64,000 nucleotides of DNA from a virus (Duplodnaviria > Heunggongvirae > Uroviricota > Caudoviricetes). The DNA is taken from IMG/VR virus record IMGVR_UViG_3300045988_163275, positions 43,752 to 107,751 of that record, one strand, 5' to 3'. The notes under the pieces are model-generated. The model searched no databases and was not told the origin of the DNA. It worked only from the letters and a program-made list of their open reading frames with translations. Shown in pieces: positions 1-64,000 of the stretch (position 1 is the stretch's first letter; each line of letters starts with the position of its first letter). The position numbers were made by a program, and so were the translations under genes.

Positions 1-374
1 AAAGCGGCCAGCAACATCGCCAGAGAAGACTTCAGCCCGGCGATTTCATGATCTTTGCTGGCGTTGGTTTCATCTGCCTTGACTGAATCCAGTGAGCACT
101 TCGGCTTGCTTACCATTTCCAGAGTTGCCTGAAGTTTGTCGGCGCGTTCTTTCTCTTCCAGATACGCTTCGCCGAAATGACGCGCCAGCATCACAATTTC
201 AATCGGATCATCAATCATGCTTGAGAACTTGAGAACGCTGAAAAGGCGGTCAATAGGGGAGGCGTCGTCTTCGTGACCAACCACAAGACCCATGATCTCA
301 ACCAGTTCGGCCGCACCAACTTTTTTAATCACGCTTTCAACTTTGGCATTAGTTTTTTTGCATTTTTCACACAT
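1..374 (-). CDS. hypothetical protein, 3' part runs off the left edge of the window
   Basis: Minus-strand ORF starting at ATG 372-374 (MCEKCKKTNAKVESV...) with AAGGAAG RBS; not in ORF track because no stop within window. Confidence 0.4.
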   Translation of the reverse strand, partial: MCEKCKKTNAKVESVIKKVGAAELVEIMGLVVGHEDDASPIDRLFSVLKFSSMIDDPIEIVMLARHFGEAYLEEKERADKLQATLEMVSKPKCSLDSVKADETNASKDHEIAGLKSSLAMLLAA

Positions 375-392
375 GTGTTCTTCCTTATGCTT

Positions 393-410
393 TTAAACAA
401 GTTGTTTTCT
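393..410. promoter_or_regulatory. class-2 palindromic motif TTAAACAAGTTGTTTTCT
   Basis: About 20 bp upstream of start of left-edge gene; same motif upstream of cobT-like, dnaB-like and parA-like genes. Confidence 0.45.
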
Positions 411-582
411 TAATTGTTTAATTGTCTCAAATTCTATGATGATGTGAAGAGTTGCATTAAGGCGAAAAGACACGCAAAAGGAAAAATCAGGCATACCAGA
501 CATTTATTTAAAGTGGCATTCATAGCAGAATGTTCTCATTGCCGAAGTTCTATTCAGACGTCAGTCCCTAAGAGAGAGCAAA

Positions 583-1542
583 ATGTTTGGTAATCTTTTC
601 AAAACGGAAGAAACTAAGGCCCGGGAGGGCTTGGAGTCTCATTATCAGAAAGTCATGAGCTTCGTTGCTGAAAATGATCTACATGAAGCATGGGAAAAAA
701 CACGCAATATCATTTTTCGAAATATGGAAGTTAGAAGCTACATCACGCAAAACGGCGCGTTCGATCGTAACGATTTTTACTATAAGTCAGCCAAAGAGAA
801 GCTTATTCAAAGCGCCTTCACTTCATACCTACTCATAAAAGTTTTACCTCAGTTCTATGAAATGCATCTCACCACTTTGAAAAGAAAAGAAAAAACACTC
901 ACAACACAGGATGAATACGGGGTCTGGAACTTTGACAAGTGGTTTGATGAAGTAGACTACTTTTATGACAAGGTAGTAAAAGAGAAAGTTTACGATTGGA
1001 TCGAAGAGAACACAGGCCGGCTCAACAACCTTTGGTTGGCAGAGTCGGAGGACAAGAATGCCTGGGGGCGGCCAGTTTACTTTAAATTCCAGTTGCCTGA
1101 ACAATTTGATCGCTGCGCAATAAATCACATTATGACGGTGGTAGACAATACACCAGAACCTGAATTACCTGAGTACACTTCGCTACTGACCGGGCACGAA
1201 TATGAGCATTTTGTCGCTGGGGAGTTTATGAAGTATGGATCCGACACCCAAGTAACTAAGGGCAGCGGCGATCACGGTCTGGATATCCTTGTAACCTATA
1301 GAGAAGTTCGAATGGCTGTTCAGTGCAAACACTACCAGTCTAAAGTAGGCAACAAAGCTATTCAGGAAGCATTTTCCGCGAAACAGTTCTACGATTGCTC
1401 CCTCGCAATAGTAGTCAGCAACAGCGAGTTTACCCCTCACGCCAGACAAGCAGCCAAAAAACTGGACGTTTATCTGTATCACCATGAAGATATACACTTA
1501 ATAATAGACGCCATTAATAATTGGCTGGATGCGCCGGAGTGA
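583..1542 (+). CDS. Mrr-like restriction endonuclease domain protein (N-terminal unknown domain + C-terminal PD-(D/E)xK Mrr_cat-like)
   Basis: C-terminal segment GSGDHGLDILVTY...VQCKHYQSKVGNKAIQEAFSAKQFY...AIVVSNSEFT resembles Mrr catalytic domain; plus strand among minus-strand genes. Confidence 0.55.
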   Translation: MFGNLFKTEETKAREGLESHYQKVMSFVAENDLHEAWEKTRNIIFRNMEVRSYITQNGAFDRNDFYYKSAKEKLIQSAFTSYLLIKVLPQFYEMHLTTLKRKEKTLTTQDEYGVWNFDKWFDEVDYFYDKVVKEKVYDWIEENTGRLNNLWLAESEDKNAWGRPVYFKFQLPEQFDRCAINHIMTVVDNTPEPELPEYTSLLTGHEYEHFVAGEFMKYGSDTQVTKGSGDHGLDILVTYREVRMAVQCKHYQSKVGNKAIQEAFSAKQFYDCSLAIVVSNSEFTPHARQAAKKLDVYLYHHEDIHLIIDAINNWLDAPE

Positions 1543-1775
1543 AGATTGAGGGGCTAATGCCCCCCCCTATTCGTCGGTTAAAAGAACCCGAGGATGCCGC
1601 CCACTGGAACAATGAAAACTCCCACGACACGCGCAAGTGTCACTCCGGCATGAGACTGGAGATCGCCATCGTTCACAAGTTTCACCAGATTCATGATCCA
1701 GCCGCTAAACAAAAAAACGGTAAAGCCAACAATCATCAAGGTGAATTTCTGGAAGTTCCATTTCATACAATAGCC

Positions 1776-2369
1776 TCAGTCACAGCAGAAGGAAGATCCG
1801 GAGTCGCAGGTCGAGCTGGAATCGTGTCCATCAGCATCCCATCCAGAGAGACAGGAGGTCGTTCGGGCAGGGGGGTCATCTGCAAGGCCGTGGTGGCAGT
1901 GGAAGTAGTTGTGCCCGGCATCAAAAGGCTCTGACCGGCTGGTACGGTAACCGCTGCCAGAGTTGCCAAAATCACTCCGTAGGCCATTGGCTTCAGTCGA
2001 TTTCGTTGAAAATTTTCCATGAGAACTGTCCTTGTGTGTCCGGGTTTCACGCAAAACACGAGAAGCAACGCTATTACGCACCTTCTCCATGCCTACTGTC
2101 GTGCCCAGATTAGCTATGGCGGTAGCTTGCGCATTAATGCGCTTCTCCAGTTCAAACACTCGTTCTTCCAGTTCCGCAAGGCGTGCGGAAACACGACCAC
2201 TAAACAGCTCGGTCAGCACCAGGCGAATTGAACGGGGACGTTTATTGAAAGAAGTGAAAGACGTTTGACGGGCCATGTGGATTCCATTCAGTGTCAGAAA
2301 GAGTTGCGGCTGGCCAAGCCGCCTTTTGGCGTTCCATCCTGGAACCGTACCTAACCGGTACTTCGTCAT
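1776..2369 (-). CDS. hypothetical protein with coiled-coil segment; C-terminal half low complexity, possible frameshift
   Basis: ORF with ARLAELEERVFELEKRINAQATAIANL heptad-like region; a second frame (1763..2068) overlaps. Confidence 0.3.
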   Translation of the reverse strand: MTKYRLGTVPGWNAKRRLGQPQLFLTLNGIHMARQTSFTSFNKRPRSIRLVLTELFSGRVSARLAELEERVFELEKRINAQATAIANLGTTVGMEKVRNSVASRVLRETRTHKDSSHGKFSTKSTEANGLRSDFGNSGSGYRTSRSEPFDAGHNYFHCHHGLADDPPARTTSCLSGWDADGHDSSSTCDSGSSFCCD

Positions 2370-2426
2370 CCTGACGATTTATAAGATACCTGATTTATTA
2401 TAGTAGGTAAATACTTACTTATCTTT

Positions 2427-3023
2427 TTATGACAAAAACCCAATGTCATGCTTGTGAGGCATATCAGCTGCGGAATAGGCGGCGATCTTCGCCAGACGGT
2501 CACACATTTCGTTCTCGCGATGACCTGCATGGCCTTTAACCCACTTCCAGCGGACATTATGACGACTGGCGGCCGCGTCGAGACGTTTCCAGAGATCCAC
2601 GTTTTTGACTGGCTTCTTCTCAGACGTGATCCATCCGTTACGCTTCCAGCCTTTCATCCAGAGCGTCATGCCGTTTTTAAGATACTGGCTGTCGGAATGC
2701 AGGATCACGTTGCAGGGGTACTTCAGACGCTCCAGCGCAATCAGGGCGCCCATCATCTCCATCCGATTGTTGGTCGTGCTGTGGAAGCCCTCAGAAAGCT
2801 CGCGCTCTTCGCCTCGATACTGGAGAACGATGCCGTAACCGCCCGGCCCGCCCGGATTTTTGAGGCAGGAGCCATCACTGAATACTTTTACGGTTTTGAG
2901 CTGGGGATTGAACTCGACTACGGGTGTGTTGAAATTGGTACGGGAATGCTGGTGGGTTTGGCATCTGGCTTTAGACTTCGTGCGGCAGCCAGTGCGTTGC
3001 CGGACTGGGTTCTTGGTCGTCAT
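2427..3023 (-). CDS. rnhA: ribonuclease H (RNase HI type), with N-terminal extension
   Basis: FSDGSC...NPGGPGGYG...[16 protein letters not shown]...HSDSQY...[18 protein letters not shown] matches RNase HI catalytic motifs. Confidence 0.85.
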
Positions 3024-3599
3024 TTTGGCTCCAGAATCGTGCGCCGCGACGATTTTTGTTTTCTCGCGCGTGTGCGCACGCGTGCGTGTAAATAATAAAA
3101 AATTTTATAAAAGAAAAACTTACTTCCCAGAACAGGTTTTAATAAAACCTGAACTGAACGAACGAAGTGAGTGAAGTTCACCTCGAACGAAGTGAGAGGT
3201 TGTCTTTTCAGGTAATACTCTCCCAGGGAGGTGAGTACAAAATTTCCTCACCAACCTGGTCGTTTCATAACCTGAAAAGTTATGACCTAAGTCTACTGCC
3301 AGCTTAGGCTTGGGAAGTTATGGATGACAGCACCCCAGAACCGAGATCTTCCCACACTTTATGAAGGGGAGTACTGGAATCAACCTCTCGAAACACTCCA
3401 GACTCGACAATCATAAAGTGACCCTTCTCTCTGCTCACTTTGGTTCCCCCTTCCCCAACCCCTAAACGGTGCTGGTTCTACGCTGGTAGTGAGCTTTTTT
3501 AAACCTGACGCCAGTGACGCAATCCCCCACCCATCAGGTCGAGCTGCCGAAAGTATCCGGAAGCGGATAGATTGTATCACTGGTTAGTGGCGCTTTGAA

Positions 3600-3617
3600 T
3601 GGTAAGTACTTACCTAT
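3600..3617. promoter_or_regulatory. class-1 palindromic motif (GGTAAGTACTTACC core)
   Basis: Perfect palindrome in intergenic DNA; member of a family with about 20 copies. Confidence 0.45.
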
Positions 3618-3847
3618 TATATTGATTGATTAATTTCTCGCCCATGCAGCTGGACATTCAGAGCAAACACCTCATTGATCAGCTCACCCAACAACTGCTC
3701 CACCAGTTCTATGTGCTCGCCTGAATGAAGACACTTGAGCGACCATTCGTAGAGACTGAAAGCCTTATCGCGATCTTTCATCATGTCGCGTATCTTGGCC
3801 AGAAAATCGCTCTCAACGAGCGCTACGACGTTCGTCGGGTATATCAT
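3617..3847 (-). CDS. hypothetical small protein
   Basis: 76-aa ORF, no recognizable motif. Confidence 0.3.
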   Translation of the reverse strand: MIYPTNVVALVESDFLAKIRDMMKDRDKAFSLYEWSLKCLHSGEHIELVEQLLGELINEVFALNVQLHGREINQSI

Positions 3848-4049
3848 GATAATTTTCCTTACTGTGGTTCATAAAATCGATTCTAGAGCGTCTGGAGAGG
3901 GACTCCAGTGGGTTCTGGAGGTGTAAAACGGTCTGGGAGTTGTTTGGAAATCACGTCTTAAAAAGCCTGCGTCTGTATATATTAATAATTAGTACTTAGT
4001 TATTTATATATACGGAAGCAGGTTCTCAAACTAACTCCCAGACTGGTGT

Positions 4050-4643
4050 TTACGCTGCCTTTTTACGTGGTCTCTTCTTCCTGACAACATTGGCAGGGTC
4101 ATAACCACCCAGCTTTTTCATCACCGCCAGCGGTATCTTGCTGATGGTGTGCCCAGCTTCCTGACAGTAGCCACGGAAGATAAGCAACATGCTGCCACCA
4201 GGGTTGATGTTCACCTCCACCAGCCCAAGTTCAACATCCGGCTCAACGAACGCCACGCGGCCGCCAGACAAGATGACGGTTTCGTTGGCGCATTCAGCCG
4301 CACGCTCGTACCACTGCGTATCGAGGGATTGTGGTATCAGCATGACCGTCGTCACTCCACGCGCCTGCTCGCGAATGGCTGCGTCTATCCAGGGGGTGAT
4401 TTTGGAGTAGGGCGGGTTAAGGAACGCCACAGTGCCAGGTTCTCCCCAACTGCACTTGAGCGCATCACGCTCAACACCGATAAAGTTCGGCAGGAGAGCA
4501 TTATCTTTGTTGCAGGCGACGTCCACATCGAACTTTACGCCTATGTAACGTTGGATGGCGACAAACAACCACTGCGGTGTGCGCCAAAGGTCGCGAAGAG
4601 AGGCATCACGCTCTCGCTTTTTGATTTTTTCGGCTGCGATCAT
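4050..4643 (-). CDS. phage-type DNA N6-adenine methyltransferase (Dam-like)
   Basis: FLNPPYS catalytic motif and overall phage Dam-like pattern; palindromic motif 12 nt upstream of ATG. Confidence 0.75.
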   Translation of the reverse strand: MIAAEKIKKRERDASLRDLWRTPQWLFVAIQRYIGVKFDVDVACNKDNALLPNFIGVERDALKCSWGEPGTVAFLNPPYSKITPWIDAAIREQARGVTTVMLIPQSLDTQWYERAAECANETVILSGGRVAFVEPDVELGLVEVNINPGGSMLLIFRGYCQEAGHTISKIPLAVMKKLGGYDPANVVRKKRPRKKAA

Positions 4644-4654
4644 TACTTTACTCT

Positions 4655-4676
4655 GATAGGTAAATACTTACCTATT
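4655..4676. promoter_or_regulatory. class-1 palindromic motif ATAGGTAAATACTTACCTAT upstream of Dam-like gene
   Basis: 8-bp inverted arms ATAGGTAA/TTACCTAT, 12 nt upstream of start codon. Confidence 0.45.
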
Positions 4677-4797
4677 TTTTCATTTAATCCAACGGATAGC
4701 AAACAAAGAAGAACGCGCCAGATTCGCAAACGGGAAGCTCTCTGGCGCGTTTTATCGATGCTGGGTAAGCCAATTCATACCCAGCATCCTAAAGCTC

Positions 4798-5670
4798 TCA
4801 GGGTGCTTTAGATCGTGCAGAGGAACATTGTTCAATGGAATACTCCGCTATGAATTTTTTGACGATCGGCGACTCTTTATTAAGCGTTAGATTTCCACCT
4901 TCTCTGGTGGCAATGCCTGTGGCCGGAAACACAGCCATCATCTGGCCAGCCTGAGTCGAAGCCGTGTTAAGTGGATATGGTTTCTCCGGGTAGCTCATTA
5001 GCGCCAGTTTGATGCTATTGCTGGTCGCCGTGTTCGTATCAAGAATATGGCGCATTGCGATTACCGTGTAGACGCTGATTTCCGGGCCACCACTAAACCA
5101 GTTCAGGAGGTTTAAGATTTTGTCTTTCGCTTTGACCGGCGCGCCTTCAAATGCGGCAGTAAAGCGCTCACTATCCAGACCGGCTGTCACATAGAACGAT
5201 TCATCCTTACCCTCCAGCGTGAAGCGAGGTTTGGTCGGCGCACGCTTTGATTGTGCCTTCTGGTGTTTTGGCTGCTCTTCTTCAGGTTTAGGCCCAGACT
5301 CCACTGAAGGTAAAAGCGTTGGAGCTATATCGGTGGTCTCAGCGCTTCGAGCATCAAGTTCAGGTGTTGGCTCGTCCACTATCTCCGCAATAGGGCCACG
5401 CTCTGGCTCCTCGACCTTCACCGATTCGTGTGCAATCTCAAGCTCTTCCAGAACGCCACTCAGATCGCCGGTAGAGCTGACATTCATGACTTCATCTGCC
5501 ACCGCCTCGACTGGTTTTGCGATTGCATCATCCAGACCAGAAAGAAGATCGTCGATCTCGTCGACACCGCTCATTTTCGCAGCTTTCTGAACCGGTTCTT
5601 CGAGAGATTGCAGCATTGCAGTCAATTCATCCAGGTCATCGTTTTTAACAATGTTTGAAACTGCGCTCAT
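4798..5670 (-). CDS. hypothetical acidic protein
   Basis: ORF; start placed at ATG 5668-5670 preceded by AAGGAG; acidic N-terminal half. Confidence 0.45.
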   Translation of the reverse strand: MSAVSNIVKNDDLDELTAMLQSLEEPVQKAAKMSGVDEIDDLLSGLDDAIAKPVEAVADEVMNVSSTGDLSGVLEELEIAHESVKVEEPERGPIAEIVDEPTPELDARSAETTDIAPTLLPSVESGPKPEEEQPKHQKAQSKRAPTKPRFTLEGKDESFYVTAGLDSERFTAAFEGAPVKAKDKILNLLNWFSGGPEISVYTVIAMRHILDTNTATSNSIKLALMSYPEKPYPLNTASTQAGQMMAVFPATGIATREGGNLTLNKESPIVKKFIAEYSIEQCSSARSKAP

Positions 5671-5798
5671 TTTTAACTCCTTATGTTTTCGTTGGTGCAT
5701 TTCCGCGTTTTGGTTGAGCTTATTCTGGCAAAACCTATCAGGCAGAAAAGTCATAACTACAGGCAGTTAAAGGAACTGGAGGCAAAGAAAAAGCGCCA

Positions 5799-6353
5799 TC
5801 AGGCGCTTTCGAATGGGAGTTTGAAGAAGCCGTATTTCTCTCGGGCTTTGAAGAAACACTGCATCATCAGATCAGTATCGTAGAGAGCACTGTGGGCTTT
5901 CTCACGGTCGTAAGTGAACCCAAGTGAGAATGCCAGCTCTTCCAGGCGTGGGCGCTTCCCATCCTCGGTAGCCCACAGGGAAAATAGAGTGTCAACCAGA
6001 GGGATTTCTGGCAATTTCACTCCATAGCTTCCGAACTCGTGGCGAATGAACGGAAGGTCAAAAGCCTCCCCGTTATGGGCGACTAACGCGCTACATGCCC
6101 CCATATATGCAGCAATCTTACCTGCGTGATCAGCCAACAGCGGTTCAGCAGCCAGTTCTTCCAGAGAGATACCATGTACAGCCTGCGCCTTCGGATCGAT
6201 GCTACGACGCGGGTTGAAGCGCATCTCAAGGCTGTCAATGCGCTTCTGGGTTTCCAGTTCATAACGAGATATCGCGATTTCGATAATTTTGTGGCCGGAT
6301 GTGAAGTCCAGCCCCGTGGACTCAATATCGACGCCACCGACAATCGTGGTCAT
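5799..6353 (-). CDS. DnaQ-like 3'-5' exonuclease (DEDDh)
   Basis: Exo motifs VDIESTGL, HNGEAFDLPF, HSALYDTD. Confidence 0.75.
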   Translation of the reverse strand: MTTIVGGVDIESTGLDFTSGHKIIEIAISRYELETQKRIDSLEMRFNPRRSIDPKAQAVHGISLEELAAEPLLADHAGKIAAYMGACSALVAHNGEAFDLPFIRHEFGSYGVKLPEIPLVDTLFSLWATEDGKRPRLEELAFSLGFTYDREKAHSALYDTDLMMQCFFKAREKYGFFKLPFESA

Positions 6354-6362
6354 TGGTACTCC

Positions 6363-6782
6363 TTACAGCTTCTTCGCGCCTTTCAGCAGTGCGCCACGCA
6401 CAAACTGAGCAGCCTTTTTTAGTGCGTCCTCGCCGCTTTCGCAGACGACCGGCTCACGCCATTCGCCCGTTGACGTGTTGAGGAGCTGAATTTGGTTAGT
6501 CTCCAGGCAAACGGACACATACAAAACCGTACCGCCCGAGAGTTTGAGATGCATAGGAAACAGAGAGCGCTTGGTGCCGCCATTGAATTGCGACATCGCC
6601 GCATTAATGGCTTCACCAACCTCTTCCCCAACAAGACCTTGAACGGACTCAAACACTGCTCGGATAGCCAGACGTGCTTCACGTTCACTCATTAAGGAAC
6701 GGGATTGTTCGTCAGCAATACGGATCAGTGCTTCAATCGCTTTGCGATCTAATTCATCCGACAGGGGAAGTTCATCTATCAT
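6363..6782 (-). CDS. hypothetical protein
   Basis: ORF; start placed at MIDELPL ATG with GAGGA RBS. Confidence 0.4.
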   Translation of the reverse strand: MIDELPLSDELDRKAIEALIRIADEQSRSLMSEREARLAIRAVFESVQGLVGEEVGEAINAAMSQFNGGTKRSLFPMHLKLSGGTVLYVSVCLETNQIQLLNTSTGEWREPVVCESGEDALKKAAQFVRGALLKGAKKL

Positions 6783-6845
6783 TCTGTTTTTCCTCAATTT
6801 ATTTAGCGTGTCTTATTGTCACACTGCCCAACAGGGGAACAACAT

Positions 6846-7490
6846 TCAGTGGAAGGTCACTCGTCCTGTTATACGGCTCTCGATGTTTTCAGTGGCTCTT
6901 TCCAGCACACGCAATACCGATCTGGCTCGCGCCTCAACCGTGCGGCACTTTTCAGAGATAATGAAAACCTGCAAATCGCCGGTATGGGGAAGGGCGCTAA
7001 TTTTCGTCAGCTCGCCACACATAAGTGCATCGATGCGAGCAACATAGAGACGGTCAAGCGATCCTCGCTGGGGACGCGCGAGATCTTTGCTGGAAAGCTC
7101 AACGCCCGGGCGAAGACCCGCTATAGCATTAAAGTTGGAAATGGCCGCTTTGTGGCAAAACTGCTCAATGTCGAGAGCCAGCTCGATGCAGCGGTCTTCG
7201 TTGGTCTGGCCGACCAGGTCAAGCGTATAAGCCATGACATCGGCTGGCGTGCGGTCGATGACAAAACCTTCAACGCCGCGGGTGATCATCTCGATGTGTC
7301 TGGCAATCTCCATCTGAACCTGAAGACGCTCGTAAAGGGGCAAACGCTCGCCAACCTTCACCCCCAGACTGCTCATCAGCTTGCCAACACCGGCATCCAC
7401 ATACGGAATGCCATAGTGCGCATCGATGTACCTTGCCAGGGTTGTTTTCCCACTGCCCTGTGCGCCAGTGATTCCAATCCGGTAATCCAT
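6846..7490 (-). CDS. P-loop nucleotide kinase (putative dNMP kinase)
   Basis: N-terminal Walker A GITGAQGSGKTT; size and context next to DHFR and ThyA. Confidence 0.6.
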   Translation of the reverse strand: MDYRIGITGAQGSGKTTLARYIDAHYGIPYVDAGVGKLMSSLGVKVGERLPLYERLQVQMEIARHIEMITRGVEGFVIDRTPADVMAYTLDLVGQTNEDRCIELALDIEQFCHKAAISNFNAIAGLRPGVELSSKDLARPQRGSLDRLYVARIDALMCGELTKISALPHTGDLQVFIISEKCRTVEARARSVLRVLERATENIESRITGRVTFH

Positions 7491-7966
7491 TACGACCTTC
7501 TGTATACGATCTGCAAAAAGCCAGGCTCATCCTCATTTGCACGTTGGGTATAAGCCGTTTCGACTGGTACGAACCCTAAAGAACGCATCATTGGCGCCGG
7601 GAAGAACGCATCCGCGCCCGACACATCCACGCCAATATGCGACAGCCAGATCTCTTCAACGTGTGGCATAAAGAGCGAGTAAATCTGCCCGCCACCAATC
7701 ACCCAGACCGGATCTGGTAGTTTTAAAACGTCATCGATGCCAGCGGGGTAGAAACCATTGGGGATATAGCCACGAGAGCGCGTCAAAACGAGGTTATGGC
7801 GCTCTGGCAGCGGGCGTTTGAGACTTTCCATCGTCTTACGTCCCATCACGACAGTGGCGTTTTTGGTGAGTTGTTTGAACAGTTTCAGATCGGTCGGGCA
7901 ACGCCAGGGAAGTTCGTTGCCAATGCCGATTTCATAGTTGCGGCCGACAGCTGCAATCATCTTCAT
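7490..7966 (-). CDS. folA: dihydrofolate reductase
   Basis: MIAAVGRNYEIG...LPW...VVMGRKT...VIGGGQIY pattern typical of DHFR. Confidence 0.85.
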   Translation of the reverse strand: MKMIAAVGRNYEIGIGNELPWRCPTDLKLFKQLTKNATVVMGRKTMESLKRPLPERHNLVLTRSRGYIPNGFYPAGIDDVLKLPDPVWVIGGGQIYSLFMPHVEEIWLSHIGVDVSGADAFFPAPMMRSLGFVPVETAYTQRANEDEPGFLQIVYRRS

Positions 7967-8376
7967 TGGCTTACCTCATAGATGGTTGGTCGCTGGTGAG
8001 AATCTGCCAGCGCAGAACGCAGACGCGGATCATGAACCAGTGCGGCGATAAGTAAGTCGCCTTTGTGCTCTGCCAGCGTGCGCTTGATATGGGTTTCAAA
8101 ACTGACACCGCGCGGAACCAGGTGGAGCCAGTCATAATCAATGCCGAAGTCCTTCAGCCAGCGCTTGGTTGGGCCTTCGAGCGCTTCCGGACGACTACTG
8201 ATAAGCACCACTTCAGCACCGGAGCGAGCAAAACCACGCAACATGCGGCTGGTGGGAAAGATGAGTTCATCACCGGCAATGAGAGCGCCTGCATCCGCAT
8301 CAGGCACTGCTTTGCGATGGCTGGCTCTCGCCAGCACACCTTCAATTTCACACAACACATACATCCCTCTGGCCAT
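7963..8376 (-). CDS. hypothetical protein (weak HAD-like resemblance)
   Basis: ORF; upstream part of the 174-aa frame overlaps thyA so start moved to MARGMY; no firm motif. Confidence 0.35.
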   Translation of the reverse strand: MARGMYVLCEIEGVLARASHRKAVPDADAGALIAGDELIFPTSRMLRGFARSGAEVVLISSRPEALEGPTKRWLKDFGIDYDWLHLVPRGVSFETHIKRTLAEHKGDLLIAALVHDPRLRSALADSHQRPTIYEVSQ

Positions 8377-8377
8377 A

Positions 8378-9493
8378 TCACACCGCCACTGGAACCTTGA
8401 TCCACGGAAGAGGGCTGTAGCCGCACACCTGCACACCTTCCCATTTGAAGTCGTCCAGTTCGGCCCATTCATGCGGGAAGATGACAACCGGGTCGGACTC
8501 TTTGGGCGGCTCGCACTTCATCAGTTCCTCAACGCCTTCCATGTGGTTGTCGTAGAGATGAACGTCAAAGCCAAAATGCACGAATGCGCCAGCCATGTGG
8601 CCGGTGATCTTCGCGAGGAAGTGGGTGAGAATGCCGTAACCGGCGATGTTGAACGGCATACCAACAAAGGTATCGACACTGCGTTGAACCAGGCATGAGT
8701 TCAGAATGCGTTTCGGGATGCCCAGCTCGTCCAGCATGTTCTCAGTAATGCCGCCATCTCTTTCCAGAAGACACAGCATCTGGGTGTAAATGGACTCGTG
8801 GCCGTGGCGGTTGTGCTGTATGCCAATGTCGGTGGCCATAGTCAGTCGGGTCTCAAAGTCCAGCTCGCGACTCCACAGTGAAAACACGAAATGGCATGGC
8901 GGCAGCTTCATATCTTCCAGTTCGCCAACATTCCAGGCATTCAGCAGGATGCGACGATCTGTAGGGTTGGTGCGAAGCGTGTCAACGATACGCTGTAGCT
9001 GGTCAATTTCACGGGACAACACAACGCGATCTTCACTTACGCCCAGATACCCCTCGACCTTGTACCCGCGCTCACGGAACGTGTCGATTTTGCGCAGATA
9101 CTCGCTATGGCTCACGATGCGAGTGTCTTCCCACCGACGCCATTGCTTGCCATAGACCGGGCCTAAATCGCCATTTTCATCGGCCCAGGCATCCCAGATT
9201 TTGACGCCATTGTCTTTCAGGAACTGGATGTTGCCTGTTCCTTTGAGATACCACTCCAGCTCAACCAGTAACGGCTTCAGATTGACGGCTTTTCCGGAGA
9301 TAAGTGGAACAGATCCGCCCGTCAGCATGTAGTAGGAAGGGACATATGAAACACTTTTTGTGCCGGTTCCGGTGCGATCACCCGCGTGAACGCCAGTGTT
9401 GAGCACCGTTTCAACCACTTTGGCATACGAATCACTGGCAAACTGACCGTTCGTAAAGTCTCGATTCAGTAGGATAGACAAAATCAACCTCAC
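8378..9493 (-). CDS. thyA: thymidylate synthase with in-frame insertions (371 aa)
   Basis: GPVYGKQWRRW, PPCHFVF, QRSVDTFVGMPFNIAGYGILTHF, HLYDNH motifs; about 45-aa insertion between the PCH motif and the QRS motif; GTG start. Confidence 0.85.
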   Translation of the reverse strand: MRLILSILLNRDFTNGQFASDSYAKVVETVLNTGVHAGDRTGTGTKSVSYVPSYYMLTGGSVPLISGKAVNLKPLLVELEWYLKGTGNIQFLKDNGVKIWDAWADENGDLGPVYGKQWRRWEDTRIVSHSEYLRKIDTFRERGYKVEGYLGVSEDRVVLSREIDQLQRIVDTLRTNPTDRRILLNAWNVGELEDMKLPPCHFVFSLWSRELDFETRLTMATDIGIQHNRHGHESIYTQMLCLLERDGGITENMLDELGIPKRILNSCLVQRSVDTFVGMPFNIAGYGILTHFLAKITGHMAGAFVHFGFDVHLYDNHMEGVEELMKCEPPKESDPVVIFPHEWAELDDFKWEGVQVCGYSPLPWIKVPVAV

Positions 9494-9660
9494 ACAAGAT
9501 AAGTAAGTACATACCTATTATTTTATACAAGTTTATCTGTCAGAAGTGTGTAAGGCTAGGAGGGGAGTAAAAAAAATGGTGGCTCTTCGGCCACCATTGC
9601 AATGAGCAATTAAGAACTTGGACAATAAAACACGCCAAGGCAATATATAATGATAAGTAC

Positions 9661-10539
9661 TCACTTACAATTATTTTTTACCATCTCGTAAAGAGATGAG
9701 GACTTCGCCTTCTCAACAAAGCAAGTCAGATCCACATCGCTGTAGGTTGGGGATTTGAGGATCTTGCCATCAGAAACTCTGAAGCCGATCATCATGTCAG
9801 TCCCTTCAGCATGGCGGAACCCCAGATCTTCCTTATCGTATTTGCAATTCTCTACCGCCACACGACGCTCTTCGGCGTCAGCCGGCCACAGCTTGGTCAT
9901 GTTGGAACGGTGGATTTCTGCCACCAGCTCAACAATATCGATTCCGAGAAAATCAGCCAGACGGTAGGTCATCATGCAGGCAACGTAGATTTTGTTCATC
10001 ACGCGGCGCAGCTCCTGCACCAATTCGGAATCGCTTATCGGCTTCGCTTCAAGTTTGTCAGCCAGCGCATTCAGCATTAATGCAGCTTCTTTTGCTTCTT
10101 CAAACGGGATAGCCATATCGTCAAAGACCGTGTTGCCCGGAACCATGATGGTGTGGATGAAGCGATCAACACTCTGCTCTTGGGTGTAGTAACTCATGCC
10201 CGTCGAGATGCCGCCTTTGATGGCCACCATTGTGCCGACGCCCACGTAAAGGAAGTCAGCCATCGCGTCCAGCAGTGCCGTCATATCCCCATTTTTGGCT
10301 GCCGGGATGCCCTCGGTAACTGCTTCTTCGTGGATCAGCTTGGCACGCAGACGCAGTAATGCCGGATCTGGAATGGCACGGCGTGGGTGCTGAAACAGTG
10401 TGTGGAACTGGTCAACCATCAGGTAGATGCTTTCCGTTGTCTTGCCGAAACCGGGATTCAACTCGTAAGGCTCTGGTTTAAACCCCACGAGTTTGTCTGC
10501 GGCAAGTTTCAGATGATCGGTCAGTTTCGTAAATTTCAT
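9661..10539 (-). CDS. hypothetical protein (possible all-alpha MazG-like NTP pyrophosphatase)
   Basis: HEEAVTE...ALLDAMADFLYVG loosely resembles MazG EExxE/D motifs; weak. Confidence 0.35.
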   Translation of the reverse strand: MKFTKLTDHLKLAADKLVGFKPEPYELNPGFGKTTESIYLMVDQFHTLFQHPRRAIPDPALLRLRAKLIHEEAVTEGIPAAKNGDMTALLDAMADFLYVGVGTMVAIKGGISTGMSYYTQEQSVDRFIHTIMVPGNTVFDDMAIPFEEAKEAALMLNALADKLEAKPISDSELVQELRRVMNKIYVACMMTYRLADFLGIDIVELVAEIHRSNMTKLWPADAEERRVAVENCKYDKEDLGFRHAEGTDMMIGFRVSDGKILKSPTYSDVDLTCFVEKAKSSSLYEMVKNNCK

Positions 10540-10740
10540 GTTTTCTTTCCTTTAGACTTCTCTTGATACGCCAATTTTGACCCAGCAGCGCCAGGCCACA
10601 AAGTGGTTAAACTCGGCTTAGAGGTATTCGAACTGGCTCAGGCCAGTGCAATCGACAGCGAACTTTGTCAGCGCTTCATGCAACTGGCAGCGGCTCGGTG
10701 GGCGTTACGTTTTACGATGCTTATTATGTGTAGCCCAATT

Positions 10741-10765
10741 AAAAAGACCACTATATATAGTGGTC
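10741..10765 (-). terminator. rho-independent terminator downstream of ruvC-like gene
   Basis: Perfect 20-bp palindrome GACCACTATATATAGTGGTC followed on minus strand by TTTTT. Confidence 0.6.
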
Positions 10766-10804
10766 TCATGGTAATAGATAAGCACTTACCTATCAATTAT
10801 CAAC

Positions 10805-11374
10805 TTATAAAATTCCAGCAAGAACATCGCGAACCTGACGGAATTGATCAGTTTGCATACCGGTGTAAATCGATGCGACAGCGTCCGCAAGGTGCTCGTT
10901 TTTATTCACCAGCACTTCCTTGCCCGATTGCTTCCGGCGCAACCACGGGGCGTTTGGCTGCTTCTGCGTAGCCCACTGAATGATCTCTTCTTTCGACGTA
11001 GTCAGCTTATTCCCGACATAGTACTTAATCTCGTTTGGCGTGACCTGTATCAGTGGCTTATCCACACACGCCAGTACGCCAAGACAACCACCATAAGAAA
11101 CCATCGCTCTAGCAGATTGACTGCCTACTGGCAGTTCACAGAACACTAAATGAACTTGGTCAATCAGTGGCTTAATACCACGCCAAATCTCGTTCAACCG
11201 CCGCATATCGTCACTGTTAACGCGAACTTGCTTTTTCGTATCACCAGCTTTCGTCTCAATGAGATGCAACTTATTGACCTGCAATGCACCTGAATCCAGT
11301 TCTATTTCTCCGATGGCAACGCCAAAATTTGACAGAGATGGATCGAGACCTGCAACTTTGATTACTTTTTTCAC
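10805..11374 (-). CDS. RuvC-like Holliday junction resolvase
   Basis: N-terminal VAGLDPSLSNFGVAIGE and C-terminal EHLADAVASIYTG resemble RuvC/YqgF fold motifs. Confidence 0.6.
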   Translation of the reverse strand: MKKVIKVAGLDPSLSNFGVAIGEIELDSGALQVNKLHLIETKAGDTKKQVRVNSDDMRRLNEIWRGIKPLIDQVHLVFCELPVGSQSARAMVSYGGCLGVLACVDKPLIQVTPNEIKYYVGNKLTTSKEEIIQWATQKQPNAPWLRRKQSGKEVLVNKNEHLADAVASIYTGMQTDQFRQVRDVLAGIL

Positions 11375-12147
11375 TCTGTGACCTCCATTTCAACAAAATG
11401 CGGTAGATTGTGCTCTTCGATAAATCGCTTACGCGCTAAGTAAGCCTCCAATTCATCGTGACATTGATACAAGAAGACACACTCTCCTTTCCACACAACT
11501 CTAGCAACCCAAACCTTGTTCGTTTTGCAGTAATGAACGCCAGTAAACTTCGACGTACTACCATCCACTTTCCCTTGTTTATTTGCACTCTGGACGTGCT
11601 TGTCAGCCCACCTCAGATTCCCTGGTTCATATCCCTTGCTGGAGTCGATGCGATCAAGCGTAACCCCCTCTACAACTCTCTCCGTATCGGAAAACGGATA
11701 GCCCTCAAGTACGGAAACATACCTGTAAAAATTATCAAAATCCTCGAACCCGGTGGCGTAAGATATTCCCCGTCCACCATACTTTTCGTATCTTGCCCGA
11801 TTTGGATTGTTACAACGCGCCTTCATACTTGCCCAAGTCCAGTACAGAGGGTTTTCCATGACTTTATATTCTGCGTTCTGGCGATATATCCCGGCACATT
11901 TATTTGAGCAGGTCTTCTGTCTGACTCGCTTCGCGTTCTCAAGGTTTGCAGAGAATCGATGACCGCAGATAAAGCATTCAAGCTCAACAATTCGGCGCTT
12001 ACGCTCCCTTGAATCAAATATTGGCTCCAACTCTCTAATGAAATTTCCGTCGAAATCGTCGGGATTGATAGGTTTCGCATCTTTTCTTAATTTTGTCGCT
12101 CTTCCTCTCACTTTTGGTCTCCTTACCACGTAGCCCAGGTTGGGCAT
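11371..12147 (-). CDS. HNH homing endonuclease with AP2-like DNA-binding domain
   Basis: Zn-finger CFICGH...CSNKC, HNH_3-like YEPGNLRWADKHVQSANK, AP2-like FTGVHYCKTNKVWVARVVWKGE. Confidence 0.7.
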   Translation of the reverse strand: MPNLGYVVRRPKVRGRATKLRKDAKPINPDDFDGNFIRELEPIFDSRERKRRIVELECFICGHRFSANLENAKRVRQKTCSNKCAGIYRQNAEYKVMENPLYWTWASMKARCNNPNRARYEKYGGRGISYATGFEDFDNFYRYVSVLEGYPFSDTERVVEGVTLDRIDSSKGYEPGNLRWADKHVQSANKQGKVDGSTSKFTGVHYCKTNKVWVARVVWKGECVFLYQCHDELEAYLARKRFIEEHNLPHFVEMEVTE

Positions 12148-12869
12148 TCCATTAGTTTCTGTTCAAGTGTCTTCTCCGGCTCGCGAGTTGGCGGCTTCGG
12201 AATGTCGTTAACTACGTGAATGCCATCGTTGATCAGAACGCCTGCAGCAATATCTGCATCAATCATGCTCTGGCCGATGAAATGCCGCATGATGTCAATA
12301 AGTTGGCACGCAGCCTTTTCATTCGCGTTGAATACGTGGGGGAGGAGAACTTCAATAATCGCTACTTCACATCCCTTCTCGTAAAAGCAGAGTTTCGCCC
12401 GCTTTGAAATTGGCGCGTGCCGGTCATAGTCAACAGAGAAGCTGGCGAAGGCAGCACCCGGCATTGCAACGTGATCCGCGCGTGCGTTAGCGTGTCGAAT
12501 CAGATTAGTGAATGCGGTGCTGATGTGCGTCTCCATTGCATTGAAGAGTGCATTTTCTTGGATGTTCAGCGTTCCGGTTTCAGGAATCACAACGAACCCC
12601 GGCCCAGAATGTGGGAGATATCCACCTTCCGTAAATGGATTAATAAGGATCGGCGCAGTGCTTCCTGACGGCAGATTAGCCAAGCTCGGCATCAAAGGAG
12701 TCGATGACAATAGATTGGTTAATACCGAGAACTGGTTGTCGCTGATGTTTACGTTTTTCCACAAAAGTGCAGGCGGAGTTACTTTTGCTGTATGGTTGTT
12801 TATCAGCTTTATAGACTGCATCACGGCAAACATCTGCAAAAACTGCGTGCGGCTCAAGTTAAACGACAT
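12123..12869 (-). CDS. hypothetical protein
   Basis: 248-aa ORF immediately downstream of sbcC-like gene. Confidence 0.45.
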   Translation of the reverse strand: MSFNLSRTQFLQMFAVMQSIKLINNHTAKVTPPALLWKNVNISDNQFSVLTNLLSSTPLMPSLANLPSGSTAPILINPFTEGGYLPHSGPGFVVIPETGTLNIQENALFNAMETHISTAFTNLIRHANARADHVAMPGAAFASFSVDYDRHAPISKRAKLCFYEKGCEVAIIEVLLPHVFNANEKAACQLIDIMRHFIGQSMIDADIAAGVLINDGIHVVNDIPKPPTREPEKTLEQKLMECPTWATW

Positions 12870-14775
12870 AGCTGCGCCCCTCTTTAACTTCGACAGTGAT
12901 AATTTCCCGGAACCACGATTTCATCTCTTTGTGGGAGATGATCATCACTGTGCCACGTTCACGCGCTTTGGCTTCCAGAATCCCCATGAGACGCTCCAGA
13001 CCGGCTGTGTCGAGCGCGTCGTCAATTTCATCACCGATAAATAGCTCGATATTCTTACTGGCGCGACTGGCAACCAGATCCTGCAAAGCCAGAGAGCACG
13101 CAATACGTACCTTACGCTTCTCACCACCAGACAAAGTCTGGAAGGATTTGCTGGAGCCTGTTTTGATTACGCTGATATTGAATTTGTCGCGATACTCACC
13201 TTTCTTCGTTGTCTCCATTGTCGACCATTCGGCAACGATATTGCCGTCCGACAGCGTGTTGAGATACTCCGCAGTCCTGATGTTCAGGAAAGGCGTAACG
13301 GAGGTCAGGATGTGTGAACGCACGCCTGCTGGGGAGTAAACCTGGCGGGCCTTCTCCAGCAACAGAGCCTGTTTCTGAATGCTCTTTAACTCATTTTTAA
13401 GTACTGCATGATTAGATTTATTGGCAGCCAGGTTGTCTTCATGGCGCTTAATAACGGCCAGAAATGGGTTTGCTTCCGCCATGATGCGATTCACTTCAGT
13501 ACGCGCCCGCGCAACCATCGCTTCGACGGCCACAACTTCACGTTCGCGATGACGCAGCGCACTTAGCTCATTGGTCAGGCGTTCTATTGTGGAGATGATT
13601 TCTGAGACGTCGGGTGTGGCTGCGACCAGTGCAGACTCGATACCGAGCGCTTTCTCAAGACGAGCCTTGTGTTGAGCCACTGCCGCTGCTGATGTCTGCG
13701 CAAGGCCGATCTCATTGCGCGCTTGTTCAATGAAGCTCTCCTTCACCGTGGATAAATCTTCTTCGCAGTAGGGCTTTCCGCACGTAATGCAGGGTGCCCC
13801 GATCTTTGTGCTGACCTCTTCAGCTTTGGTTTTAAACGAGCGAGCACGGTTTATCGACTCGTTCTGTGCCGCTTCTGAAGTACGGATGCTTGAGCGGATC
13901 TCAGTAATAGCACTGCGCACCTTCAGCAGTTTGGCGTCATGCTCTTCTTTGGAGGCCAGCTTGCTGCGTTCGCCAGCAATCGCGTTTTCCGTATCACGGA
14001 TCTGTTCCGGCAGCGAGCGAATTTCCATCTCGACTTCAGACAGTGTTACCTCCGCGCCAGCCAAATCGGCTCGGGCCTTGTCCAGACGCTCGCCGCGATC
14101 GCGCTCCCAGCTTTCAGAGGACGCTTTGGCCGCCTCAATCTCTGACTGTGCAGTCTCGATAAGCGTGAGACAGGCGTCCATTTTGGATTTGGTAACGTCC
14201 ATACGTGCGGCAGCTGCATTAGCACGCTCGCGGGCAATGGCATAGGCTCGCGTCAATCGGTCGACGCCAGCAGCTTCTTCAACGATGGTTTTGAGGCTCT
14301 TGTCGGACATACCGGGCAGATCTGGCATCGCTTCCTGACTGGCGTAGATGGACGCCATGAACACCTCTTTCGATGCCCCAATCAGACGTTCTACGAACGT
14401 CTGTGTCAGCGTGTCCTTGCCTTTGGTCATATCACCGTCTTCACCACGGACGATTAGTCGGTTCTTGAACTCTTTGTGTTTACGATGGCGAATGATCGCG
14501 TATTTCTTACCTTCGTCTTCAACTGTAACCATCACACGGCAGTTCTTCTCATGGCCCGTCGACAGCACGTCATCGCCTTTGACGCCATGTGCAGTCTCAC
14601 CATACAGACACCACATTAAGCTATTCATCAGAGTGGATTTCCCGGCGCCATTGCTGGCAGCAGACGTATCGCCACTGTTCACACCCTGGATCAGCACCAG
14701 TCCACGCTGGTCTAACTCGACTTCTGCGCTGGCGATTGCCATAAAATTTTCAACCTGGAGCTTTAAAAACTTCAT
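12859..14775 (-). CDS. sbcC: SbcC/Rad50-like ATPase (short form with zinc hook)
   Basis: Walker A NGAGKST, CxxC hook CITCGKPYC, signature LSGGEKRKV, Walker B LFIGDEID; start placed at MKFLKLQVENF ATG 14773-14775 with GAGGTG RBS. Confidence 0.8.
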   Translation of the reverse strand: MKFLKLQVENFMAIASAEVELDQRGLVLIQGVNSGDTSAASNGAGKSTLMNSLMWCLYGETAHGVKGDDVLSTGHEKNCRVMVTVEDEGKKYAIIRHRKHKEFKNRLIVRGEDGDMTKGKDTLTQTFVERLIGASKEVFMASIYASQEAMPDLPGMSDKSLKTIVEEAAGVDRLTRAYAIARERANAAAARMDVTKSKMDACLTLIETAQSEIEAAKASSESWERDRGERLDKARADLAGAEVTLSEVEMEIRSLPEQIRDTENAIAGERSKLASKEEHDAKLLKVRSAITEIRSSIRTSEAAQNESINRARSFKTKAEEVSTKIGAPCITCGKPYCEEDLSTVKESFIEQARNEIGLAQTSAAAVAQHKARLEKALGIESALVAATPDVSEIISTIERLTNELSALRHREREVVAVEAMVARARTEVNRIMAEANPFLAVIKRHEDNLAANKSNHAVLKNELKSIQKQALLLEKARQVYSPAGVRSHILTSVTPFLNIRTAEYLNTLSDGNIVAEWSTMETTKKGEYRDKFNISVIKTGSSKSFQTLSGGEKRKVRIACSLALQDLVASRASKNIELFIGDEIDDALDTAGLERLMGILEAKARERGTVMIISHKEMKSWFREIITVEVKEGRSYVV

Positions 14776-15004
14776 ATAACACCTCTGATATCGTGTGTTA
14801 ACTTTTGACCATCTTTCAATCTGAACTCCGTATGCGCGGGGAAGGATCTGCGATTCAATAAGCCTTTTCTGGTTAGCCTTCCAAGATAAAACGCTACGGG
14901 ATTTCCTCCTGAAGGGTATGGCTTGTGAAACATAACCGTCTGGCCTTTTTGAAGTTTTTTCATCACGATGGCAAACTCTCGAAAGCTCCCATAATAACGT
15001 TGCC

Positions 15005-16090
15005 TCACACAGCCTCCGCACTCTCTGCTTCGGTCAAGATCTCCTGACACAGTATGTCCAGCTTGCTCAGGTCGAAGCCACCGTCAGTGTCGTGAACGAT
15101 CTTGCAGTACGCCGCAACGGACTCTCCCAGGCTGTCAATTTTGCTGGTTTCCGCAGTACTGGCAGCGCCTTCCATCATCGATGCCTTGCGAATGAAGTTG
15201 CAGACGACACCCTTCGCGCCCATTGTTTTCAGGACATTCTGAAGTTTGATGCCTTCTTCATCGCTCTCAACAACGGCACGGAAGCGCACGTAGTTGCCGC
15301 GAATCTGATCGTCATCTACATCGTCCTCAAGGTTCACGAATTTAGGTGCCGAGGTTTCGTGGTGAGTGAATGAGCCGTCCGGTTTGACGATCATGAAGCC
15401 GGCCAGTGAACCAACATCCCCCCAATTCTGGTGTGTCAGCGCCCCGATACTTACCACTCCAGGCAGCACTTCTTTGTGGTTGTGGTAGTGCCCGGACAAC
15501 AATAAACGGAAGCCGATATCTTTCAGTTCCTGTGCGTCGATGCCGACATCGGGCATGGTGGGGATCGCTTTGTTGATTGAGGTATGTACAACAACATCAT
15601 GGTTGTCACCATCCAGCCCGGAACGCAGCGTTTTGAGATCGCTGATAAGTTCTGCGTGGTTATTACGCCAGCTAATCAGATGGACGGTTACGTCGCCCAT
15701 TTTGATGGAATGAGGACGTTTGCCGCAGACGATTTCCACACCGATTGAGCGCAGAGAGGCTGCTGCATTGGCGCTGTATACGGAATCGTTGGTTTCGAGG
15801 TCGTGGTTGCCAGCCAGCATTACCACCTTGAGACCCAACTCTTTGATGATCCACTCGTAAGTTTCGGTCACGAAATGCAGAACGGAAGGTGATATAGCAC
15901 CGCGAACATGGAAGGTATCACCAGCTACCAGCATGTGCTTACAGCCAGCAGCTTTCATCGCTTTGGCCGCCTCCTTCGTAGCGTCCAATTGGATCTCCAG
16001 CCGAGAGTTAAGCCCGTCAGCGTTTGTTGTCGCAAAAGCATCCCAACGATGATAATGGGGATCTGATATTACCCCGTATGGCAATGTCAT
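15005..16090 (-). CDS. sbcD: SbcD/Mre11-like metallophosphatase nuclease
   Basis: GDTFH and GNHD metallophosphoesterase motifs; adjacent to sbcC-like gene. Confidence 0.8.
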   Translation of the reverse strand: MTLPYGVISDPHYHRWDAFATTNADGLNSRLEIQLDATKEAAKAMKAAGCKHMLVAGDTFHVRGAISPSVLHFVTETYEWIIKELGLKVVMLAGNHDLETNDSVYSANAAASLRSIGVEIVCGKRPHSIKMGDVTVHLISWRNNHAELISDLKTLRSGLDGDNHDVVVHTSINKAIPTMPDVGIDAQELKDIGFRLLLSGHYHNHKEVLPGVVSIGALTHQNWGDVGSLAGFMIVKPDGSFTHHETSAPKFVNLEDDVDDDQIRGNYVRFRAVVESDEEGIKLQNVLKTMGAKGVVCNFIRKASMMEGAASTAETSKIDSLGESVAAYCKIVHDTDGGFDLSKLDILCQEILTEAESAEAV

Positions 16091-16487
16091 GTGTCTTTTC
16101 CTTTGTGGTTATTTTGATACAAATTCTAAGCGTGCATAAGAGGCGTACAACCCAGACAACACGGCACACGAAAGAATATAAAGGCACATGATAATGACAA
16201 AAAAAATAAGTAAGTAAATACCTATCAGATAGGGCAGCAACGATTTCTAAACGTCACAAGCAATTTTATGAGAGCAGTCATTTACTGATGACAAGAAATG
16301 AAAAAGGAGAACGGACGGTGAAGTTGTGAGATGACATTTACGGCGTTTGCGTGCGTCGTCTTCAAACGCATCCGTCGGCCACAGTTTCTGCTCTTGAATA
16401 AAATTCACTCATGCATTAATCCCTAAAGCTCTCAGTGTCTTTCTAAGACACCATATTTTATGCCCGGTAAAAAGCATGAGTTTGCCT

Positions 16488-17132
16488 TTAAAACGTCTCT
16501 GAGGGCTTCTGACGCGCTCTGCTGATGTCTATTACCCCAGCTTTTGGACGAGGGTCTACAAGATTCAACTCTTCAGCACTGTGATACTCCGTGTCGAACT
16601 CCCGATCGACATGGCGAATGTAAATGGCTGTCAGAAGGCTGTTATCATTCAGAAAGTGTCCGTAAGATTTGCGAATTACTTCGCCAACCTTCTCAATCTT
16701 CTCTCCGCCCATGCAGAGATGGTTAAATCGGCTGTGTTTCCGCAGCATTTCATCCACCGGGCCTGAGTAGACCTTATCAACTCTCCCGAACCGGATGACA
16801 TTTCCGGTATCAGCTTCAACCAGACAAACGAGTTTGCCAGGTTCGACACGATCTCGCCAAGTGACACCAGAGCGCAGTGTGTTGAAGTAGGGAGCATCCA
16901 ATCCGATGATCGGTTTACGAAATGCTAGTAGTGGCACGTAACGTATGCAGCTGTTTAGGTGGAAATGCGCACCGGCGTCGTGGAGTTTAAGCCGGGTTTC
17001 GTTAATCGGGCATTTCGAAGCAATGCCGCAAAGGTCGCAGAGCAACTTCTGTTTGTTCAGACTAGTGTTTGATTCAATGGTGTAGGAGCCATCTTCAAGA
17101 CGGCGAACCCAGCGCGTGCGTTTAAGATCCAT
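16488..17132 (-). CDS. hypothetical protein
   Basis: 214-aa ORF, no recognizable motif. Confidence 0.45.
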   Translation of the reverse strand: MDLKRTRWVRRLEDGSYTIESNTSLNKQKLLCDLCGIASKCPINETRLKLHDAGAHFHLNSCIRYVPLLAFRKPIIGLDAPYFNTLRSGVTWRDRVEPGKLVCLVEADTGNVIRFGRVDKVYSGPVDEMLRKHSRFNHLCMGGEKIEKVGEVIRKSYGHFLNDNSLLTAIYIRHVDREFDTEYHSAEELNLVDPRPKAGVIDISRARQKPSETF

Positions 17133-17195
17133 AATTCTTGTTCAAATAATTTTGTCCGGGGCAACGATAACGGATAAGGCGCACCGGAGTTTGCA

Positions 17196-17300
17196 AATGC
17201 CTGTTTACTTATTCACTTTATTCACAGGCCCGATCCAATATTTAGATCCCCAGAGAGATCCTACAGAAGATCAAAAGAGATCCCCGATCGTCTCCAGCGC
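17196..17300. repeat. GATC-rich approx 90-bp direct repeat unit (copy 1), origin-like
   Basis: Segment cacaggcccgatcca...agatccc...aaagagatcccc with 6 GATC sites; second copy at about 17584-17690. Confidence 0.5.
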
Positions 17301-17330
17301 TTGCGGTTACTGGCTTGAGAAGGGGTTACT

Positions 17331-17436
17331 ATCCACTATAGGGAGCAAAATAACCACTGTAGAGAGCATAATAACCGCTATGAAGAGCAAAACAACCTCT
17401 CTGGAGAGTAGTCGGTATCCACTGTAGTGAGTAGGA
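17331..17436. repeat. iteron array (about 5 units of approx 21 bp, core CCACTGTAGnGAG)
   Basis: Tandem units atccactatagggagcaaaata / accactgtagagagcataataa / ... / atccactgtagtgagtaggag. Confidence 0.7.
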
Positions 17437-17583
17437 GACAATGTTTTAACTGGATAACTCCGAGCCTGTTTTTCTGCGGCAGATGGCTGATATTCTTGGA
17501 AATATTGTAAATTTTGCGTTGCGGCGTGTTTATTTCGATCACACATTATCCCCAGAAGGGGAGTGATGCCTGATTTTGTAATT

Positions 17584-17690
17584 ATCTGATTTTTATACAC
17601 AGGCCCGATCCAGTAATTCAGATCCCTGTTAGAACCAAAGAGAACCACAAAGACCCAAAGAGATCCCCGGACCCTGCAAACCGTTGTGCC
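17584..17690. repeat. GATC-containing direct repeat unit (copy 2)
   Basis: Shares cacaggcccgatcca and aaagagatcccc blocks with copy 1. Confidence 0.45.
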
Positions 17691-17713
17691 ACATGGCTTT
17701 AGAGGTTATCGAT

Positions 17714-17840
17714 ATCCACTATAGCGAGAATAACAACCACTATGGAGAGTAAATCAACCACTATGGAGAGTAGAAAAACCGCTGTAGGCGGTAGGATAAC
17801 CACTGTGATGGGTGCTACTATCCACTGTAATCAGTAAAGG
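17714..17840. repeat. iteron array upstream of repA
   Basis: Units atccactatagcgag, accactatggagag (x2), ccgctgtaggcgg, accactgtgatggg, tccactgtaatcag. Confidence 0.7.
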
Positions 17841-17874
17841 CACCCAAGCCGTCGAATAAAAAGAGACATTTGGA

Positions 17875-18930
17875 ATGAGCGTAAACGACAATAAAAACAT
17901 TGCGATAAGCGAAGCATTTTCCGAAACAGACAAAAAGACCGGCGAAGTTGTTACGTTAGTTCCTAACACCAACAACACAGTTCAGCCTGTTGCTCTGATG
18001 CGTCTTGGTCTCTTCGTTCCGACGCTGAAATCGACATCCAGGGGTAGAAAGGGGCAAATGGTCTCTATGGACGCCTCCGCTGAACTCAAACAGCTGTCTC
18101 TGGCCAAAGCCGAAGGGTACGAGGATATAAGGATTGCTGGTCTTCGTCTTGATATGGATAACGATTTCAAAACATGGGTGGGCATCATCCACGCGTTCGC
18201 CAAGCACAAGGTTGTTGGTGACACCGTCACGTTGCCGTTCGTCGAGTTCGTCAGACTTTGTGGCATACCAACAGCCAGATCGTCCGCGAAGTTACGTAAG
18301 CGCCTGGACAGCTCTCTAAGTCGTATCGCCACAAACACCATCTCATTCCGCAGCAAAGGCTCTGAAGAGTATTACGTTACGCACCTTGTGCAGACGGCAA
18401 AGTACAGTACCAAGAATGACACGGTCGAACTGAAGGCCGATCCTAAGATTTTCGAACTTTACCAGTTCGACAAAAAGGTGCTTTTGCAACTTCGGGCCAT
18501 CAACGAACTCTCCAGAAAGGAATCCGCGCAGGCGCTCTACACCTTCATTGAAAGTTTGCCACCAGACCCGGCGCCAATCTCATTGGCTCGCTTACGCGCC
18601 AGACTTAACTTAACCAGCCGCACCATTACCCAGAATGCGACAGTCAGGAAGGCGATGGAGCAACTGCGAGAGATCGGCTATCTCGATTACACTGAAGTGA
18701 AACGCGGCAGCTCGGTCTACTTCGTCATCCACTATAGACGGCCGAAGTTACGTTCGGCACTGCCGCCATCTATGGCCACGCCTGAAGATCCAGAAGATAT
18801 CTTGCCAGGTGATGATCCGGAGGACATTATCGATGTTGCTCCTGAAGAAAAAGACGGGGAAATGGTCATGTTGAGCAAGGAAGAACTGGCGATTCTCGAA
18901 GAGCTGCGCAAGGCAAAGGCTCGCAAATAG
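17875..18930 (+). CDS. repA: replication initiator RepA (P1/RepFIB-like)
   Basis: Blocks [60 protein letters not shown] match my recollection of P1 RepA; flanked on both sides by iterons. Confidence 0.8.
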
Positions 18931-18934
18931 CCCA

Positions 18935-19490
18935 ACCACTGTAGAGAGTAAAAAGGCTCACTATCCACTGTAGTGAGCCTTTTTGTTTATCGGAAATGCA
19001 ATATCCACTGTAGTGAGTAAAAGAAACCGAAGAATAACCACTGTAGGCAGTGCGCACAAATCGCGAAGTAAATGTTAGTGGTTGCAAACATAGATAAAAC
19101 AAGGGCTGAGAGGTTAGCGGTCACTGGGTATCCATGTTAAGTCTACTCTCTACAGCGGTTATCGTCGCTCTCTTCATTGTTGACTATCCACTGTGAAGAG
19201 CAGAATTGGCTGACTTGACCTTTATCCACTGTAGTGAGTGGATATCTGTTTAAAACAGCGAAGATTTACTCTCCATAGTGGATATCCGCTGGAGGAGGCA
19301 TTCCATCACTCTCTATAGTGGTTGTTTGTAGTCAGTGAACGCCTGTTTACTCACTACAGTGGATAGTTGATATCGTGGCAGAGGGTTTGCTCACTACAGT
19401 GGTTGGGGTGCATACCTGAAGGGTGTTCTACTCGCTACAGTGGTTATGAGCCGGATTCACACACGGTGAGCTGGCTACTCACCGCAGTGG
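18935..19490. repeat. downstream iteron field (about 13 units, both orientations)
   Basis: CCACTGTAG(T/A)GAG-type units in direct orientation 18936-19058 and mostly inverted orientation 19148-19490. Confidence 0.7.
18954..18985 (+). terminator. hairpin plus T-run after repA (overlaps an iteron)
   Basis: AGGCTCACTA tccactg TAGTGAGCCT followed by TTTTTG, preceded by AAAAA. Confidence 0.45.
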
Positions 19491-19711
19491 ATAGTGTTAT
19501 CAGTGGATTTTCTTCAGCAGACCCCAGAGTGTCCCGGCCTTCGTTGCGAGCTTACCTGTTTCCGGATCGTACATGTGCCATTCACGTCGCTGGTGGACAA
19601 TATACCCATCTTCACGTTCCAGTCGTTCCAGTACGCCGGACTGCTTGAACCCTTTGGCACGCCAGTAGCCGCTTGTTTTTTCGATTTCCAGACCTGTCAG
19701 TGTAACCGCCA

Positions 19712-20047
19712 TCAACTAATCTCCTTGCAGTCATCGAAAAGGTAGCTGTCGTTCTTCGCGTGAACGCCGTATACATCACCCGATTTGTTGTAAACGAACC
19801 TATCTTTACCTACGCCAGATAGTTCGCCGTTACGTTTAGTGAGAAACGGGGAAGACAGGACGCGATCATCGCGTACCACATAAAACTGTTCGCCGCGGTC
19901 CACAACCATCGCGCCGTAATTAGCTTTAACGACGTTACGGATCAGGCCGTTTTTCGCTTCGACCACAAACATTTCGCACTCATAGACATGTGTGTCCGCA
20001 AAGACGGGGAGAGTGAGCAGCGCCAGTACCAGGGCTGTTTTCTTCAT
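19712..20047 (-). CDS. secreted/periplasmic hypothetical protein
   Basis: N-terminal signal-peptide-like MKKTALVLALLTLPVFA. Confidence 0.5.
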   Translation of the reverse strand: MKKTALVLALLTLPVFADTHVYECEMFVVEAKNGLIRNVVKANYGAMVVDRGEQFYVVRDDRVLSSPFLTKRNGELSGVGKDRFVYNKSGDVYGVHAKNDSYLFDDCKEIS

Positions 20048-20223
20048 GCCACGACTCCTTTGAAAACGCCTAATGCTGAGTCGAAGACCAGTACTACGGC
20101 CAGCGCATTGATCATCACATCATTAACAGGCGCCAGCGCTTTACGGATTGCCTCTGTGAAGATGCAGTCGAGCACAAAGGCTATCGAGATAATAAGTAAC
20201 GTAATATCTAATAAAATTTTCAT
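20044..20223 (-). CDS. small hydrophobic membrane protein (59 aa), not in ORF track
   Basis: Translation MKILLDITLLIISIAFVLDCIFTEAIRKALAPVNDVMINALAVVLVFDSALGVFKGVVA; stop overlaps next start (ATGA). Confidence 0.3.
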   Translation of the reverse strand: MKILLDITLLIISIAFVLDCIFTEAIRKALAPVNDVMINALAVVLVFDSALGVFKGVVA

Positions 20224-20262
20224 GATAGGTAAATGCTAACTTATATATTTTTGCTGTTAATA

Positions 20263-20538
20263 TCACTCAAAAGTGCTGATACCCAAAATGCGCTCAAGAT
20301 GGGCCGCGTCTTCATCGCTTACCAGCATTGTGTCGTCGACGTACCAGCAGCTACCGTTGTGCCAACAAACACCGTCATCATCGATATAAATAGAATCCGT
20401 ATCCATTCCTGTGTATTCAACTAGATTGCGTTCAATTGCCGCTTGAATTTCTTCATCGTTCAGCCCGTCGCACTTGATCATGAACAACGGGTAAACGTCA
20501 TAGTCGCTACTAGATGAAATGCGAACCAAAGTCTTCAT
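20263..20538 (-). CDS. hypothetical acidic protein
   Basis: Start placed at MKTLVRISS ATG with AAGGAG RBS and upstream palindromic motif. Confidence 0.4.
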   Translation of the reverse strand: MKTLVRISSSSDYDVYPLFMIKCDGLNDEEIQAAIERNLVEYTGMDTDSIYIDDDGVCWHNGSCWYVDDTMLVSDEDAAHLERILGISTFE

Positions 20539-21023
20539 GTGTTTTCTCCTTGTTGGTAAGTACTTATCTATCTTAATGGGCGCTATAAGGCGCACAATCA
20601 TTGTGTTCAGGCTGGTGGAAAGAACTTCTCCAGCGTGTGGTTGATAGCCTTATCAATGTGCATCAGGTGGCCAAATTCAGTGTGCCACTTCACTCGAACC
20701 CCAAGACCGGCAATGGAATCGCTTTGTAGAGCTAGAGTTAGTGCCGCATCCTCGTATTGAGCACAGCGAAGCGATTGAGCTAGACTATGGCATGACGGGG
20801 GGCGCTCTAAAGGTTGAGATTAGAGCGGCCTCGGCAGGCTACTTACTCAGACAATGGAATGTGGATTGTTCTACCAACGCCACACTCCAAGATGGTGGAG
20901 CTCAATTGTACTTAAAGAACAGAGCAACACTTTATGGAGTTAAAAACATCATGCTAGCTCCAGGGATTGAAAAAGAACTTGGTAACTAATGCACAAAAAC
21001 GAACTTGGCGCAGAGAATAAATT

Positions 21024-24000
21024 TTGATGAAAATAATCGATAACCTTAACAACCTATTAGGTGACGAGCTTCAACAGACGCTGACACCGAATACAAAGTT
21101 AAAGATTGCTGCGTCTTGCTTTTCTATTTATGCGTATGAGGCTCTCAAAAAGGAGTTAGCGAAGATAGACTCACTTGAGTTCATCTTCACATCACCTACT
21201 TTTGTCGCAGATGAAGTTACCGATAAATTCAAAAAAGAAAAACGAGAGTTCTTTATTCCCAAAGCAGGGCGTGAACGCAGCCTTTACGGAACTGACTTTG
21301 AAATACAGTTAAAGAACAAGCTCACTCAAAAGGCGATCGCCAAAGAGTGTGCAAACTGGATCAGAAAGAAAGCGACATTCAAATCAAACAAAACTGATTC
21401 TCCAATGCAGTCGTTTGTTGTGACGGAAGCACCTAGACAGCAAACAGAGACAATGAGTGCAGTTTTTGCTCCGGTTAGCGGGTTTACGGCGGTTGATCTA
21501 GGGTATCAGCGAGGAAATGCTATTTCGAATTTTGTGCAAAAAATCGATGAGCCAAATTTCACAGCCCAGTACTTACAGTTATTCGACCAAATTTGGAAAG
21601 ACCCTGCGAAGCTTCAAGATGTTACTAAAACAATTTGCGAGCATATAGAGTCTGTCTACCAGGAAAACTCGCCTGAGAAAGTCTATTTCATTATTTTGTA
21701 TAACATTTTTAATGAGTTCCTTGATGATATTACAGAGGATGTATTACCAAATGATCGAACCGGCTATCAGGACACCTTGATTTGGAACAAGTTATTCAAC
21801 TACCAAAAAGATGCCGCGACTGGGATTATCAATAAGTTAGAGACCTATAACGGCTGCATTCTGGCTGATAGTGTTGGTCTTGGTAAAACATTTACAGCGT
21901 TAGCTGTCATCAAGTATTACGAGCTCAGGAACAAGTCCGTACTTCTACTGTGTCCGAAAAAATTGGCAGATAACTGGCTCAACTTTAATCGAAACTTAAA
22001 GACAAATATTTTTGCTAAAGACCGTTTTAGTTACGATGTTTTGTGTCACACAGATTTGAGTCGAACCTCTGGCGAATCCTTCGGTACTCCGTTGAATAGA
22101 ATAAACTGGGGTAACTATGACTTGGTCGTCATTGATGAGTCGCATAACTTTAGAAATAACGATGCAGTGAAAGATCGAGAAACTCGATATCAGAAACTGA
22201 TGAATAAAGTGATTCGCGCTGGCGTAAAAACCAAGGTGCTGATGCTATCAGCGACACCAGTGAATAACAGATTTACTGACCTGAGAAACCAGCTCGCGTT
22301 AGCTTATGAAGGCGAGTCGAGCAATCTCACAAAGCATCTTAAAACCACAAAAAGCGTAGAACAGATCTTCAACCAAGCACAAGCCGCATTTAACGCTTGG
22401 TCCAAACTCGACCCAGAGACGCGAACAGCTAAAGCCATACTCGATGCCTTAGATTTTGACTTTTTTGAACTGCTTGATAGCGTCACTATCGCTCGCTCAC
22501 GAAAGCACATCACAACTTTCTACGACACAACAGATATTGGCCATTTCCCTGAACGTAACAAGCCAATCTCGTTTCATTGTCCGCTTACTACTCGTTCGGA
22601 TGTAGTAAGCCTGAATGAGATCTTTGAACAGCTTAAGCTACTCAAACTATCTGTTTATGCGCCAGTGAGTTATATCCTCCCGAGTAGATTGAAGAAATAT
22701 GAGGAGATGTATGACACGGAAGTTGAAGGCGGAAAAGGTAAGTTAAAGCAAAGCGACCGTGAAAAAAGTTTGGTTGCATTGATGACAACGAACCTCCTAA
22801 AGCGTCTTGAGAGCTCCGTATACTCGTTCAGAAGCACCTTGCAATCTCTCCATGATAACCATGTTCGTGTTCTAGGTATTATCGACGAATTCTATAAGCG
22901 AGACGGGCAAACCGAAGTGAGCAGTCTCGTTGAAGCGCTAGAGTCTATTGAAGCAGATGAAGACGATATGCCTTCTTATCACGATATGGAAATCGGTAAC
23001 AAAATCAAAATTAAGCTAATGGATATGGATCTTCCATCCTGGCAGCAGGATTTAGATGGCGATTTGGAGCTGATCAAAGGGTTACTAGATTCTGTTAGCA
23101 AAATTAAGCCAGAAGAAGATGCTAAGTTGCAGCATCTGAAATCACATATTGCTGCAAAAATAAATAATCCGATAAATCCTGGAAACCGGAAAATCATCGT
23201 GTTCACGGCGTTTGCTGACACCGCTCAGTATCTGTACGAGCAGTTGTCACCTGTGATGTTAAGCGAGCATAGAATCCATACTGCGATGATCACTGGTGGT
23301 GCCAGTTTACCTAAGACCACCTTAAAAACCGGACGAAAAGGTTACGACACACAAGAAGTGCTCACCTTGTTTTCTCCAGTTTCCAAATCGAAAGCCAGTG
23401 TATTACCTGACGAACCCGCTGAAATCGATTTGTTGATTGCTACAGACTGTATCTCTGAAGGGCAGAACTTACAGGATTGCGATTACTTAATTAACTTTGA
23501 TATTCATTGGAATCCAGTTCGGATTGTTCAGCGCTTTGGGCGTGTTGACCGTATTGGCTCGGCGAATAAATGTATTCAGTTAGTTAACTACTGGCCTGAT
23601 ATATCGCTGGATGAGTACATCAACTTAAAAGAACGTGTTGAAAGTCGAATGACGATTGTTGACGTAACAGCGACCGGTGATGACAACGTTCTAAGTTGTC
23701 AAGCGAATGATGTGTCGTACCGTAAAGAGCAGTTAAAGAAACTACAAGAAGAAGTCATCGAGCTTGAAGATTTAAAAACGGGGGTTTCTATCACCGATCT
23801 AGGTCTAAACGAATTTCGAATGGACCTGCTAAATCTAATGAAACTCTACGGCGAACCAAGAAATGCACCAAGCGGCATGCATGCGGTGGTTGAGGCTAAG
23901 CCAGAATTAGGGTTATTGCCTGGCGTGGTGTTTGCGCTGAAAAACGTTAATAACAGTATCGATAGAGATCTGCAAAACAGGCTCCACCCTTATTACCTTG

Positions 24001-24359
24001 TCTATGTATCGAATGAAGGGGACATCGTCGCTAATCATTTTGAGGTAAAGAGACTATTAGATTTAATCCGAAGTAGCTGTAAAGGTCAAACAGCACCGCT
24101 CAGTGAGATTTGTGCTTTATTTAATCGCTTAACGCAAGACGGTCGAGATATGCAGTGTTACTCTCACCTTCTAACAGATGCCATAAAAAGCATGGTTGAA
24201 GTTAAGGAAGAAAAAGATATTGATAGTTTGTTCAATGGTGGCGCTACCTCAGCTTTAGTGAATACATTTGCCGGGCTTGATGACTTTGAATTGCTGGCAT
24301 TTATTGTGATCCAGCAAAAGCAGCTGATGGAAAACAGTGCCCAGGATGAGGTTAGCTAA
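21024..24359 (+). CDS. SNF2-family helicase (1111 aa) with about 280-aa N-terminal domain of unknown function
   Basis: Motif I ADSVGLGKTF, motif II VVIDESHNFRN, motif III LMLSATPVNN, motif V/VI region DCDYLINFDIHWNPVRIVQRFGRVDRIGS. Confidence 0.85.
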   Translation: MMKIIDNLNNLLGDELQQTLTPNTKLKIAASCFSIYAYEALKKELAKIDSLEFIFTSPTFVADEVTDKFKKEKREFFIPKAGRERSLYGTDFEIQLKNKLTQKAIAKECANWIRKKATFKSNKTDSPMQSFVVTEAPRQQTETMSAVFAPVSGFTAVDLGYQRGNAISNFVQKIDEPNFTAQYLQLFDQIWKDPAKLQDVTKTICEHIESVYQENSPEKVYFIILYNIFNEFLDDITEDVLPNDRTGYQDTLIWNKLFNYQKDAATGIINKLETYNGCILADSVGLGKTFTALAVIKYYELRNKSVLLLCPKKLADNWLNFNRNLKTNIFAKDRFSYDVLCHTDLSRTSGESFGTPLNRINWGNYDLVVIDESHNFRNNDAVKDRETRYQKLMNKVIRAGVKTKVLMLSATPVNNRFTDLRNQLALAYEGESSNLTKHLKTTKSVEQIFNQAQAAFNAWSKLDPETRTAKAILDALDFDFFELLDSVTIARSRKHITTFYDTTDIGHFPERNKPISFHCPLTTRSDVVSLNEIFEQLKLLKLSVYAPVSYILPSRLKKYEEMYDTEVEGGKGKLKQSDREKSLVALMTTNLLKRLESSVYSFRSTLQSLHDNHVRVLGIIDEFYKRDGQTEVSSLVEALESIEADEDDMPSYHDMEIGNKIKIKLMDMDLPSWQQDLDGDLELIKGLLDSVSKIKPEEDAKLQHLKSHIAAKINNPINPGNRKIIVFTAFADTAQYLYEQLSPVMLSEHRIHTAMITGGASLPKTTLKTGRKGYDTQEVLTLFSPVSKSKASVLPDEPAEIDLLIATDCISEGQNLQDCDYLINFDIHWNPVRIVQRFGRVDRIGSANKCIQLVNYWPDISLDEYINLKERVESRMTIVDVTATGDDNVLSCQANDVSYRKEQLKKLQEEVIELEDLKTGVSITDLGLNEFRMDLLNLMKLYGEPRNAPSGMHAVVEAKPELGLLPGVVFALKNVNNSIDRDLQNRLHPYYLVYVSNEGDIVANHFEVKRLLDLIRSSCKGQTAPLSEICALFNRLTQDGRDMQCYSHLLTDAIKSMVEVKEEKDIDSLFNGGATSALVNTFAGLDDFELLAFIVIQQKQLMENSAQDEVS

Positions 24360-24362
24360 TCT

Positions 24363-25049
24363 ATGTACTCACCTTGGATATTTCCTGACAAAGCAAAGTT
24401 CGGTCGAGTCGTGCCGAAGAACAAAATATACGAACACAGCGCGGCAAGCGCTGGATTGAAGTCACTTTTTGTAGAGCAAGTAGAGCAAATCCTTTGGGCT
24501 TACAAGCTATCGCCTAGCACGCTGAATATTCCTCAAACCAGTGAGGTCAGTGAAATACAGGTTTTCAGTGTGAAGCTTAAAGGTGACTCGATAGACGACA
24601 GCGTACTAAAAGCCATTGATTTGGCGATACCTTTTCCCATTCTATTTGAGGTATGGGAAGCTCGCGGTGAGCAAGGCCACTACGTTGCTTGCTATAAGCG
24701 TAAGGCAGAAAATGATCAGTCAAAATGGTTTTGTAGCCGCTATTTACGCTCAGAAACCTTCTATTCAAGTGATTCATTAGCAGTGACTTCAGAAGTTTTG
24801 GGGTTGCCTACCGCCATCGATATGGCGGAGCTGTATCAAAAGCTTCTTACTCGCTTGTTACCCATACCCCAACGAGCCGCTGAGAGTATTGAAGAGGTCA
24901 TTGAACGCTTGATGGCAATTCAGGCATTGGAAAAGCAAATCTCGCAATATAAGAAGAAGGTTCATGCCGAGAAACAGTTTAACCGCAAGGTTGAGCTCAA
25001 TAAGCAGTTAAAGAATTTAAGGTGCGAGCTTCAAGAGTTACTCGCATAA
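24363..25049 (+). CDS. hypothetical protein, translationally coupled to the SNF2 helicase gene
   Basis: 228-aa ORF starting 4 bp after helicase stop; C-terminal coiled-coil-like region; no motif I can name. Confidence 0.55.
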   Translation: MYSPWIFPDKAKFGRVVPKNKIYEHSAASAGLKSLFVEQVEQILWAYKLSPSTLNIPQTSEVSEIQVFSVKLKGDSIDDSVLKAIDLAIPFPILFEVWEARGEQGHYVACYKRKAENDQSKWFCSRYLRSETFYSSDSLAVTSEVLGLPTAIDMAELYQKLLTRLLPIPQRAAESIEEVIERLMAIQALEKQISQYKKKVHAEKQFNRKVELNKQLKNLRCELQELLA

Positions 25050-25122
25050 AGAATAAACAATTTCAATCAGTTAAATAGTGCCACATGCTTTTTATGCAAG
25101 GCATCACGCAAAAGGTGAACAC

Positions 25123-27045
25123 ATGGACAAATTAAAGATGCACAGCCCCGACATGACGCAGCAAAACATAGAGAAAATTCAGGCGTTGTTTCCGAACTGC
25201 GTGACGGAATCAAGAGGAGCTAACGGAGAGCTAAAGTTAGTCATTGATTTTGACCAACTTAAACAAGAGCTATCAAATTCAATCGTTGAAGGCCCGCAAG
25301 AGCGCTATCAGCTGAACTGGCCCGGTAAGCGAGAAGCACTACTAACAGCGAACGCACCTATTGCAAAAACATTAAGACCTTGTCGAGAAGAAAGTGTTAA
25401 TTTTGATACCACAGAAAACCTCTTTATTGAAGGTGATAACCTTGATGCGCTAAAAATGTTGCAAGAAACCTATTTGGGCAAGGTTAAGGTGATTTATATA
25501 GATCCGCCCTATAATACGGGTAAGGATTTTATATACGAAGACGATTTTGCTGAAAATTCTGATGGGTTTTTGAAGCGGTCAAATCAAAAGGATGAAGAAG
25601 GCAATCGCCTTGTAGCCAATACCGATTCCAACGGTCGCTTTCACTCAGACTGGTTGAGCATGATATTTTCGAGACTTAAACTTGCACGCAATATACTAAG
25701 TAGTGATGGAATTATCTTTATTAGTATAGATGAAAACGAGCTTGATAACCTCTTGAAAATAGGAAAGGAAATATTTGGTGAAGAGAACCACATAACTACG
25801 TTTTGTTGGGAAAAAAAGAAGAAACCATCTTTTCTTAATAAAAATGTAGGTTCGAAATTCGAGTATATTGTCACCTTTTCAAAGAATCGTGATTACACAG
25901 GTGCATTTTCCATTGATCTTACAACTGAAGGTAAAAAGTACCCCCTGAATAATGCAGGGAACTCACTCGGAAACCTTGTTTTTCCAGCAGGTTCGGTACG
26001 ATTCAACTTGCCAGACCAGATTATAGAACCGCAAGATATGTCTGAGGGTAAAATAAAAACCAGGTTAATTAATAGGTTGGAAATAATTGGAGGTAAAAAC
26101 GTTAATGAATTTATCCTTGAGGGTGAATGGAGATATTCTCAGAATAGATTAAATGAAATTCTAGAAAATCGAGAAGAAATTATAATCAGCAAAGTTCCGT
26201 TTAGGCCAAATCATGTAAAAGCAGGAGGTGAGATAAAAAAAATGCACAACCTCCTAAGTGTCGCTCATTATAAAGTTTCAACTAATGAGGATGCGGATGC
26301 CGAAAGTTCAGAGTTGATGGGGAATAAATACTTTGATTACACCAAGCCTTCAAATTTAATCAAACTATTAATCCAAGCAATAACTTATGACGATCAAGAA
26401 TGTCTAGTATTAGATTTTTTTGCGGGTTCATCAACAACCGCCCATGCCGTGATGCAACTTAATGCAGAAGATGGCGGAAATCGAAAATTTATCATGGTTC
26501 AGTTGCCTGAAGAGTGTGATAAAAAATCAGAAGCCTTCAAAGCTGGCTACAAAACAATTGCTGAGATATCAAAAGAACGCATCCGCCGTGCTGGTGCAAA
26601 AATATTAGAAGGGGAGTGCCACAAAGACTGGAATAAAGACGTTGGTTTCCGAGTGCTTAAAGTTGATACATCCAATATGGCCGATGTCTACTACTCGCCA
26701 GAGCAGGTTTCTCAGGGTTCGTTAGACTTATTGGTAGATAATATTAAATCAGACCGCACTGATGAAGATTTACTTTTCCAGGTTCTACTTGATTGGGGCG
26801 TCGATTTAACCTTGCCAATTAGAAAAGAAACGATTCAAGGTAAATCGGTATTCTTTGTCGATGATGATGCACTGGTGGCCTGTTTTGATCTGCGCATAAA
26901 TGAAGCTTTGATTAAAGAGTTAGCCATAAAAGAACCTCTTCGCGTAGTGTTCCGTGATGACGGCTTTGAATCTGATGCAGTAAAAATCAATGCTGAGCAG
27001 ATTTTCAAGCAAGTGTCGCCATATACTGAAGTTAAAGCGATTTAA
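25123..27045 (+). CDS. N6-adenine DNA methyltransferase, beta-class (Type III Mod-like)
   Basis: Catalytic motif [12 protein letters not shown] near N-terminus and AdoMet motif [14 protein letters not shown] near C-terminus (IV before I order); start at ATG 25123 with AAAGGTGA RBS. Confidence 0.85.
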
Positions 27046-27140
27046 GGGGGGAGCATGACAAATTTTACCGGATTAAAATTTGCACACAGCCTTGTCGCAG
27101 ACAAGGTGTGCCCAAAGGGTTGCGTACAGGGAGGTGCGCA

Positions 27141-30100
27141 ATGAAACTTAAATTCAAAGTCCAGCCTTATCAAACTGTTGCCGTAGAGTCGGTTGTTGAC
27201 TGCTTTGCGGGGCAACCTAATACCTCCGGTATAACCTACCGAATCGATCCTGGCATTGCCAAAGATAAATTTGGCAATGCTGGCTGGGATATGAGTGACC
27301 AGGATGGGTTTAAAAATGCTGAACTTGCGATCACTGAATCGCAGTTATTGCAAAATATCCATGGTGTTCAAAGTAGACAGAACCTCCCTGTTTCAGAAGC
27401 GTTAGCCAGCAATGCTAGCTCTAAGATTAATCTCGATGTTGAAATGGAAACCGGTACAGGTAAGACATATTGCTACATCAAAACTATCTTTGAGATGAAT
27501 AAACGCTATGGCTGGAGCAAATTTATTATCGTAGTGCCTAGCATTGCCATTCGTGAAGGTGTTTACAAGTCGCTACAAATCACAGGTGAGCATTTTGCCC
27601 AGAATTACAACGGTAAAAAGGCACGGTTTTTCATCTATAACTCAAAACAATTGCACCAGTTAGAGAGTTTTTCTTCTGACAGTGGCATCAATGTCATGAT
27701 CATTAATATTCAAGCCTTTAATGCATCAGGAAAAGACAATCGACGTATTTATGAAGAGTTGGATGACTTCCAGTCTAGGCGTCCTATTGATGTTATTAGT
27801 GCAAACCGTCCAATCCTGATTTTGGATGAGCCGCAGAAGATGGAAGGTAAGAAGACATTAGATGCCTTAGCCAAATTCAAACCACTGATGGTACTTCGAT
27901 ATTCGGCCACGCATAAGACAACACATAATAAGGTGCATCGTCTGGATGCTCTTGACGCTTATAACAATAAGCTGGTTAAGAAAATTGCAGTTCGTGGTAT
28001 CTCAGTAAAGGGTTTAGCGGGCACTACAGCCTATCTATATCTGGAATCCATCGAAATCTCAAAAAAAATGCCAGTGGCTCGTATAGAGATCGAGGTTAAA
28101 CAACAAAATGGCATCAAACGCATACCCAAGAAGGTCACTAAGGGCGATAATCTTTTTGATCTTAGTAATGGTTTGGACCAGTACCGTGATTTTGTGGTTA
28201 CTGATGTCAACGCGATTAACGACACAGTTGAATTCAAAAATGGCCATGTTTTAACCGCGGGCGATGCCACGGGAGACGTGACCGAAGAGACCATTCGCCG
28301 CATACAGATTCGCGAGACAATTAAAGCACACCTTGAAAAAGAAAAAATACTTTTTAACCAGGGTATAAAGGTTCTCTCTCTCTTTTTTATTGACGAAGTC
28401 GCAAAGTATAGGGACTACTCTCAAGCCGATGAAAAAGGTGATTATGCTCGCGTTTTTGAAGAAGAGTATTCCTTGCTTGTACAGGAGTATCTTGATGAGT
28501 TGTCCCTTTTGCCAAGTGAGCAGACTGATGCCTATAAAGCCTATCTATCGGCCATTGAAGGCTCTAGAACGCATAATGGTTACTTCTCAATTGATAAGAA
28601 ATCAAATCGTCTTCAGAACCCCGGCTTTAAAGTCCGTGGTGAAGATGCCGGGCTATCAGACGATGTAGATGCCTATGATTTGATTTTAAAAGATAAGGAA
28701 AAGTTACTTTCGTTTGAAGAGCCTACTCGATTTATCTTTTCACACTCGGCCTTGCGCGAGGGGTGGGATAATCCAAACGTATTTGTCATGTGTATGTTGA
28801 AACACAGCGACAATACTATCTCTCGTCGTCAAGAAGTTGGACGTGGTTTACGTCTGGCCGTCAATAAACATGGTGACAGACAAGATCATCCGGCAACTGT
28901 GCATGAAATTAATGTCTTGTCGGTGATTGCAAGTGAAAGCTATAAAGACTTTGTCACGAATCTGCAAAAAGAGATCAGCGAGTCTCTCTCAGCGAGACCT
29001 AGAAAAGCAGATGAAGCTTATTTTACGGGTAAGACAATTACAACAGCTGATGGACCTGTAGAAGTAACACCTGTCATGGCTAAGCAAATTTATAAGTATT
29101 TGCTTAAAAATGATTATACCAATGACGTTGACGATTCAATTGCGCCATCATTCCACCAGGCTAAGGCTAGTGGGCAGTTAGCGCCAATGCCTGCTGAGTT
29201 AGAGCCTTACCGCGAGCAAATATTGACCCTGATTGACGGTGTTTATAGTGAAGCGCAATTGCCAGGTGTTGGTGATGATCGTAAACCTAAAAACAATCCG
29301 TTGAATGCTAATTTTGATAAGAAAGAGTTTCAGGAGCTTTGGCACAAAATCAATCGCAAAGCGGTTTATAAGGTTGATTTTGATTCGTCTGAGTTGATTA
29401 AAAATTGTATTCGGGTACTCAATAAAGAGCTTAAGGTAACGCCTCTTCAGTACACGATTCAAGATGGTGTTCAATTGGATGGCATTACCGACGAACAACT
29501 CAAAGCTGGACAAAGTTTCAAGGTGAAAAACACTGAGACTGAAACTCATCAATCGAGCATTCATTCTGCTGTTCGTTATGACTTGGTTGGTAAGTTGGCT
29601 GAAAATTGTGTGCTGACTCGCAAAACAGTCGCCGAAATACTGATGGGTATAGAACCTGTAGTATTTGCACAATTTAAGCAGAACCCTGAGCATTTTCTCG
29701 CTGAGGCTTCACGCCTTGTGAAAGAGCAAAAGGCATCTGTGATCATCGAGAAGCTATCATATGATCCAACGAACGAATCTTATGATGTTGATATATTCAC
29801 GGCAGAGCAAAAAATCACTGATATGACAAAAGCCGTTAGTGGCGTTAATAAGCATATTTATGATTATGTTGTCGTTGATTCACAAGGCATTGAACGGGAC
29901 TTTGTTACCGAGCTTGATACAAGCAAAGAAGTCGTGGTTTATGCAAAACTGCCTCGTGGTTTTCTGATACCGACGCCTGTTGGCGACTACAACCCTGATT
30001 GGGCGATTTCTTTCAAAGAAGGAAGTGTTAAACACATTTACTTTATTGCAGAGACTAAAGGAACGATGTCTTCGCTTGAATTGCGTGGCATAGAAGATCG

Positions 30101-30218
30101 CAAGATTGAATGTGCTAGGAAATTCTTTGAAAAAATTAATGCAGAGATAACGAGTGAAAACGTCAAATATGATGTTGTAACGAGTTACTCGAAATTAATG
30201 GAAGTCATAAGCGGTTAG
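27141..30218 (+). CDS. Type III restriction Res-like helicase-nuclease
   Basis: Helicase motif [10 protein letters not shown], motif [11 protein letters not shown], motif [12 protein letters not shown]; C-terminal PD-ExK-like GDYNPDW...IAETKG; start at ATG 27141 with GGGAGGTG RBS. Confidence 0.85.
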
Positions 30219-30239
30219 TTGTTTTCGTTTTTATATCGG

Positions 30240-30274
30240 GCTGTCAGTTCATCTGGCTGACAGCTCACTTTTAG
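30240..30274 (+). terminator. hairpin terminator-like element after the Res-like gene
   Basis: GCTGTCAG ttcatctgg CTGACAGC followed by tcactttt. Confidence 0.4.
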
Positions 30275-30519
30275 TTACATAAAAATAATTGAAAAATTGA
30301 GTCAGCAGATTGAGTCTAAATGTCGCTCACTCATGCGGTTATATTTTAAGTATGGTTGTTGACATGACGGAGAAATAGCATGAATCCTGAAAAGTGAATC
30401 GCCACTGCCATCAGATAGAGTTTGATCATGTGTTTTCCTATGTGGCTATTGTGTGTAGATGATAAGTAAGTGATTATATATTTTCAAGGTATAAAGACGT
30501 CCATTCGGACGCCTGAAAA

Positions 30520-32859
30520 TTAATCTTCTAATTCATCTGTCGGTGATGTCTTCTCGCGCCTGTCATCTATTGCCTGTAACGCAGCAATGATTTCAGCTAA
30601 TGGCTTCTCCCGGTACATCTCGACGATCTGTGATTTGGTGTATTTCTTCTCGCCAATTTCCACACGCCCGCTGGCGCTCTTGGGCAGGTATCCTTCCTCC
30701 AGCATGTATTCAACCAGAGACTCGACGACGTCCAGCCCGCGAGTCGGGTCGAAGTAGAATTTCCATGAGCATTTGCCAAACGGAGGCGCGACTTTGTTTT
30801 TAATGCACTCGGCGCCAACGTCCTGTCCGATCTTCTCTTTGCCATCCTTCATGACGGATGCACCCAGACGGATGCGCACCGACGCGTAGAACTTCGGAGA
30901 GTCGCCACCCGGAGACGTAGTCGGATCGCCAAACATCACACCAATTTTGGTACGCACCTGGTTCAAGAAGATGATGCACGCGTTGTACTTACGCGCCCAA
31001 AGCGCCAGAGTAGGGAAGTTCGCACTTGTCGCGCGCGCCAGCGCCGTGTTGTCGTTCATGTTCAGCTGATCTTTGTCCTTCGCAGTGCCTTCTGCCATCT
31101 TGTCGAACTTCTCAGCCTTCGAGTTCGGAACCATCGACGCCAGAGAGTCGGCTACGATGCAGATAGGGGCTGTTTCCGGAATAAGCTCTTCGTCGCGCAC
31201 CAGCTTGAGGATTGTGCCGATCAGCTCTACGGAGTCTTCGAAGGTATCCGGCTGTTTGTAGACCCACTGACCGTCGTCTTCGTCGGCGTTCAGTCCGTTC
31301 GCTACCGCCAGACCAACGTCGAAACTGTTTTCGTGGTCAAGGAATACGGCCAGACCATCCTGTTTTTGTGCTGACACCATCGCAGCTGTCGCGAGGAATG
31401 TGTTGTGGCTGATAATCCCGTTAGACCAGAAAGAGTGTGTTTCCGGCATCGCTACGTCGAACGTTGGTGCTTCACCTTCCTCAATAGCCACGACTTCGTC
31501 GTAGAACAAGTTAGAGTCAATTACCGCTGCCAGTTGTGCAAACAGATGCTCGTTAAAACGATTCTTTCTGCTAATGAAGGAGACATAGATTTCTCGCAGT
31601 TTGTCTATTCCGACACGATCGCCGCGGCCAATAACGTGATCTACCAGAACGTAGTCTTTACGAGAGGTCTTGGTGAGTGACTCGTAGAGTGATTTCACTA
31701 AGCCGCTGATGTGCGGAACGTAGCCTAAATAAGTGCGGTCAAAACTAATGTCCCGTTTGGTTGCCACTGCTAAACGAGCCGGAGACTCGAACCCAATCGT
31801 TGACAGGAAAAGGTCGTAGTTAGAGCCACTGAATGACAGCCGGTAATATATGTTTTTATAACCTGCGACGTGTTTTTCAGAGATAGTTGACGTAATCCCC
31901 AGATTCAGGAGCATGAGGCGAATTTGCTGTAGCAGCAGCCCACTCGCGCTCACAACCTCAATGCAGCGACCATCATTGATGTGGCATTCCAGCTCAAAGT
32001 AGCCGCGAAGGAATGCAATTTGAGCCTCGCTATTGGCGCGACGCACACTCAACGGAACCTGCTTGCCAGCAGCTTTCTCATACTCCAGACCATATTCTTT
32101 AAAAAGCAGCGAACGCACCTCTTTGCTAAACAGCACATGGTCTTCCGAGCCGTTATGTTTTCTCGTAACTGGCATCTTGTCTGATACCAGCGAAATGAGG
32201 CGGTAGTACTCATCCTTGATGAATGGATCTGTGTTAGAAAAATGCACAGAATTTTCAGAGGCCACGTATCCGTCAGCAATTAAATAGCCCATCAGTTTTG
32301 CGATATTGGCATCCAAGTGCTGATCGCCGAATTGATGTGTGCCAACCATTGAAGGAATCGTGTCGCCTACACTGATTTTTTCAGCATACCGCCAGACGAT
32401 ATTGCCTAAGTCGTCAACCACACGAATTGGGTGACGGAACGTAGCCTCGATGTAACCCCCTGATGCCAGCTTAATGCGCTTGAATTTGCGACGGTTGTTC
32501 CATGTCAGGTGTGAGGTCTTCTCTATCACGCCATTTTCATTGATGAGTCCAACGTTATGCTCTACATCGCGAGTAGTGCATGTTGCTTTGTGCCCCTCAA
32601 TCTCAAACAGTTCTTTCACTGTTACCATTCCACGCTCCGTCAGCAGCATGGTGTCTGCGGTAACACATTTCCCCGCGCTTGGTGGCCCGAAGACTTCAAC
32701 GATACGCCCACACGGAAAACCACCGTCGTAACGTCCGGAAATGGCTTTGTTCAGTGGAGGGAAACCGGAGTCAATCCAGTGGGAGACCTTCTGAATCTCG
32801 TCATTGCTGCCGATTTTCTTTTTCAGCGCCAGTGCCAGTGCGGATTTGCCTTTTGCCAT
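30520..32859 (-). CDS. RecA/UvsX-like recombinase interrupted by an intein
   Basis: N-extein ends GRIVEVFGPPSAGK; C-extein resumes TFLATAAM... and contains IIFLNQVR; 422-aa insert begins with Cys and ends HN. Confidence 0.8.
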   Translation of the reverse strand: MAKGKSALALALKKKIGSNDEIQKVSHWIDSGFPPLNKAISGRYDGGFPCGRIVEVFGPPSAGKCVTADTMLLTERGMVTVKELFEIEGHKATCTTRDVEHNVGLINENGVIEKTSHLTWNNRRKFKRIKLASGGYIEATFRHPIRVVDDLGNIVWRYAEKISVGDTIPSMVGTHQFGDQHLDANIAKLMGYLIADGYVASENSVHFSNTDPFIKDEYYRLISLVSDKMPVTRKHNGSEDHVLFSKEVRSLLFKEYGLEYEKAAGKQVPLSVRRANSEAQIAFLRGYFELECHINDGRCIEVVSASGLLLQQIRLMLLNLGITSTISEKHVAGYKNIYYRLSFSGSNYDLFLSTIGFESPARLAVATKRDISFDRTYLGYVPHISGLVKSLYESLTKTSRKDYVLVDHVIGRGDRVGIDKLREIYVSFISRKNRFNEHLFAQLAAVIDSNLFYDEVVAIEEGEAPTFDVAMPETHSFWSNGIISHNTFLATAAMVSAQKQDGLAVFLDHENSFDVGLAVANGLNADEDDGQWVYKQPDTFEDSVELIGTILKLVRDEELIPETAPICIVADSLASMVPNSKAEKFDKMAEGTAKDKDQLNMNDNTALARATSANFPTLALWARKYNACIIFLNQVRTKIGVMFGDPTTSPGGDSPKFYASVRIRLGASVMKDGKEKIGQDVGAECIKNKVAPPFGKCSWKFYFDPTRGLDVVESLVEYMLEEGYLPKSASGRVEIGEKKYTKSQIVEMYREKPLAEIIAALQAIDDRREKTSPTDELED
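31402..32667 (-). mobile_element. intein with LAGLIDADG homing endonuclease domain inside the Walker A motif
   Basis: Insert CVTADTML...GIISHN followed by Thr +1; two LAGLIDADG-like blocks LMGYLIADGYV and IAFLRGYFELECH; excision gives GPPSAGKT. Confidence 0.7.
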
Positions 32860-32861
32860 GA

Positions 32862-33134
32862 TTAGGCTCCTTTTGATTCGTTGATTCGCTTCGAAGCAGC
32901 GGCTTCGTCAAACTTGATTGCGTCGTGGTTCAGGTGTTTGGCGACGCGAGCGATGATCTTCACGACCTGCTCACTGACCAGCGCGAACTCACGCTCAGTA
33001 GCAGAAATGCCAGCAGCGCCCAGAATGTTCGGCAGCGCTACCACAGCGTGCTCGCCGTGGCAGAAAACAATCTCCTTTGCCAGCATGGTTGGCGTAGTTG
33101 CCCCGCCATTAATGATGGATTTCAGCATCAGCAA
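32862..33134 (-). CDS. hypothetical small protein
   Basis: 90-aa ORF between flap endonuclease and recA-like gene. Confidence 0.35.
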   Translation of the reverse strand: MLMLKSIINGGATTPTMLAKEIVFCHGEHAVVALPNILGAAGISATEREFALVSEQVVKIIARVAKHLNHDAIKFDEAAASKRINESKGA

Positions 33135-34123
33135 TACCTCTCAAACGGCAGAACAAACACTTCCAGATCTTCCAGAAACGAACGGAAATTCAGCTCGTAA
33201 CACATCTGTTCAAAGGCGCTCATATCGCGTGCGCCTTTAATCGACTCGATTTCGCTGGGTGGGAATTTTGTGTCGATAAGGTTCATCAGCATCATGTTGC
33301 GCTTAAAGGCTTCGAGCATCCGGCAGCCCGTCTTCTCGTTGAAGGCGTTCTTTGCCAGCTTGTTGAATGCCGTCTTATAGCGACCTTTGTTGATGACAAT
33401 GGAACCGTCGTTAATGCCGCGTACCATTGCGGCCACGCTTCCCCATTCATGAAGCAGCTCTTTCGCGCCACCATCACCAATGCCACCTACGCCTTTGATG
33501 TTGTCCGAGTTATCGCCCTGCAACGCTTTCGCTTCCAGAAACGCGCGTGGGGTCGGCAGACCGGTCAGCTCTGCGAACTGTTCGAAGTTCACCTGCTTGT
33601 GCTTGGCGTCTTCACGCAGGCTTATCCAGCTCACGTTCTCACGAACAAGCTGGAGCCAGTCGCCATCGCCCGTTAGCAGATAGATATGGTCAACAGTCGG
33701 CTGCGGAGCCAGACGAGAGACCAGCATTCCAGCCAGGTCATCCGCTTCTGCGTCCTTTGCAATGAGTTGGTTAACGCCCAGCGCGGTCATCATTTTCAAG
33801 ATGTACGGCTTCTGGATGGCAAAGCCTTCTTTCATCTTCTTCATGTCCGGGTCGTCGTCGCGGTTCGCTTTGTACTCCGGGTAGAAGTCGCGACGTTTGT
33901 CGCTGAATCCATCCCACAAGATCATTGGCCGGGCATGGAGAATTGAGGCGTAACGACGAACGTTCTTCACGAAGCCAAAAGTCGCCTGAACTTCCATCTC
34001 GCCGTTGTGTAATTTGTCGGATTGCTGGTGGTAATAGCCCAGGCTGTTACCGTCCACAAAGAGATAATTCACCGGTACACTCCTTCCAAAAAGTAAGGCG
34101 TCCGCAGACGCCTTACTGGTCAC
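33128..34123 (-). CDS. flap endonuclease / 5'-3' exonuclease
   Basis: N-terminal LFVDGNSLGY, central AKDAEADDLAGM, H3TH-like GDNSDNIKGVGGIG motifs. Confidence 0.85.
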   Translation of the reverse strand: MTSKASADALLFGRSVPVNYLFVDGNSLGYYHQQSDKLHNGEMEVQATFGFVKNVRRYASILHARPMILWDGFSDKRRDFYPEYKANRDDDPDMKKMKEGFAIQKPYILKMMTALGVNQLIAKDAEADDLAGMLVSRLAPQPTVDHIYLLTGDGDWLQLVRENVSWISLREDAKHKQVNFEQFAELTGLPTPRAFLEAKALQGDNSDNIKGVGGIGDGGAKELLHEWGSVAAMVRGINDGSIVINKGRYKTAFNKLAKNAFNEKTGCRMLEAFKRNMMLMNLIDTKFPPSEIESIKGARDMSAFEQMCYELNFRSFLEDLEVFVLPFERYC

Positions 34124-34132
34124 GTTATGGGA

Positions 34133-35149
34133 TTACAGAGCGTCCAGTTCAGCCAGCAGGTTATCGAGACCTTCATCAGCTGGTACAGATGCAGCGGCAG
34201 CAGATGCTGAAGCACTTGCGGCTTCGGTGGCTTCCGGAGCTTTCGCTTCTTCCGGTTTGAACTCAGCTTCAGCTGCACGCAGGATCTCTTCATCAACCAG
34301 GCTGGTGGACTCTGGCGCCGGAGTATGTGCTGTAGCGACAGCAGCTGCGCCTTCCGTATGTCCAGTGATAGAGCCAAAGCCTGGCAGTCCAGCTGCGGCT
34401 GATTTTGCAGCGGAAGAAATGGCTGGTGAGGACATAGTTGCTGCCGGAGCCGCAATACCAATCAGACGACCCATAGTGCGAGCCGTGGACAGCAAACGAG
34501 TTTCGTCAGACTGGTTCGCATATGCGATCAGATCGTGTTGGGTAGTCCAGAGCTTCTCAGGAATGTCGCCTTTGTAGACTTTACGTTTCGGGGATACGTC
34601 GTACTTGGTGTCACGACCGGAACCGGTGCGTTTAATCAGGAACGCATAGCCTTCTTCTTTGCTCAGTGGGTTGCCAATATCGTCCGCAATATCTTCGGAC
34701 ATCACTTTGCAGATATCGTCGAAGACCGTAGACGGCAGCTCAATTAGCTGGCATTTCTCTGCGTCCGCAAAGTCTTCACGCGCAGACAGAACACCGTTGA
34801 CCAGATAACGCGGCGTAGCACGCATACTATTAATGCGCTCTTCCATCGCTTTGTTGCCCTTAAAGCGAGCGCGACCTTCCATAACCATCTCACACAGCTG
34901 GCAAGCGTGGCCGTGGGTGTGTTGTTCGCAGATATAGGCGGTGGTTACATCTTTGCCTTCCTCATTCTGATGCTTAACGTAGTGCATACCGAAAGTCTGG
35001 AAGAACACGCCATTCGGATCGTCCTTGTTCGGAAAAATGCGCAGATAGTTATTGCCATCTTTCAGACGGGTCAAATCAATGTTATTGCCACGTTTGGAAG
35101 CAATATCGCCACGGGTCTTGTTAAGCAGATCAAGTAATGACTTAGACAT
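34133..35149 (-). CDS. single-stranded DNA-binding protein (T4 gp32-like)
   Basis: LRIFPNK block, putative zinc ligands CEQHTHGHACQLC, Ala/Ser-rich linker and acidic tail DEGLDNLLAELDAL. Confidence 0.65.
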   Translation of the reverse strand: MSKSLLDLLNKTRGDIASKRGNNIDLTRLKDGNNYLRIFPNKDDPNGVFFQTFGMHYVKHQNEEGKDVTTAYICEQHTHGHACQLCEMVMEGRARFKGNKAMEERINSMRATPRYLVNGVLSAREDFADAEKCQLIELPSTVFDDICKVMSEDIADDIGNPLSKEEGYAFLIKRTGSGRDTKYDVSPKRKVYKGDIPEKLWTTQHDLIAYANQSDETRLLSTARTMGRLIGIAAPAATMSSPAISSAAKSAAAGLPGFGSITGHTEGAAAVATAHTPAPESTSLVDEEILRAAEAEFKPEEAKAPEATEAASASASAAAASVPADEGLDNLLAELDAL

Positions 35150-35268
35150 GTATTTCTCCTTGTTGTGATTGTGGCCATTGGCGCTATGCGCATTGGGCGT
35201 TCGTTTGTTCGTGGCTCTTTCGAGCGAGAAGAATGATAGATCAGTACTTACTTACTATCTAGCATAAA

Positions 35269-35742
35269 TTAACGGGGTAAATGGAATCGTTCGGCCCCCA
35301 GACGCTCTATCTCTACGATAGCCATCTTCGACGCCTGGACAATCATATCGCGGCGGTGGGAGAAGGCGGCTACAGCGTGCTTGTACAGGTCTGCAATGTG
35401 TCGAGCATCGTCGAGTTTCTGGCGCTTTGCGAGGTATTGCGGGTTGGTTCTAACCTTCGCTTCCAGTACTGATTCATTAAACTTAATTCCATTCATACTC
35501 AAGCTCTTACGCTCGTTGTCATAGATTTTTGCCTCGATCGCGTCGAGAGAGAGTTTTGCATCTGCAACCTCACGTTCTGCCCGTGCCAGCTTAGAGCCAT
35601 ACTCCATCAACAGACGCGGTTGCTGACGCCAGACTTCCTCCAGATTGTCGCGGTCGAACTCCAGATCGGACATGATTTTTTCGTAGATATCGGTGCTCAT
35701 AAAGTTATCTATATACTTATTTTCGTATATCAATTTTATCAT
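35269..35742 (-). CDS. hypothetical protein (possible recombination mediator, unverified)
   Basis: 157-aa ORF located between SSB and polymerase genes. Confidence 0.35.
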   Translation of the reverse strand: MIKLIYENKYIDNFMSTDIYEKIMSDLEFDRDNLEEVWRQQPRLLMEYGSKLARAEREVADAKLSLDAIEAKIYDNERKSLSMNGIKFNESVLEAKVRTNPQYLAKRQKLDDARHIADLYKHAVAAFSHRRDMIVQASKMAIVEIERLGAERFHLPR

Positions 35743-35809
35743 GTTGGAATCAGGCGGTGGAGCTGGCTTGCTGAAGAACTTGAGGGCTGACGTAGATAAG
35801 CTGATGTAA

Positions 35810-36370
35810 ATGGGGATAATTCTGATAACCTGTAGTCAGTACTGCGTAGTCGCAGATGCTCTGTATAGCCACGGTTGCGATGATGCGCTCATTTGCTACT
35901 ACGGAAACTCAGTGTATGTAGAATTTGACCGAGAAGCTAAATCTTTAGATGAAGCAATCGAATCGGCAATCCTTGATATTGAAACAGCAGGCATTGGCGC
36001 AGTGGTGGAATCGGTAGATTCAGCACTGGTAGGCTTGAGCGATATTGCTCAACTCTCTGGCTTAACGCGCCAGGCTATTACTCTGCTTAAAGACGGATTA
36101 CGTGGCAAAGGTGATTTTCCTTGCCCTGTTCAGCGTATCAGCGGTCAGTCTCCACTCTGGGACTGGGCGGAAGTCGCTAAATGGTTGAATGACTGCGGTC
36201 GTCTTGACAGCAAAGACGAAAAAGCACGGGAAGAACTGGTGCGTAACGCGCGCACATTGAGTACGTGGAATCTTGCCCTGCGTATAAGATCGTTGGGCGA
36301 CATTCATGAGGTGGAGAGAGTTACTCGCTCACTCAGTCACTCGCAAGACTGCGAAAAAATTTGCGCATAA
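35810..36370 (+). CDS. hypothetical protein with HTH-like segment
   Basis: LSDIAQLSGLTRQAITLL helix-turn-helix-like; plus-strand gene ending at a terminator hairpin. Confidence 0.4.
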   Translation: MGIILITCSQYCVVADALYSHGCDDALICYYGNSVYVEFDREAKSLDEAIESAILDIETAGIGAVVESVDSALVGLSDIAQLSGLTRQAITLLKDGLRGKGDFPCPVQRISGQSPLWDWAEVAKWLNDCGRLDSKDEKAREELVRNARTLSTWNLALRIRSLGDIHEVERVTRSLSHSQDCEKICA

Positions 36371-36395
36371 AACCCGCCAAATGGCGGGTTTTTCT
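36371..36395. terminator. bidirectional rho-independent terminator
   Basis: CCCGCC aaat GGCGGG flanked by AAAA and TTTTT, between convergent genes. Confidence 0.65.
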
Positions 36396-36398
36396 TTA

Positions 36399-39300
36399 TT
36401 ACTTATTTATCGTCTCCGCAATATCAGTCAGAATGGCCTCCAGTCGCTCTCCTTCTTCCGGTCGGAAGTAAAGGATATTCGGGTTAAATCCGTAGAAAAC
36501 GGTCGCATCCAGCTCCGGCAGATACTCTTTGCGTCCAACCAGGTCGGATGGTTTGCTCTTGTTGTTGAAGAGCGACGTCGCCCGGCTGCCACACGTCAGT
36601 ACATAGGTCGGACGCACCAGATTGATCTCTTCACGCATAAAGTCGGTGAACTGGCCGATCTCGTCTTTGGTGTAGTCCTTCTCTTTGTCCTTCACCTTTT
36701 TGCACACGCCGGTGACGTAGAGATCGCCCATACGCAGATCGCCGGCAGTAAGCAACTTCGCCTTAAAGTCGTCGTAGCCGTTCTCCATGAAGTAGCCGGT
36801 ACGCCCATCATTGCCGTTCGCGTTGTCCAGAATGACCATGATTTTCGGCTTAATGCCAATGCTTGGGCGGATCAGGTCGTCTCCCAGACCCATTTCGGCC
36901 GCCATGCGAGTCATCAGTGCATTCACCTCGGCAGAGCGCTTAGGGTTCATCTCGAACGGTCGAGAGGCTTTTACAGCGTCGATCACCAGATTGCCCATCA
37001 ACTCTGCCTGGTCGCGCAGTCGTTCCGGATCTGTCGCTGGCAGACTGCCAGACTCAATCGATGCGAACGCACCGACTCTTTGCAGTGATTCGCGTACCCG
37101 GCTGTTACATGCACGCTTCTCGACCGCTTCCTCAAATTGCTCAAGTGACTCGAATTTGCCGCCAACTTTCTCACGCGCTCTCATGATGGCCTGGCAACCA
37201 TTCTCAGAGCAGCCTTTCACAGCAGAGAATGGTGCATACAGAACCTGACTGCCGTCTTCCAGCGTGCGGATCTCAATTCGGTTAGATGACACGTTAACGT
37301 CTGGTGGCAATACGCGAATGCCATAGGTCAGCGCATCCTTAACCAGCCCCTGGTGCTTATCCTCGCCCAGAATGGTGAGCGCAGCAGCGAAGAACTCAGC
37401 AGGGTAATGTGTCTTTAACCACATAGACTGATAGCTGATTAAAGAATAAGCAACACTGTGTGATTTGTTGAAGGCATATCCACCGAACTTCTCAAAGGCG
37501 TCCCATATTTCTTGGGCTTTTTCCTTACTGAGACCTTCTTGTTCAGAGACGATCTCCACGTAGTCTATGCCGTCACTAATAGCCTCGCTGTAGCTTCTAC
37601 GCTTACCGTCTGAGCAATCCAATTTTGCGTGTTTGTGAACCTCTACAGTACCTCCATTTTTGAGTGACAGTGTCACCCAGCCTGCTTGTGCTCGTTCTAC
37701 AAAATCGCTGCCGATCGCTTTCATCTTATCCATGTTCTTTTTACCGATAGCGGAACGCAGAGCGTCTGCTTCGGCCATAGAGAACCCGGCAAGTACTCGG
37801 GAACTTTGCATGATTTGTTCCTGATAGAGCAAAACACCATTAGTCTCCCGGGTGACTTCCTCAAGACGCGGATGAATTGAATGTGGAGCCATGAAGCCTT
37901 TGGCCACGGAGACATAGTCGTCCAACATGCCGGATTGGATCGGGCCAGGTCGGAAGAGTGCGGTCGTGGCGACAACGGTTTTGAAGCTCATTGGCTCAAT
38001 GCCACCGCCCAGATCTTTAAGCAGCTTGCGCATGGGGCCGGACTCCAGCTGGAATACGCCTTGCGTGTACCCTGCAGCGAACCCATCCAGAACCTTACGA
38101 TCGTCCAGTGGAATAGCATCGAGATTGATGTCTTCCCCGGTACTCTCTTTGATGTAGCGTTTCGCGCTATCCAGCAGATCGAGCGTTGCCAGACCGAGAA
38201 CGTCCAGCTTAATCAGCCCCATCGCCTCGCAGTAACGTTTATCGAACGCAATACAGCGAGCGTTGCCACGCAGCTCGACGGGCGTGCGCTCTACCAGTGG
38301 AACGCCAGCGACGATCATCCCCGCAGCGTGACGACCAAAACCACGCATCAGGCTTTGCAGCTTACACGCCGCTTTGAACGCTTCCGGGTTTTTCGTGGCG
38401 TATTTGTCCAGGCTGGCCAGTTGCTCGCGCAGCTCTTCCAGAGACAGGCTATCGTCTTCCAGATTCTTGAACTCTTTGGATACCGCCATATCCGCAGCGT
38501 CGACACCGTAAATACGCGCAGTGTCTCGCAGCGCAGAAGCGGCGCCCAGATAGGTGAAGTTTGGAATACCGGCAACGTAATCTTCGCCATAGCGTTCATT
38601 CAGATACTCGATCACCTCATGACGACGTGCCTGGCTGAAGTCCAGATCCGCATCCGGTAAGTCAAGACGTTCAGGGTTGATGAAACGCTCAAACAGAAGA
38701 CCGTGACGGATAGGATCGACGTTGGTTATGCCTATGCACCACGCTACCAGAGAACCCGCTGACGAACCACGCCCTGGCCCAACCGGTATTCCTGTTTCAC
38801 GGCTGTGATTCATCAGATCGCGTACCATCAGGAAGTAGCCACAGAAGCCCAGACGGGTCAGTGTGTCCATTTCGTACTTCAGTCGCTCAACATACACTCG
38901 GTGCTCAGAAGCCGGTGGTGTGTAGCCAAACTCTTTAGTAGTTAGACGCTTGCGTAGCCCCGCGACAGCCAGCTTCAGCAGCGTTGCAGGCTCGTCGTCT
39001 GCCATCTTGGGCAGTGCTGGTGGCAGTTCATGCCAGCGCCATGTGCAGGCTTCAATAATGGTGTCCTGCGTTGTTGAGGCCATTGCAGCTGTTACCGGTA
39101 CGCCCATGCGAACGGAGAAGGCCTTCAGCGCTTCAAGGAGATGGCGACGACCATTAACAGCGTTATCTCGCTGGTGGGGGATGCGCAGACGATGCGGCTG
39201 GTCGATTTTGATGTTGTTCGTAACCATGTGCGCAATGTCTTTAATGTCAGCGTCGTCGATCGCTTCGTAATAAGCGGGATAGAACGCCACTGGCTCTATT

Positions 39301-39905
39301 TTCAGTGCGCTCGCCACTTTCATCGCCCGGACGTTAATCTGGTCGTAGAATGGGGTAGGGTGCGGATAAACCACGCTGTAGAAGTTATCGCGACCGCCAG
39401 CTGTGACCAGCGTACCGATAATTTTTGCGAAGTCCCGGCGCTGGAATACACTGCCAATGTCGGACGTCAGCAGGATGATGTTGCCTTTGGCATATGCGGC
39501 TGCCAGCTGCTCAAGCGCCAGACGCGGGACAAAGTAGAATTGCTCGCGCTTGTTCGCTAAGGTCATCAGTTCGCACACGTCGCGATAACCTTGTTCATTC
39601 TTTATCAGTGCCGTGAAGCAGTAGCTGCGATCACGAACTAATGATTCCATACATCTTCCTGACTCTTTCGCCAAGCGAGCGCGGTGCTCGTATGTCGGAT
39701 CGTCGACAACATTCAGCTTAACGCCACAAATTACCGACATGTCGTCGCCAGCGGCACGTTGCAGAGGGATTACACTGGCAATATTCATGCTGTCGGCGGA
39801 AATGACAGCGGTGTAGCCAGCGTCTCTCGCGATTTTCACCGCGTTTTCTGCTTTTAGAGCTGACTCTCCCAGGGAGAAGTCAGTTCTGACCATCAGAGCC
39901 TTCAT
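36399..39905 (-). CDS. dnaE: DNA polymerase III alpha subunit-like replicative polymerase (DnaE family)
   Basis: PHP-like N-terminus, GPGRGSSAGSLVAWCIGITNVDPIRHGLLFERFINPER palm motif, 1168 aa. Confidence 0.9.
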   Translation of the reverse strand: MKALMVRTDFSLGESALKAENAVKIARDAGYTAVISADSMNIASVIPLQRAAGDDMSVICGVKLNVVDDPTYEHRARLAKESGRCMESLVRDRSYCFTALIKNEQGYRDVCELMTLANKREQFYFVPRLALEQLAAAYAKGNIILLTSDIGSVFQRRDFAKIIGTLVTAGGRDNFYSVVYPHPTPFYDQINVRAMKVASALKIEPVAFYPAYYEAIDDADIKDIAHMVTNNIKIDQPHRLRIPHQRDNAVNGRRHLLEALKAFSVRMGVPVTAAMASTTQDTIIEACTWRWHELPPALPKMADDEPATLLKLAVAGLRKRLTTKEFGYTPPASEHRVYVERLKYEMDTLTRLGFCGYFLMVRDLMNHSRETGIPVGPGRGSSAGSLVAWCIGITNVDPIRHGLLFERFINPERLDLPDADLDFSQARRHEVIEYLNERYGEDYVAGIPNFTYLGAASALRDTARIYGVDAADMAVSKEFKNLEDDSLSLEELREQLASLDKYATKNPEAFKAACKLQSLMRGFGRHAAGMIVAGVPLVERTPVELRGNARCIAFDKRYCEAMGLIKLDVLGLATLDLLDSAKRYIKESTGEDINLDAIPLDDRKVLDGFAAGYTQGVFQLESGPMRKLLKDLGGGIEPMSFKTVVATTALFRPGPIQSGMLDDYVSVAKGFMAPHSIHPRLEEVTRETNGVLLYQEQIMQSSRVLAGFSMAEADALRSAIGKKNMDKMKAIGSDFVERAQAGWVTLSLKNGGTVEVHKHAKLDCSDGKRRSYSEAISDGIDYVEIVSEQEGLSKEKAQEIWDAFEKFGGYAFNKSHSVAYSLISYQSMWLKTHYPAEFFAAALTILGEDKHQGLVKDALTYGIRVLPPDVNVSSNRIEIRTLEDGSQVLYAPFSAVKGCSENGCQAIMRAREKVGGKFESLEQFEEAVEKRACNSRVRESLQRVGAFASIESGSLPATDPERLRDQAELMGNLVIDAVKASRPFEMNPKRSAEVNALMTRMAAEMGLGDDLIRPSIGIKPKIMVILDNANGNDGRTGYFMENGYDDFKAKLLTAGDLRMGDLYVTGVCKKVKDKEKDYTKDEIGQFTDFMREEINLVRPTYVLTCGSRATSLFNNKSKPSDLVGRKEYLPELDATVFYGFNPNILYFRPEEGERLEAILTDIAETINK

Positions 39906-40085
39906 GTGCTTTTACCTTTCTGGTTTTCTTGATTTTATCATTGGGGAAGCCAACGAACTTCCCATACATCGAAATCGCAACCTCTTTGGCTGACTGGTGG
40001 CACTCGGGTCTATCCGGACATGCCAAACAAGCACTGCCAGTTTCAGACGCTGCGATAAGAGAGCCGAAACATCCTTTACGCACGA

Positions 40086-41321
40086 TTAACCAAAGATCTT
40101 CTGAACCACTTCACGCGCTGCCTGTGCAGACGTGGATGGAAGTTTATTGATAAACGACTTTTCGATGCCGGCAGAGAAATCACCGCGCATCATTCCGATT
40201 TTGGCGGACAGCAGCAGCTCACGAGGCCCGATTGGCTGGCTAATCTGATGCTTTTCATAACCTTCACGGATAAGATTCGCGAACTTCACCATCTTCTCGG
40301 CGTATTCGCGGATGACGCCTGCTTCAGCCAGCATGTTGACTTCTGCCTTCGTACTCATGTACTTCACGTTTGAAACAATGCCAAAACGCGAGAAGTTCGC
40401 TGCGTTCTGGATGTTTGTGCCTTGATAGAGACCTGTTTCGTCGCCAGAGCCGTTAGTGTTGCCAGTGCCAATGAAGGCAAAGCGTTTATGCGGGGTGATG
40501 CGGCGCCAGTCCGCAGTTGCCTCTTTGATGATCAGCGGCTCTCCTTCAAGAACTGGCTGATACACACCCAGAATCTGCGGGAACGCGAAGTCATATTCAT
40601 CAGCGAGGTAAACCCAACCATTTTTCATCGCCAGCGCTAGTAAACCCGGTTCGAAATAGGTGGAACCATCGCGAGCGAGGATCTGGCCTGTAACGTGCGC
40701 TTCCTCCATAGACGCCGTATGCTGGGCGCGGATCAGTGGTCGATTTAGCAGGGCACATAGCTGCGTAGGAAGAGAAGATTTACCGGTTCCTGCATGGCCC
40801 CAGAGATAACCCGGGATTCCGATTTCCAGCATCATAAAGATGTCTTTGATCAGGTCGAAGTCGCCATACACATAGTTTTTCTTCGCTTCCGGTACGAACT
40901 CCGGATAGGGCGTGTTGACGTTGACTGTCACCTGTAGTGGCTTTCCGCGTGGCGTTCCCAGCTCTTTGATCGTTACGCCAAGCAGCTCGTGCGCGGCCAC
41001 CAGTTCGGTCTTGTATTCGACCGTTCCTGCGTAGCCCGGATGTGCGCTAATCTCCGCTACTTTTCCTTCGCCTGAATGCTTTTCGGCACGCTTCTCATTG
41101 AGTTTGGCCAGTGCCGTGCGAGAGATCGTTGGTTCATCTGGAAACGCAGAGGTGTACATCTTCACCACTTCGTCCACGTCCAGACCCTTCGCAGACTCAG
41201 GAATATTCTCGCAACGGCCCATAGAGATATGGGATTTCAGGTAATGAAAGGATTTGCCACACCACTTGCAGACGATGGCTTCCGGCAAATGTTCTTCTTG
41301 CTGTAGTGCAGTAGCGGTCAT
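40086..41321 (-). CDS. AAA+ ATPase, MoxR/CobS-like
   Basis: Walker A LWGHAGTGKSSL, Walker B VYLADEYD. Confidence 0.7.
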   Translation of the reverse strand: MTATALQQEEHLPEAIVCKWCGKSFHYLKSHISMGRCENIPESAKGLDVDEVVKMYTSAFPDEPTISRTALAKLNEKRAEKHSGEGKVAEISAHPGYAGTVEYKTELVAAHELLGVTIKELGTPRGKPLQVTVNVNTPYPEFVPEAKKNYVYGDFDLIKDIFMMLEIGIPGYLWGHAGTGKSSLPTQLCALLNRPLIRAQHTASMEEAHVTGQILARDGSTYFEPGLLALAMKNGWVYLADEYDFAFPQILGVYQPVLEGEPLIIKEATADWRRITPHKRFAFIGTGNTNGSGDETGLYQGTNIQNAANFSRFGIVSNVKYMSTKAEVNMLAEAGVIREYAEKMVKFANLIREGYEKHQISQPIGPRELLLSAKIGMMRGDFSAGIEKSFINKLPSTSAQAAREVVQKIFG

Positions 41322-41416
41322 GTTTTTTCCTTACTGTTTGTCGTTTGTGGGGTATATCTTATAGAAATATATTAGGCTGTATAGTAAGTAGTTACTTATT
41401 TTTAAGGGTAAAGCTA

Positions 41417-43648
41417 TTACCAAAGAATGATACGAGATAACTCAGTGACGACTGACGGCCCTAACTCTTCAACACTGTTAACCAGTGCGTAATTTTTGTA
41501 GTAACGCCGTGGTTCGTCGGTCAGAATGCCGATAGCCATCAGTTCGATGTCGCTCAAGGTCTCAATTTCTTTGGTGACGGTTCGTAAATGCTGATGGAAT
41601 CCACTACCTGTAGCACATGGCTCCCCATCACTCATAACCAGCATGATCTTTTTGTCCTCCATTCGCCCTGCAAACAGGGTAGCCAGTTGCGCGACACTCT
41701 CACCATCGACGTTATTGAGCAGGGGGAACGTCTCACATACGCATCCCATGCGAGCACGGATCTCTGGAGAGTTTGCTTTCTCATTCCAGTTTTTGATAAT
41801 GGGCAGCATGAGCGCCTCGAAGCGTGTAAACCCGCGCTTCGACCTGGTTTCATAATCTGGGCTACCGAACGTGGTAAAGCCGGTGATGATGTTGGGGACA
41901 TTGATACGATCTAAAGCATCCGCAATGGTATAGGCACTGGCTAGGGCCAGTTGAATCTTCACGCCATCCATTGAGCCGGACAAGTCGATGACCTGCTGGA
42001 CACACGCATTCACCGCTCTATGGTCTTCCTTCTTGCGGAACACTCGGTCGTCGTTCATTGCCAGACGATACAGGCTCGCGCCATGTATCCGCCCACGCCT
42101 CTGACCAGGTATAAACTGAACTCGGTTGCGGCTGGCGATGGCCCGCTCCAGGTCTTTGGCCAGCGTCGAAGAAACGCCTGCAGACAGATGTTTTTCGATT
42201 TTCAGTTCAAAGAGTTTTCTGCCTTCTGGCACCATACGGTAGCGGTCGACTGGTGAGTGCATTGGTATTGCACCGAACGTCTTTCTGGTGCGCTTCACAT
42301 GCTCTTCGGCTCCATCAATCAACCCGATAAAGTCGTATGATCGATCGTATGGCCGATAATCAGAAGGTGAGACGCTCATAAGCTCTTTGCTGATGGTGGC
42401 CGACAGTGCGTCTTCGGTCATTTCACCGATTCCGTCTTCCATCTCGTCGAGCGCCTTTAGCGCCTCCTCCAGAGTCATTTCATCCGGCGCAGGAACAAAG
42501 CCAGACTCACTGTCTTTGGGCACTTCCGCACCATCTTTATTTTTTTTGCCTTCGACGTCTTCTTCTTCAGTTTCCCCACGATCAGTATCGGAGTCCTCAC
42601 CGCCATCACCATCGGTGTCAGAGTCACTTGATTTCATGCCGATAGCATCGGATTCTGGGGTGTCTCCTGACTCTTCGTGGCCTGCTTCTGTATATTTACT
42701 TTCTGTATCACTAATATCTTTAACGTGTGTAGGTAAGTCCTTATCTAACGAATCAGGCAAATCGGAATCCCCAGAATCTTCCTCTTCTGATGCATCATCT
42801 TCTCGTTCTTCCTTGTCATCGCCTTCGCCTTTGGCAGGCTTAGATGCAGAGTCACCATGAGATGGCTCGTCACCTGATTCTGGCGTTTCCTCGGACTCGT
42901 CTTTGCTCTCCGACGGATTTCTGGCAGATGATTTAAGTTCTGGTAATTTGCCCTCTGGCTTGTCTTTCATATCCTGCATGATTTGGGCTATAGCAGCAGC
43001 GACCTTCACGCAATCCTCAGTGTTCGACATATTGCGAACGGCCACGTCTATACCATGCTCCTTTAGTAAGGCTACCGGCCTCTCGATAAGGCGCCAGTGT
43101 TCTTCCATAAAATCGATGAAGGGGCTTTGTCCATCCCAGGCGCGGACGACCGGGCAAAGGAAGAATTTCAAAAACAATTCACGCTGGTCTCCGTGACAGG
43201 CTAAAACCGCTTCTGGTACTTTATTCCTGAAGTATTTGTCGATAACCAGACTCTGTGTTGCAAGTAAATTACGCCGGGTTCCGTTAAAGACCTGCCCCAT
43301 TCTGCGTTCAATAAAAACGTCTTCCAGCGCATTCCAAAGCCCCGTAGACGGAGCCTTTCCTCTTTCGCGCATCTGCATTGCGACTTTCGGTTCAGTAAAG
43401 AGAATATGGGCCACCTCATGGTCGAGAAAACCACGCACTGCGTTCATGAGGGTTGGCGACGCGTCGTCCGGTATAGATGGGATGTTTACCAGCACTGGTT
43501 CGCCGCGCCGGTTATAGCGGACATATGCTTCATTGCCTCGTTCTGCAACAGGTATCTGTTTACCTGAAAGCATCGCTACAACTCGTTTTACACAGTCGCG
43601 AAAATCCTGCACCTCTTTCAGTACAGCTTTGGTGGTTTTTTTGGACAT
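41417..43648 (-). CDS. von Willebrand factor A domain protein (CobT-like partner of the AAA+ ATPase), with long acidic central region
   Basis: C-terminal MIDAS motif VIDLSGSMDG; acidic Asp/Glu/Ser-rich linker; start placed at MSKKTTKAV ATG 43646-43648 with AAGGGA RBS. Confidence 0.65.
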   Translation of the reverse strand: MSKKTTKAVLKEVQDFRDCVKRVVAMLSGKQIPVAERGNEAYVRYNRRGEPVLVNIPSIPDDASPTLMNAVRGFLDHEVAHILFTEPKVAMQMRERGKAPSTGLWNALEDVFIERRMGQVFNGTRRNLLATQSLVIDKYFRNKVPEAVLACHGDQRELFLKFFLCPVVRAWDGQSPFIDFMEEHWRLIERPVALLKEHGIDVAVRNMSNTEDCVKVAAAIAQIMQDMKDKPEGKLPELKSSARNPSESKDESEETPESGDEPSHGDSASKPAKGEGDDKEEREDDASEEEDSGDSDLPDSLDKDLPTHVKDISDTESKYTEAGHEESGDTPESDAIGMKSSDSDTDGDGGEDSDTDRGETEEEDVEGKKNKDGAEVPKDSESGFVPAPDEMTLEEALKALDEMEDGIGEMTEDALSATISKELMSVSPSDYRPYDRSYDFIGLIDGAEEHVKRTRKTFGAIPMHSPVDRYRMVPEGRKLFELKIEKHLSAGVSSTLAKDLERAIASRNRVQFIPGQRRGRIHGASLYRLAMNDDRVFRKKEDHRAVNACVQQVIDLSGSMDGVKIQLALASAYTIADALDRINVPNIITGFTTFGSPDYETRSKRGFTRFEALMLPIIKNWNEKANSPEIRARMGCVCETFPLLNNVDGESVAQLATLFAGRMEDKKIMLVMSDGEPCATGSGFHQHLRTVTKEIETLSDIELMAIGILTDEPRRYYKNYALVNSVEELGPSVVTELSRIILW

Positions 43649-43655
43649 TAGAATT

Positions 43656-43673
43656 CCCTTGTTGTTAAAACAA
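43656..43673. promoter_or_regulatory. class-2 palindromic motif upstream of VWA/CobT-like gene
   Basis: ttaaaacaatttgttttct immediately 5' of RBS. Confidence 0.45.
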
Positions 43674-43760
43674 TTTGTTTTCTGATGTGCGTAATTTATC
43701 ACTGTACGAACAGGCATCTAATCTGTTCGTACAGGCGCTAGAGAGGATGGGAGGGGGGTG

Positions 43761-43973
43761 TTAAATTGTGCGGACGGCTACTGAACCGCAGCCGGTATTG
43801 ATGAGAGTGAAGCACTTGCCCTTTAGCTCAAAGATGTATGCGGTTGCGTCTTTCATGCCAAGTAACAAAGACTTTGTTGGCAGTTCAGTGAGTATGGCTG
43901 CTGCCCCGTCAGCGTCAATTGAAACCGTATGTCCGACCTTAAGGGCGATCAAATTAGAAGTTATTTTTTTCAT
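43761..43973 (-). CDS. hypothetical small protein
   Basis: 70-aa ORF. Confidence 0.3.
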   Translation of the reverse strand: MKKITSNLIALKVGHTVSIDADGAAAILTELPTKSLLLGMKDATAYIFELKGKCFTLINTGCGSVAVRTI

Positions 43974-44229
43974 TTCATATCATCCAACTGAACACGTAAA
44001 TGCCTTGCAATACTACTACCTATTGTATCAATACGGAATACTTATATATCAAATACAACTTAGTTTTAAGTTCTTAAATGAGTTGTTTTTTAGATAGTTG
44101 TCTATTAATGAAGCCTTTTGCGGTCAATAACTCTACGAAAAAAAATAGATAAGTCTTTACAACACTAACCTTTGATGTAATATCAGTAAGCACTTACCAT
44201 ATAAAATCAAAACACGCAGGTTGATAATT

Positions 44230-44619
44230 ATGGCTACCAACGAAATAACAGAAGCTAAAGTAGGTCGCTATGCTGCTTACATTGACGCTTTAATCGCGAT
44301 TTCTCCGAAAAGCCAGGCGACCATCGCGAAAGAAGCAGGCTATAAAAATCCTAACAATCTTTCACTTATCAAGAGCGGCAAAATCCCGCTTCCGATCGAC
44401 AAGGTCAGAGCGTTGGCTAAAGCATTGGATGCCGATTCGGTCCGATTGATGCTAATGGTGCTGGAAGAGCGTCATCCAGAGCTGTTAGCGTTTTTTCGCG
44501 ACGAAGGCACAGCCCCTCTGACTAAAGATGAAAAACTAGTTCTGGAAGCCTTCCGTCGACGTTTCGGTGACCAACGTGGTGCGTCGGAGCGGGTTGTTGA
44601 GGCAATCAAGTCGCTATGA
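44230..44619 (+). CDS. HTH DNA-binding protein (XRE-like)
   Basis: SQATIAKEAGYKNPNNLSLIKSG helix-turn-helix pattern; divergent from integrase gene. Confidence 0.5.
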   Translation: MATNEITEAKVGRYAAYIDALIAISPKSQATIAKEAGYKNPNNLSLIKSGKIPLPIDKVRALAKALDADSVRLMLMVLEERHPELLAFFRDEGTAPLTKDEKLVLEAFRRRFGDQRGASERVVEAIKSL

Positions 44620-45717
44620 GAAATTTACACGGATTAGCTCAGTAGCGAGTCGATCTCCCTTGAACTTATGATCTATCTCCTCTAAATCCTGTTTCTCTAC
44701 GATTGATGCGATGTACGCCGAAAAACTGTTTAAGGCGTCTCGCATCTCGTCTATATAATCGTGTCGATCGTATACTCGATCTATCCCCTCAAGACTGTGG
44801 TTCATAATTTTGCGGGATACCTCCTGACTTATGCCTAACGCGGGGAAGTAACTACGCGCAGTACGACGCAAATCTCGGGGGGTAAATGGCTCAAGCTCCA
44901 TCAACTCTGGACGTTCTAAAATCCTTCTCAACGCCTGTGATATGGCCACCTTAGACATTGGCACATCCTCACCCTGTTTCTTGTTTGAAGGAACAAGCCA
45001 CTGGCTGCCTTTTCCGTATTTGATCAGCTCCTCAACACATTTGCGCATTAGCGGGCTTAATGGTAACGAGTGCTGGCGAGCCGATTTATTCCTCGTTCCT
45101 TGATTCCATAAATTATATTCGAGGTTGAATTCTGATCTTTTAGCTCGGAGCACTTCATCTGGTCGTCTGGCCGCTACAAGGCATAATCTGGCCGCCCACT
45201 TTGTACCCTCACATACGTTGAAGTAGTCCCATACATTCCAAAAGACCCAGACCTCTGCGTCGGTCAGTTTGCGCTCGCGCGGCGTGGGCTTCGCGCCACC
45301 GGCTACTCTGTTAAGCGACATATCGTTCAATGGGGATGTATCAATTAAGCCCTGAAATGCACACCAACTGAGAAACTGCTTCATCAGCGAGAACACACGT
45401 CTGCCCTGGACGATCTTACCTTCCAGTATCAGTGGGTTCACCAGCTGGTTGACCAAGACCCTACTTATATCACTTACCTTTACATCAGAGATATGCGGCA
45501 TTACATGTATCAAAACACAATGAACGGCTATTTCAGGTCGACGCCTCGTTATCAGTAAAGATAAGCGAGTGAATAACATGAAGGCAGAAGAAAACGACAT
45601 GTCTCCGTCGAATTTGGCGGTCGACACTGCCGACAAACCGGAAGCGCGTTCGAGGTACTCGATGGCTTCCCGAGAGGTATTTTCTGCTGCGCGTGCTTTA
45701 TCAAAGGTGTTTTTCAT
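44614..45717 (-). CDS. tyrosine recombinase / integrase-like protein (N-terminus atypical)
   Basis: C-terminal catalytic region FTPRDLRRTARSYF...NHS...RVYDRHDY; first about 70 aa do not resemble an integrase arm domain. Confidence 0.6.
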   Translation of the reverse strand: MKNTFDKARAAENTSREAIEYLERASGLSAVSTAKFDGDMSFSSAFMLFTRLSLLITRRRPEIAVHCVLIHVMPHISDVKVSDISRVLVNQLVNPLILEGKIVQGRRVFSLMKQFLSWCAFQGLIDTSPLNDMSLNRVAGGAKPTPRERKLTDAEVWVFWNVWDYFNVCEGTKWAARLCLVAARRPDEVLRAKRSEFNLEYNLWNQGTRNKSARQHSLPLSPLMRKCVEELIKYGKGSQWLVPSNKKQGEDVPMSKVAISQALRRILERPELMELEPFTPRDLRRTARSYFPALGISQEVSRKIMNHSLEGIDRVYDRHDYIDEMRDALNSFSAYIASIVEKQDLEEIDHKFKGDRLATELIRVNFS

Positions 45718-45889
45718 CGTCCACTCACTGAGTGAAGCCTTTTACTGTATATATAAACAGTATATTAGGCATAAGTTTTTGTATGATCAACCATAAAATA
45801 GCCTGTTTTATACAATGATTCCATACTTAATAGGTATGGAATCATTTAAGGACGGAAATTTAAATTCTGAGATTTTATTAGCGTGATTG

Positions 45890-46300
45890 TCACGGATTAG
45901 TGAGAGCTTGAAATGCGGCGGCGTATGCAGCGATATCGGCCATAATTTTTGGATCTTTCGCAAACTGATGTGCGTTGTTAGGGAAGATTGCCAATAGGCT
46001 ATACACATCTTGGAAATGTGCATGTTGACTGTAAACGAGTGCGCGGTCGCTTGTGCAATTGAATCTGTTGCGGCTGCTGGTTCGTTCTTGCTTCGTGAGC
46101 AAGAGATGAACGTGATAAACGCGGGAGGACACAATAGCACCCGGAGCCGTATACGGGCCATCTTTCCCGAATACGGTTGGGTACATGCCTTGTTTAAGCG
46201 ACGTGAAATCGTTGAGTAACGTGATCTTTAAATCAGGCTTTATATCGAAGGTCGGCTGTAAAAATTGGGCGTAACTATCACTGTTCCATGTGACCTTCAT
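45890..46300 (-). CDS. hypothetical protein (possible toxin-like, unverified)
   Basis: 136-aa ORF; weak impression of YafO-type toxin from memory only. Confidence 0.3.
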   Translation of the reverse strand: MKVTWNSDSYAQFLQPTFDIKPDLKITLLNDFTSLKQGMYPTVFGKDGPYTAPGAIVSSRVYHVHLLLTKQERTSSRNRFNCTSDRALVYSQHAHFQDVYSLLAIFPNNAHQFAKDPKIMADIAAYAAAFQALTNP

Positions 46301-46309
46301 CGATCAACC

Positions 46310-46918
46310 TCAATGGAATGAGAAGTTGGCGAAGACGTCCTCATCGATGAGGCCAGTCTGCGATTCGATGACGTCTACGTCGTTAAAACACTGATTTAAA
46401 ATCAATAGCAGATCAGAGATAGCCAAACGATACTCAGTTACAGAATCGCTCAGGCGTTTCAAGTAGGGATGAGGTTGCTCAGAGTCACGAATCAACTTGT
46501 TAACGAATCCCTCCAAACCACGAATGGTCAGGTCAACGTTCTTCAATTCTTCGTAACGGCTTTCACCGAAGCTGGTGCGAATCTTTTCCGCTTTCCATCC
46601 AGAGATGGCATGAGCCAGGCGAACGTGTTTCGCCGTCAATTCTGCGAGCTTGCTTTCGATCTCCGCCAGCTGCGCCGCATCGCTGTTCTCTTGAACAGGT
46701 ATACCTGCGGTTCTCACATAGGCTTGTTCTTTGAATCCAGCAAATTTCGCAGAGTGCTTCACCGTGCCACGGAAGCGTCGATAGCCAAGCGGCTCAATAA
46801 AGGCACGCCCAAATTTAGCTTTAGGCTTTGCAGTTGAAAAGCGCGAGGCGTTAGAGGTCACAGTAGCAAGGGCATTGCTAATGACACTCATATCTTCCAG
46901 GCAATTTTCTAAACGCAT
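46310..46918 (-). CDS. hypothetical protein
   Basis: 202-aa ORF. Confidence 0.45.
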   Translation of the reverse strand: MRLENCLEDMSVISNALATVTSNASRFSTAKPKAKFGRAFIEPLGYRRFRGTVKHSAKFAGFKEQAYVRTAGIPVQENSDAAQLAEIESKLAELTAKHVRLAHAISGWKAEKIRTSFGESRYEELKNVDLTIRGLEGFVNKLIRDSEQPHPYLKRLSDSVTEYRLAISDLLLILNQCFNDVDVIESQTGLIDEDVFANFSFH

Positions 46919-47013
46919 AAAACCTCTTAACTACTCAATGGCTCGTAACTAAGTGTACGCTGTGTTGATGAAAGCGACAAATAATAAACGGCCCCAAAAG
47001 GAGCCGTATTGTA

Positions 47014-47262
47014 TTACAGAGTGCTCGCAAAAGCAGCAAATTCTGTATAGCCGCCGATAGGATCACCATTAACGAACACCTGCGGTATGGTTTCCACCGG
47101 TTTGCCAACCAGGTCGCTCAACTTCTCTTTGTCGATGCCGGCAGACACAATATCGATGTATTCGTAATCGCCAAAGCCGTGGCCGTGCAGCTGCTTCGCC
47201 AGCTCGACCGCACGTTTGCAGTATGAGCAATTATCGCGTCCGTAGATAACGACCTTCATCAC
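47014..47262 (-). CDS. glutaredoxin-like protein
   Basis: VVIYGRDNCSYCKRA CxxC thioredoxin-fold motif. Confidence 0.75.
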   Translation of the reverse strand: MMKVVIYGRDNCSYCKRAVELAKQLHGHGFGDYEYIDIVSAGIDKEKLSDLVGKPVETIPQVFVNGDPIGGYTEFAAFASTL

Positions 47263-47879
47263 TTCGCCTCGTGCAGCTGCTGCTTGAGAAGATAGCCTTC
47301 CAGCGGCCAGATTTTGGCAATCGCGTTCTGACGTGTAATTTTACGCCCGATCTCCGGGTCAAAGTTCTCCGGGCTGGCGCACGCAGACTCGCCGGTTACG
47401 GTAAAGCCGTTCTTGGCCACCTCTGGCTTTAAGCAATATTCAAGGAATGAGCCACCCAAACGCTTCTGTAGCACGTCATAGACGGGCCGGAAGAACGGAG
47501 CGAACTTCTCGCTCATGTCGCCCGGAAGGAAGCCCAGATCTTCTTCTGCTTGCAATACCGGACGCGTCACGATGATCTTCCCGACTTCCTTATCCAGCAG
47601 ACGCTGCGCTGCGACGGCAGCAGCCAGGTAGGTTTTGCCGCAGCCGGCTTCACCAGTGGCGAACGTCAGAGATTTGGTGTCGAGGGAGATAAGATAGTGG
47701 GCCTGGGCCTCGTTTCGCGCTTCGATGGGAGAGTTGTCGCGTTTAGGTTTTGGTGGCAGAGCAGGGGCGACAGCCAGCTCGTCAACGATGATTGTGTCAA
47801 TTTCGTAGCCGTGGATGCGTGGCTTTGACTTCAGTGCCTGACGAGCTGCGCGACGCGCCTGTTTACGTTTGTTTCCCAT
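47259..47879 (-). CDS. PhoH-like ATPase
   Basis: Walker A GEAGCGKTYLA and PhoH-like downstream blocks; start placed at MGNKRKQ ATG with AAAGGA RBS. Confidence 0.75.
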   Translation of the reverse strand: MGNKRKQARRAARQALKSKPRIHGYEIDTIIVDELAVAPALPPKPKRDNSPIEARNEAQAHYLISLDTKSLTFATGEAGCGKTYLAAAVAAQRLLDKEVGKIIVTRPVLQAEEDLGFLPGDMSEKFAPFFRPVYDVLQKRLGGSFLEYCLKPEVAKNGFTVTGESACASPENFDPEIGRKITRQNAIAKIWPLEGYLLKQQLHEAK

Positions 47880-47926
47880 ATTGAGTCCTTTCAAGTGAGT
47901 AACTGAAAGAACTATACCGACAAATA

Positions 47927-47946
47927 ATAGGTAAGTCATTACCTAT
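47927..47946. promoter_or_regulatory. class-1 palindromic motif ATAGGTAAGTCATTACCTAT upstream of phoH-like gene
   Basis: Same arms as other copies. Confidence 0.45.
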
Positions 47947-47992
47947 TTTTCGTGCATTATCCCTCTACCATGTAGAGGGATATCGTCATGAC

Positions 47993-48805
47993 TCACGGCA
48001 GTTTTGCTCTAATTTCGAGTAATTTCTGTGCCGTTATGCTGATTTCATACGCCAAATCTTGTGTTTGGTTAATGATTCCGTAATAGCGCTCAACCTGATC
48101 AGGATAAAAACGTCTGATATGGGGGATATCGATATAATCATAATACCCAAGCCCTCCAGCAGAATGTTCTCTGAACAGCGCCCAAAAGTTGTTCACTTTC
48201 CCGACCAACTCCATACGGATTGTTTCTAAAACAACATCATTGAAGCTGTAAAAGGGGTTATGGGCAATATTATCAAATGCGTAGAGAGGGTCGGTAATGT
48301 CGGTGCTAACTTTTGCCCGGAACTGTTCGCTCTTCAGAATTTGGAGGTAGTTGTAATTAAAAATATCAGTAATGGCTTTTAAAACACCGACATCTCTTTC
48401 TGAGTAATTGTTCTGACTCACCTGGTGCGTCATCTGAAGCAGAAGAGATTGTTGAGTTTCGGCCAGCTGCTTCCAGTTTTTCAATTGCTCAACGGAATAG
48501 ATAGTGTAGTCAGAGTCAATGAGTGCGCCATGTGAACGACACATCCATATACCGTTATCAATCGAGCTTCGCTGTTCTGGGGTCAAGCTAGGATCATATC
48601 TCGGTCCACCCGGCGCTGCTGCTGTAATATGTGCCGCGATACCATTATTAATCCTGCCGTTTGTATCACTGCTATCTGGGCCGACTGTTACCTGGTTGCA
48701 TCCAAGAAAAGAGCACTTCCAGCCTACGCGTTCGGCTAGTGTTCGCTTCACCGATGGAGAAAAATCATCTCTGTTACTCACGTTTACCTCGCTGTGTTTA
48801 AACAA
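47993..48805 (-). CDS. HNH nuclease domain protein (N-terminal HNH, C-terminal unknown)
   Basis: CSFLGC...AHITAAAPGGPRYDPSLTPEQRSSIDNGIWMCRSHGALID HNH-like pattern. Confidence 0.45.
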   Translation of the reverse strand: MFKHSEVNVSNRDDFSPSVKRTLAERVGWKCSFLGCNQVTVGPDSSDTNGRINNGIAAHITAAAPGGPRYDPSLTPEQRSSIDNGIWMCRSHGALIDSDYTIYSVEQLKNWKQLAETQQSLLLQMTHQVSQNNYSERDVGVLKAITDIFNYNYLQILKSEQFRAKVSTDITDPLYAFDNIAHNPFYSFNDVVLETIRMELVGKVNNFWALFREHSAGGLGYYDYIDIPHIRRFYPDQVERYYGIINQTQDLAYEISITAQKLLEIRAKLP

Positions 48806-48820
48806 TCTTATGGCTATTTG

Positions 48821-49375
48821 TTAGTGGCGTTTATCTTCTTCCAGACGAGCCGTTTTTAATTGTTTATCGGTAAAGGTAAGCAACGTTACGCCCTCTTTTT
48901 CGTTCAAAAGGCCTGCACCGTTAATCACCATTACTAACCGATCCTTCCCTCGATAGACTTCATAATACTTGCCCGCACCACAGGTCTTTGTCTCAATACA
49001 GTCCATACCAGATATAGCTTCTTGGTCGAAAATTCTGTCTTTCGTTGCTACCGGTTTTCCGTACTCCTTTGTCAGCATTTCACCGATCTGCATGAACGTA
49101 TACTTGCCGACATTTGTCGTTAAAGACGATTCAACCTTTCCATCAATGAGATTGCCATACGTATGCGGTTCCTGCTCCTTCGGTGCATTTTTATCTTGAA
49201 GTGCGAAGGCTTCAATATTGGGTGTTTGCTCTTGGAACTGGGCTTTATAGTTCTGTGCAAGATCGCTTTTATCTCTACCTATTAAGGTGATTTTGTCGAT
49301 CTCCGACTCGTTACATCCCGTCAGAGCGAACGCGATCACCAGAGATGCGAGAATATTGAGGTTGCGCTTTTTCAT
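48821..49375 (-). CDS. lipoprotein
   Basis: Signal peptide with lipobox MKKRNLNILASLVIAFALTGC. Confidence 0.6.
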   Translation of the reverse strand: MKKRNLNILASLVIAFALTGCNESEIDKITLIGRDKSDLAQNYKAQFQEQTPNIEAFALQDKNAPKEQEPHTYGNLIDGKVESSLTTNVGKYTFMQIGEMLTKEYGKPVATKDRIFDQEAISGMDCIETKTCGAGKYYEVYRGKDRLVMVINGAGLLNEKEGVTLLTFTDKQLKTARLEEDKRH

Positions 49376-49502
49376 TGGCTTATCTCCATGTTTTACTGCC
49401 ACATCCTATCACCCACATGCAGGCAGTCTAATGCTGCCGTTGCTAAATGAAGGCCCAAAGGTGGTAAAACCATACGTGGAAATATTCTGGAGTCAACCCA
49501 GC

Positions 49503-49530
49503 AAAAAAGGGGCCGAAGCCCCTTTGATTT
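49503..49530 (-). terminator. rho-independent terminator downstream of tRNA
   Basis: GGGGC cgaa GCCCC hairpin with TTTTTT on minus strand. Confidence 0.6.
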
Positions 49531-49677
49531 TTGCGCTAAAAAGTGTTGGTACAATGCTAAGAAGCAATGGTTAAGAACGTCTGCCGTGTCTATCACAGCG
49601 CTGAACGGTCTGGCGACATTTGCGGAGTCTTTCCGTTCGGACGGTGGTGGCGAACTCCAAACCGTTCAGCGCTATGT

Positions 49678-49752
49678 TGGCGATGGTGGGTGGACTCGAA
49701 CCACCGACCAGTTGATTAACAGTCAACCGCTCTACCACTGAGCTACACCATC
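49678..49752 (-). tRNA. tRNA-Asn (anticodon GTT), CCA encoded
   Basis: Cloverleaf by hand: acceptor GATGGTG/CACCATC, D-stem GCTC/GAGC, anticodon stem GTTGA/TCAAC with loop CTGTTAA, T-arm GGTGG TTCGAGT CCACC, discriminator G then CCA. Confidence 0.85.
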
Positions 49753-50500
49753 ATTTTTCGCGGCGGTACTTGTTCATGGACAACCAGGCAACCAAGAACT
49801 TTCCCGCAACTTGCACTTTACGTTAGTGCCAGACGAGGCTTGTGGCTCGCTCACATAGAGCGAAGATCTGGAATCCTTCTCGGCTGTTGATGGCCGCCAG
49901 ACTCTTCGATCTTATTGGATGTATGGAATCATCCATGTTGTGAAACCAGGGGCTACATAGGCAACAATGATTTCACCAGAGGGTTAAAGAATCCTGCTTT
50001 CACAACGTTGAGGCCACTGAACCGATTTATGTTCGACCCAACATATTGATCAGTCACTACAGCTCTGTGGAATCACCTGTATGATTAAAAGAAAAACAGT
50101 GACCTCAACGTTGTGCGCTGGCTAACCAAGCCAGCCGGGTTACGTCGCCGCTTTTAACCCAAGATTAAACGACATAAGTAATGGAAATGACGTAACAGGA
50201 TGGACGGTCAGCTGGCTGAAACCGGGATGATGGAATGGAATGAGGAAACCAACCGCCCATCCTGTTACTTCATCGAATAGGGCATGGGTGGTGCAACATG
50301 CCCTATCCTGCGTTCTGCAATCACACTCGCTCAGTGTGTCCCATTTCGGTGACGAGGCTGGAAACTGACCTCGCTGGTGTTTGGCTTCTTAGGCTACTGC
50401 CAGGTATGCATCTTCGTTTGCAGTTATATTTAACGTTCAAACAGTCGCATCTCAACGAAAACAAAGTGATCTTATACATATTAGATAAGTAAGTAAATAC

Positions 50501-50806
50501 TTATCTATCTGTAATGCGTTTAGTTGCTATCTTTTTGATCAGGCTCCCCTTTTGTTCCGGAGTTCTCGTGATGATGGCGGTAAAACGCTTCGCTTGAATA
50601 GTGATAGTTTCGTTTTCCTTGAGTTCGCCGTAATGCGTCTCTAACAGGGACCCCAGACGCCACAGACCGTCGTCTATGCGTTTATGGCTGGCGAATCTTA
50701 TCAGCAGTAGCTTTACGATTAACTGACCAACGTAAAAGGCAAATCCGAAGCCGGCCGCAACAAGGTAGGTTGCCAGCCACCAGTCGAAGGAAGTCAAATT
50801 GCTCAT
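50501..50806 (-). CDS. hypothetical membrane protein
   Basis: N-terminal hydrophobic segment WWLATYLVAAGFGFAFYVGQLIV. Confidence 0.35.
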   Translation of the reverse strand: MSNLTSFDWWLATYLVAAGFGFAFYVGQLIVKLLLIRFASHKRIDDGLWRLGSLLETHYGELKENETITIQAKRFTAIITRTPEQKGSLIKKIATKRITDR

Positions 50807-51326
50807 TTTCGCACTCCCGTCTCGTGAACAACCCGATACACACGCTTACCGACACGAAGTGTTTTGGTTTTCAGTTCCTGCTGGACCAGGGCGCGGCAGA
50901 TTGCGAGGCCGAGACCCACGCCACCAGTGAATGATAAAATGATGTATGGAATCATCAGTATGCCCCCGCCTCAGTCAATTGCTGCAACAACAAATAACCT
51001 TTTTCAGTCAGTTGATAGTTCTCAATACATCCCTTTGGAGAAACGTTGGCGACAAGATTCATGCGCTCCAGTTTGGCTCTGGTCTTCGGCTTCCAGTTGG
51101 CATAGAACTCCTTCCACTTGCTAATTTCACGCAGGGTTTCCTTCTCTCGTTTACTTAACATGATCATCCTTAATCTCCTTCAGTGTGTCCGTGATATCTA
51201 CTATGCGATAAATACGACCTCGCCTTTGCATGACACCGGCTTTTACGTAATCGTGGATACAGCTGGACATAACCAGACTTCCGATAACAATGCCGACGAC
51301 TAAAAATACAAACATCCAGCCGAGCA

Positions 51327-52649
51327 TCATTCTTTATCTCCAATACGATCTTCGGTATCTCGAAGACATTTAGGCCACTTCAGACGTGGATGACGCAAGC
51401 TACCATCTGGCGTTTTCTCATGGCAGTGAACCTCAACGATGCGTCCACGATACTTCTCCTGATTGTTCCAGATTTCATCCAGGTATTTATGCTTGATACC
51501 GCTGGCACGAACGATGACGCCGTTCTCCAGACGAATCACTATCTTGCCTAGCGTATGCGCAAATCCAGAATCCGGATCGCCAGGCTCGAAGTCGATGATT
51601 TCACCGTCTTCTGAATCCTCGTCTTTCAGCTTCCACCAGCTGCGGGTACGTTTGAACTCGTAAACTGAATCCGGATCTTTGCCCATCTCTCCCTCTTCAT
51701 TCTCGTCCAGTCGCTTCATGAAACGTTCGATGAAATCTTCGTGGCTATGGATGATGTAGAACGGATGAAGGTGGATATCTTGCGCATAATCTTCCACGCA
51801 AGTGTTGCGGAACAACGCCACCAGCATAGCCAGGCGCTCTTTCAGCTTCATACCGGTCTTCAGGTACTCTTTGCTTTTTGCCTGAGCACGCCACTCCGGT
51901 AAGAAGAAATCGAAAATGTGGTAAACGGCACCAATGGCTTTCACGTTCTTCTTACGAAGCGCCGACACTGACTGGTTGAATGTACCTGCAGTGCCCTCTC
52001 CATCGAAGAAGATGTGATTGAAGCCGGAGAGTCTGCCCCGCTCCAGCATGGCTGGTTTAAGGTGATCGAGTGACGTAATCGGATTGCCGGTGCGCGTCAG
52101 GAAATTGACCTCACCCTCGTCCACGATGACTTCGCAGATAACCCGGAGACCATCGAGTTTGAGACTGCCGATCATTGGCCACTTGGCCTTTGGATTTGGT
52201 TTAAATGGGTATTTGTCGCCTTTCTCCTTGTACGGAGACGCCAGCTGTACCTCAAACTTCGGAATTGGGTTTTCGAACACCTTGTTGCACAGGCTGATGC
52301 CGACACCGGCTTTCGGATCTTTCAGCAGGAAGCGACGAAACACGTCCTGCCCGTCAGCGCACATCGAGGCAACGAGTGATTCGACAGCAGCAATAGCGAT
52401 GTTCCCGGTCAGTTCGCGCGCTGCCAGCTTCTCCAGCAGATCTACTACCTTCTGGTCGCTGGGTACGGAAGTATCGAGTGGCTCGGCCACTTTGTACTTC
52501 TTCACACCGAATCGAATGAATGGATTGAGCATTAGCGAGACCATGCTCTGTTCAAATTCATCCAGATTGGCCAGTGCCTCTTTCTTGGCGTTGGTTCCCA
52601 TCGTTTTAATAGCATCCAGCTTGTGCTTTAGGGCGATCAGTTTTTCCAT
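51327..52649 (-). CDS. ATP-dependent DNA ligase
   Basis: Motif I KLDGLR (KxDGxR adenylation lysine), motif V-like WWKLK. Confidence 0.8.
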   Translation of the reverse strand: MEKLIALKHKLDAIKTMGTNAKKEALANLDEFEQSMVSLMLNPFIRFGVKKYKVAEPLDTSVPSDQKVVDLLEKLAARELTGNIAIAAVESLVASMCADGQDVFRRFLLKDPKAGVGISLCNKVFENPIPKFEVQLASPYKEKGDKYPFKPNPKAKWPMIGSLKLDGLRVICEVIVDEGEVNFLTRTGNPITSLDHLKPAMLERGRLSGFNHIFFDGEGTAGTFNQSVSALRKKNVKAIGAVYHIFDFFLPEWRAQAKSKEYLKTGMKLKERLAMLVALFRNTCVEDYAQDIHLHPFYIIHSHEDFIERFMKRLDENEEGEMGKDPDSVYEFKRTRSWWKLKDEDSEDGEIIDFEPGDPDSGFAHTLGKIVIRLENGVIVRASGIKHKYLDEIWNNQEKYRGRIVEVHCHEKTPDGSLRHPRLKWPKCLRDTEDRIGDKE

Positions 52650-52683
52650 TAGTGTTTAACCTCCATCGGTCGCTCGGGAGTTT

Positions 52684-53160
52684 TCATGTGTTTTCTTTGG
52701 TTGCTTCTTCAATGAGTGCCGCGTACACGTCAGTGACCGGCGCCAGTGAATCGGTGAGCTTGGTTTCGGATTTAGCAGGTTCTGTTTTCTTCGTGCGATG
52801 AATAAGACTGTCAATTGTCGCGGTGTTTCGCTTCCGGGGGAGCGTTCTGGCATGGTCGTTTTGCTCTTCCACTTCTTTGATAAGTGAAGACATATCGATG
52901 AAGTAGAGCTGTTCGTCTTTGCGGATCTCTTCGACCATCATTTTCAGTGCCTGACATTTACCAGCAGCAATAGCCGCAGCGCAGGACTGGAACGATGTAG
53001 CCGGGAGACGTTTTTCTTTATAGGCGAGGATCGTGTGTTGGCAGACTGTATAGCTGCAATGAGCCTCATGGCCGTTGAGCTTCACTTCCGGGCAGCGCAG
53101 CGAATAACCGTTGTTTCCGGAGATAGACGGGATTTTCGACAAATCTGTTCTTGTGGACAT
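52684..53160 (-). CDS. hypothetical Cys/His-containing protein
   Basis: 158-aa ORF with CPEV...HEAHCSYTVCQH cluster; palindromic motif upstream. Confidence 0.4.
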   Translation of the reverse strand: MSTRTDLSKIPSISGNNGYSLRCPEVKLNGHEAHCSYTVCQHTILAYKEKRLPATSFQSCAAAIAAGKCQALKMMVEEIRKDEQLYFIDMSSLIKEVEEQNDHARTLPRKRNTATIDSLIHRTKKTEPAKSETKLTDSLAPVTDVYAALIEEATKENT

Positions 53161-53240
53161 GCTTCTAACCGTAATCTTGTACTTACTTATTAATCGCAGT
53201 TTAAAGAAGCCCCACGAGGGGCTAAATGTTTTATCGAGGC

Positions 53241-54053
53241 TTACCAGGTCGCCCAGCCAGTCATTTTGTCCTGAGCAGCTTCGAACCGGTATGGGTCCAG
53301 TAAATCGTTGGTACGATGAACGGCGTAGGATTTGGCTTCTTGTTTAATCATGGGTAATTCGTTGGCCATACGAGCCACTTGCCCTGCAAAACTGGCGAGT
53401 ACTCCGTCACATGCCTGACCCGCGTCGACAATGATGCGCACCAGGTCTAAGTCGCTGCGGCACATATCGCAGATAATGCCGTATTCCACCTCACGAATGC
53501 GCTCAACGGCTTTTTTGATATCGCCACTGACCACCAATTCCAGCAAACCAGGTGGAGTTGTCAGATCTGTTACGCGCTCGGTAACTTCAGACTGTTCGAC
53601 AATACTCAGGAACGCCGCGATGGACGGGTCATCCGCCACACCAGCTCTGACTTTGAGCGTGCGAAGAGTTGCGTCGACAATATCCTCAAACCGTTCACCT
53701 TCATCGCACACAGTCTGATTGGTGTAGACAGTCTGATTAGTGTAGACAATGCGACCGTCGTACCATGCACCGGTACTCACTTCGACCGTTGCGTCTTTCA
53801 TCTCGCGAGAGAACGCCACAAGTGCCGCGCGTTTCTGCTTAACACCTGGCAACTCCGGGGACTCTCCAAAACGAACCCAGACCTGCATGTATTTCGAGCC
53901 TTCCGAAAGAGGTACGGTGCTCACGGACGTGGCGATATGCTCCAGTGCAGTTTGGATCGCCTCGTCGATAATCTTCTGGCGCTCTTCTGTATCAATTTCT
54001 ACGCCTGATTTGTCGATGATTTCGGTAACGGACTTCTGAATATCTGCTTTCAT
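53241..54053 (-). CDS. hypothetical protein containing an 18-bp tandem duplication
   Basis: 270-aa ORF; YTNQTVYTNQTV encoded by duplicated tctgatt(g/a)gtgtagaca. Confidence 0.45.
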   Translation of the reverse strand: MKADIQKSVTEIIDKSGVEIDTEERQKIIDEAIQTALEHIATSVSTVPLSEGSKYMQVWVRFGESPELPGVKQKRAALVAFSREMKDATVEVSTGAWYDGRIVYTNQTVYTNQTVCDEGERFEDIVDATLRTLKVRAGVADDPSIAAFLSIVEQSEVTERVTDLTTPPGLLELVVSGDIKKAVERIREVEYGIICDMCRSDLDLVRIIVDAGQACDGVLASFAGQVARMANELPMIKQEAKSYAVHRTNDLLDPYRFEAAQDKMTGWATW

Positions 54054-54133
54054 AAAGGTTCCTCAATTCCTTCTTCGCGCATATTCTTACAGAAAAATAA
54101 GTATGTATCTACTTATCATTGGCGGCGTGCAAT

Positions 54134-55318
54134 TTATACAAGAGCTTTAATGCCGAGTACCTTGCTTTGTAGCTCCAACTGTCTGGAGTACGGTTTGGCA
54201 CGATAATAGGCTTTGAGGATCTGCTCTGGTGTCGCGTCGCCGGGGTCGAGACCTTCCTCGCCCAGACAGGCCACTTTGACATTCAGTCCTATGCTGGTGA
54301 GACGTTTGGCCGCCGACATGGTGTTGCGGATCGCTTGCTTCTCGCTATCCCACATCATGATGACGTTGCGTAATCCACGCGCCTTGAGCGTCAGGAACGC
54401 GCCCAACTGATCTTCAGCGTCCTCATTCATATTTCCGGACAAGTGCATCCCGAACGTGCCAATTGGCTCCACGTAATCCCGCAGCGTCTCTTCGTCGAAG
54501 ATGGCACGCTTCACGCCCATTACGTCAAATGCCCCTTCACACACAACGACCGTTTGTTTTCCGACTGCGTTGTGGCCGTTGTAGAGAAACTTACCCGACG
54601 CCGGCAACTGCATGGGGAAGAGATAACGGCGTTCTGCTGCACCGGTAATGTCACGCCCCTGGAAGGTCTTCATCACGCCATCCAGATCGTAAACCGGTAT
54701 CAGGATGCGCATATCAAACACCTGCCCTTTGACCTGGTCTGTGTACGGATCGACGTATGCGTGCTTGCCTTCGACGCAGTAACGCAGATCAAAGTATTTG
54801 GCCAGCTCCGGGGAAATATGGCGCTCCACCAGATAATCAGGAAGACGACCGTCAATGGGGAGTTCGTAATGGCGCGGGAGAGCTACTGGCCCTTCGAGTT
54901 CAACCTTGCTGGCCAGCACGATCTCTTCCTTCTTCGGCGCCCAACCTTGTGAGATCAGCGCGTTCTGGACGTACTCTTCAAAATCGCGACGGGATTTGCC
55001 GCTGTAGTGCTTGAGGAAGACCAGCTTATTGAACTGAATCTCTTCGGGATGATCACCAGCAAAGCATTTGCCGACGCCATTGGTCAGGTTGAAATAAACC
55101 TTCCAGTTTGAGCTGCCGCATACCGGACACTCTTTAATGTTGACCTCTCGTCCGCGAGTACTGACTCCACCACGACGGTAGATGATCCCTTCCATATCGA
55201 GCCATTGCTCAAAATCCAGCTCGGTCAGTAATTCTTTCAAGTCGCTCACGTTCTTACCCCTGTTTTTTGCAGGTAATATCTTGATAAGCCTCGGTATTTG
55301 AATACCATAAAGGCTCAT
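54134..55318 (-). CDS. dnaG: DNA primase (zinc-binding + TOPRIM)
   Basis: Zn-binding CPVCGSSNW...CFAGDH and TOPRIM-like VVVCEGAFDVMG; start placed at ATG 55316-55318. Confidence 0.7.
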   Translation of the reverse strand: MSLYGIQIPRLIKILPAKNRGKNVSDLKELLTELDFEQWLDMEGIIYRRGGVSTRGREVNIKECPVCGSSNWKVYFNLTNGVGKCFAGDHPEEIQFNKLVFLKHYSGKSRRDFEEYVQNALISQGWAPKKEEIVLASKVELEGPVALPRHYELPIDGRLPDYLVERHISPELAKYFDLRYCVEGKHAYVDPYTDQVKGQVFDMRILIPVYDLDGVMKTFQGRDITGAAERRYLFPMQLPASGKFLYNGHNAVGKQTVVVCEGAFDVMGVKRAIFDEETLRDYVEPIGTFGMHLSGNMNEDAEDQLGAFLTLKARGLRNVIMMWDSEKQAIRNTMSAAKRLTSIGLNVKVACLGEEGLDPGDATPEQILKAYYRAKPYSRQLELQSKVLGIKALV

Positions 55319-55405
55319 GTGTTTTTTCTTTTGTGGTTTTGGCAAAAGAGAAATTTGTTCTCTTCTGGAGACAGGCGTGGAGAGTGTTTCCCCACGCCTT
55401 CTTTT

Positions 55406-56746
55406 TTAGAGGACGTCCATAATGCGTTCGATGAATCGCATTTGTTCGAGGTTCTGCTTAACGCGGATGCTTACGCCGCCTTTCTGGTTACGTGAACCAG
55501 CGAAGTAAAGACGCGCTTCGCCTTTCGCTTCTTCTTCTTCCGTTTTGTTGATAGTGATAACGAGGTCAGCGATACGCACCTTCTCGATGTTGTCCGCTGC
55601 GTGCATCATTGTAGCCACCTCAGAAGCGCCACCTTCTCTGTTAGTCTGCGATGCCGTGATGCCGGCAACGTTGTGTTTGTCGTACAGCGCACGCAGGTCA
55701 GTGTAGATGCTGCGAATGTTAGCGCGGTCGTCGCGGAGGTCGTAGCTGGCACGCATCAGGTCAGCGTAGTCGACCACAACCATATCGGGGACCATACCGT
55801 TGGCTTTCATGCTGCCCAACATACGGTCCAGATCTGCGGGCGACATGCTTCCGGAGGGTCGTTCAACAATCCACAAACTTCCCACGCCTTTCGTCGCACC
55901 CAGCTCTGCCAGTTTGCGATGGACGTCATCGCGACGTTCCACCAGCCTGGACATTTCGGTCTCAGACAGACGGGCGTCAAAGCGATCTGACAGAATGGAG
56001 GTGTGAACTTCCAGCGACAGATACAGGACGTTGTAACCGGCAAGCGTGGCGTTGATGGAAAACTCCCCCATCGCCGTCGATTTACCAGACTTAGCGAAGC
56101 CCATAAATAGCACCATTTCACGCTTTGCCCAGCCTTTCTGGTAAAGCAGCTTGTCGAGCAGCGGGAGGCCGGTAGTGATGCTGTTTGGCACGTAATCGTC
56201 GGACGCTTCGTACTCACGGGCCTTGTAACGCTCCGCTGATTCTGCGAAGTAATCGTAAATGCCGGTCGCTTCGTTAGAGCCGATTTGCTGGACCTTAGCC
56301 ATGATTGCCATCGCGCCCTGGAAATCGCCCTTCTCTTTCATCTCAGCCGCTTTAATCAGCGCGTCGTCGAACGCTACGCTTTTAGCAAATGTCGCGACCT
56401 GGTCGACCATGTACGCCGTATCTGACAGCTTCTCAGCGAGAATGCGCTTAAACGCCTCAACAACGTCAGGGAACAGCTCTTCGCGGATCGTCTTATCGCG
56501 TTTGGCGCGTTTGAGCATGTCGAGGATGGCTGATGATGATGGTGCGCTCTTATACATTCTGTAGTAGCCCGACACCATGTTAACCAGAATGGAGTTAGCC
56601 GCATTAGAGAACTGGTTTGGGGCAACCAGATCGCCTGCGCGAGTCAGAAACTCATGGTCGCGACAGAAGTAGGCAGCGAGTCTATTCTGGAAGTCGTCGT
56701 CGAACTCTTCAGACAACCCTCGTCCTGTGTGGCAAAGTTCGGTCAT
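55406..56746 (-). CDS. dnaB: replicative DNA helicase (DnaB-like)
   Basis: Walker A GFAKSGKST, Walker B VVVDYADLM, arginine-finger region typical of DnaB/gp41 helicases. Confidence 0.8.
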   Translation of the reverse strand: MTELCHTGRGLSEEFDDDFQNRLAAYFCRDHEFLTRAGDLVAPNQFSNAANSILVNMVSGYYRMYKSAPSSSAILDMLKRAKRDKTIREELFPDVVEAFKRILAEKLSDTAYMVDQVATFAKSVAFDDALIKAAEMKEKGDFQGAMAIMAKVQQIGSNEATGIYDYFAESAERYKAREYEASDDYVPNSITTGLPLLDKLLYQKGWAKREMVLFMGFAKSGKSTAMGEFSINATLAGYNVLYLSLEVHTSILSDRFDARLSETEMSRLVERRDDVHRKLAELGATKGVGSLWIVERPSGSMSPADLDRMLGSMKANGMVPDMVVVDYADLMRASYDLRDDRANIRSIYTDLRALYDKHNVAGITASQTNREGGASEVATMMHAADNIEKVRIADLVITINKTEEEEAKGEARLYFAGSRNQKGGVSIRVKQNLEQMRFIERIMDVL

Positions 56747-56764
56747 GTGCTTTCCTTTGATACT

Positions 56765-56782
56765 TAAACAAATTGTTTTCTA
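56765..56782. promoter_or_regulatory. class-2 palindromic motif upstream of dnaB-like gene
   Basis: ttaaacaaattgttttct about 20 bp upstream of ATG. Confidence 0.45.
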
Positions 56783-56806
56783 ATACTAAAAAATCCAGAT
56801 AGGGGA

Positions 56807-57532
56807 TCAACAGAATCGCCGTGCTTCTTCCAGTTCTTCCGGGAAATGCGCATAAATTACACGCTCAGGTACGATTTCCATCAACCAGACTGCGGAGAAG
56901 ATGATGCGGATGCGTTTATCTCGGGTAATGCCACGCAGACGCTCCAGAATCCACTCAAAATAGCGTTCCTGAATCGGGTCACGCTGCATGTCTCCAAGAT
57001 GCTTAAAACTCACCAGAGAGTCATCCAGACGGGTTACAGCGCGTTTGGCTAACTTCTCTTCGAATATCTCGATCAACTCGGGCTGCCAGAGATGCTGGGG
57101 GCGCGGTAATTTGTCCCACAGCCGTCGTGCAGCTGCGGAAAGAACGGTGGAGATAAAGTAGTCGTATGAGCAGCAATAGCGGTCAGCAAACTGGCGTGCT
57201 TTCCATAGAGACGTTTTATTGGCAGTCGACAACTCCTGATATGGCACACGCTTCAGACCGGTTGTGAATGGAGCCGTCTCATAGTGTTCACGACCATGCG
57301 ACAGCATGATGTATGAGTACTGGCGCTTGTATGCCTCAGTGAAAAGGCATGTGGCCATGAGCGGGTGCATATCGCGATAGTCAAACCATTTGGTTTCGAA
57401 CAGTTCCGCCTCGTCCTTGCAACGTGACAGGCCAATGTTCTCCGCTACCCACTTATCCATGACTGCGGTGTTCCACTCTGTCATGAAATCGTACTGGTCA
57501 TTGTCGATAGTGTTGAAGAAGATCTGGCTCAC
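56807..57532 (-). CDS. hypothetical protein
   Basis: 241-aa ORF. Confidence 0.45.
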   Translation of the reverse strand: MSQIFFNTIDNDQYDFMTEWNTAVMDKWVAENIGLSRCKDEAELFETKWFDYRDMHPLMATCLFTEAYKRQYSYIMLSHGREHYETAPFTTGLKRVPYQELSTANKTSLWKARQFADRYCCSYDYFISTVLSAAARRLWDKLPRPQHLWQPELIEIFEEKLAKRAVTRLDDSLVSFKHLGDMQRDPIQERYFEWILERLRGITRDKRIRIIFSAVWLMEIVPERVIYAHFPEELEEARRFC

Positions 57533-57544
57533 ATGATTCCCTTT

Positions 57545-57570
57545 AATAGGTATGTACTTACTTATCTAAG
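57545..57570. promoter_or_regulatory. class-1 palindromic motif upstream of 56807..57532 gene
   Basis: aataggtatgtacttacttatctaag. Confidence 0.4.
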
Positions 57571-57814
57571 TGGGCGAATCATAGCGACTGGAGATATTTT
57601 TGGGAAGTGGAAACGGAAGGGAGTTGTTCTGGTGGGTGTCTTTTAAAAGACCTGCTTCCGTATATATTTAATAAGTTACTTATTATTTATATACAGAAAC
57701 AGGCATAACTTGTCGTCTTAGACACCCAGAAGCTCTACACTTTGAGCCTGTAAAATTGATTAAAAACTTATGTGTAAAATAGAACGCATTAGTCAGTAGC
57801 TAAGAGATGCAATA

Positions 57815-58582
57815 ATGGACGATTTATCGGTATACGCGAGATCATTGGATAAGGCTAAATACTATGTTTACTGTCTCTATGATACAGAAGACAAGATGAA
57901 AAGACCGTTTTACATAGGAAAAGGCAAATCGACTCGTTGTCTCGATCACATCAAGTATCCCGATGACTCTCCCAAATCCATGCGGATCAAAGAACTTTTG
58001 GCTAATAAAAAATTAGGCATAGATATTCTTCGTCATGGTATGGATGAAACCACAGCCAAACTTGTTGAGGCGACATGCATCGACCTTATGGGGGTCGGAG
58101 AGCTTACGAATAAGGTACGAGGAAGTGGTTCCATGATGGGCAGAATATCACTGGACGCCTACCATCACTTAGTGCTGCAAGAGGAATCTGAAATTGCTCC
58201 TGAGCACGCCGGTCTTGCCTTCCTGCTAAACAGCACCTACAAGTCAGGAATGTCCGCTCTGGCATTATATGAAGCTACGCGTGGCGTATGGGCAAAGGTT
58301 CCAAGAGACGAGAATCTCAAATATGCCTACGCTACATATGGGGGCCTGATAATGGAAGTTTATCAGATTGAATGCTGGGTCAAAGCCGGTTCTCAGCAGT
58401 ACTTTACAAGGGATATAGCTCTTGGCCCCGACACAAAACGTTATGAATTTGTTGGCAGAATAGCCGATGAGCATATTAGAAAACTGTATGTAGGCAAATT
58501 AATCAAGAAGCCACCAAGCTACGGCAGCCCTTTTGTGAAGGTTGGGGTGGTTAGGAATGAACATAGTGTTAGCGCGGCATAA
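57815..58582 (+). CDS. GIY-YIG nuclease domain protein
   Basis: YVYCLYD...PFYIGKGKSTRCLDH GIY-YIG motif; isolated plus-strand gene. Confidence 0.55.
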   Translation: MDDLSVYARSLDKAKYYVYCLYDTEDKMKRPFYIGKGKSTRCLDHIKYPDDSPKSMRIKELLANKKLGIDILRHGMDETTAKLVEATCIDLMGVGELTNKVRGSGSMMGRISLDAYHHLVLQEESEIAPEHAGLAFLLNSTYKSGMSALALYEATRGVWAKVPRDENLKYAYATYGGLIMEVYQIECWVKAGSQQYFTRDIALGPDTKRYEFVGRIADEHIRKLYVGKLIKKPPSYGSPFVKVGVVRNEHSVSAA

Positions 58583-58634
58583 AGCTGACACTGTACTTAT
58601 GCATTGGCGCAATGTACGCGCCAATGCATAATTT

Positions 58635-58994
58635 TTAACCTTTCTTCATCAACTCTCGTTTGATTTCGTCGGTACGCATCGTGACGTCGGCAGCAGTGAT
58701 CGCCTCGTTCAGTTTCACGATGTCTTCGATTTCCTGCGGTGACTTCTCTGCCAGATGGAAAATGGCTGCACGAATCACATCAGAACGGGTGAACTTCTCA
58801 AAACGAGGGATAAACTTCATCATCTCCAACAGTTCGAAGTACTCGTCTTCCAGCGACATTGTGCGGCTTTTAATCTTCTCTTTGCCACGAGTCGGACGCC
58901 CCTGCGGTCTGACTGGCTGGCGCAGTGGAGTGCTGCTTTTGGCCGGTTCTTTAGGCTCATTGCGCTTTGCAAGGTCTCCCATTCTCATGGACAT
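58635..58994 (-). CDS. small partition partner protein (ParG/ParB-like, putative centromere binding)
   Basis: 119-aa basic N-terminus, immediately downstream of parA-like gene with overlapping stop/start. Confidence 0.45.
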   Translation of the reverse strand: MSMRMGDLAKRNEPKEPAKSSTPLRQPVRPQGRPTRGKEKIKSRTMSLEDEYFELLEMMKFIPRFEKFTRSDVIRAAIFHLAEKSPQEIEDIVKLNEAITAADVTMRTDEIKRELMKKG

Positions 58995-59659
58995 TATTCT
59001 TCCTCCAGACTCAAGATGTAATCTACAAACTCTTCGAACTCGGCTTCTGCCTTCTTATCGCGTTCAGCGCCAGTCATTTCAAAGATAGAACGACCTGCCT
59101 CTTCCGCATCGTCATAAACGTTACGGTTGTACAGGTTAACCGGCGCAGCCTCGATGCCGAAAGTTTCGACAATTTCCTTCGCGGCCAGAATACGTGATAC
59201 CTGGGAAGGCAATGACGGACACTGGTTTATTACCGCGCGGATCTTAACTTTCTCGTTCACATTGCGAACGTTGTCGATAATCGGGTCGATATCACGCAGA
59301 GATTTCAAATCACGACGTTTAGGGCGCAGCGGGATGATGATTACATCAGCCATAAGCATCGCCAGACGCTGAATTTCGGAGTCAAAGCCACCAGCATCTA
59401 CCACTACATAATCAGTTCGCCCCTGAAGCGATTTAAGATGTTTGACGATGTCGTCCTGCACATAAGCGAACGGGATCAGTTCAAGATCTTCGTTCTGGCG
59501 ACGGTCTTCACACCAGCTGGTCGTGGTGCGCTGGATATCGATATCGGTGACGTGAACCTTCTTTTTCTTTTTAACTTTGAGACATACCGCAATTTGCTGG
59601 GCAACGGTAGATTTGCCTGGGCCGCCTTTTGTGCCGCCAACCACAATGATCTTGGTCAT
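58994..59659 (-). CDS. parA: ParA/ParF-type partition ATPase
   Basis: Deviant Walker A GGTKGGPGKST, Walker B DYVVVDAGG. Confidence 0.8.
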   Translation of the reverse strand: MTKIIVVGGTKGGPGKSTVAQQIAVCLKVKKKKKVHVTDIDIQRTTTSWCEDRRQNEDLELIPFAYVQDDIVKHLKSLQGRTDYVVVDAGGFDSEIQRLAMLMADVIIIPLRPKRRDLKSLRDIDPIIDNVRNVNEKVKIRAVINQCPSLPSQVSRILAAKEIVETFGIEAAPVNLYNRNVYDDAEEAGRSIFEMTGAERDKKAEAEFEEFVDYILSLEEE

Positions 59660-59692
59660 TGGTGAGTTTCCTTTGCGTGAATTATTGTCGTA

Positions 59693-59709
59693 TGAAACAA
59701 CTTGTTTTC
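59693..59709. promoter_or_regulatory. class-2 palindromic motif upstream of parA-like gene
   Basis: aaacaacttgttttct about 35 bp upstream of ATG. Confidence 0.45.
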
Positions 59710-59978
59710 TTATATGCGATATAGCCTAAATGCCTACGGCTGCGGTGTAAAGGTTATTTAGTAGGTTGTTATTGCCTATTGCTAGTAACTGTTTTCATTT
59801 GTCTGTTGAAAAAAGTGACAATCACCTCTATATTACGAGTACGGTAAATTGCCGTACACAATTTGATGACACATACGCAATGGGCTATAGCCCAGTTAAA
59901 TAACCTTTGAGTCGAAAACTCAATTTAAATAGAGAGCAATGATGGCCTTCCTACATCACCGGCCATCAGGGGGTACAC

Positions 59979-60248
59979 ATGTCCGCACTGAAAAAGCAGC
60001 GCATCGATTTGAGATTAACCGATGACGATAAAAGCATCATCGAGGAAGCTGCCGCAATGTCTAACCAGAGCATTACCCAGTTCATGGTTAGCAGTGCATC
60101 CGAACGTGCCGTGAAGGTGATAGAGCAACACCGTAGACTGGTTCTAAGTGAAGAGTCCTGGAATCTGGTTATGGATGCTATAAGCAATCCTCCGGCACCG
60201 AACGACAAGCTGAAACGAGCTGCCAATCGTCTGAAAAGCATGGAGTAA
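59979..60248 (+). CDS. DUF1778-type antitoxin (TacA-like)
   Basis: 89-aa protein with RIDLRLTDDDKSIIEEAA N-terminal pattern directly upstream of a GNAT gene. Confidence 0.75.
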   Translation: MSALKKQRIDLRLTDDDKSIIEEAAAMSNQSITQFMVSSASERAVKVIEQHRRLVLSEESWNLVMDAISNPPAPNDKLKRAANRLKSME

Positions 60249-60255
60249 TTTACTC

Positions 60256-60777
60256 GTGAGCAATACGACGATCGAGATTTTCTCTGGAGAGAAAGATTAT
60301 GATCTAAACGGTTTTGATTGCGGCGAAGAGTCGCTAAACGCATTTTTGACCAACCACTTAAAAAGACAGCATGAGGGAAAAATTCTTCGCGCTTATGTGC
60401 TTTGCACTAAAGAAGAAATACCAAAGGTATTAGGTTATTACACTTTGTCAGGCAGCTGCTTTGAGAAAGAAACCTTACCTTCAAAGAGTCAGCAAAAGAA
60501 AGTGCCTTATCGGAATGTCCCAAGTATCACTTTAGGCAGACTGGCTTTGGACAAATCTCTTCAAGGTCAGGGGCTTGGCTCAATGCTTGTAACTCACGCA
60601 ATGCGTGTTGTGTACAATGCATCTCTTGCGGTAGGCATTCATGGGCTTTTCGTTGAGGCGTTGAACGATAAAGCCAGGGCGTTTTATAAAAGTTTGGGCT
60701 TTATCCAGCTGGTTGGTAACAACGATCGTTCTTTGTTCTATCCAACAAAATCTATCGAAAAATTGTTCGAAGAATAA
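60256..60777 (+). CDS. GNAT-family acetyltransferase toxin (TacT-like)
   Basis: GNAT fold motifs LQGQGLGSMLV and ARAFYKSLGF; 8-bp downstream of antitoxin, GTG start. Confidence 0.75.
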   Translation: MSNTTIEIFSGEKDYDLNGFDCGEESLNAFLTNHLKRQHEGKILRAYVLCTKEEIPKVLGYYTLSGSCFEKETLPSKSQQKKVPYRNVPSITLGRLALDKSLQGQGLGSMLVTHAMRVVYNASLAVGIHGLFVEALNDKARAFYKSLGFIQLVGNNDRSLFYPTKSIEKLFEE

Positions 60778-60945
60778 TGTGTCCCCCTCATTTGAGGGGA
60801 ACTTCGACATCACCAACCGCAAACTCTCTCTCCCATCGTATTGTGAAAAAGGATTTGGCGTTCGGTTTCTTCGGTCATTACATCGTCATTGCTGATATAA
60901 ATAGGTTCAGCGCCATCGCAGAACAACACGCTGGTGGTCTGTGGC

Positions 60946-61197
60946 TTAATTACGCACCCACTTATCATGCAGCTCACGATGAATGACAGAAGCATCTTTC
61001 TGACGTATTTCACTGTTCGTCTCATTCACCACTTCCACTGTGCTTTGAAGACGCTTGTTATCTTCCCGCCGTTCTTTCTCTTCCATACTGCGTCTGGCCA
61101 TATACCCGCCATAGGAGTATGCGCCGACAAGGACTAGAATGACGGCGGCCAGAGTGAACAAAGCGGATTTCATTTTGAACAACAGGCCGCCGAACAT
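60946..61197 (-). CDS. small membrane protein (spanin-like candidate)
   Basis: N-terminal TM LFTLAAVILVLVGAY followed by charged region. Confidence 0.35.
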   Translation of the reverse strand: MFGGLLFKMKSALFTLAAVILVLVGAYSYGGYMARRSMEEKERREDNKRLQSTVEVVNETNSEIRQKDASVIHRELHDKWVRN

Positions 61198-61199
61198 AC

Positions 61200-61892
61200 T
61201 TACACTAATCCTTTCTGGTACTTGCGAACCTGGGACCAGGCAATGAATGCTGCCACAAGAATGGTAGCTACGCCAAAGATGATGCGTACCGTATCTCCAC
61301 TGGAGATATTGCCTTGCGCTTTATCCATTGCGGCAGAAACTTGAGGCATAACGTCGGCAATTTGTGCAAGGCCAATACCTGCAGTGACTGTAGCACCTGC
61401 GGTTTCTTTTGTTACAGGAACGGCTTTTACAGCCTTTACCGGTTTGACAATGCCGGCACGCCGCAGACCTTCTTCGATAAGTTCTGGTGTATACCAGCTA
61501 TTGGGGGTTTTCAGCGGACCTCGGCCATTTTCATGTCTAATGATCGCCTCTACCAGCGGTCTTAAGGTCTCGTAGTCATGCAGATCGATAATCATATCTG
61601 GTGCTACTCCAACGGCTTTGGATACCTCGTTCACATAAGCCAAAGTGTTGTTCTCATGTGGAGGCGCCCAGCGTTCGATGACTTCGCGGATCGTATCAAT
61701 GCTGGAGCCATCTTTTGCGCGGCGCTTGTCGTGGTAAGTAATGAGTGTCACTGCCAATGCCCGAATCCCCCACACGGGGTCTTTAAACGTGCAGAAGCGC
61801 GGTTCTGAAGAGTTGTTGACTAAGCCCTGCCACGGCGCTCCTTTATCAAGATTACCGGGGTTGTTATTACGAATGCCTCTCGGAGTTTTCAT
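61200..61892 (-). CDS. putative lysis-cassette protein (possible peptidoglycan hydrolase) with C-terminal TM
   Basis: GIRNNNPGNL...WQG block and position between holin-like and spanin-like genes; start at ATG 61890-61892 with AGGAGA RBS; function not verified. Confidence 0.35.
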   Translation of the reverse strand: MKTPRGIRNNNPGNLDKGAPWQGLVNNSSEPRFCTFKDPVWGIRALAVTLITYHDKRRAKDGSSIDTIREVIERWAPPHENNTLAYVNEVSKAVGVAPDMIIDLHDYETLRPLVEAIIRHENGRGPLKTPNSWYTPELIEEGLRRAGIVKPVKAVKAVPVTKETAGATVTAGIGLAQIADVMPQVSAAMDKAQGNISSGDTVRIIFGVATILVAAFIAWSQVRKYQKGLV

Positions 61893-61905
61893 CCTTGATC
61901 TCCTG

Positions 61906-62241
61906 TTATTGCAATCCATTTTTTACGCCATACGCGGCCAATCCTAAAAGCAGTACGGTAATAATGAACGACGTTATTTTCGAAACAATGCCGCCAAAGA
62001 ACCCACTGGAGATGGTGTCGAGCCGGTTAAGAAGTTTGTCCAGATTGGAGTGCTGAATGCTGTGTTGTGCGGGCGTCATATCGCCAAAGTAGGTTTTGAG
62101 CTGGTCATTGACCTCCTGACCAATTTCCTCGCGTATTTCTTTACCTAATTTGCCTACGACTTCCCGAGCAACGATTGAGGCGATGCGCTCAACCTGTTCA
62201 GTTGTGACTCCCGCCATCTCGTTCGACATGTTTTCCTCCAT
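61906..62241 (-). CDS. holin-like small membrane protein
   Basis: C-terminal TM ITSFIITVLLLGLAAYGV. Confidence 0.35.
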   Translation of the reverse strand: MEENMSNEMAGVTTEQVERIASIVAREVVGKLGKEIREEIGQEVNDQLKTYFGDMTPAQHSIQHSNLDKLLNRLDTISSGFFGGIVSKITSFIITVLLLGLAAYGVKNGLQ

Positions 62242-62289
62242 GAAAAGTCAAATCGGGATGGCGTGTTTATATCATATTTTAACCATTTG

Positions 62290-62315
62290 TAGTAGGTATG
62301 TACTTACCTACTATA
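62290..62315. promoter_or_regulatory. class-1 palindromic motif TAGTAGGTATGTACTTACCTACTA upstream of holin-like gene
   Basis: 9-bp inverted arms around TGTAC. Confidence 0.45.
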
Positions 62316-62362
62316 TATCTTACAAACTAATCGTTGTTAATAATGCAGATATAATCTGCCCC

Positions 62363-62950
62363 TTACTCTGCTGGTATTGTTGGCCAGTCAATATCCGGTG
62401 CCGTTGATGTGTCAATGCGGTTCAATAAAACTCTATACTTCTTCCATGCAGTCAGCAACGATGCTTCTTCCTCCGTTGCAATCTCCAAATCTACAGCATC
62501 CTGAAGTGGCGCAATGTGCTCGCTGGCTACCTGCATCAGACTTTTTTTTGTTTCTTCCGCTTCCCGTATCTGAAACAATTTTTCTGTTTCCTCATCCTTC
62601 TCCCAGGATGTGCCGTCCCACTTCTGATATTCCCCATCCGGTGATAACCAGGTGACATTTTCCGGTAATGGCCCAAGTTCAGAAATAAACAACGCGTCCC
62701 CTGATTCCACGTCATAGACCGTTTTACCCCTGTGGTCTTCAACGAGACTCCATGATTTATTTTCGCTATTGAATACGGCCACGAAGCCAGCAGGTACATC
62801 CGGTGGCGCTATATCCGTAGAATAAGCTGGCAGCCCTGTATGAGGTGGAATATATGCATCACCTTCACCAATAAATTCATTGGTTCCGGCCAACAGATTA
62901 TAAATTTTTATGGTCCGTGGTTGTTCACTCATTGTGAAGTCCATGTTCAC
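62363..62950 (-). CDS. tail fiber assembly protein (Tfa-like chaperone)
   Basis: N-terminal [28 protein letters not shown] and C-terminal WPTIP typical of Tfa proteins. Confidence 0.75.
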
Positions 62951-62952
62951 CT

Positions 62953-63855
62953 CTACTTAATATCAAAGACAGTATGTTGTTTATTGAGTGTATGGGTGTG
63001 AGCACCAACAGTGATGCCCCTTCCGTGATTATATGCGCCAGTGGCGATATTGCTTCCGGTATTTTCCGGATTAATCCGGTGTATATGCGAACCAGGGCGA
63101 AACCGGTTATTAGCCTGATGTTGTATCAGTACATCATCAGCCTGATGTTCAGGGTTAATACAGATCTGCCCTGAACGTGAGCAATACGTCCGGGAATCGC
63201 CACAGCCAATATATTTAGTATCCGCATAACGGCAAACAGAATTACCTGGACAGTATGCATATGTGCTAAATACTGCCGACTGGCGAGATTGTGCATATTC
63301 CCAGTTAATTGCTTCTGTTTTTTTATTAAAGTTATCCCACGCCTGCTTCATCTGCCGGGCAACACTTTCAAACGGCACCTGACCGCATCCGGCCCCCATT
63401 GCAGGGAATACGACCGTTTTTATTTTCCTGTCTGTCGTTGCGTTTTTATTATGCTGAAAGATGGCAAGCAGAGCGGCCCAGGTTGCGTTATATACAGCCT
63501 CTGTTCCGTCAATTGTCAGCGGAACACGCATTGTTGGCGCATGTACCAGCCAGGGGTGATGATTATGCCCCGTTTCAATGACAAATGCAGAACCTACAGG
63601 CTGTTCGCCGAGATATTCACAAATAATATGATTCTGAACGCGGGACTGTAACTGAGTACCGAAGAATGCGGTAATGGCGGCATCAACGCCGCCATCCATC
63701 AAGCCGAAACTATTTGCCGCACTTACCATGCAGTCAAATTCTCTGATTGCTTCAAATGGTTTTCCGACAATATTCACATTGTCTGCATTTGCGAATACTC
63801 GCTTAAATGCTTCAGTCATTTCTTTTACTGGAGCAGAAAGAATGAGATTAATCAT
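62953..63855 (-). CDS. macro domain protein with Cys/His-rich tail-fiber-tip-like C-terminus
   Basis: Macro motifs [22 protein letters not shown] and [21 protein letters not shown]; C-terminal GAHTHTL HxH-like segment; start overlaps upstream stop (ATGA). Confidence 0.55.
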
Positions 63856-64000
63856 GCAAGCCTCACAATATAGTTAAATGCAATGTTTTTGACGGTGTTT
63901 TCCGCGTTACCAGCAGCGTTAACAGTGATGGTGTGTCCATGTGAGCCAATCGCAACGGAGTGCGTATGAGCACCAATACCGACAGTATGTGCATGTGCGC
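63853..64000 (-). CDS. tail fiber protein, C-terminal end only (5' part beyond window)
   Basis: Minus-strand translation ...[48 protein letters not shown] with HxH repeats. Confidence 0.55.

Follow-up and report, generated by a model that had tools for sequence, protein, structure and literature searches.

The window, a 64,000-nt stretch of the virus record IMGVR_UViG_3300045988_163275 (positions 43,752 to 107,751), carries four intact, co-directional genes on its plus strand at nt 21027–30218, whose products are, in order, an ATPase of the SNF2 family, a member of the DUF4391 family, and the Mod and Res of a Type III system. The four are probably integrated components of one Type III-like defence system, in which SNF2–DUF4391 would act as an accessory DNA motor, carried as mobile cargo of a phage-plasmid and working by a mechanism that we infer. 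Such a system would represent a widespread variant of Type III R-M, with a constant SNF2 motor and a small DUF4391 partner, in many bacterial phyla.

The cargo block and the ends of the operon

The genes lie in an SSU5-type phage-plasmid backbone, within a cargo block of nt 20671–30400 delimited by GC content and by the breaks in backbone identity. The identity of the backbone to p1585m1_B ends at about nt 20670, and in cassette-free plasmids the similarity resumes only from about nt 30401. The GC content is 0.38–0.43 across 21–30 kb and about 0.50 in the flanks on both sides, in agreement with the AT-rich island that an earlier note had perceived by eye. The four plus-strand open reading frames of that note exist where it placed them, and its phage-plasmid setting is confirmed by the SSU5-type backbone. 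The flanking DNA is at least partly common to 242 plasmids, the cargo block is present in only 15, and SSU5 itself is without it.

From the 3′ end of brxR to the Res stop codon, the block shares more than 90% identity with the cargo of a Vibrio parahaemolyticus SXT/R391-type element, where the matching hotspot-5-type cargo has BrxR and then Mrr after Res. Another plasmid has a Type I hsdM fragment instead at the equivalent phage-plasmid site. At other loci, known defence genes are embedded in the operon itself (among them OLD-family, SIR2+HerA, AAA_13, Schlafen-like, RhuM, AAA_21+DUF4276). As judged by sequence comparison, the block is mobile cargo of an SSU5-type phage-plasmid, and the contexts of the cassette, namely the hotspot-5-type cargo, the embedded defence genes and hsdM at the phage-plasmid site, are mobile and of defence type. 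The neighbours of the block are the replication and recombination genes repA, intein-containing recA and dnaE. Only the genes immediately adjoining the block are on the minus strand, so that the claim of an island running opposite to its surroundings holds for these and fails for repA (nt 17875–18930), which is also on the plus strand.

The left-hand gap of about 420 bp named in the earlier note is occupied. Within its 422 bp, the 3′ part of a WYL regulator gene of the brxR type survives (nt 20687–20989, plus strand) as a pseudogene without the N-terminal DNA-binding part, recognised by its identity to intact homologues. This remnant shares more than 90% identity with the 3′ end of the WYL/BrxR gene preceding the matching operon of the Vibrio element and 88% with the ICE R997 WYL gene; in NZ_CP100974.1, PGAP labels the corresponding stretch "WYL domain-containing protein, missing N-terminus". 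Regulators directly upstream of SNF2 are BrxR/WYL at 14 loci, HTH_17-like at 13 and RHH-like at 9, and on Gram-positive plasmids annotated small HTH genes stand just upstream of SNF2. Since diverse regulators adjoin it upstream, SNF2 is the first gene of a regulated unit, and the operon is normally governed by an upstream BrxR/WYL, small HTH or RHH regulator. No convincing promoter for the operon was found within the window; with the regulator truncated as well, expression is not assured. The operon is closed by a plus-strand hairpin at nt 30238–30266, which had been noticed earlier and is indeed terminator-like, with a stem of 12 pairs, 6 of them GC, and a loop of 5 nt, and with ACTTTTAGTT after it.

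The four proteins

The motifs read earlier for SNF2, a beta-class methylase and Res were found in the translations, and profile searches agree for all four proteins. The SNF2-family ATPase (nt 21024/21027–24359, plus strand, 1110 residues) was identified by Pfam, PADLOC, PDB sequence matches and motifs. It consists of a conserved unassigned N-terminal domain (residues ~1–250), a split SNF2 core (~256–860) and a conserved unassigned C-terminal region (~870–1100); the N-terminal domain proposed earlier thus exists, at about 250 rather than 280 residues. The translation contains GLGK287T, D370ESH, SATP and QRFGRVDRIG, of which Walker A and DESH do not vary among 69 homologues. SNF2-rel_dom (1.5e-12), Helicase_C (1e-12) and ResIII of Pfam each exceed their cutoffs, SNF2h and RapA are matched by sequence in the PDB, and the PADLOC model "C3a139 HKD+Snf2" covers the full-length protein (3.9e-122). 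Neither terminal region has a Pfam or PDB match, and no HKD nuclease is detectable in the N-terminal domain. With 75% mean identity, SNF2 is the best-conserved protein of the operon.

The DUF4391 protein (nt 24363–25049, plus strand, 228 residues; PF14335, 7e-55) starts 3 nt past the SNF2 stop codon, and the two genes overlap or lie at most 30 nt apart in 68 of 72 homologous loci. An alpha/beta domain (residues ~8–135) is followed by a long C-terminal helix (176–227) with a conserved EKQFNRK motif, and the AF2 model has a pLDDT of 79.7. The protein has no match in PADLOC, NCBIfam or, by sequence, the PDB. Attempts to assign a fold to DUF4391 and to the N-terminal domain of SNF2 gave none, so that structure supports no interaction or activity. 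In the deep family, the SNF2 terminal domains and DUF4391 lack any invariant residue set of catalytic appearance, which leaves Res as the only recognisable nuclease.

Gene three encodes a Type III Mod of 640 residues counted from the ATG (nt 25078/25123–27045, plus strand), a DNA N6-adenine methyltransferase of the beta class, identified by PADLOC (MTase_III, 7.8e-226), Pfam (N6_N4_Mtase, 2.5e-32) and motifs. D127PPY (127–130) precedes DFFAGSSTT (431–439). Among solved structures it matches the adenine-specific Mod methyltransferase 6k0w_B (1e-58) and EcoP15I Mod 4zcf_A (5e-57). A variable target-recognition region at nt 25810–26320 (plus strand) is marked by a drop to 36–50% nucleotide identity with cassettes otherwise 94–100% identical, and Mod residues 230–400 are unconserved among 54 homologues. 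The divergence forms a gradient extending back into DUF4391.

The Type III Res has 1025 residues from the ATG (nt 27108/27141–30218, plus strand) and comprises an SF2 helicase-like ATPase and a C-terminal PD-(D/E)xK endonuclease, as assigned by PADLOC (REase_III, E = 0), Pfam (ResIII; RE_endonuc, 1.4e-33) and motifs. GTGK108T, D229EPQ and PD953...E971-T-K973 are intact and conserved in 54 homologues. By sequence, its only relative in the PDB is EcoP15I Res (4zcf_C, 8e-75). Older annotations name Res merely "DEAD/DEAH box helicase". In two close relatives Res is inactivated, in ET300 through a frameshift and in CUVM3 through ISApl1.

Most of the 95-bp spacer between Mod and Res is an insertion of about 85 bp peculiar to this lineage (nt 27055–27144, plus strand), defined by its absence in relatives: in pLAO18 and the Vibrio element Res begins 9–13 nt past Mod. 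The insertion forms a 29-codon upstream open reading frame, checked by translation; its TGA and the ATG of Res overlap as ATGA. It folds into hairpins (RNA fold z-score −2.8), and the sole other copy found is on the E. coli ET300 plasmid NZ_CP100974.1.

Conservation and known systems

In a survey of 80 loci, fetched out of 332 species hits, every locus with sufficient contig has SNF2, DUF4391, Mod and Res in this order on one strand. The loci span Proteobacteria, Verrucomicrobiota, Planctomycetota, Myxococcota and Chlorobiaceae, and the order is also found on plasmids of Lactococcus, Listeria, Enterococcus, Brochothrix, L. plantarum (Lactiplantibacillus), Desulforapulum and Paraburkholderia. 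On the Gram-positive, Desulfobacterial and Burkholderial plasmids it is kept even where DUF4391 is merely 22–26% identical. The conserved four-gene order supports the earlier suggestion that SNF2 and the small protein are parts of a composite restriction or defence module, not chance neighbours. Across 54 loci, pairwise distances correlate at r = 0.90 for SNF2–DUF4391, 0.90 for SNF2–Res and 0.84 for DUF4391–Res; tight linkage alone would also be expected to give co-divergence and a fixed order. Mod correlates with the others at only about 0.5 in the same loci because its recognition domain is shuffled.

No SNF2–DUF4391 without Mod–Res was found among about 95 loci examined in several phyla. 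Mod–Res of the same clade occurs without the pair in Clostridium pCt3 and Aeromonas pHX3, and plasmid records hold full-length SNF2 in 110 cases and full-length Res in 143. Thus, in the sequences compared, the dependence is asymmetric: SNF2–DUF4391 is always with Mod–Res, and Mod–Res is occasionally alone, so that SNF2–DUF4391 is not required for the existence of the R-M pair. In about 40% of loci the DUF4391–Mod or the Mod–Res junction is interrupted by unrelated genes, and the two halves of the operon are therefore separable in DNA.

Like the canonical Type III systems EcoP15I, EcoP1I of phage P1 and StyLTI, the present locus has a beta-class N6-adenine Mod with a central variable recognition region, mod before res, and a Res in which a C-terminal PD-(D/E)xK nuclease accompanies an SF2 ATPase. 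The EcoP15I chains are the only solved-structure sequence relative for Res and one of three for Mod. Since Mod and Res alone match the PADLOC Type III models, the pair would be called Type III R-M. However, two extra conserved genes, SNF2 and DUF4391, stand upstream, and Res belongs to a distinct clade: it aligns to P1-type Res along part of its length, at about 31% identity, and its score of 400 bits with the NCBIfam equivalog for Type III endonucleases falls short of the 564-bit cutoff.

DISARM class 1 (DrmA, DrmB, DrmC, DrmD, DrmMI) is likewise a methylation-based defence locus with an SNF2-family ATPase and an N6-adenine methylase, and the helicase C-lobe of the present SNF2 aligns to DrmD models. 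The match covers only residues 575–859, at 152 bits against an equivalog cutoff of 610; DrmA, DrmB (DUF1998) and DrmC are missing, and the effector is a Type III Res. The DISARM-like pairing proposed earlier is therefore retained as an analogy only. The DUF499-centred BREX-related/Hma systems, especially "Type-2 BR" (PMC12839542), share an SNF2 helicase with an extra N-terminal domain, an N6-adenine methylase and a small stand-alone alpha+beta protein (DUF3780 there). The present locus differs in having no DUF499/BrxC-type ATPase, no detectable HKD nuclease in the N-terminal domain of SNF2, a small protein of another family and a separate Res nuclease. DISARM, BREX and Hma were thus rejected as its identity.

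The block also resembles SXT/R391 ICE hotspot-5 cargo headed by WYL/BrxR (LeGault et al., bioRxiv 10.1101/2020.12.16.423150; Picton et al., PMC9122601), through its identity of more than 90% to the cargo of the Vibrio parahaemolyticus element; here the host element is a phage-plasmid and the regulator is truncated. Picton et al. report an association of BrxR with Type III plus Type IV restriction clusters, and the accessible text of both papers contains no description of the SNF2 and DUF4391 genes. The four-part arrangement was not found as a named system in PADLOC, NCBIfam (June 2026), or the annotations and literature searched. PADLOC has no model for DUF4391 and covers the helicase only by the unnamed C3a139 model, NCBIfam has no equivalog for either protein, and "DUF4391" appears in only two papers of that literature, both unrelated.

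Proposed joint action of the four proteins

We infer that the four proteins act jointly, and all biochemical steps that follow are proposed. Mod would recognise a short site and methylate adenine on element and host DNA. Res, bound to Mod, would use ATP to leave an unmethylated site and cut foreign DNA by its C-terminal nuclease. SNF2 may be an ATP-driven double-strand DNA translocase or remodeller tightly coupled to DUF4391, a putative small non-enzymatic adaptor probably held by its long C-terminal helix. As the pair is without its own nuclease, it would depend on Mod–Res and work through it, most likely raising or widening restriction, a direction of effect that is presumed. To this end it might clear or remodel protein-DNA complexes, recycle stalled Mod–Res, or meet incoming DNA as a second motor or roadblock.

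Alternatively, SNF2–DUF4391 could be a safety or establishment module, stripping or restraining Mod–Res on host or element DNA and making a toxic Type III enzyme carriable on elements that repeatedly enter unmethylated hosts. SNF2 enzymes such as RapA take proteins off DNA, and RapA is among the PDB matches; the pair comes first in the operon, plasmids, an ICE or phage-plasmids hold many of the loci whose context could be recognised, and the loss of Res in ET300 and CUVM3 suggests that Res has a cost. We regard this role as possible and rather unlikely, since dedicated transcriptional regulators are already upstream in many loci, hemimethylated DNA is intrinsically safe from Type III systems, and the most conserved protein of the operon, an 1110-residue ATPase, is a heavy means of control. 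It also seems doubtful that two independent systems travel together, an ordinary Type III R-M and a separate SNF2–DUF4391 defence acting as a non-nucleolytic or unrecognised phage block. The solitary Mod–Res of this clade and the unrelated defence genes tolerated exactly between DUF4391 and Mod would fit that reading, as would stand-alone SNF2 defence proteins such as HmaA (PMC11232893). Against it are the lack of any solitary SNF2–DUF4391 in the loci examined across phyla, the fixed order and correlated divergence with Res, the want of a recognisable effector domain in either protein, and the regulators, which are upstream of SNF2 and not of Mod.

A role outside defence, in phage-plasmid DNA metabolism or epigenetic gene control by an orphan-like methylase and repair helicases, is very improbable. 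Type III mod genes can serve as phase-variable regulators, and the block does lie among replication and recombination genes. However, no phase-variation repeat tracts were found in the cassette, SSU5 and most plasmids sharing the flanks dispense with the block, the Res nuclease motifs are intact, and the cassette is also present in the defence hotspots of unrelated elements.

The four proteins of the block

The block encodes an SNF2-family ATPase (21027–24359), a DUF4391 protein (24363–25049), a Type III Mod (25123–27045) and a Type III Res (27141–30218), all intact plus-strand ORFs with profile matches, and ends in a terminator-like hairpin at 30238–30266. The GC content is 0.38–0.43 over the cassette versus about 0.50 in both flanks. 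An earlier note, made from the sequence alone, had drawn the same four ORFs as an AT-rich island with a hairpin at its right end. All the motifs that it listed are present and conserved in homologues, its assignments of SNF2, Mod and Res were borne out by profile search, and its small protein proved to be a full-length DUF4391. The GC skew across 21000–30000 is positive (+0.03 to +0.14), with flanks near zero or negative, which fits plus-strand coding and a foreign origin. No Rfam family, simple-sequence repeat or convincing promoter was found within the block.

Textbooks describe Type III restriction-modification (R-M) systems as enzymes of two subunits. Mod adds a methyl group to a single strand of an asymmetric site, Mod-held Res switches to sliding with ATP, and cleavage occurs upon collision at unmethylated sites of inverse orientation; this ATP-triggered process serves as a model of how distant sites on DNA communicate. 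In the window Mod, D127PPY precedes DFFAGSSTT (431–439), which is the beta-class N6-adenine methyltransferase order of Type III enzymes, and residues 230–400 between the two motifs are variable among 54 homologues. Mod matches the PADLOC model MTase_III at 7.8e-226 and, among PDB sequences, 6k0w_B (a solved adenine-specific Mod methyltransferase) and EcoP15I Mod (5e-57). Res joins an SF2 helicase-like ATPase to a C-terminal PD-(D/E)xK endonuclease, as Type III Res proteins do, and GTGK108T, D229EPQ and PD953...E971TK973 are kept in the 54 homologues. It matches the PADLOC Type III Res model (E = 0) and Pfam ResIII and RE_endonuc, and its sole sequence relative in the PDB is EcoP15I Res (8e-75). 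P1-type Res and the Res of this clade share about 31% identity over part of their length, indicating that the latter forms a separate Res clade. The mod gene lies directly 5′ of res on one strand (Mod end 27045, Res start 27141), again the Type III arrangement. At the level of sequence, Mod and Res carry every hallmark of a Type III pair, complete and with motifs intact, and the system is predicted to work like Type III R-M.

In most homologues Mod and Res are 9–14 nt apart. In the window the Mod stop is separated from the Res start by an insertion of about 85 bp (27055–27144), which holds a 29-codon upstream ORF, its TGA overlapping the Res ATG, and folds into hairpins (z = -2.8). The insertion is missing from all other cassettes examined except that of the E. 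coli plasmid ET300 (NZ_CP100974.1; comparison loci L101/L102), and it was not found in PLSDB. The window cassette is not identical to that of ET300, where Res is frameshifted by a 5-nt deficit and SNF2, DUF4391 and Mod are kept; the window Res is intact. In CUVM3 (NZ_CP116971.1, plasmid match H88), ISApl1 lies inside Res, and the other three genes are likewise kept.

Protein 1 matches Pfam PF00176 (SNF2-rel_dom; 47.7 bits vs a cutoff of 24.9) and PF00271 (Helicase_C; 48.7 bits vs 23.5). Its best PDB matches are SNF2h and RapA, and its ATPase motifs are intact and invariant among 69 homologues, all of which mark it by sequence as an SNF2-family ATPase. Its two ends, of about 250 residues each, are conserved among family members and match no Pfam family or PDB sequence. 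For the N-terminal domain, Pfam gave no assignment, either at E = 10 or with five distant homologues, a profile search of PDB sequences gave chance Cullin matches only, and a homologue search returned close fragments only, with no distant annotated relatives. The AF2 model of this domain (mean pLDDT 44.9) is too poor to judge the fold. A PADLOC model labelled just 'C3a139 HKD+Snf2' matches the protein over its full length (3.9e-122), and its label suggests a fusion of an HKD (phospholipase D) nuclease with SNF2. We found no support for such a fusion: the PLDc profile matched neither the window protein nor five distant homologues even at E = 1, hhalign of the N-terminal domain against the PLD proteins embedded in related operons gave a probability of 0.6%, and the sole HKD-like string in the family (consensus PLHGFTAVD) is without lysine, the window protein having S for H.

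The second protein matches Pfam PF14335 over residues 7–223 of 228 (186.8 bits vs a cutoff of 29.9, 7e-55), that is, as a full-length DUF4391; it has no match in PADLOC, NCBIfam or PDB sequences. The predicted model (pLDDT 80) shows an alpha/beta domain followed by a 50-residue C-terminal helix bearing a conserved EKQFNRK motif. The deep DUF4391 family has no invariant set of acidic, histidine or lysine residues, and since this leaves no catalytic-type set, we read the protein as a putative non-enzymatic adaptor.

Recurrence and coupling of the four genes

The recurrence of the unit was surveyed by scanning a DUF4391 alignment over one genome per species (about 100,000 species genomes) and fetching 80 loci. 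Relatives of DUF4391 occur in at least 332 of these genomes. The loci come from Alpha-, Beta- and Gammaproteobacteria, Desulfovibrionales (Nitratidesulfovibrio), Myxococcota, Bdellovibrionales, Verrucomicrobiota, Planctomycetota, Chlorobiaceae and one Clostridiaceae MAG. By tblastn, every fetched locus with enough contig has SNF2, DUF4391, Mod and Res in this order on one strand. The same order is found on plasmids of Lactococcus, Listeria, Enterococcus, Brochothrix, L. plantarum, Desulforapulum and Paraburkholderia, at identities of 22–26% for DUF4391, 41–51% for SNF2 and 33–45% for Res. Full-length SNF2 is present in 110 plasmid records and full-length Res in 143.

The SNF2 and DUF4391 genes overlap or lie no more than 30 nt apart in 68 of 72 loci, and a small hitchhiker gene stands between them in three. 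This gene of about 120 aa was seen in L036 (9601–10001), L085 (6214–6623) and L068 (9580–10001). When the translations are read by eye, two of the three proteins look like four-helix bundles of the 23S rRNA intervening-sequence type and the third looks GxxExxY/PD-(D/E)xK-like.

Pairwise distances over 54 complete loci correlate strongly for SNF2 and DUF4391 (r = 0.90), SNF2 and Res (0.90) and DUF4391 and Res (0.84), and those of Mod correlate with the other proteins at about 0.5 only. Mean identity in the same loci is highest for SNF2 (75%), followed by Res (71%), DUF4391 (54%) and Mod (53%); DUF4391 evolves at about the rate of Mod. Among near-identical cassettes, divergence peaks at the Mod recognition region and tapers into DUF4391. 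Such a pattern is the usual signature of specificity swapping.

The linkage is asymmetric. SNF2–DUF4391 without Mod–Res was not seen in any locus examined, and Mod–Res of this clade stands without SNF2–DUF4391 on Clostridium taeniosporum pCt3 and Aeromonas pHX3. The gene content of the loci points to an obligately linked SNF2–DUF4391 pair, with which Mod–Res is always present and which Mod–Res occasionally lacks. Directly 5′ of SNF2, regulators of the BrxR/WYL (14 loci), HTH_17-like (13) and RHH-like (9) types were found, and the Lactococcus, Listeria and Enterococcus plasmids have an annotated small helix-turn-helix regulator gene slightly 5′ of the helicase gene. The position of these diverse regulators marks SNF2 as the first gene of a controlled unit. 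Recurrence, coupling, co-divergence, asymmetry and regulators show that the four-gene unit is real. The composite module proposed in the earlier note is supported as well, in that SNF2 and the small gene are linked to Mod–Res across phyla and are not chance neighbours.

In about 40% of the loci, the DUF4391–Mod or the Mod–Res interval holds further co-directional genes. These encode an OLD-family ATPase-nuclease with DUF2130, SIR2 with HerA, AAA_13, UvrD-like helicases, AAA with an S8 peptidase, YhcG/DUF1016, a PLD protein, Schlafen AlbA_2 with HATPase_c_4, AAA_21 with DUF4276, RhuM and Bro-N. Similar embedding has been reported for hmaABC operons (PMC11232893). The presence of known or candidate defence genes inside the operons supports a defence role, and a non-defence role is very improbable.

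Loci with embedded genes include L016, L018, L020, L032, L036, L047, L054, L056, L061 and L070. For the two proteins encoded in L061 (486 and 578 aa) Pfam gives no match; they may represent an unrecognised defence pair. In L089 (847–3009), the 720-aa protein P0158 has an N-terminal DUF4391 followed by about 490 residues without a Pfam match; 3′ of it lie an unassigned 582-aa gene, SIR2, HerA, Mod, a Schlafen-like gene and Res. Judging by the matching protein lengths in L061 and L089, P0158 probably arose by a read-through that fused DUF4391 to an embedded gene, and it is uninformative on what DUF4391 does.

Known systems and a possible role for SNF2–DUF4391

Type III R-M consists of Mod and Res only, whereas the present clade adds SNF2 and DUF4391 in nearly all loci. 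The earlier note had compared the block to DISARM. The pairing of an SNF2 helicase with a methylase, here with a Res-type effector, is indeed present, but the DISARM identity fails: no DrmB (DUF1998) or DrmC (PLD) model matched and the block has no further long ORFs, the DrmA model gave a weak partial match of generic helicase similarity (1e-20), and the DrmD equivalog NF038317 scored 152.5 bits vs a cutoff of 610, on residues 575–859 of the SNF2 protein only. BREX type 3 and the DUF499-Hma systems were rejected on the lack of a BrxC- or DUF499-type ATPase; ORF and profile searches of the block found no BrxC, DUF499 AAA+ ATPase or PglZ gene, and the HmaA and BrxHII models match the generic helicase lobes alone. 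Dpd was also rejected as an identity, as were Zorya, given a weak and partial ZorD match, and lactococcal AbiR, which is made of different proteins. Lactococcal LlaFI is reportedly a two-gene system, versus four genes here, and was set aside. The nearest parallel in design is 'Type-2 BR' (PMC12839542), which likewise brings a small DUF protein together with an SNF2 helicase and an N6 methylase; its components belong to other families.

No description of the four-gene unit was found in the literature; most subscription journals and REBASE lay outside the search, and an earlier description is possible. In a Cronobacter paper, helicase IV and an SNF2 helicase appear beside a Type III endonuclease and a Mod methylase as island cargo, without comment, and surveys of phage-plasmids and lactococcal elements tally such loci as plain Type III R-M. 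Neither the SNF2 protein nor DUF4391 has a curated name in NCBIfam 20.0 or PADLOC 2.0, and of about 8 million papers just two mention 'DUF4391', both on unrelated matters. Because the PADLOC Type III models match Mod and Res and there is no DUF4391 model, defence-finding tools would presumably report these loci as ordinary 'RM type III'.

Res is the only recognisable nuclease of the core, and this is the main reason for thinking that SNF2–DUF4391 acts through Mod–Res. We consider it fairly likely that the four genes form an integrated four-component system, whichever way SNF2–DUF4391 acts on the outcome. Two independent systems travelling together would be in keeping with the occasional solitary Mod–Res, but the co-divergence and the absence of a solitary SNF2–DUF4391 from the loci examined speak against them; we regard this as improbable. 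SNF2–DUF4391 might instead be a safety or establishment module restraining Res, which we hold to be unlikely, if slightly less so.

Within an integrated system, SNF2–DUF4391 may be an accessory factor that translocates along or remodels DNA and makes restriction stronger or broader. It could clear proteins off DNA, recycle Mod–Res that is still bound, or serve as a second motor or a roadblock on linear incoming DNA. A bolder and rather doubtful possibility is that SNF2–DUF4391 makes the Type III enzyme a four-subunit machine with a new form of communication along DNA. For example, a translocating motor tethered to Mod–Res by the DUF4391 coiled coil might make the classically required pair of head-to-head sites, or closed DNA, dispensable. 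If true, such a machine would be a separate ATP-dependent restriction class, distributed from Proteobacteria to Firmicutes. The conserved architecture is solid as read from the genomes, and the mechanism is a proposal. A large clade with an SNF2 motor and an adaptor-like protein, found on more than 100 plasmids, implies that Type III mechanism or control has a layer not yet recognised, and DUF4391 would gain a biological context.

The phage-plasmid site and other carriers

The backbone of the window is an SSU5-type phage-plasmid; the 24-kb stretch right of the block is 93% identical to phage SSU5. The flanking DNA is, at least in part, common to 242 plasmids of Escherichia, Yersinia, Enterobacter and Salmonella, only 15 of which have the block, and none of the phage records searched contains it. 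Backbone identity is lost at about 20670 and regained at about 30401. At the same site, the SSU5-type plasmid p1585m1_B (L008 4142–6484) has a truncated Type I hsdM, aligning to the first half of the model only, and an adjoining IS integrase gene. The site therefore accepts variable cargo and appears to have received restriction genes repeatedly.

The left gap of the earlier note, 422 bp, does lack an intact gene, but a pseudogene at 20687–20989 retains the 3′ part of a brxR-type gene for a WYL regulator. PGAP calls the same pseudogene in the near-identical NZ_CP100974.1, and brxR is truncated in the inspected copies of pLAO18, ET300 and pHH194M. From the remnant through the Res stop, identity to an SXT/R391-type element of Vibrio parahaemolyticus exceeds 90%, and it is lost a few bases past the stop codon. 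The Vibrio element has an intact BrxR gene, then the operon, then Mrr. According to a survey of 76 SXT ICEs, predicted anti-phage systems occupy hotspot 5 in all but three, in which hotspot 5 was not discernible, and a WYL-domain regulator gene is common to every hotspot-5 region (bioRxiv 10.1101/2020.12.16.423150). [quoted passage not shown] A cis-regulatory function of the brxR coding sequence itself has been proposed by Luyten et al. By analogy, such a role might be a reason for keeping the fragment here, which we offer as a lead, not a result.

The block occurs in 10–11 of 5426 complete E. coli genomes, mostly on plasmids, with one chromosomal copy between IS fragments. The contexts of the cassette are mobile and of a defence type, and they document the movement of a complete putative defence operon among SXT/R391-type elements, phage-plasmids and other plasmids as well as the E. 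coli chromosome. The whole block was moved by IS elements into the 140-kb E. coli plasmid pHH194M-140K (L103) and into a chromosomal island of E. coli GPEC996 (L104). The pHH194M copy brought along a segment of phage-plasmid backbone (recA) and shows the brxR remnant; the GPEC996 annotation has no such remnant. In the window, the right-hand neighbour of the block (30520–32859, minus strand) is a RecA-family gene split by an intein that contains a homing endonuclease of the LAGLIDADG type; Pfam finds RecA, Intein_splicing and LAGLIDADG_3 in it, and older annotations call it just 'LAGLIDADG family homing endonuclease'.

Follow-up and report, generated by a model that had tools for sequence, protein, structure and literature searches.

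A putative intein with a nested LAGLIDADG endonuclease in the Walker A motif of a phage-plasmid recombinase

The window analyzed here, a stretch of 64,000 nucleotides from a Caudoviricetes record of IMG/VR (IMGVR_UViG_3300045988_163275), contains a 779-aa open reading frame with an ATG start and an AAAGGAG ribosome-binding site just upstream. A first-pass annotation, made from the sequence alone, had described this frame as RecA-like at both ends and interrupted by an intein. The features of the locus are listed below in the direction of translation, with residues numbered on the precursor; a slash in the text marks a splice junction.

30520..32859, minus strand: precursor gene of an intein-containing RecA/UvsX-like recombinase, 779 aa plus stop, from the open reading frame list
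32668..32859, minus strand: N-extein, aa 1-64, from the translation; its C-terminal end is the Walker A part GPPSAGK (32668..32688)
31402..32667, minus strand: intein of 422 aa (aa 65-486), a HINT domain with a nested LAGLIDADG homing endonuclease, from HMMs, AF2 model and insert-free alleles
32665..32667, minus strand: block A nucleophile Cys1 (C65), the same in 5 intein-bearing alleles
32431..32442, minus strand: block B TxxH, here TFRH (aa 140-143), Thr and His being kept in every homolog aligned there
32266..32295, minus strand: first LAGLIDADG motif, LMGYLIADGY (aa 189-198), acidic residue D196, aligned to GYLIADG of TliVMA and PI-PkoII
31981..32013, minus strand: second LAGLIDADG motif, FLRGYFELECH (aa 283-293), acidic residue E291, from sequence alignment
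31429..31467, minus strand: block F, PTFDVAMPETHSF (aa 465-477), with PTFDV..P.THSF conserved in homologs
31402..31422, minus strand: block G, NGIISHN (aa 480-486), with penultimate His and terminal Asn; TIGR01443 above cut-off, HN invariant in homologs
31399..31401, minus strand: Thr487, +1 nucleophile, doubling as the Walker A Thr, at the start of TFLATAAM
30520..31401, minus strand: C-extein, aa 487-779 plus stop, whose first residue is the +1 nucleophile Thr487

The RecA-like character of the exteins is supported by Pfam RecA (147 bits) and by phrog_97, 'UvsX-like recombinase', which the spliced extein matches with 308 bits. On the precursor, whose full-length match in PHROGs is phrog_9666, Pfam RecA is found as two stretches, with LAGLIDADG_3 and Intein_splicing in between; on the spliced 357-aa protein it is found as one. 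The 422-aa insert, starting with Cys, ending with His-Asn and followed by Thr, lies exactly at the positions originally annotated, between GPPSAGK (aa 58-64) and TFLATAAM, and its precise excision reproduces the anticipated GPPSAGKT and 357-aa recombinase. The spliced protein is colinear with E. coli RecA (recombinase segment GRIVEVFGPPSAGKTFLATA), and this alignment sets the insertion point, as proposed, between the Walker A Lys (K64) and Thr (T487). The GC content of the insert is 47.8%, against 53.6-54.0% in the flanking coding parts.

The replicon, described in the annotation as a phage-plasmid, is of the SSU5 type, as indicated by synteny and identity with SSU5 and with pHCM2/pMT1-like plasmids: the exteins are 96% identical to SSU5 and the gene order is the same. 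The plasmids that it matches belong to IncFIB, are non-mobilizable and measure about 105-115 kb. The recombinase gene belongs to a phage replication and recombination module, along with a 5'-3' exonuclease, a gp32-like SSB and DnaE, and its spliced product scores 156.1 bits on TIGR02012, the cellular RecA equivalog, below the cut-off of 325.3. What the present analysis contributes here is the assignment of the host gene as a phage-plasmid UvsX/RecA-like recombinase, as opposed to a cellular recA. In ten neighboring gene products, including DnaE, helicases and a CobT-like protein, no intein, Hint or LAGLIDADG domain is found.

The insert was searched with Pfam and NCBIfam models for inteins and LAGLIDADG endonucleases, judged against their curated cut-offs, and scores above all of them: 44.8 bits on PF14890 (Intein_splicing; cut-off 35.8, E=1.5e-11), with a match covering both insert ends, 35.8 on TIGR01445 (cut-off 24.5), 17.8 on TIGR01443 (cut-off 15.6) and 64.5 on PF14528 (LAGLIDADG_3; cut-off 22.5, E=1e-17). 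These matches are far beyond chance. The residues of blocks A, B, F and G, whose lack would have spoken against an intein, are all present: Cys1, T76xxH79, the Asp and His of block F, H421-N422 and T+1 (intein numbering) show no difference among five alleles, which come from four genera. In distant homologs (28-44% identical), C1, counted only where the homolog covers the site, is kept throughout, as are the block B Thr and His, the block F Asp, the final His-Asn and T+1; the only splice residue to vary is the block F His, replaced by Gln in two of them. Inteins in this range of identity, at the same GK/C...HN/T site, occur in metagenomes and MAGs (P0019-P0034 and the Anaerolineae locus L016). 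They are different alleles from that of the window, and their hosts include both an SSU5-like, phage-type N-extein (P0019) and a true cellular RecA, scoring 544 bits on TIGR02012 (P0026).

The AF2 model of the intein (pLDDT 85.7, pTM 0.87) finds its best PDB matches by Foldseek among endonuclease-bearing inteins (7qss, E=5e-21, TM 0.71), and a HINT fold is also indicated by matches to the mini-inteins 4oz6, 1am2 and 4e2t. Insert-free orthologs, blocks A, B, F and G, a +1 Thr and the HINT fold are together the features of a class-1 intein. The annotated reading of a HINT intein with a nested two-motif endonuclease is borne out by curated HMMs, splice residues and predicted fold.

For the endonuclease part, the two blocks originally noticed (LIADGY and LRGYFELECH) are found at aa 189-198 and 283-293. 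E291 pairs with the second-motif Asp (..CDG..) of a solved V-ATPase intein endonuclease, and the endonuclease fold is matched, in Foldseek, by PI-PfuI, PI-PkoII, TliVMA and I-DmoI; both acidic residues, family HMM and fold are those of a two-motif LAGLIDADG protein. The second motif is atypical, reading ELEC rather than D/E-x-D-G, so that its last position is Cys and not Gly, and for this reason the activity of the endonuclease is not certain. The dN/dS ratio is 0.18 over the whole intein and 0.22 in its endonuclease part, the latter indicating that the endonuclease is under purifying selection.

Natural alleles with an exact GPPSAGK/TFLATAAM junction and no insert are found in phage SSU5, in Y. 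pestis pMT1 and in Enterobacter, Klebsiella and E. coli plasmids; the N-extein of the window is 97-99% identical, at the nucleotide level, to the SSU5 and pMT1 ones. The empty junction of SSU5/pMT1 reads ...GGGCCGCCAAGCGCCGGTAAA up to the insertion point and ACCTTTTTGGCAACGGCT... beyond it, while in the flank variant associated with the intein the two sides are GCGGGGAAA and ACATTCCT. A native origin of the 422 aa, as an accessory domain of the recombinase family, is the finding which would have overturned the original annotation; it is excluded by these alleles and retains practically no probability. The uninterrupted reading frame is all that speaks for it, whereas close alleles (95-99% nucleotide identity in the flanks) precisely lack the insert, which moreover splits the Walker A motif and matches intein and homing-endonuclease models and structures.

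Of the PLSDB records having the recombinase gene, 248 out of 768 (about 32%) contain the intein, full length in about 240. About one third of SSU5-like plasmids carry it, a figure also contributed by the present analysis. Among complete E. coli genomes it is found in 120 out of 5426, always plasmid-borne and never chromosomal. Only one of 49 Salmonella plasmids and none of 63 Yersinia plasmids have it, although their targets are near-identical; limited contact between elements, resistant target variants or a weak endonuclease could account for this scarcity. Intein-less alleles with intein-type flank markers, the footprint of a precise loss, are found neither in PLSDB, where the best match is 92.2% over the 90-nt spliced junction, nor in IMG/VR. 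Partial intein matches in plasmids (30-46% coverage) were checked as possible natural mini-inteins, and both candidates were rejected: the match in CP162200 is a truncation abutting IS3/IS30 fragments, and that in CP075717 ends inside the intein, with an IS3 about 2 kb away; neither is an internal deletion of the kind from which a mini-intein would result.

A few copies are visibly damaged. The one in E. albertii p3RM15116 contains 12 in-frame stops, and two more are truncated or partial, counted as cut by IS elements (less surely for CP075717). These copies speak for a reading in which the insert is a decayed, non-splicing remnant and the recombinase gene is dead in the intein-bearing plasmids. 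That reading is very improbable: the insert is full length in the window and in the PLSDB records mentioned above, no interruption of the frame is seen here or in four other translated alleles, the splice residues are all invariant, and the dN/dS of the exteins, 0.015 between two intein-bearing alleles, shows that strong purifying selection still acts on the recombinase. Both the native-domain and the dead-gene readings are rejected on these grounds, namely insert-free alleles, intact frames and purifying selection.

The extein sequences fall into three lineages, with 80-86% nucleotide identity among them; within each, alleles with the intein and alleles without it are 95-99% alike. The intein, in contrast, is 96.8-99.8% identical across the three lineages. 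Between E. coli-type and Klebsiella-type genes the inteins are 99.8% identical and the exteins 83-85%; between the window and Cyrano, dS reaches 1.03 in the exteins but only 0.079 in the intein. Exteins and intein were compared in codon register, in place of a MAFFT nucleotide alignment of three sequences that put the 1266-nt gap in the wrong position. Intein-bearing and intein-less alleles are split by synonymous markers clustered at the junction: -7, -4, +3, +6, +7, +9 and +15 in the SSU5/pMT-like lineage, -7, -4 and +3 in the Klebsiella lineage, downstream markers only in the Cyrano lineage. Lineage-specific markers are back within about 10-20 nt of the junction. At the sequence level, low intein divergence across diverged exteins, together with a flank cluster that always accompanies the intein, is the signature of homing, and in this population pattern the intein is far younger than its host genes.

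Part of the spread could be due to ordinary recombination, since phage-plasmids recombine often. Taken to its end, this idea becomes a splicing intein with an inactive endonuclease, whose presence in three lineages results from homologous recombination between co-resident phage-plasmids and from vertical inheritance. The non-canonical second motif (FELEC) and the host groups still free, or nearly free, of the intein would suit it, as would the visibly degraded or lost endonuclease regions of the same-site relatives P0026, P0030, P0033 and P0034, which indicate that endonuclease loss does occur in this intein family. Yet both catalytic acidic residues are kept, the endonuclease region shows the low dN/dS reported above, and near-identical inteins are shared by genes of the E. 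coli and Klebsiella types despite far more diverged exteins; moreover, transferred tracts ending so close to the junction, in genes 80-86% identical, are hard to obtain by random crossovers. An inactive endonuclease is, on balance, unlikely.

The element is very probably a class-1 intein of 422 aa with a nested two-motif LAGLIDADG endonuclease, splitting the Walker A motif of a phage-plasmid recombinase between K64 and T487, and predicted both to splice and to home. The 779-aa precursor would be unable to bind ATP before splicing, because its P-loop is split. An N-S acyl shift at Cys1, the attack of Thr+1 on the thioester and the cyclization of Asn422 would then yield the 357-aa recombinase, with an intact GPPSAGKT loop, and the free 422-aa intein. 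Where an intein-less phage-plasmid resides in or infects the same cell, the free intein may act as a site-specific endonuclease and cut its uninterrupted GPPSAGK/TFLAT coding sequence; repair of the double-strand break off the intein-bearing copy would convert the empty allele, carrying along a few flanking bases.

A wider reading is plausible, if tentative: the intein would be a parasite of the phage-plasmid recombinase and would at present be homing in clinical and livestock Enterobacteriaceae, where it moves between SSU5-like elements of at least three diverged lineages; its co-conversion tracts, about 3-20 nt, would be unusually short. The host recombinase itself may catalyze the homing repair and, since the intein splits the Walker A loop, it might also control phage-plasmid recombination as a post-translational switch. 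The idea of a switch is based on analogy with the archaeal RadA intein of Pyrococcus horikoshii (c1; PDB 4e2t), at the same site, for which extein-regulated splicing has been demonstrated by experiment. The two inteins share the GK/T position at the end of the P-loop, the +1 Thr and a class-1 HINT fold (Foldseek ranks 22-27). The RadA intein, flanked by EVFGEFGS(GK) and TQLAH, is unlike that of the window in being an archaeal, hyperthermophilic mini-intein without endonuclease; sequence similarity is little, and the two were acquired independently.

The original annotation is correct but not new, because the intein had entered the literature in 2015 under the name "E. coli RecA intein": Table 1 of Topilina et al. 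(NAR 43:6631, PMC4513877) reports a RecA insertion point c2 (65-486) in E. coli, Enterobacter and Salmonella. Host species, coordinates, P-loop site and 422-aa length coincide, and on these grounds the two are taken to be the same element. That paper takes the host protein as bacterial RecA and does not mention phages, whereas the host in the window is a phage-plasmid recombinase; in the passages found there, 'plasmid' refers to laboratory constructs, and the paper gives no analysis of polymorphism or homing signatures. The literature searched yielded no paper describing this intein in a phage-plasmid context and no published splicing or DNA-cleavage experiment on it.

The window protein falls in a cluster of 1496 members; these come from E. 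coli, Klebsiella and Enterobacter and bear the name RecA or LAGLIDADG endonuclease. RefSeq uses "intein-containing recombinase RecA" or "LAGLIDADG family homing endonuclease", the latter often for the entire 779-aa gene, and in PHROGs the entry is one of "unknown function". Under such labels a core recombination gene is hidden in phage-plasmid surveys. With the intein already in literature and RefSeq names, and a textbook intein and homing-endonuclease anatomy throughout, the discovery value is small. Filled and empty alleles, however, occur side by side among hundreds of sequenced plasmids from E. coli, Klebsiella and Enterobacter, which offers a mesophilic, tractable system in which the homing of an intein, and perhaps its conditional splicing, could be studied in a P-loop recombinase.

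Among other inteins of RecA-family proteins, that of M. tuberculosis RecA (PI-MtuI; point a, 252-691) also features a LAGLIDADG endonuclease, and that of M. leprae RecA lies at point b. Both differ from the window intein in insertion site and in their cellular RecA hosts, and the similarity is remote: NF007072, 'intein-containing recombinase RecA', gives partial matches to the window protein and E=1.5e-4 on its intein alone, and 2imz is found at Foldseek rank 40. The best structural matches (E 5e-21 to 1e-8, TM 0.45-0.71), which rank first by sequence, too, among solved structures, are TliVMA (7qss), PI-PfuI (1dq3), PI-PkoII (2cw7) and yeast PI-SceI (1vde). In all four, as in the window intein, the HINT domain is split by a two-motif LAGLIDADG core, but identity is 10-21% and the hosts are V-ATPase, RNR and DNA polymerase.

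The recombinase gene of the window is interrupted at its P-loop by an insert with these coordinates:

30520..32859 (-): precursor recombinase gene, 779 aa, with an ATG start and AAAGGAG upstream
precursor aa 58-64 (-): GPPSAGK, from the translation
31402..32667 (-): insert, 1266 nt (aa 65-486), first residue Cys, last residues NGIISHN

The residue following the insert is Thr487, within TFLATAAM; translation thus reproduces exactly the limits and residues given by the first-pass annotation (31402..32667, Cys at the start, His-Asn at the end, Thr next). RecA-like sequence at both ends, also claimed there, is found by HMM search: the Pfam RecA match is broken into two stretches in the 779-aa precursor, while without the 422 aa the product is 357 aa long, the restored recombinase that had been proposed, and gives one match of 147 bits. 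The suggested alignment to RecA was run: the spliced extein (the joined recombinase parts) is colinear with E. coli RecA over the Walker A motif (window side: GRIVEVFGPPSAGKTFLATA), which shows that the insertion separates the Walker A Lys from the Thr. GC content is 47.8% in the intein versus 54% in the exteins.

That the insert might be a native recombinase domain, the objection foreseen by the same annotation, is excluded by natural insert-free alleles: the recombinases of phage SSU5, Y. pestis pMT1 and many Enterobacter, Klebsiella and E. coli plasmids are 357-358 aa long and read GPPSAGK/TFLATAAM, where the slash marks the insertion point.

A LAGLIDADG intein is supported by a search of the insert, as had been advised, with curated intein and LAGLIDADG models (Pfam, NCBIfam), 4/4 of which score above their own cut-offs. 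The canonical intein residues are complete (Cys1, blocks B, F and G, Thr+1), and the two LAGLIDADG-like blocks noticed at first reading are present.

PF14890 Intein_splicing, covering both insert ends: 44.8 bits (cut-off 35.8 bits)
PF14528 LAGLIDADG_3: 64.5 bits (cut-off 22.5 bits)
TIGR01445, intein N-terminal region: 35.8 bits (cut-off 24.5 bits)
TIGR01443, intein C-terminal region: 17.8 bits (cut-off 15.6 bits)
Block B: T-F-R-H, intein residues 76-79
Block F: PTFDVAMPETHSF
Block G: NGIISHN
First LAGLIDADG motif: LMGYLIADGY, acidic residue D196
Second LAGLIDADG motif: FLRGYFELECH, acidic residue E291

By sequence alignment, D196 and E291 occupy the catalytic positions of the motifs, E291 being aligned to the second-motif Asp of a solved V-ATPase intein endonuclease. 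Both the splice residues and the endonuclease residues are conserved. For the insert, an AlphaFold2 model based on 13 sequences (pLDDT 85.7, pTM 0.87) has endonuclease-bearing inteins as top PDB matches: TliVMA 7qss is the best (E=5e-21, TM 0.71), along with PI-PfuI 1dq3, PI-PkoII 2cw7 and PI-SceI. Mini-inteins and I-DmoI, each corresponding to one of the two domains, rank lower.

The window, already claimed to come from a phage-plasmid, is one of the SSU5 type: its recombinase gene is 99.9% identical to copies on ~105-115-kb IncFIB non-mobilizable E. coli plasmids and 92-93% identical to those of phages Cyrano, PhiR41_1 and vB_KpnS_p4727, and lies in a conserved module (RepA, recombinase, small ORF, 5'-3' exonuclease, gp32-like SSB, DnaE). 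The spliced extein reaches only 156 bits on TIGR02012, versus a cut-off of 325, and matches phrog_97, "UvsX-like recombinase". The small ORF between exonuclease and recombinase (32862..33134, -, 90 aa) has no Pfam match; its counterpart in SSU5, pMT1 and all plasmids inspected is a 267-nt hypothetical-protein gene.

The intein is already known. RecA and RadA inteins were mined by Topilina et al. 2015 (PMC4513877), whose Table 1 lists "c2 (65-486)" in eight E. coli strains, Enterobacter cloacae BWH 29, Enterobacter sp. MGH 26 and Salmonella enterica 557928, and who assign c2 to the P-loop position that the archaeal RadA intein (c1) also occupies. To judge from the matching coordinates, length, site and hosts, the window's intein is the c2 element. 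To its authors the host is bacterial RecA; phages appear nowhere in the paper, and the uses of "plasmid" found in it all refer to laboratory constructs. Here, in contrast, the host is a phage-plasmid recombinase. Only this assignment and a population-level signature pointing to recent homing are added by the present analysis.

RefSeq names for the gene vary ("intein-containing recombinase RecA", "LAGLIDADG family homing endonuclease", "hint domain-containing protein", "recombinase RecA"), some records call it "hypothetical protein", and its PHROGs entry is phrog_9666, "unknown function". Because of this inconsistency, the recombinase of intein-bearing elements could escape gene-content surveys of phage-plasmids.

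Ten alleles were compared. Their exteins form three lineages, 80-86% identical to each other in nucleotides: SSU5/pMT-like (the window's), Klebsiella-like and Cyrano-like. Each includes intein-bearing and intein-less alleles, with exteins 95-99% identical, and inteins across lineages are 96.8-99.8% identical; on these sequences, intein and extein phylogenies are incongruent.

Divergence between window and Cyrano
Exteins: dS 1.03, dN/dS 0.015
Whole intein: dS 0.079, dN/dS 0.18
Endonuclease part of the intein: dS 0.088, dN/dS 0.22

The dS of 0.079 versus 1.03 indicates that the intein is more than 10x younger than the genes hosting it; judging from the ratios, purifying selection acts on both its splicing and endonuclease parts. 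Intein-bearing and intein-less alleles are distinguished, in the SSU5/pMT-like lineage, by a synonymous cluster at -7, -4, +3, +6, +7, +9 and +15 from the junction, in the Klebsiella lineage by markers -7, -4 and +3, and in the Cyrano lineage by downstream markers only. Lineage-specific markers return within ~10-20 nt, the pattern that very short co-conversion tracts would be expected to leave. No intein-less alleles with intein-type flanks were found in PLSDB or IMG/VR.

By established class-1 intein and LAGLIDADG homing chemistry, the 779-aa precursor would be inactive, because its P-loop is split. Splicing by Cys1, Thr+1 and Asn422 would release the 357-aa recombinase, with GPPSAGKT, and the free intein; the latter may cleave the uninterrupted site carried by a phage-plasmid that lacks the intein, where recombinational repair would then transfer an intein copy into the cut. 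A literature search found no published experiment on this intein.

Metagenome and MAG RecA-family genes hold inteins 28-44% identical to the window's at the same GK/C...HN/T site, several with degraded endonuclease regions. One (P0019) has an SSU5-like phage-type N-extein; another (P0026), on a 550-kb contig, is a true cellular RecA, its spliced extein reaching 544 bits on TIGR02012 (cut-off 325). An Anaerolineae MAG (DAOTTO010000406.1, positions 1222..4209 of locus L016) encodes a 995-aa RecA with two inteins: one in the P-loop, 44% identical to the window's (GPESSGK/C...SHN/T), and, further on, a mini-intein (IGVMFG/C...VVHN/SPETTSGG).

The recombinase is present in 768 PLSDB records, 248 of which carry the intein.

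Intein-bearing among recombinase-bearing PLSDB records
Escherichia: 123/206
Klebsiella: 71/313
Enterobacter: 41/91
Citrobacter: 6/25
Yersinia: 0/63
Salmonella: 1/49

The intein occurs in 120 of 5426 complete E. coli genomes: 121/121 copies are plasmid-borne, none chromosomal. When species-representative genomes were scanned, an identical copy turned up on a Kluyvera contig of 109 kb.

The interval between repA and the recombinase contains a low-GC block (21024..30218, +; ~0.35-0.44 vs ~0.54 in the recombinase):

17875..18930: repA, outside the block
21024..24359 (+): SNF2/ResIII-type helicase
25078..27045 (+): N6/N4 DNA methylase
27108..30218 (+): type III restriction endonuclease, C-terminal RE_endonuc domain

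Since the same spot in sister plasmids holds a type I R-M system (CP010244) or is empty (CP122497), it looks like a variable defence-gene hotspot adjoining the recombinase. Downstream of dnaE, 40086..43717 (-) encodes a CobS/CobT-like pair (AAA_5 ATPase and CobT-like VWA protein), the CobT-like gene being labelled "porphyrin biosynthesis protein" in one sister plasmid.

Some copies are broken. The 62-kb E. albertii plasmid p3RM15116 (CP043239.1) carries an unannotated recombinase and intein copy, 92% identical, whose main frame contains 12 stop codons and which appears to be decaying on a shortened phage-plasmid remnant. In NZ_CP162200.1 and NZ_CP075717.1 the genes are truncated and only the C-terminal intein part is left: the break adjoins IS3/IS30 fragments in the former, while in the latter the copy just ends, with an IS3 element ~2 kb off. 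Both neighbour the same type III endonuclease/helicase-type gene as in the window.

Follow-up and report, generated by a model that had tools for sequence, protein, structure and literature searches.

A lox/dif-like palindromic site paired with the tyrosine recombinase of a phage-plasmid, with plasmid multimer resolution as its probable role

The stretch of DNA analysed here (the window, 64,000 nucleotides) is that of a phage-plasmid of the pHCM2/SSU5/pMT1 type. It carries a tyrosine recombinase gene with a palindromic site upstream, an adjoining regulator gene, accessory genes and five exact copies of one 12-mer, GTATGGAATCAT. The features are as follows.

39638–39655, minus strand: solitary copy 1, GATGTATGGAATCATT, in a dnaE-like gene (codons for C-M-E-S-L), with an exact 12-mer at 39641–39652
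43702–43734, unstranded: left-edge dyads, two 12-bp CTGTWCGWACAG, 21 bp centre to centre
43761–43973, minus: conserved 70-aa gene, divergent from the XRE gene (phrog_2627, E=2e-30)
44230–44619, plus: XRE-type HTH regulator, 129 aa from the ATG at 44230 or 132 aa from the TTG at 44221
44614–45717, minus: tyrosine recombinase (“integrase”), 367 aa, with core-binding and catalytic domains and no arm-binding domain
45100–45111, minus: degenerate 12-mer copy within the integrase gene
45743–45762, unstranded: LexA (SOS) box TACTGTATATATAAACAGTA, overlapping the end of the putative integrase promoter
45814–45846, unstranded: core site, AATGATTCCATAC - TTAATAG - GTATGGAATCATT, 13-bp perfect inverted arms and a 7-bp asymmetric spacer, with exact 12-mers at 45815–45826 (minus) and 45834–45845 (plus)
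45847–46986, minus: variable cargo slot, holding the next two genes
45890–46300, minus: YafO-family toxin (PF13957 YafO, E=2e-22)
46310–46918, minus: 202-aa protein upstream of YafO, a possible antitoxin
47014–47262, minus: GrxA-type glutaredoxin (PF00462, E=1e-10), annotated in relatives
47259–47939, minus: N-terminal half of PhoH fused to a Gp49-family C-terminal part, junction at 47413
47993–48805, minus: 270-aa protein with an N-terminal HNH nuclease domain of the defence-effector kind (PADLOC)
48821–49402, minus: predicted lipoprotein, its signal peptide ending in LTG before the C (phrog_15156, unknown function)
49678–49752, minus: tRNA-Asn (GTT) (ARAGORN; Rfam tRNA, 76 bits)
49918–49933, plus: solitary copy 2, GATGTATGGAATCATC, coinciding with the 3' edge of the structured-RNA candidate and ~170 bp upstream of the tRNA, with an exact 12-mer at 49921–49932
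49918–50471, minus: candidate structured non-coding RNA, ~550 nt, between a 101-aa ORF and tRNA-Asn
50803–50955, minus: conserved 50-aa ORF under copy 3 (phrog_6302)
50941–50956, plus: solitary copy 3, GATGTATGGAATCATC, which shares bases with the start ATG of the 50-aa ORF and with the stop of an upstream 70-aa ORF, with an exact 12-mer at 50944–50955

The five exact copies compare with 0.39 expected in the 64-kb window, and none of 100 shuffles reached five. Allowing one mismatch adds no copy, and the nine copies found with two mismatches, against 5.2 expected, are at chance level in the window. An earlier note on this sequence had listed three of the copies, all of which are exact on recheck; the second palindrome arm and the copy inside the dnaE-like ORF were absent from its list. 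The copies are confined to a distance of ~13 kb from the full site in two complete plasmids, each replicon having exactly one full site. The degenerate copy reads TTATGGAATCAA in the window and GATGTATGGAATCAA in pHCM2, pMT1 and Klebsiella; conservation across the integrase family was not found, and it is probably either particular to some lineages or a side effect of what the gene encodes.

The palindrome that the earlier note placed upstream of the integrase is real, with perfect 13-bp arms (45814–45826 and 45834–45846) around a 7-bp spacer, and it lies 97–129 bp upstream of the integrase start codon. A 13-7-13 site is found upstream of the integrase orthologue in 63 of 63 full-length species-representative loci, as well as in every inspected plasmid, at distances of ~50–215 bp. 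Arm sequences co-vary with the integrase (GTATGGAATCATT, GTATGGAATCACA or GTCTGGAGTCAYA): there are two main dialects, GTATGGAATCAT(T) and GTCTGGAGTCAY(A), and a lineage variant, GTATGGAATCACA, and both arms change jointly. The same covariation is seen in megaplasmids that lack the XRE gene. Among 88 viral contigs, at least four discrete spacer alleles occur between invariant arms, a pattern that has the look of heterospecific lox/FRT-type sites, and a 7-bp spacer is compatible with the cleavage stagger of lambda-type integrases. The identical 33-mer is on none of the chromosomes of 5,426 complete E. coli genomes. Conservation continues ~10–27 bp past the cargo-side arm in a degenerate motif of roughly CAGATTTCAnnAnAAC, suggesting that the functional site may be larger than the palindrome and asymmetric.

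The integrase scores 36.2 bits against PF00589 (cut-off 27.1); it matches PF22022 below that model's cut-off, and its match to NCBIfam PRK09692 spans only model positions 137–394 of 413. Its N-terminus, which had struck the earlier reader as atypical, is a family-specific extension of ~70 aa and lacks the PF13356 arm-binding domain, homologues carrying PF13356 being found only at ≤33% identity. No Xis-like gene was identified among the family matches. R184/R185, K211, R281-DL-R284 and Y316 are invariant in 15 of 15 diverse homologues; position H307 holds His in 13 of these and Gln in two, and Arg (R281) replaces the first His of the H-x-x-R motif family-wide. The AF2 model (pLDDT 80.6) has its best fold matches in DNA-bound lambda Int(75-356) and Tn1549 Int(82-397), and MrpR/YopR are also among its fold matches. 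Judged by its sequence phylogeny, the integrase is of the P4/lambda type and not a relative of Cre or Xer, such that it may also integrate into a chromosome at some attB.

We consider it likely (a probability of about 0.6) that the 12-mer serves as the arm to which the recombinase binds in a simple lox/dif-type core site, with the integrase as the cognate recombinase and plasmid multimer resolution as the most likely role. The job proposed for this integrase-site pair is that of Cre/loxP in P1 and ResD/rfsF in F. The integrase would bind and recombine the site at 45814–45846 in the setting of a phage-plasmid maintained as a low-copy circular plasmid. Two recombinase monomers would occupy the two arms, the sites of a plasmid dimer would synapse, and strand exchange across the 7-bp spacer would turn the dimer into monomers, enabling partition. 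Circularisation of incoming, terminally redundant phage DNA might proceed by the same reaction.

The integrase promoter offers a further element of this model. On the minus strand we infer a −35 hexamer, TTGATC (45790–45785), a 17-nt gap and a −10 hexamer, TAATAT (45767–45762), which together agree with 8 of 12 consensus positions by eye and were not reported by a promoter scan. CTGT-N8-ACAG has two matches in the 64-kb window, and only the LexA box at 45743–45762 has an A/T spacer. This box is kept at the same place in pHCM2, pMT1, Cyrano, pJH51-3 and both Klebsiella lineages; the divergent Klebsiella plasmid has no other canonical LexA box, and pHCM2 has one other. The near-consensus box suggests that LexA regulates the integrase promoter, in which case the supply of recombinase should rise in the SOS response, a time that would bring both more recombination-made multimers and phage-plasmid induction. 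Cyrano, a related phage-plasmid, shows 39-fold induction by ciprofloxacin (PMC9928086).

Some observations run against resolution as the role. Neither a recombination product nor a second site was seen, a model of resolution alone leaves three conserved solitary half-sites without a role, and SSU5, which has neither the integrase gene nor the site, still exists as a phage. The integrase is of the P4/lambda type with R281 in place of the motif His, and LexA control is, to our knowledge, not usual among plasmid resolution systems.

For the three solitary copies, binding by integrase monomers is our leading guess. Copy 1 has 14 nt that are invariant in the window, pHCM2, pMT1 and Klebsiella and are kept in SSU5, while its flanks vary; the part of DnaE that holds it shows no conservation in Moellerella or Pectobacterium. 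Copies 2 and 3 are an identical 16-mer, copy 2 being invariant in 12 lineages despite diverging flanks and copy 3 being conserved in SSU5, pHCM2, Cyrano and Klebsiella pR48_3. In the divergent Klebsiella plasmid, a gap without annotation on the palindrome's cargo side holds a solitary copy that reads GTATGGAATCACA, like that plasmid's palindrome arms.

These copies raise the possibility, which we hold only tentatively, of a dual-role integrase whose monomers on half-sites regulate or block the dnaE, tRNA/ncRNA and small-ORF units. The copies match the arm over 12–13 nt and share a 15-mer, they stay within ~13 kb of the site in the two complete plasmids, and the Klebsiella copy carries the lineage-specific change of its arms. 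A parallel is provided by SPbeta MrpR, one of the fold matches, which has a recombinase fold and binds a dispersed 15-bp element, SPBRE (PMC10516654); integrases that repress their own synthesis are cited in a passage of the same paper. While these data are consistent with a dual role, the covariation is a single independent event, and solitary copies are absent from the megaplasmids and from within 20 kb either side of the integrase gene in Moellerella and Pectobacterium phage-plasmids. Moreover, coding sequence contains copies 1 and 3, whose conservation may stem partly from the protein; SSU5, without the integrase gene, keeps both intact and has one change in copy 2; and an SOS-induced repressor of replication genes would be counter-intuitive.

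The solitary copies might instead act as RNA, with the ~550-nt structured RNA pairing with, and controlling, the dnaE or integrase mRNA; we regard this as unlikely. Evidence for the RNA came from a segment that is 97–98% identical to SSU5, pHCM2 and pECC2783_b, as against ~88–94% in flanking segments. Its 114 predicted pairs have 99.3% of cells paired, with compensatory double changes in 11 pairs versus 0–4 in slid controls, and 0 of 500 shuffles attain the observed values. The invariant G-U pairs fit the minus strand only, and no Rfam family was matched. The genes concerned are all transcribed from the minus strand; in those transcripts the sequence is AAUGAUUCCAUACAUC at the right-hand copies (the structured RNA's 3' edge and the 50-aa ORF's start codon) and GAUGUAUGGAAUCAUU at the left-hand ones (the dnaE mRNA and, in some lineages, the integrase mRNA). 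Left copies are on the minus strand and right copies on the plus strand in all lineages, giving 15–16 nt of perfect complementarity between same-strand transcripts; copy 2 is invariant at the edge of the covariation-supported RNA and copy 3 covers a start codon. However, the orientation pattern comes from syntenic genomes and amounts to a single observation, RNAalifold has copy 2 paired within the RNA to an upstream AUGGGA, and the identity of the solitary sequence with the recombinase arm is left unaccounted for. The Klebsiella copy also changes with the arms at positions 12–13, in a plasmid without a dnaE copy.

Comparison of sequences indicates that the DNA past the cargo-side arm is the main cargo slot of the phage-plasmid family. 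BLAST homology with pHCM2 and pJH51-3 ends at 45846/45848, and that with pHCM2 restarts at 46987. The interval 45847–46986 is swapped for unrelated cargo in pHCM2, pJH51-3, Cyrano, pMT1 and Klebsiella plasmids, and at least eight unrelated cargo sets adjoin the same arm; examples are YafO here, the caf1 F1-capsule operon in Yersinia pestis pMT1, restriction-modification genes and immunity genes. LexA control is documented for integron integrases, and one reading is that a LexA-controlled recombinase inserts circular DNA at the palindrome to capture cargo in an integron-like manner, which we consider improbable. In its favour are the homology break at the arm in all these cargo types, the resemblance to integron integrases in LexA control and a conserved A/T-rich, −35-like motif that faces the cargo; in Cyrano, the cargo gene adjoining the site is expressed 723-fold above background (PMC9928086). 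Yet the distal cargo boundary has no second full or half site, attC-like repeats are absent, and the window's cargo genes are transcribed towards the integrase gene rather than outward from the site. The identical breakpoint would also arise from a permissive intergenic gap beside a constrained site.

The earlier note had also offered the 12-mers as regulator sites, and had described the XRE-like gene as divergent from the integrase gene; the HTH assignment stands, but the two genes are convergent, with 3' ends that overlap by 6 bp. The protein matches phrog_8 (transcriptional regulator, E=1e-10) and, weakly, HTH_31/HTH_3, and no peptidase domain was found in its 129–132 aa. Dispersed asymmetric operators are known for the P1 C1 repressor, and on that model XRE would control the integrase and cargo genes from the paired copies, with single copies serving for dnaE, the small-ORF operon and the tRNA region. 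The copies are spread over 11 kb around XRE, in or near lytic-replication genes, and the orthologue in Cyrano, CYRAN_45 (67% identity), is annotated as a putative (lysogeny) repressor and is expressed in the Cyrano lysogen (PMC9928086). We nonetheless disfavour this reading and give it little credence, since ~50 megaplasmid loci that have the integrase gene and no XRE homologue within 3 kb retain the palindrome, which still co-varies with the integrase there. Furthermore, Moellerella and Pectobacterium keep XRE with no solitary copies within 20 kb of the integrase gene, and no 12-mer lies around the XRE promoter.

The integrase and XRE genes are ancestral backbone. The order ligase ... int / XRE / 70-aa gene / cobT / cobS / dnaE is kept as far as Moellerella and Pectobacterium, and the hosts of the integrase gene are extrachromosomal, with 939 plasmid records. 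The palindrome, likewise, is a backbone feature rather than part of a nested island. The variability that the earlier note suspected does exist in SSU5, in Cyrano (which lacks the PhoH, HNH and lipoprotein genes) and in the cargo slot. SSU5 lacks 43778–49634 entirely, a deletion that cuts the 70-aa gene, stops 43 bp short of the tRNA-Asn 3' end and has its junction in a 7-bp microhomology, CGGACGG, which makes the block partly accessory. An integrative island inserted beside tRNA-Asn, with the 12-mers as att sites or scars, would agree with the SSU5 end point, with the accessory look of genes in the block and with an integrase from the P4-type clade, in which tRNA genes are the usual targets, but it is very improbable because synteny across distant genera largely refutes it, the SSU5 junction is not at the 12-mers, these do not flank variable DNA (one copy is 4 kb outside, in dnaE), the full palindrome is intact and unsplit within the block, and neither an arm-binding domain nor an Xis-like gene was identified among family matches.

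Gene calls in the accessory part of the block mostly stand. Pfam matches underlie the integrase and glutaredoxin calls, ARAGORN places the tRNA-Asn as given above, and the lipoprotein has its LTGC lipobox, phrog_15156 being its sole match, with no PADLOC or Pfam family; these matches lend no support to the superinfection exclusion suggested for it in the earlier note. What had been called PhoH is so only in its N-terminal half: the ORF covers PF02562 profile positions 2–101 of 205 and then PF13876 positions 35–82 of 82, a fusion made by a 748-bp deletion relative to pECC2783_b that is probably non-functional. The HNH call has support from PADLOC only (PDC-M68A, E=1e-22, as well as CBASS-type HNH “Effector” models and SduA), with Pfam HNH_2 reaching only E=0.22.

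At the left edge, the 70-aa gene is annotated in pHCM2, pMT1 and Cyrano. The palindrome noted beside it is genuine, with arms of 12 bp and not 10 (CTGTACGAACAG at 43702–43713 and CTGTTCGTACAG at 43723–43734) and a 9-bp gap, and lies 54–86 bp upstream of the true cobT-like start (~43648). The dyad CTGTWCGWACAG has three matches at ≤1 mismatch versus 0.46 expected. It was not found in Cyrano, Klebsiella, Moellerella or Pectobacterium. In SSU5, pHCM2, pECC2783_b, pJH51-3 and pMT1 the arms are invariant and the gap is variable, and the dyads are a candidate operator pair or RNA hairpin.

The region of the window considered here is the replication/early region of an SSU5-type phage-plasmid. It carries an arm-less tyrosine recombinase with a 13-7-13 site, under apparent LexA control and at the edge of a cargo hotspot, a combination for which no prior description was found. 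The literature search returned no description of the site or of a role for the integrase in SSU5-type elements, and no 12-mer in this context. The window matches Salmonella phage SSU5, S. Typhi plasmid pHCM2, Y. pestis plasmid pMT1 and the E. coli phage-plasmid Cyrano, together with hundreds of IncFIB “non-mobilizable” plasmids, ~105-125 kb in size, that come from Klebsiella, Escherichia, Enterobacter, Citrobacter and Yersinia. Its genes run in the order dnaE-like polymerase, CobS-like ATPase, CobT-like protein, 70-aa gene, XRE-like helix-turn-helix (HTH) regulator, integrase and cargo, followed by glutaredoxin, PhoH, an HNH protein, a lipoprotein, tRNA-Asn, a 750-bp non-coding stretch, small ORFs and DNA ligase. 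The XRE and integrase genes, described in the earlier note as divergent, are convergent and overlap by 6 bp. The main features are:

39638-39655, minus strand: solitary copy 1 of the repeated motif, in dnaE
44230-44619, plus strand: XRE gene
44614-45717, minus strand: integrase gene, encoding a 367-aa tyrosine recombinase
45814-45846: 13-7-13 palindrome
45847-46986: cargo slot, variable DNA beyond the cargo-side arm of the palindrome
47993-48805: HNH-domain protein, 270 aa, with an N-terminus resembling HNH nuclease modules of defence effectors (PADLOC)
49918-49933, plus strand: solitary copy 2, near tRNA-Asn
49918-50471, minus strand: structured non-coding RNA candidate, ~550 nt, between a 101-aa ORF and tRNA-Asn
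50941-50956, plus strand: solitary copy 3, at the start of a small ORF

The repeated 12-mer that first drew attention to this region, GTATGGAATCAT, is real, with five exact copies in 64 kb (39641-, 45815-, 45834+, 49921+ and 50944+). Only 0.39 copies are expected at one mismatch or fewer and no shuffle reached five, which rules out chance as the source of the exact copies; copies with two mismatches occur at chance level. The 13-bp-arm palindrome claimed upstream of the integrase is also present: the two central copies form AATGATTCCATAC-TTAATAG-GTATGGAATCATT, 97-129 bp upstream of the integrase ATG (45717, minus strand).

Sequence family, catalytic residues and arm-less fold matches indicate that the recombinase is an integrase-clade enzyme by descent and a simple two-domain recombinase by architecture. 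It matches PF00589 at 36.2 bits (cut-off 27.1; residues 173-319) and the integrase family phrog_1 at E=1.5e-46, with a weak Pfam match to the central domain. The suspicion that its N-terminus is atypical was well founded, as there is no match to the PF13356 arm-binding domain, and the P4/CP4-57-type model PRK09692 (NCBIfam) aligns only from model position 137. A database search revealed a compact family of ~365-aa proteins that extends down to 43-44% identity, with PF13356 in none of the homologues listed at 44% or more; identity then drops sharply to 33% or less, and relatives at that level do carry PF13356. Across 15 diverse homologues, down to 43% identity, R184/R185, K211, R281-D-L-R284 and Y316 are invariant, and at the H307 position 13 of them have His and the other two have Gln. 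With catalytic roles assigned by motif position, not structure superposition, the sole departure from the textbook catalytic set is Arg (R281) for the first His of H-x-x-R, in 15/15 homologues. The AF2 model (pLDDT 80.6) has a two-domain C-clamp fold, core-binding plus catalytic, and Foldseek matched it with probability 1.00 over ~300 columns to lambda Int 75-356 (DNA-bound) and Tn1549 Int 82-397, the arm-less portions of those enzymes. No PDB sequence match was found, and Cre chains ranked 33rd or lower in Foldseek, with E values of 0.04 or worse.

Several lines of evidence tie the palindrome to the integrase. Simple sites consist of inverted elements of ~11-14 bp around a 6-8 bp spacer, and the palindrome has perfect 13-bp arms and a 7-bp spacer; this is the geometry of a tyrosine-recombinase core site, with the 7-bp overlap length of lambda-type enzymes. 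A 13-7-13 palindrome lies upstream of every orthologue examined, both in nine plasmids and phages and in 63/63 full-length loci from species-representative genomes. Its arms come in dialects: GTATGGAATCATT in pHCM2/SSU5-type phage-plasmids, GTATGGAATCACA in a divergent Klebsiella phage-plasmid whose integrase is 58% identical, and GTCTGGAGTCAY(A) in megaplasmids of Pantoea, Rahnella, Erwinia and Ewingella and in elements of Xenorhabdus, Morganella and Pectobacterium (~45-50% identity). In each dialect both arms are altered together and dyad symmetry is retained, and the dialects track integrase clades independently of the XRE gene. An XRE homologue adjoins the integrase in phage-plasmid contexts only, and at ~50 loci the integrase and site occur without any XRE gene within 3 kb, which argues that the site belongs to the integrase. 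The palindrome is thus the predicted cognate core site of the integrase, with binding and recombination likewise predicted.

The spacer is asymmetric and varies while the arms stay identical. Among 88 viral contigs (including L207-L266), four discrete alleles occur, read in integrase orientation: CTACTAT (36 contigs), CTATTAA (24), TTGGTAG (20) and TTGTAAG (8). The window spacer (45827-45833) is the CTATTAA allele, and in the wider family this spacer is found in both orientations, as CTATTAA and TTAATAG. These data hint at heterospecific sites with occasional spacer inversion. With its natural heterospecific spacers and two arm dialects, the pair is a candidate recombinase-site combination for genome engineering.

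The integrase appears to belong to a circular plasmid. It matches 939 plasmid records, the palindrome is intact, and no integrated state flanked by attL and attR was found. A search that detects identical 33-mers only found the site in 0 chromosomes among 5,426 complete E. coli genomes. Contigs of 0.2-1 Mb carrying P0004 were also searched for an integrated copy, and only ~105-kb plasmid contexts came back. The complete pHCM2 and divergent Klebsiella plasmids each have one full site per replicon. A single simple site beside an arm-less recombinase, no excisionase-like gene identified, low-copy circular replicons, and an arrangement like those of Cre/loxP and ResD/rfsF together suggest that multimer resolution is the most likely function: the integrase, acting at its single site, would resolve multimers of the low-copy circular replicon, and the same pair might circularise infecting DNA. 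The gene has been annotated “integrase” for years, with no description of its target found in the literature search, and a 33-bp cognate site gives this recombinase a testable maintenance function. Phage-plasmids of the pHCM2/SSU5/pMT1 type are common among Salmonella Typhi, Yersinia pestis, Klebsiella, E. coli and Enterobacter, with more than 900 plasmid records carrying the integrase.

There are several parallels with P1 Cre/loxP: a phage-plasmid host, a recombinase of core-binding and catalytic domains only, and a target in which inverted arms of 13 bp flank a short asymmetric spacer, near the recombinase gene and in one copy per replicon, with presumed roles in dimer resolution and circularisation. 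However, there is no specific sequence relationship to Cre (Foldseek E ~0.04-0.1, versus 3e-6 for Tn1549 and lambda Int), and the window has a 7-bp spacer instead of 8 bp, a LexA box at the promoter, extra solitary half-sites, and an activity that is predicted. ResD/rfsF of the F plasmid, like similar plasmid-borne tyrosine resolvases, is another system of low-copy plasmids in enterobacteria; it serves resolution, and its site directly precedes the recombinase gene. This likeness is by arrangement, not by sequence comparison, and the arms differ, as does the IncFIB/phage-plasmid context. As Lane et al. reportedly described for ResD/rfsF in 1986, such a recombinase can also serve as a DNA-binding regulator. 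The nearest sequence and structure relatives are the P4/CP4-57- and lambda-type integrases (PRK09692; PF22022 plus PF00589; lambda Int and Tn1549 Int folds), and the 7-bp spacer has the overlap length of the lambda type. In contrast to these, the recombinase of the window is without PF13356, no arm-type sites or Xis-like gene were identified, the 13-bp arms are perfectly symmetric, and the element is a plasmid, as opposed to an integrated prophage. Integron IntI/attI is similar to the arrangement predicted here in having a LexA-repressed tyrosine recombinase gene beside its site, with variable cargo from the site onward, but the window has neither attC sites nor a cassette array, its integrase does not resemble IntI (2a3v falls below lambda Int in the Foldseek ranking), and the cargo consists of ordinary multi-gene modules in variable orientation.

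The earlier note suggested that the 12-mers could mark a nested integrative island. This is largely wrong, because the integrase, XRE and 70-aa genes stay in place between ligase and cobT even in the phage-plasmids of Moellerella and Pectobacterium, and are therefore backbone. The block is nonetheless accessory in part: comparison with relatives showed that the cargo and the right-hand genes vary and that SSU5 is without the block. BLAST homology with pHCM2 and pJH51-3 ends at 45846/45848, where the cargo-side arm has its outer edge, and homology with pHCM2 restarts at 46987. The slot between these points is occupied as follows:

YafO toxin gene with a 202-aa gene: window, pECC2783_b and a Kluyvera plasmid
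Unrelated 492-bp gene: pHCM2
Two other genes: pJH51-3
CYRAN_43: Cyrano
Colicin-immunity gene: a Klebsiella plasmid
Type I restriction-modification system: another Klebsiella plasmid
caf1R-caf1M-caf1A-caf1 F1-capsule operon: Y. pestis pMT1 (L006, 2113-7903)

The caf1 operon of pMT1 ends ~630 bp from the palindrome, which places the F1-capsule operon in the cargo slot. CYRAN_43 is expressed 723-fold above background in a Cyrano lysogen (PMC9928086). No second site or repeat was found at the cargo boundaries, so integrase-mediated capture is not claimed. The site is a precise landmark of the family's cargo hotspot, which houses the F1 capsule operon of Y. pestis, toxin-antitoxin pairs, and genes for restriction-modification and immunity. 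All that persists past the cargo-side arm, at ~10-27 bp (window ~45850-45880; L135-L197), is a degenerate A/T-rich motif that reads roughly CAGATTTCAnnAnAAC in integrase orientation. It is found in both arm dialects, does not co-vary with the arms, and could serve an accessory factor or act as the -35 region of a promoter directed outward.

The YafO toxin gene of the window scores 79.7 bits against PF13957 (cut-off 25) and 54.5 bits against NF007377, under the 153-bit equivalog cut-off, and so is a member of the family and not the equivalog of E. coli YafO. No YafN-like antitoxin was recognised. Directly upstream, in the position expected of an antitoxin, lies the gene for the 202-aa protein (46310-46918; phrog_13546, unknown function), which gave no YafN-like match and far exceeds YafN in size.

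To the right of the slot, the presence of the glutaredoxin, Gp49, PhoH, HNH and lipoprotein genes depends on the lineage. The “PhoH” ORF of the earlier note does contain half of PhoH, but it is a deletion fusion to the tail of a Gp49-family protein: truncated PhoH continues in frame into the Gp49-family C-terminal part (47259-47939, junction 47413), and the underlying deletion, 748 bp relative to pECC2783_b, also took out a 204-bp gene. The 270-aa HNH protein has PADLOC matches to PDC-M68A (E=1e-22; a candidate system), CBASS-type HNH effectors and the Shedu-type SduA, with no assignment for its C-terminal 130 aa, and may be a stand-alone defence gene. Matching of the lipoprotein to PHROG, PADLOC and Pfam gave no informative relatives. 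GC content ranges from 0.38 to 0.54 inside the block and from 0.46 to 0.53 in the flanks, a comparison that says nothing either way about a foreign origin. SSU5 (L001, ~3768-3777) is without the 5.86 kb corresponding to 43778-49634, comprising the 70-aa gene, XRE, integrase, site, cargo, grx, phoH, HNH and lipoprotein genes. The SSU5 junction falls in a 7-bp repeat, CGGACGG, found at both ends in the window. This is the signature expected of a microhomology deletion, and SSU5 has the look of a deletion derivative that lost the lysogeny regulator, the putative repressor encoded by the XRE gene.

Sequence conservation also suggests a link between the integrase and the SOS response. A LexA box, TACTGTATATATAAACAGTA at 45743-45762, lies between the site and the integrase start and abuts the inferred -10 hexamer of the integrase promoter. 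It is one of two CTGT-N8-ACAG matches in the window, the sole one with an A/T-rich spacer, and every phage-plasmid lineage inspected retains it; the divergent Klebsiella plasmid has no other canonical box, and pHCM2 has one other. The integrase thus appears to be under LexA control. The second canonical box of pHCM2 (L130), TACTGTATAAATAAACAGTA at record position 77636, is flanked by a hypothetical gene and ydfZ and falls outside the stretch homologous to the integrase/site locus. Cyrano is induced 39-fold by ciprofloxacin (PMC9928086). Its XRE orthologue, 67% identical to that of the window and annotated “putative repressor”, is a short HTH protein without a peptidase domain. In all lineages integrase transcription would run antisense into the XRE gene, and it is a matter of speculation that this matters for induction. 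The locus offers a candidate SOS-responsive element in phage-plasmids, for which no description of the induction mechanism was found in the literature searched.

The solitary copies share a longer 15-16-mer, GATGTATGGAATCAT(C/T), and are conserved between diverging flanks. The window, SSU5, pHCM2, pMT1 and Klebsiella all have the dnaE copy, within a dnaE segment that more distant phage-plasmids do not conserve; the copy upstream of tRNA-Asn shows no change across 12 lineages; and the copy at the start of a 50-aa ORF is kept in SSU5, pHCM2, Cyrano and Klebsiella. There are no further occurrences of the core 10-mer in the 106.5 kb of pHCM2, and no solitary copies were found in Moellerella/Pectobacterium phage-plasmids (20 kb either side of the integrase) or in the megaplasmids. 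A viral-contig scan for the 15-mer yielded SSU5-like loci along with mostly chance matches in unrelated contigs.

Two hypotheses could account for the solitary copies. The first is that integrase monomers bind them as half-sites. One solitary copy of the divergent Klebsiella plasmid, located on the cargo side within an unannotated gap, reads GTATGGAATCACA, identical to that plasmid's own arms; although a single event, this points to the same binding protein. A precedent is provided by MrpR (YopR) of SPbeta, which has a tyrosine-recombinase fold and a 15-bp recognition element, SPBRE, dispersed in the phage genome (PMC10516654). MrpR combines catalytic loss with a dispersed element and is a master repressor; here the dispersed element is present, but the integrase keeps R-K-R-Y (with Gln for His-II in 2/15), and the window has a full recombination site and a separate XRE repressor candidate. 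The second hypothesis is RNA-RNA pairing through the copies. All left-hand copies are on the minus strand and all right-hand copies on the plus strand, making the two groups mutually complementary in minus-strand transcripts.

Solitary copy 2 forms the 3' edge of the structured RNA candidate, which is 97-98% identical in SSU5, pHCM2 and pECC2783_b and is conserved above its neighbouring genes. A minus-strand structure of 114 pairs in 14 helices, derived from 12 lineages down to ~72% identity, has 99.3% of cells paired and compensatory double changes in 11 pairs, versus 0-4 in slid controls; 0/500 shuffles reached the observed values, and many invariant G-U pairs fit the minus strand only. In RNAalifold, UUCCAU of copy 2 pairs with an upstream AUGGGA, and two one-sided changes preserve the pairing. 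Rfam has no family for the non-coding stretch or the palindrome region, with weak sok, snoRNA and tmRNA matches far under gathering scores. The solitary copies and the adjoining RNA could expose a regulatory layer. In a broader reading, pHCM2/SSU5/pKpn elements would have recruited the arm as a dispersed 15-mer signal in dnaE, upstream of tRNA-Asn and at a small-ORF start, read by integrase monomers or through pairing of a hitherto undescribed ~550-nt RNA with dnaE and integrase mRNAs, and the LexA-controlled, XRE-antisense integrase locus would, beyond resolution, form part of an SOS maintenance/lytic switch. We consider this scheme rather unlikely, at long but not negligible odds.

Other explanations for the copies were rejected. 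They are not degenerate full sites, as the partner arm at 7-bp spacing beside copy 2 matches 3/13 positions, nor parts of a longer palindrome (GATG...CATC), the outer bases of which are not conserved in relatives. The copy that lies within the integrase gene is degenerate in the window and lacks conservation across the family; it is treated as lineage-specific or as a coding by-product. A terminus-like arrangement (KOPS/Ter around dif) fails because the copies lie within ~13 kb and the site is not opposite repA in pHCM2 (repA at 104.7-105.8 kb, site at 17.4 kb); to our knowledge, the copies have no similarity to the Ter consensus.

Other observations concern possible operators and RNA genes. 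The palindrome noted at the left edge of the block exists, but with arms of 12 bp, not 10 (43702-43713 and 43723-43734). Here, two 12-bp dyads, CTGTWCGWACAG, 21 bp apart centre to centre (43702-43734), lie upstream of cobT-cobS-dnaE. They are absent from Cyrano and Klebsiella, have invariant arms and a variable gap in SSU5, pHCM2 and pMT1, and are a candidate operator pair for the replication operon. A 16-nt inverted match (94%; ATAGATAAGTCTTTAC / GTAAATACTTATCTAT, at 44145-44160 and 50493-50508) joins the XRE promoter region to an invariant small palindrome, TAAGTATTTACTTA, just upstream of the structured RNA candidate, and could be a shared operator. Elsewhere in the window are an Rfam IS009 RNA match above its gathering score (191 bits; 62403-62601, minus strand) and a tRNA-Lys gene (59591-59671, plus strand).
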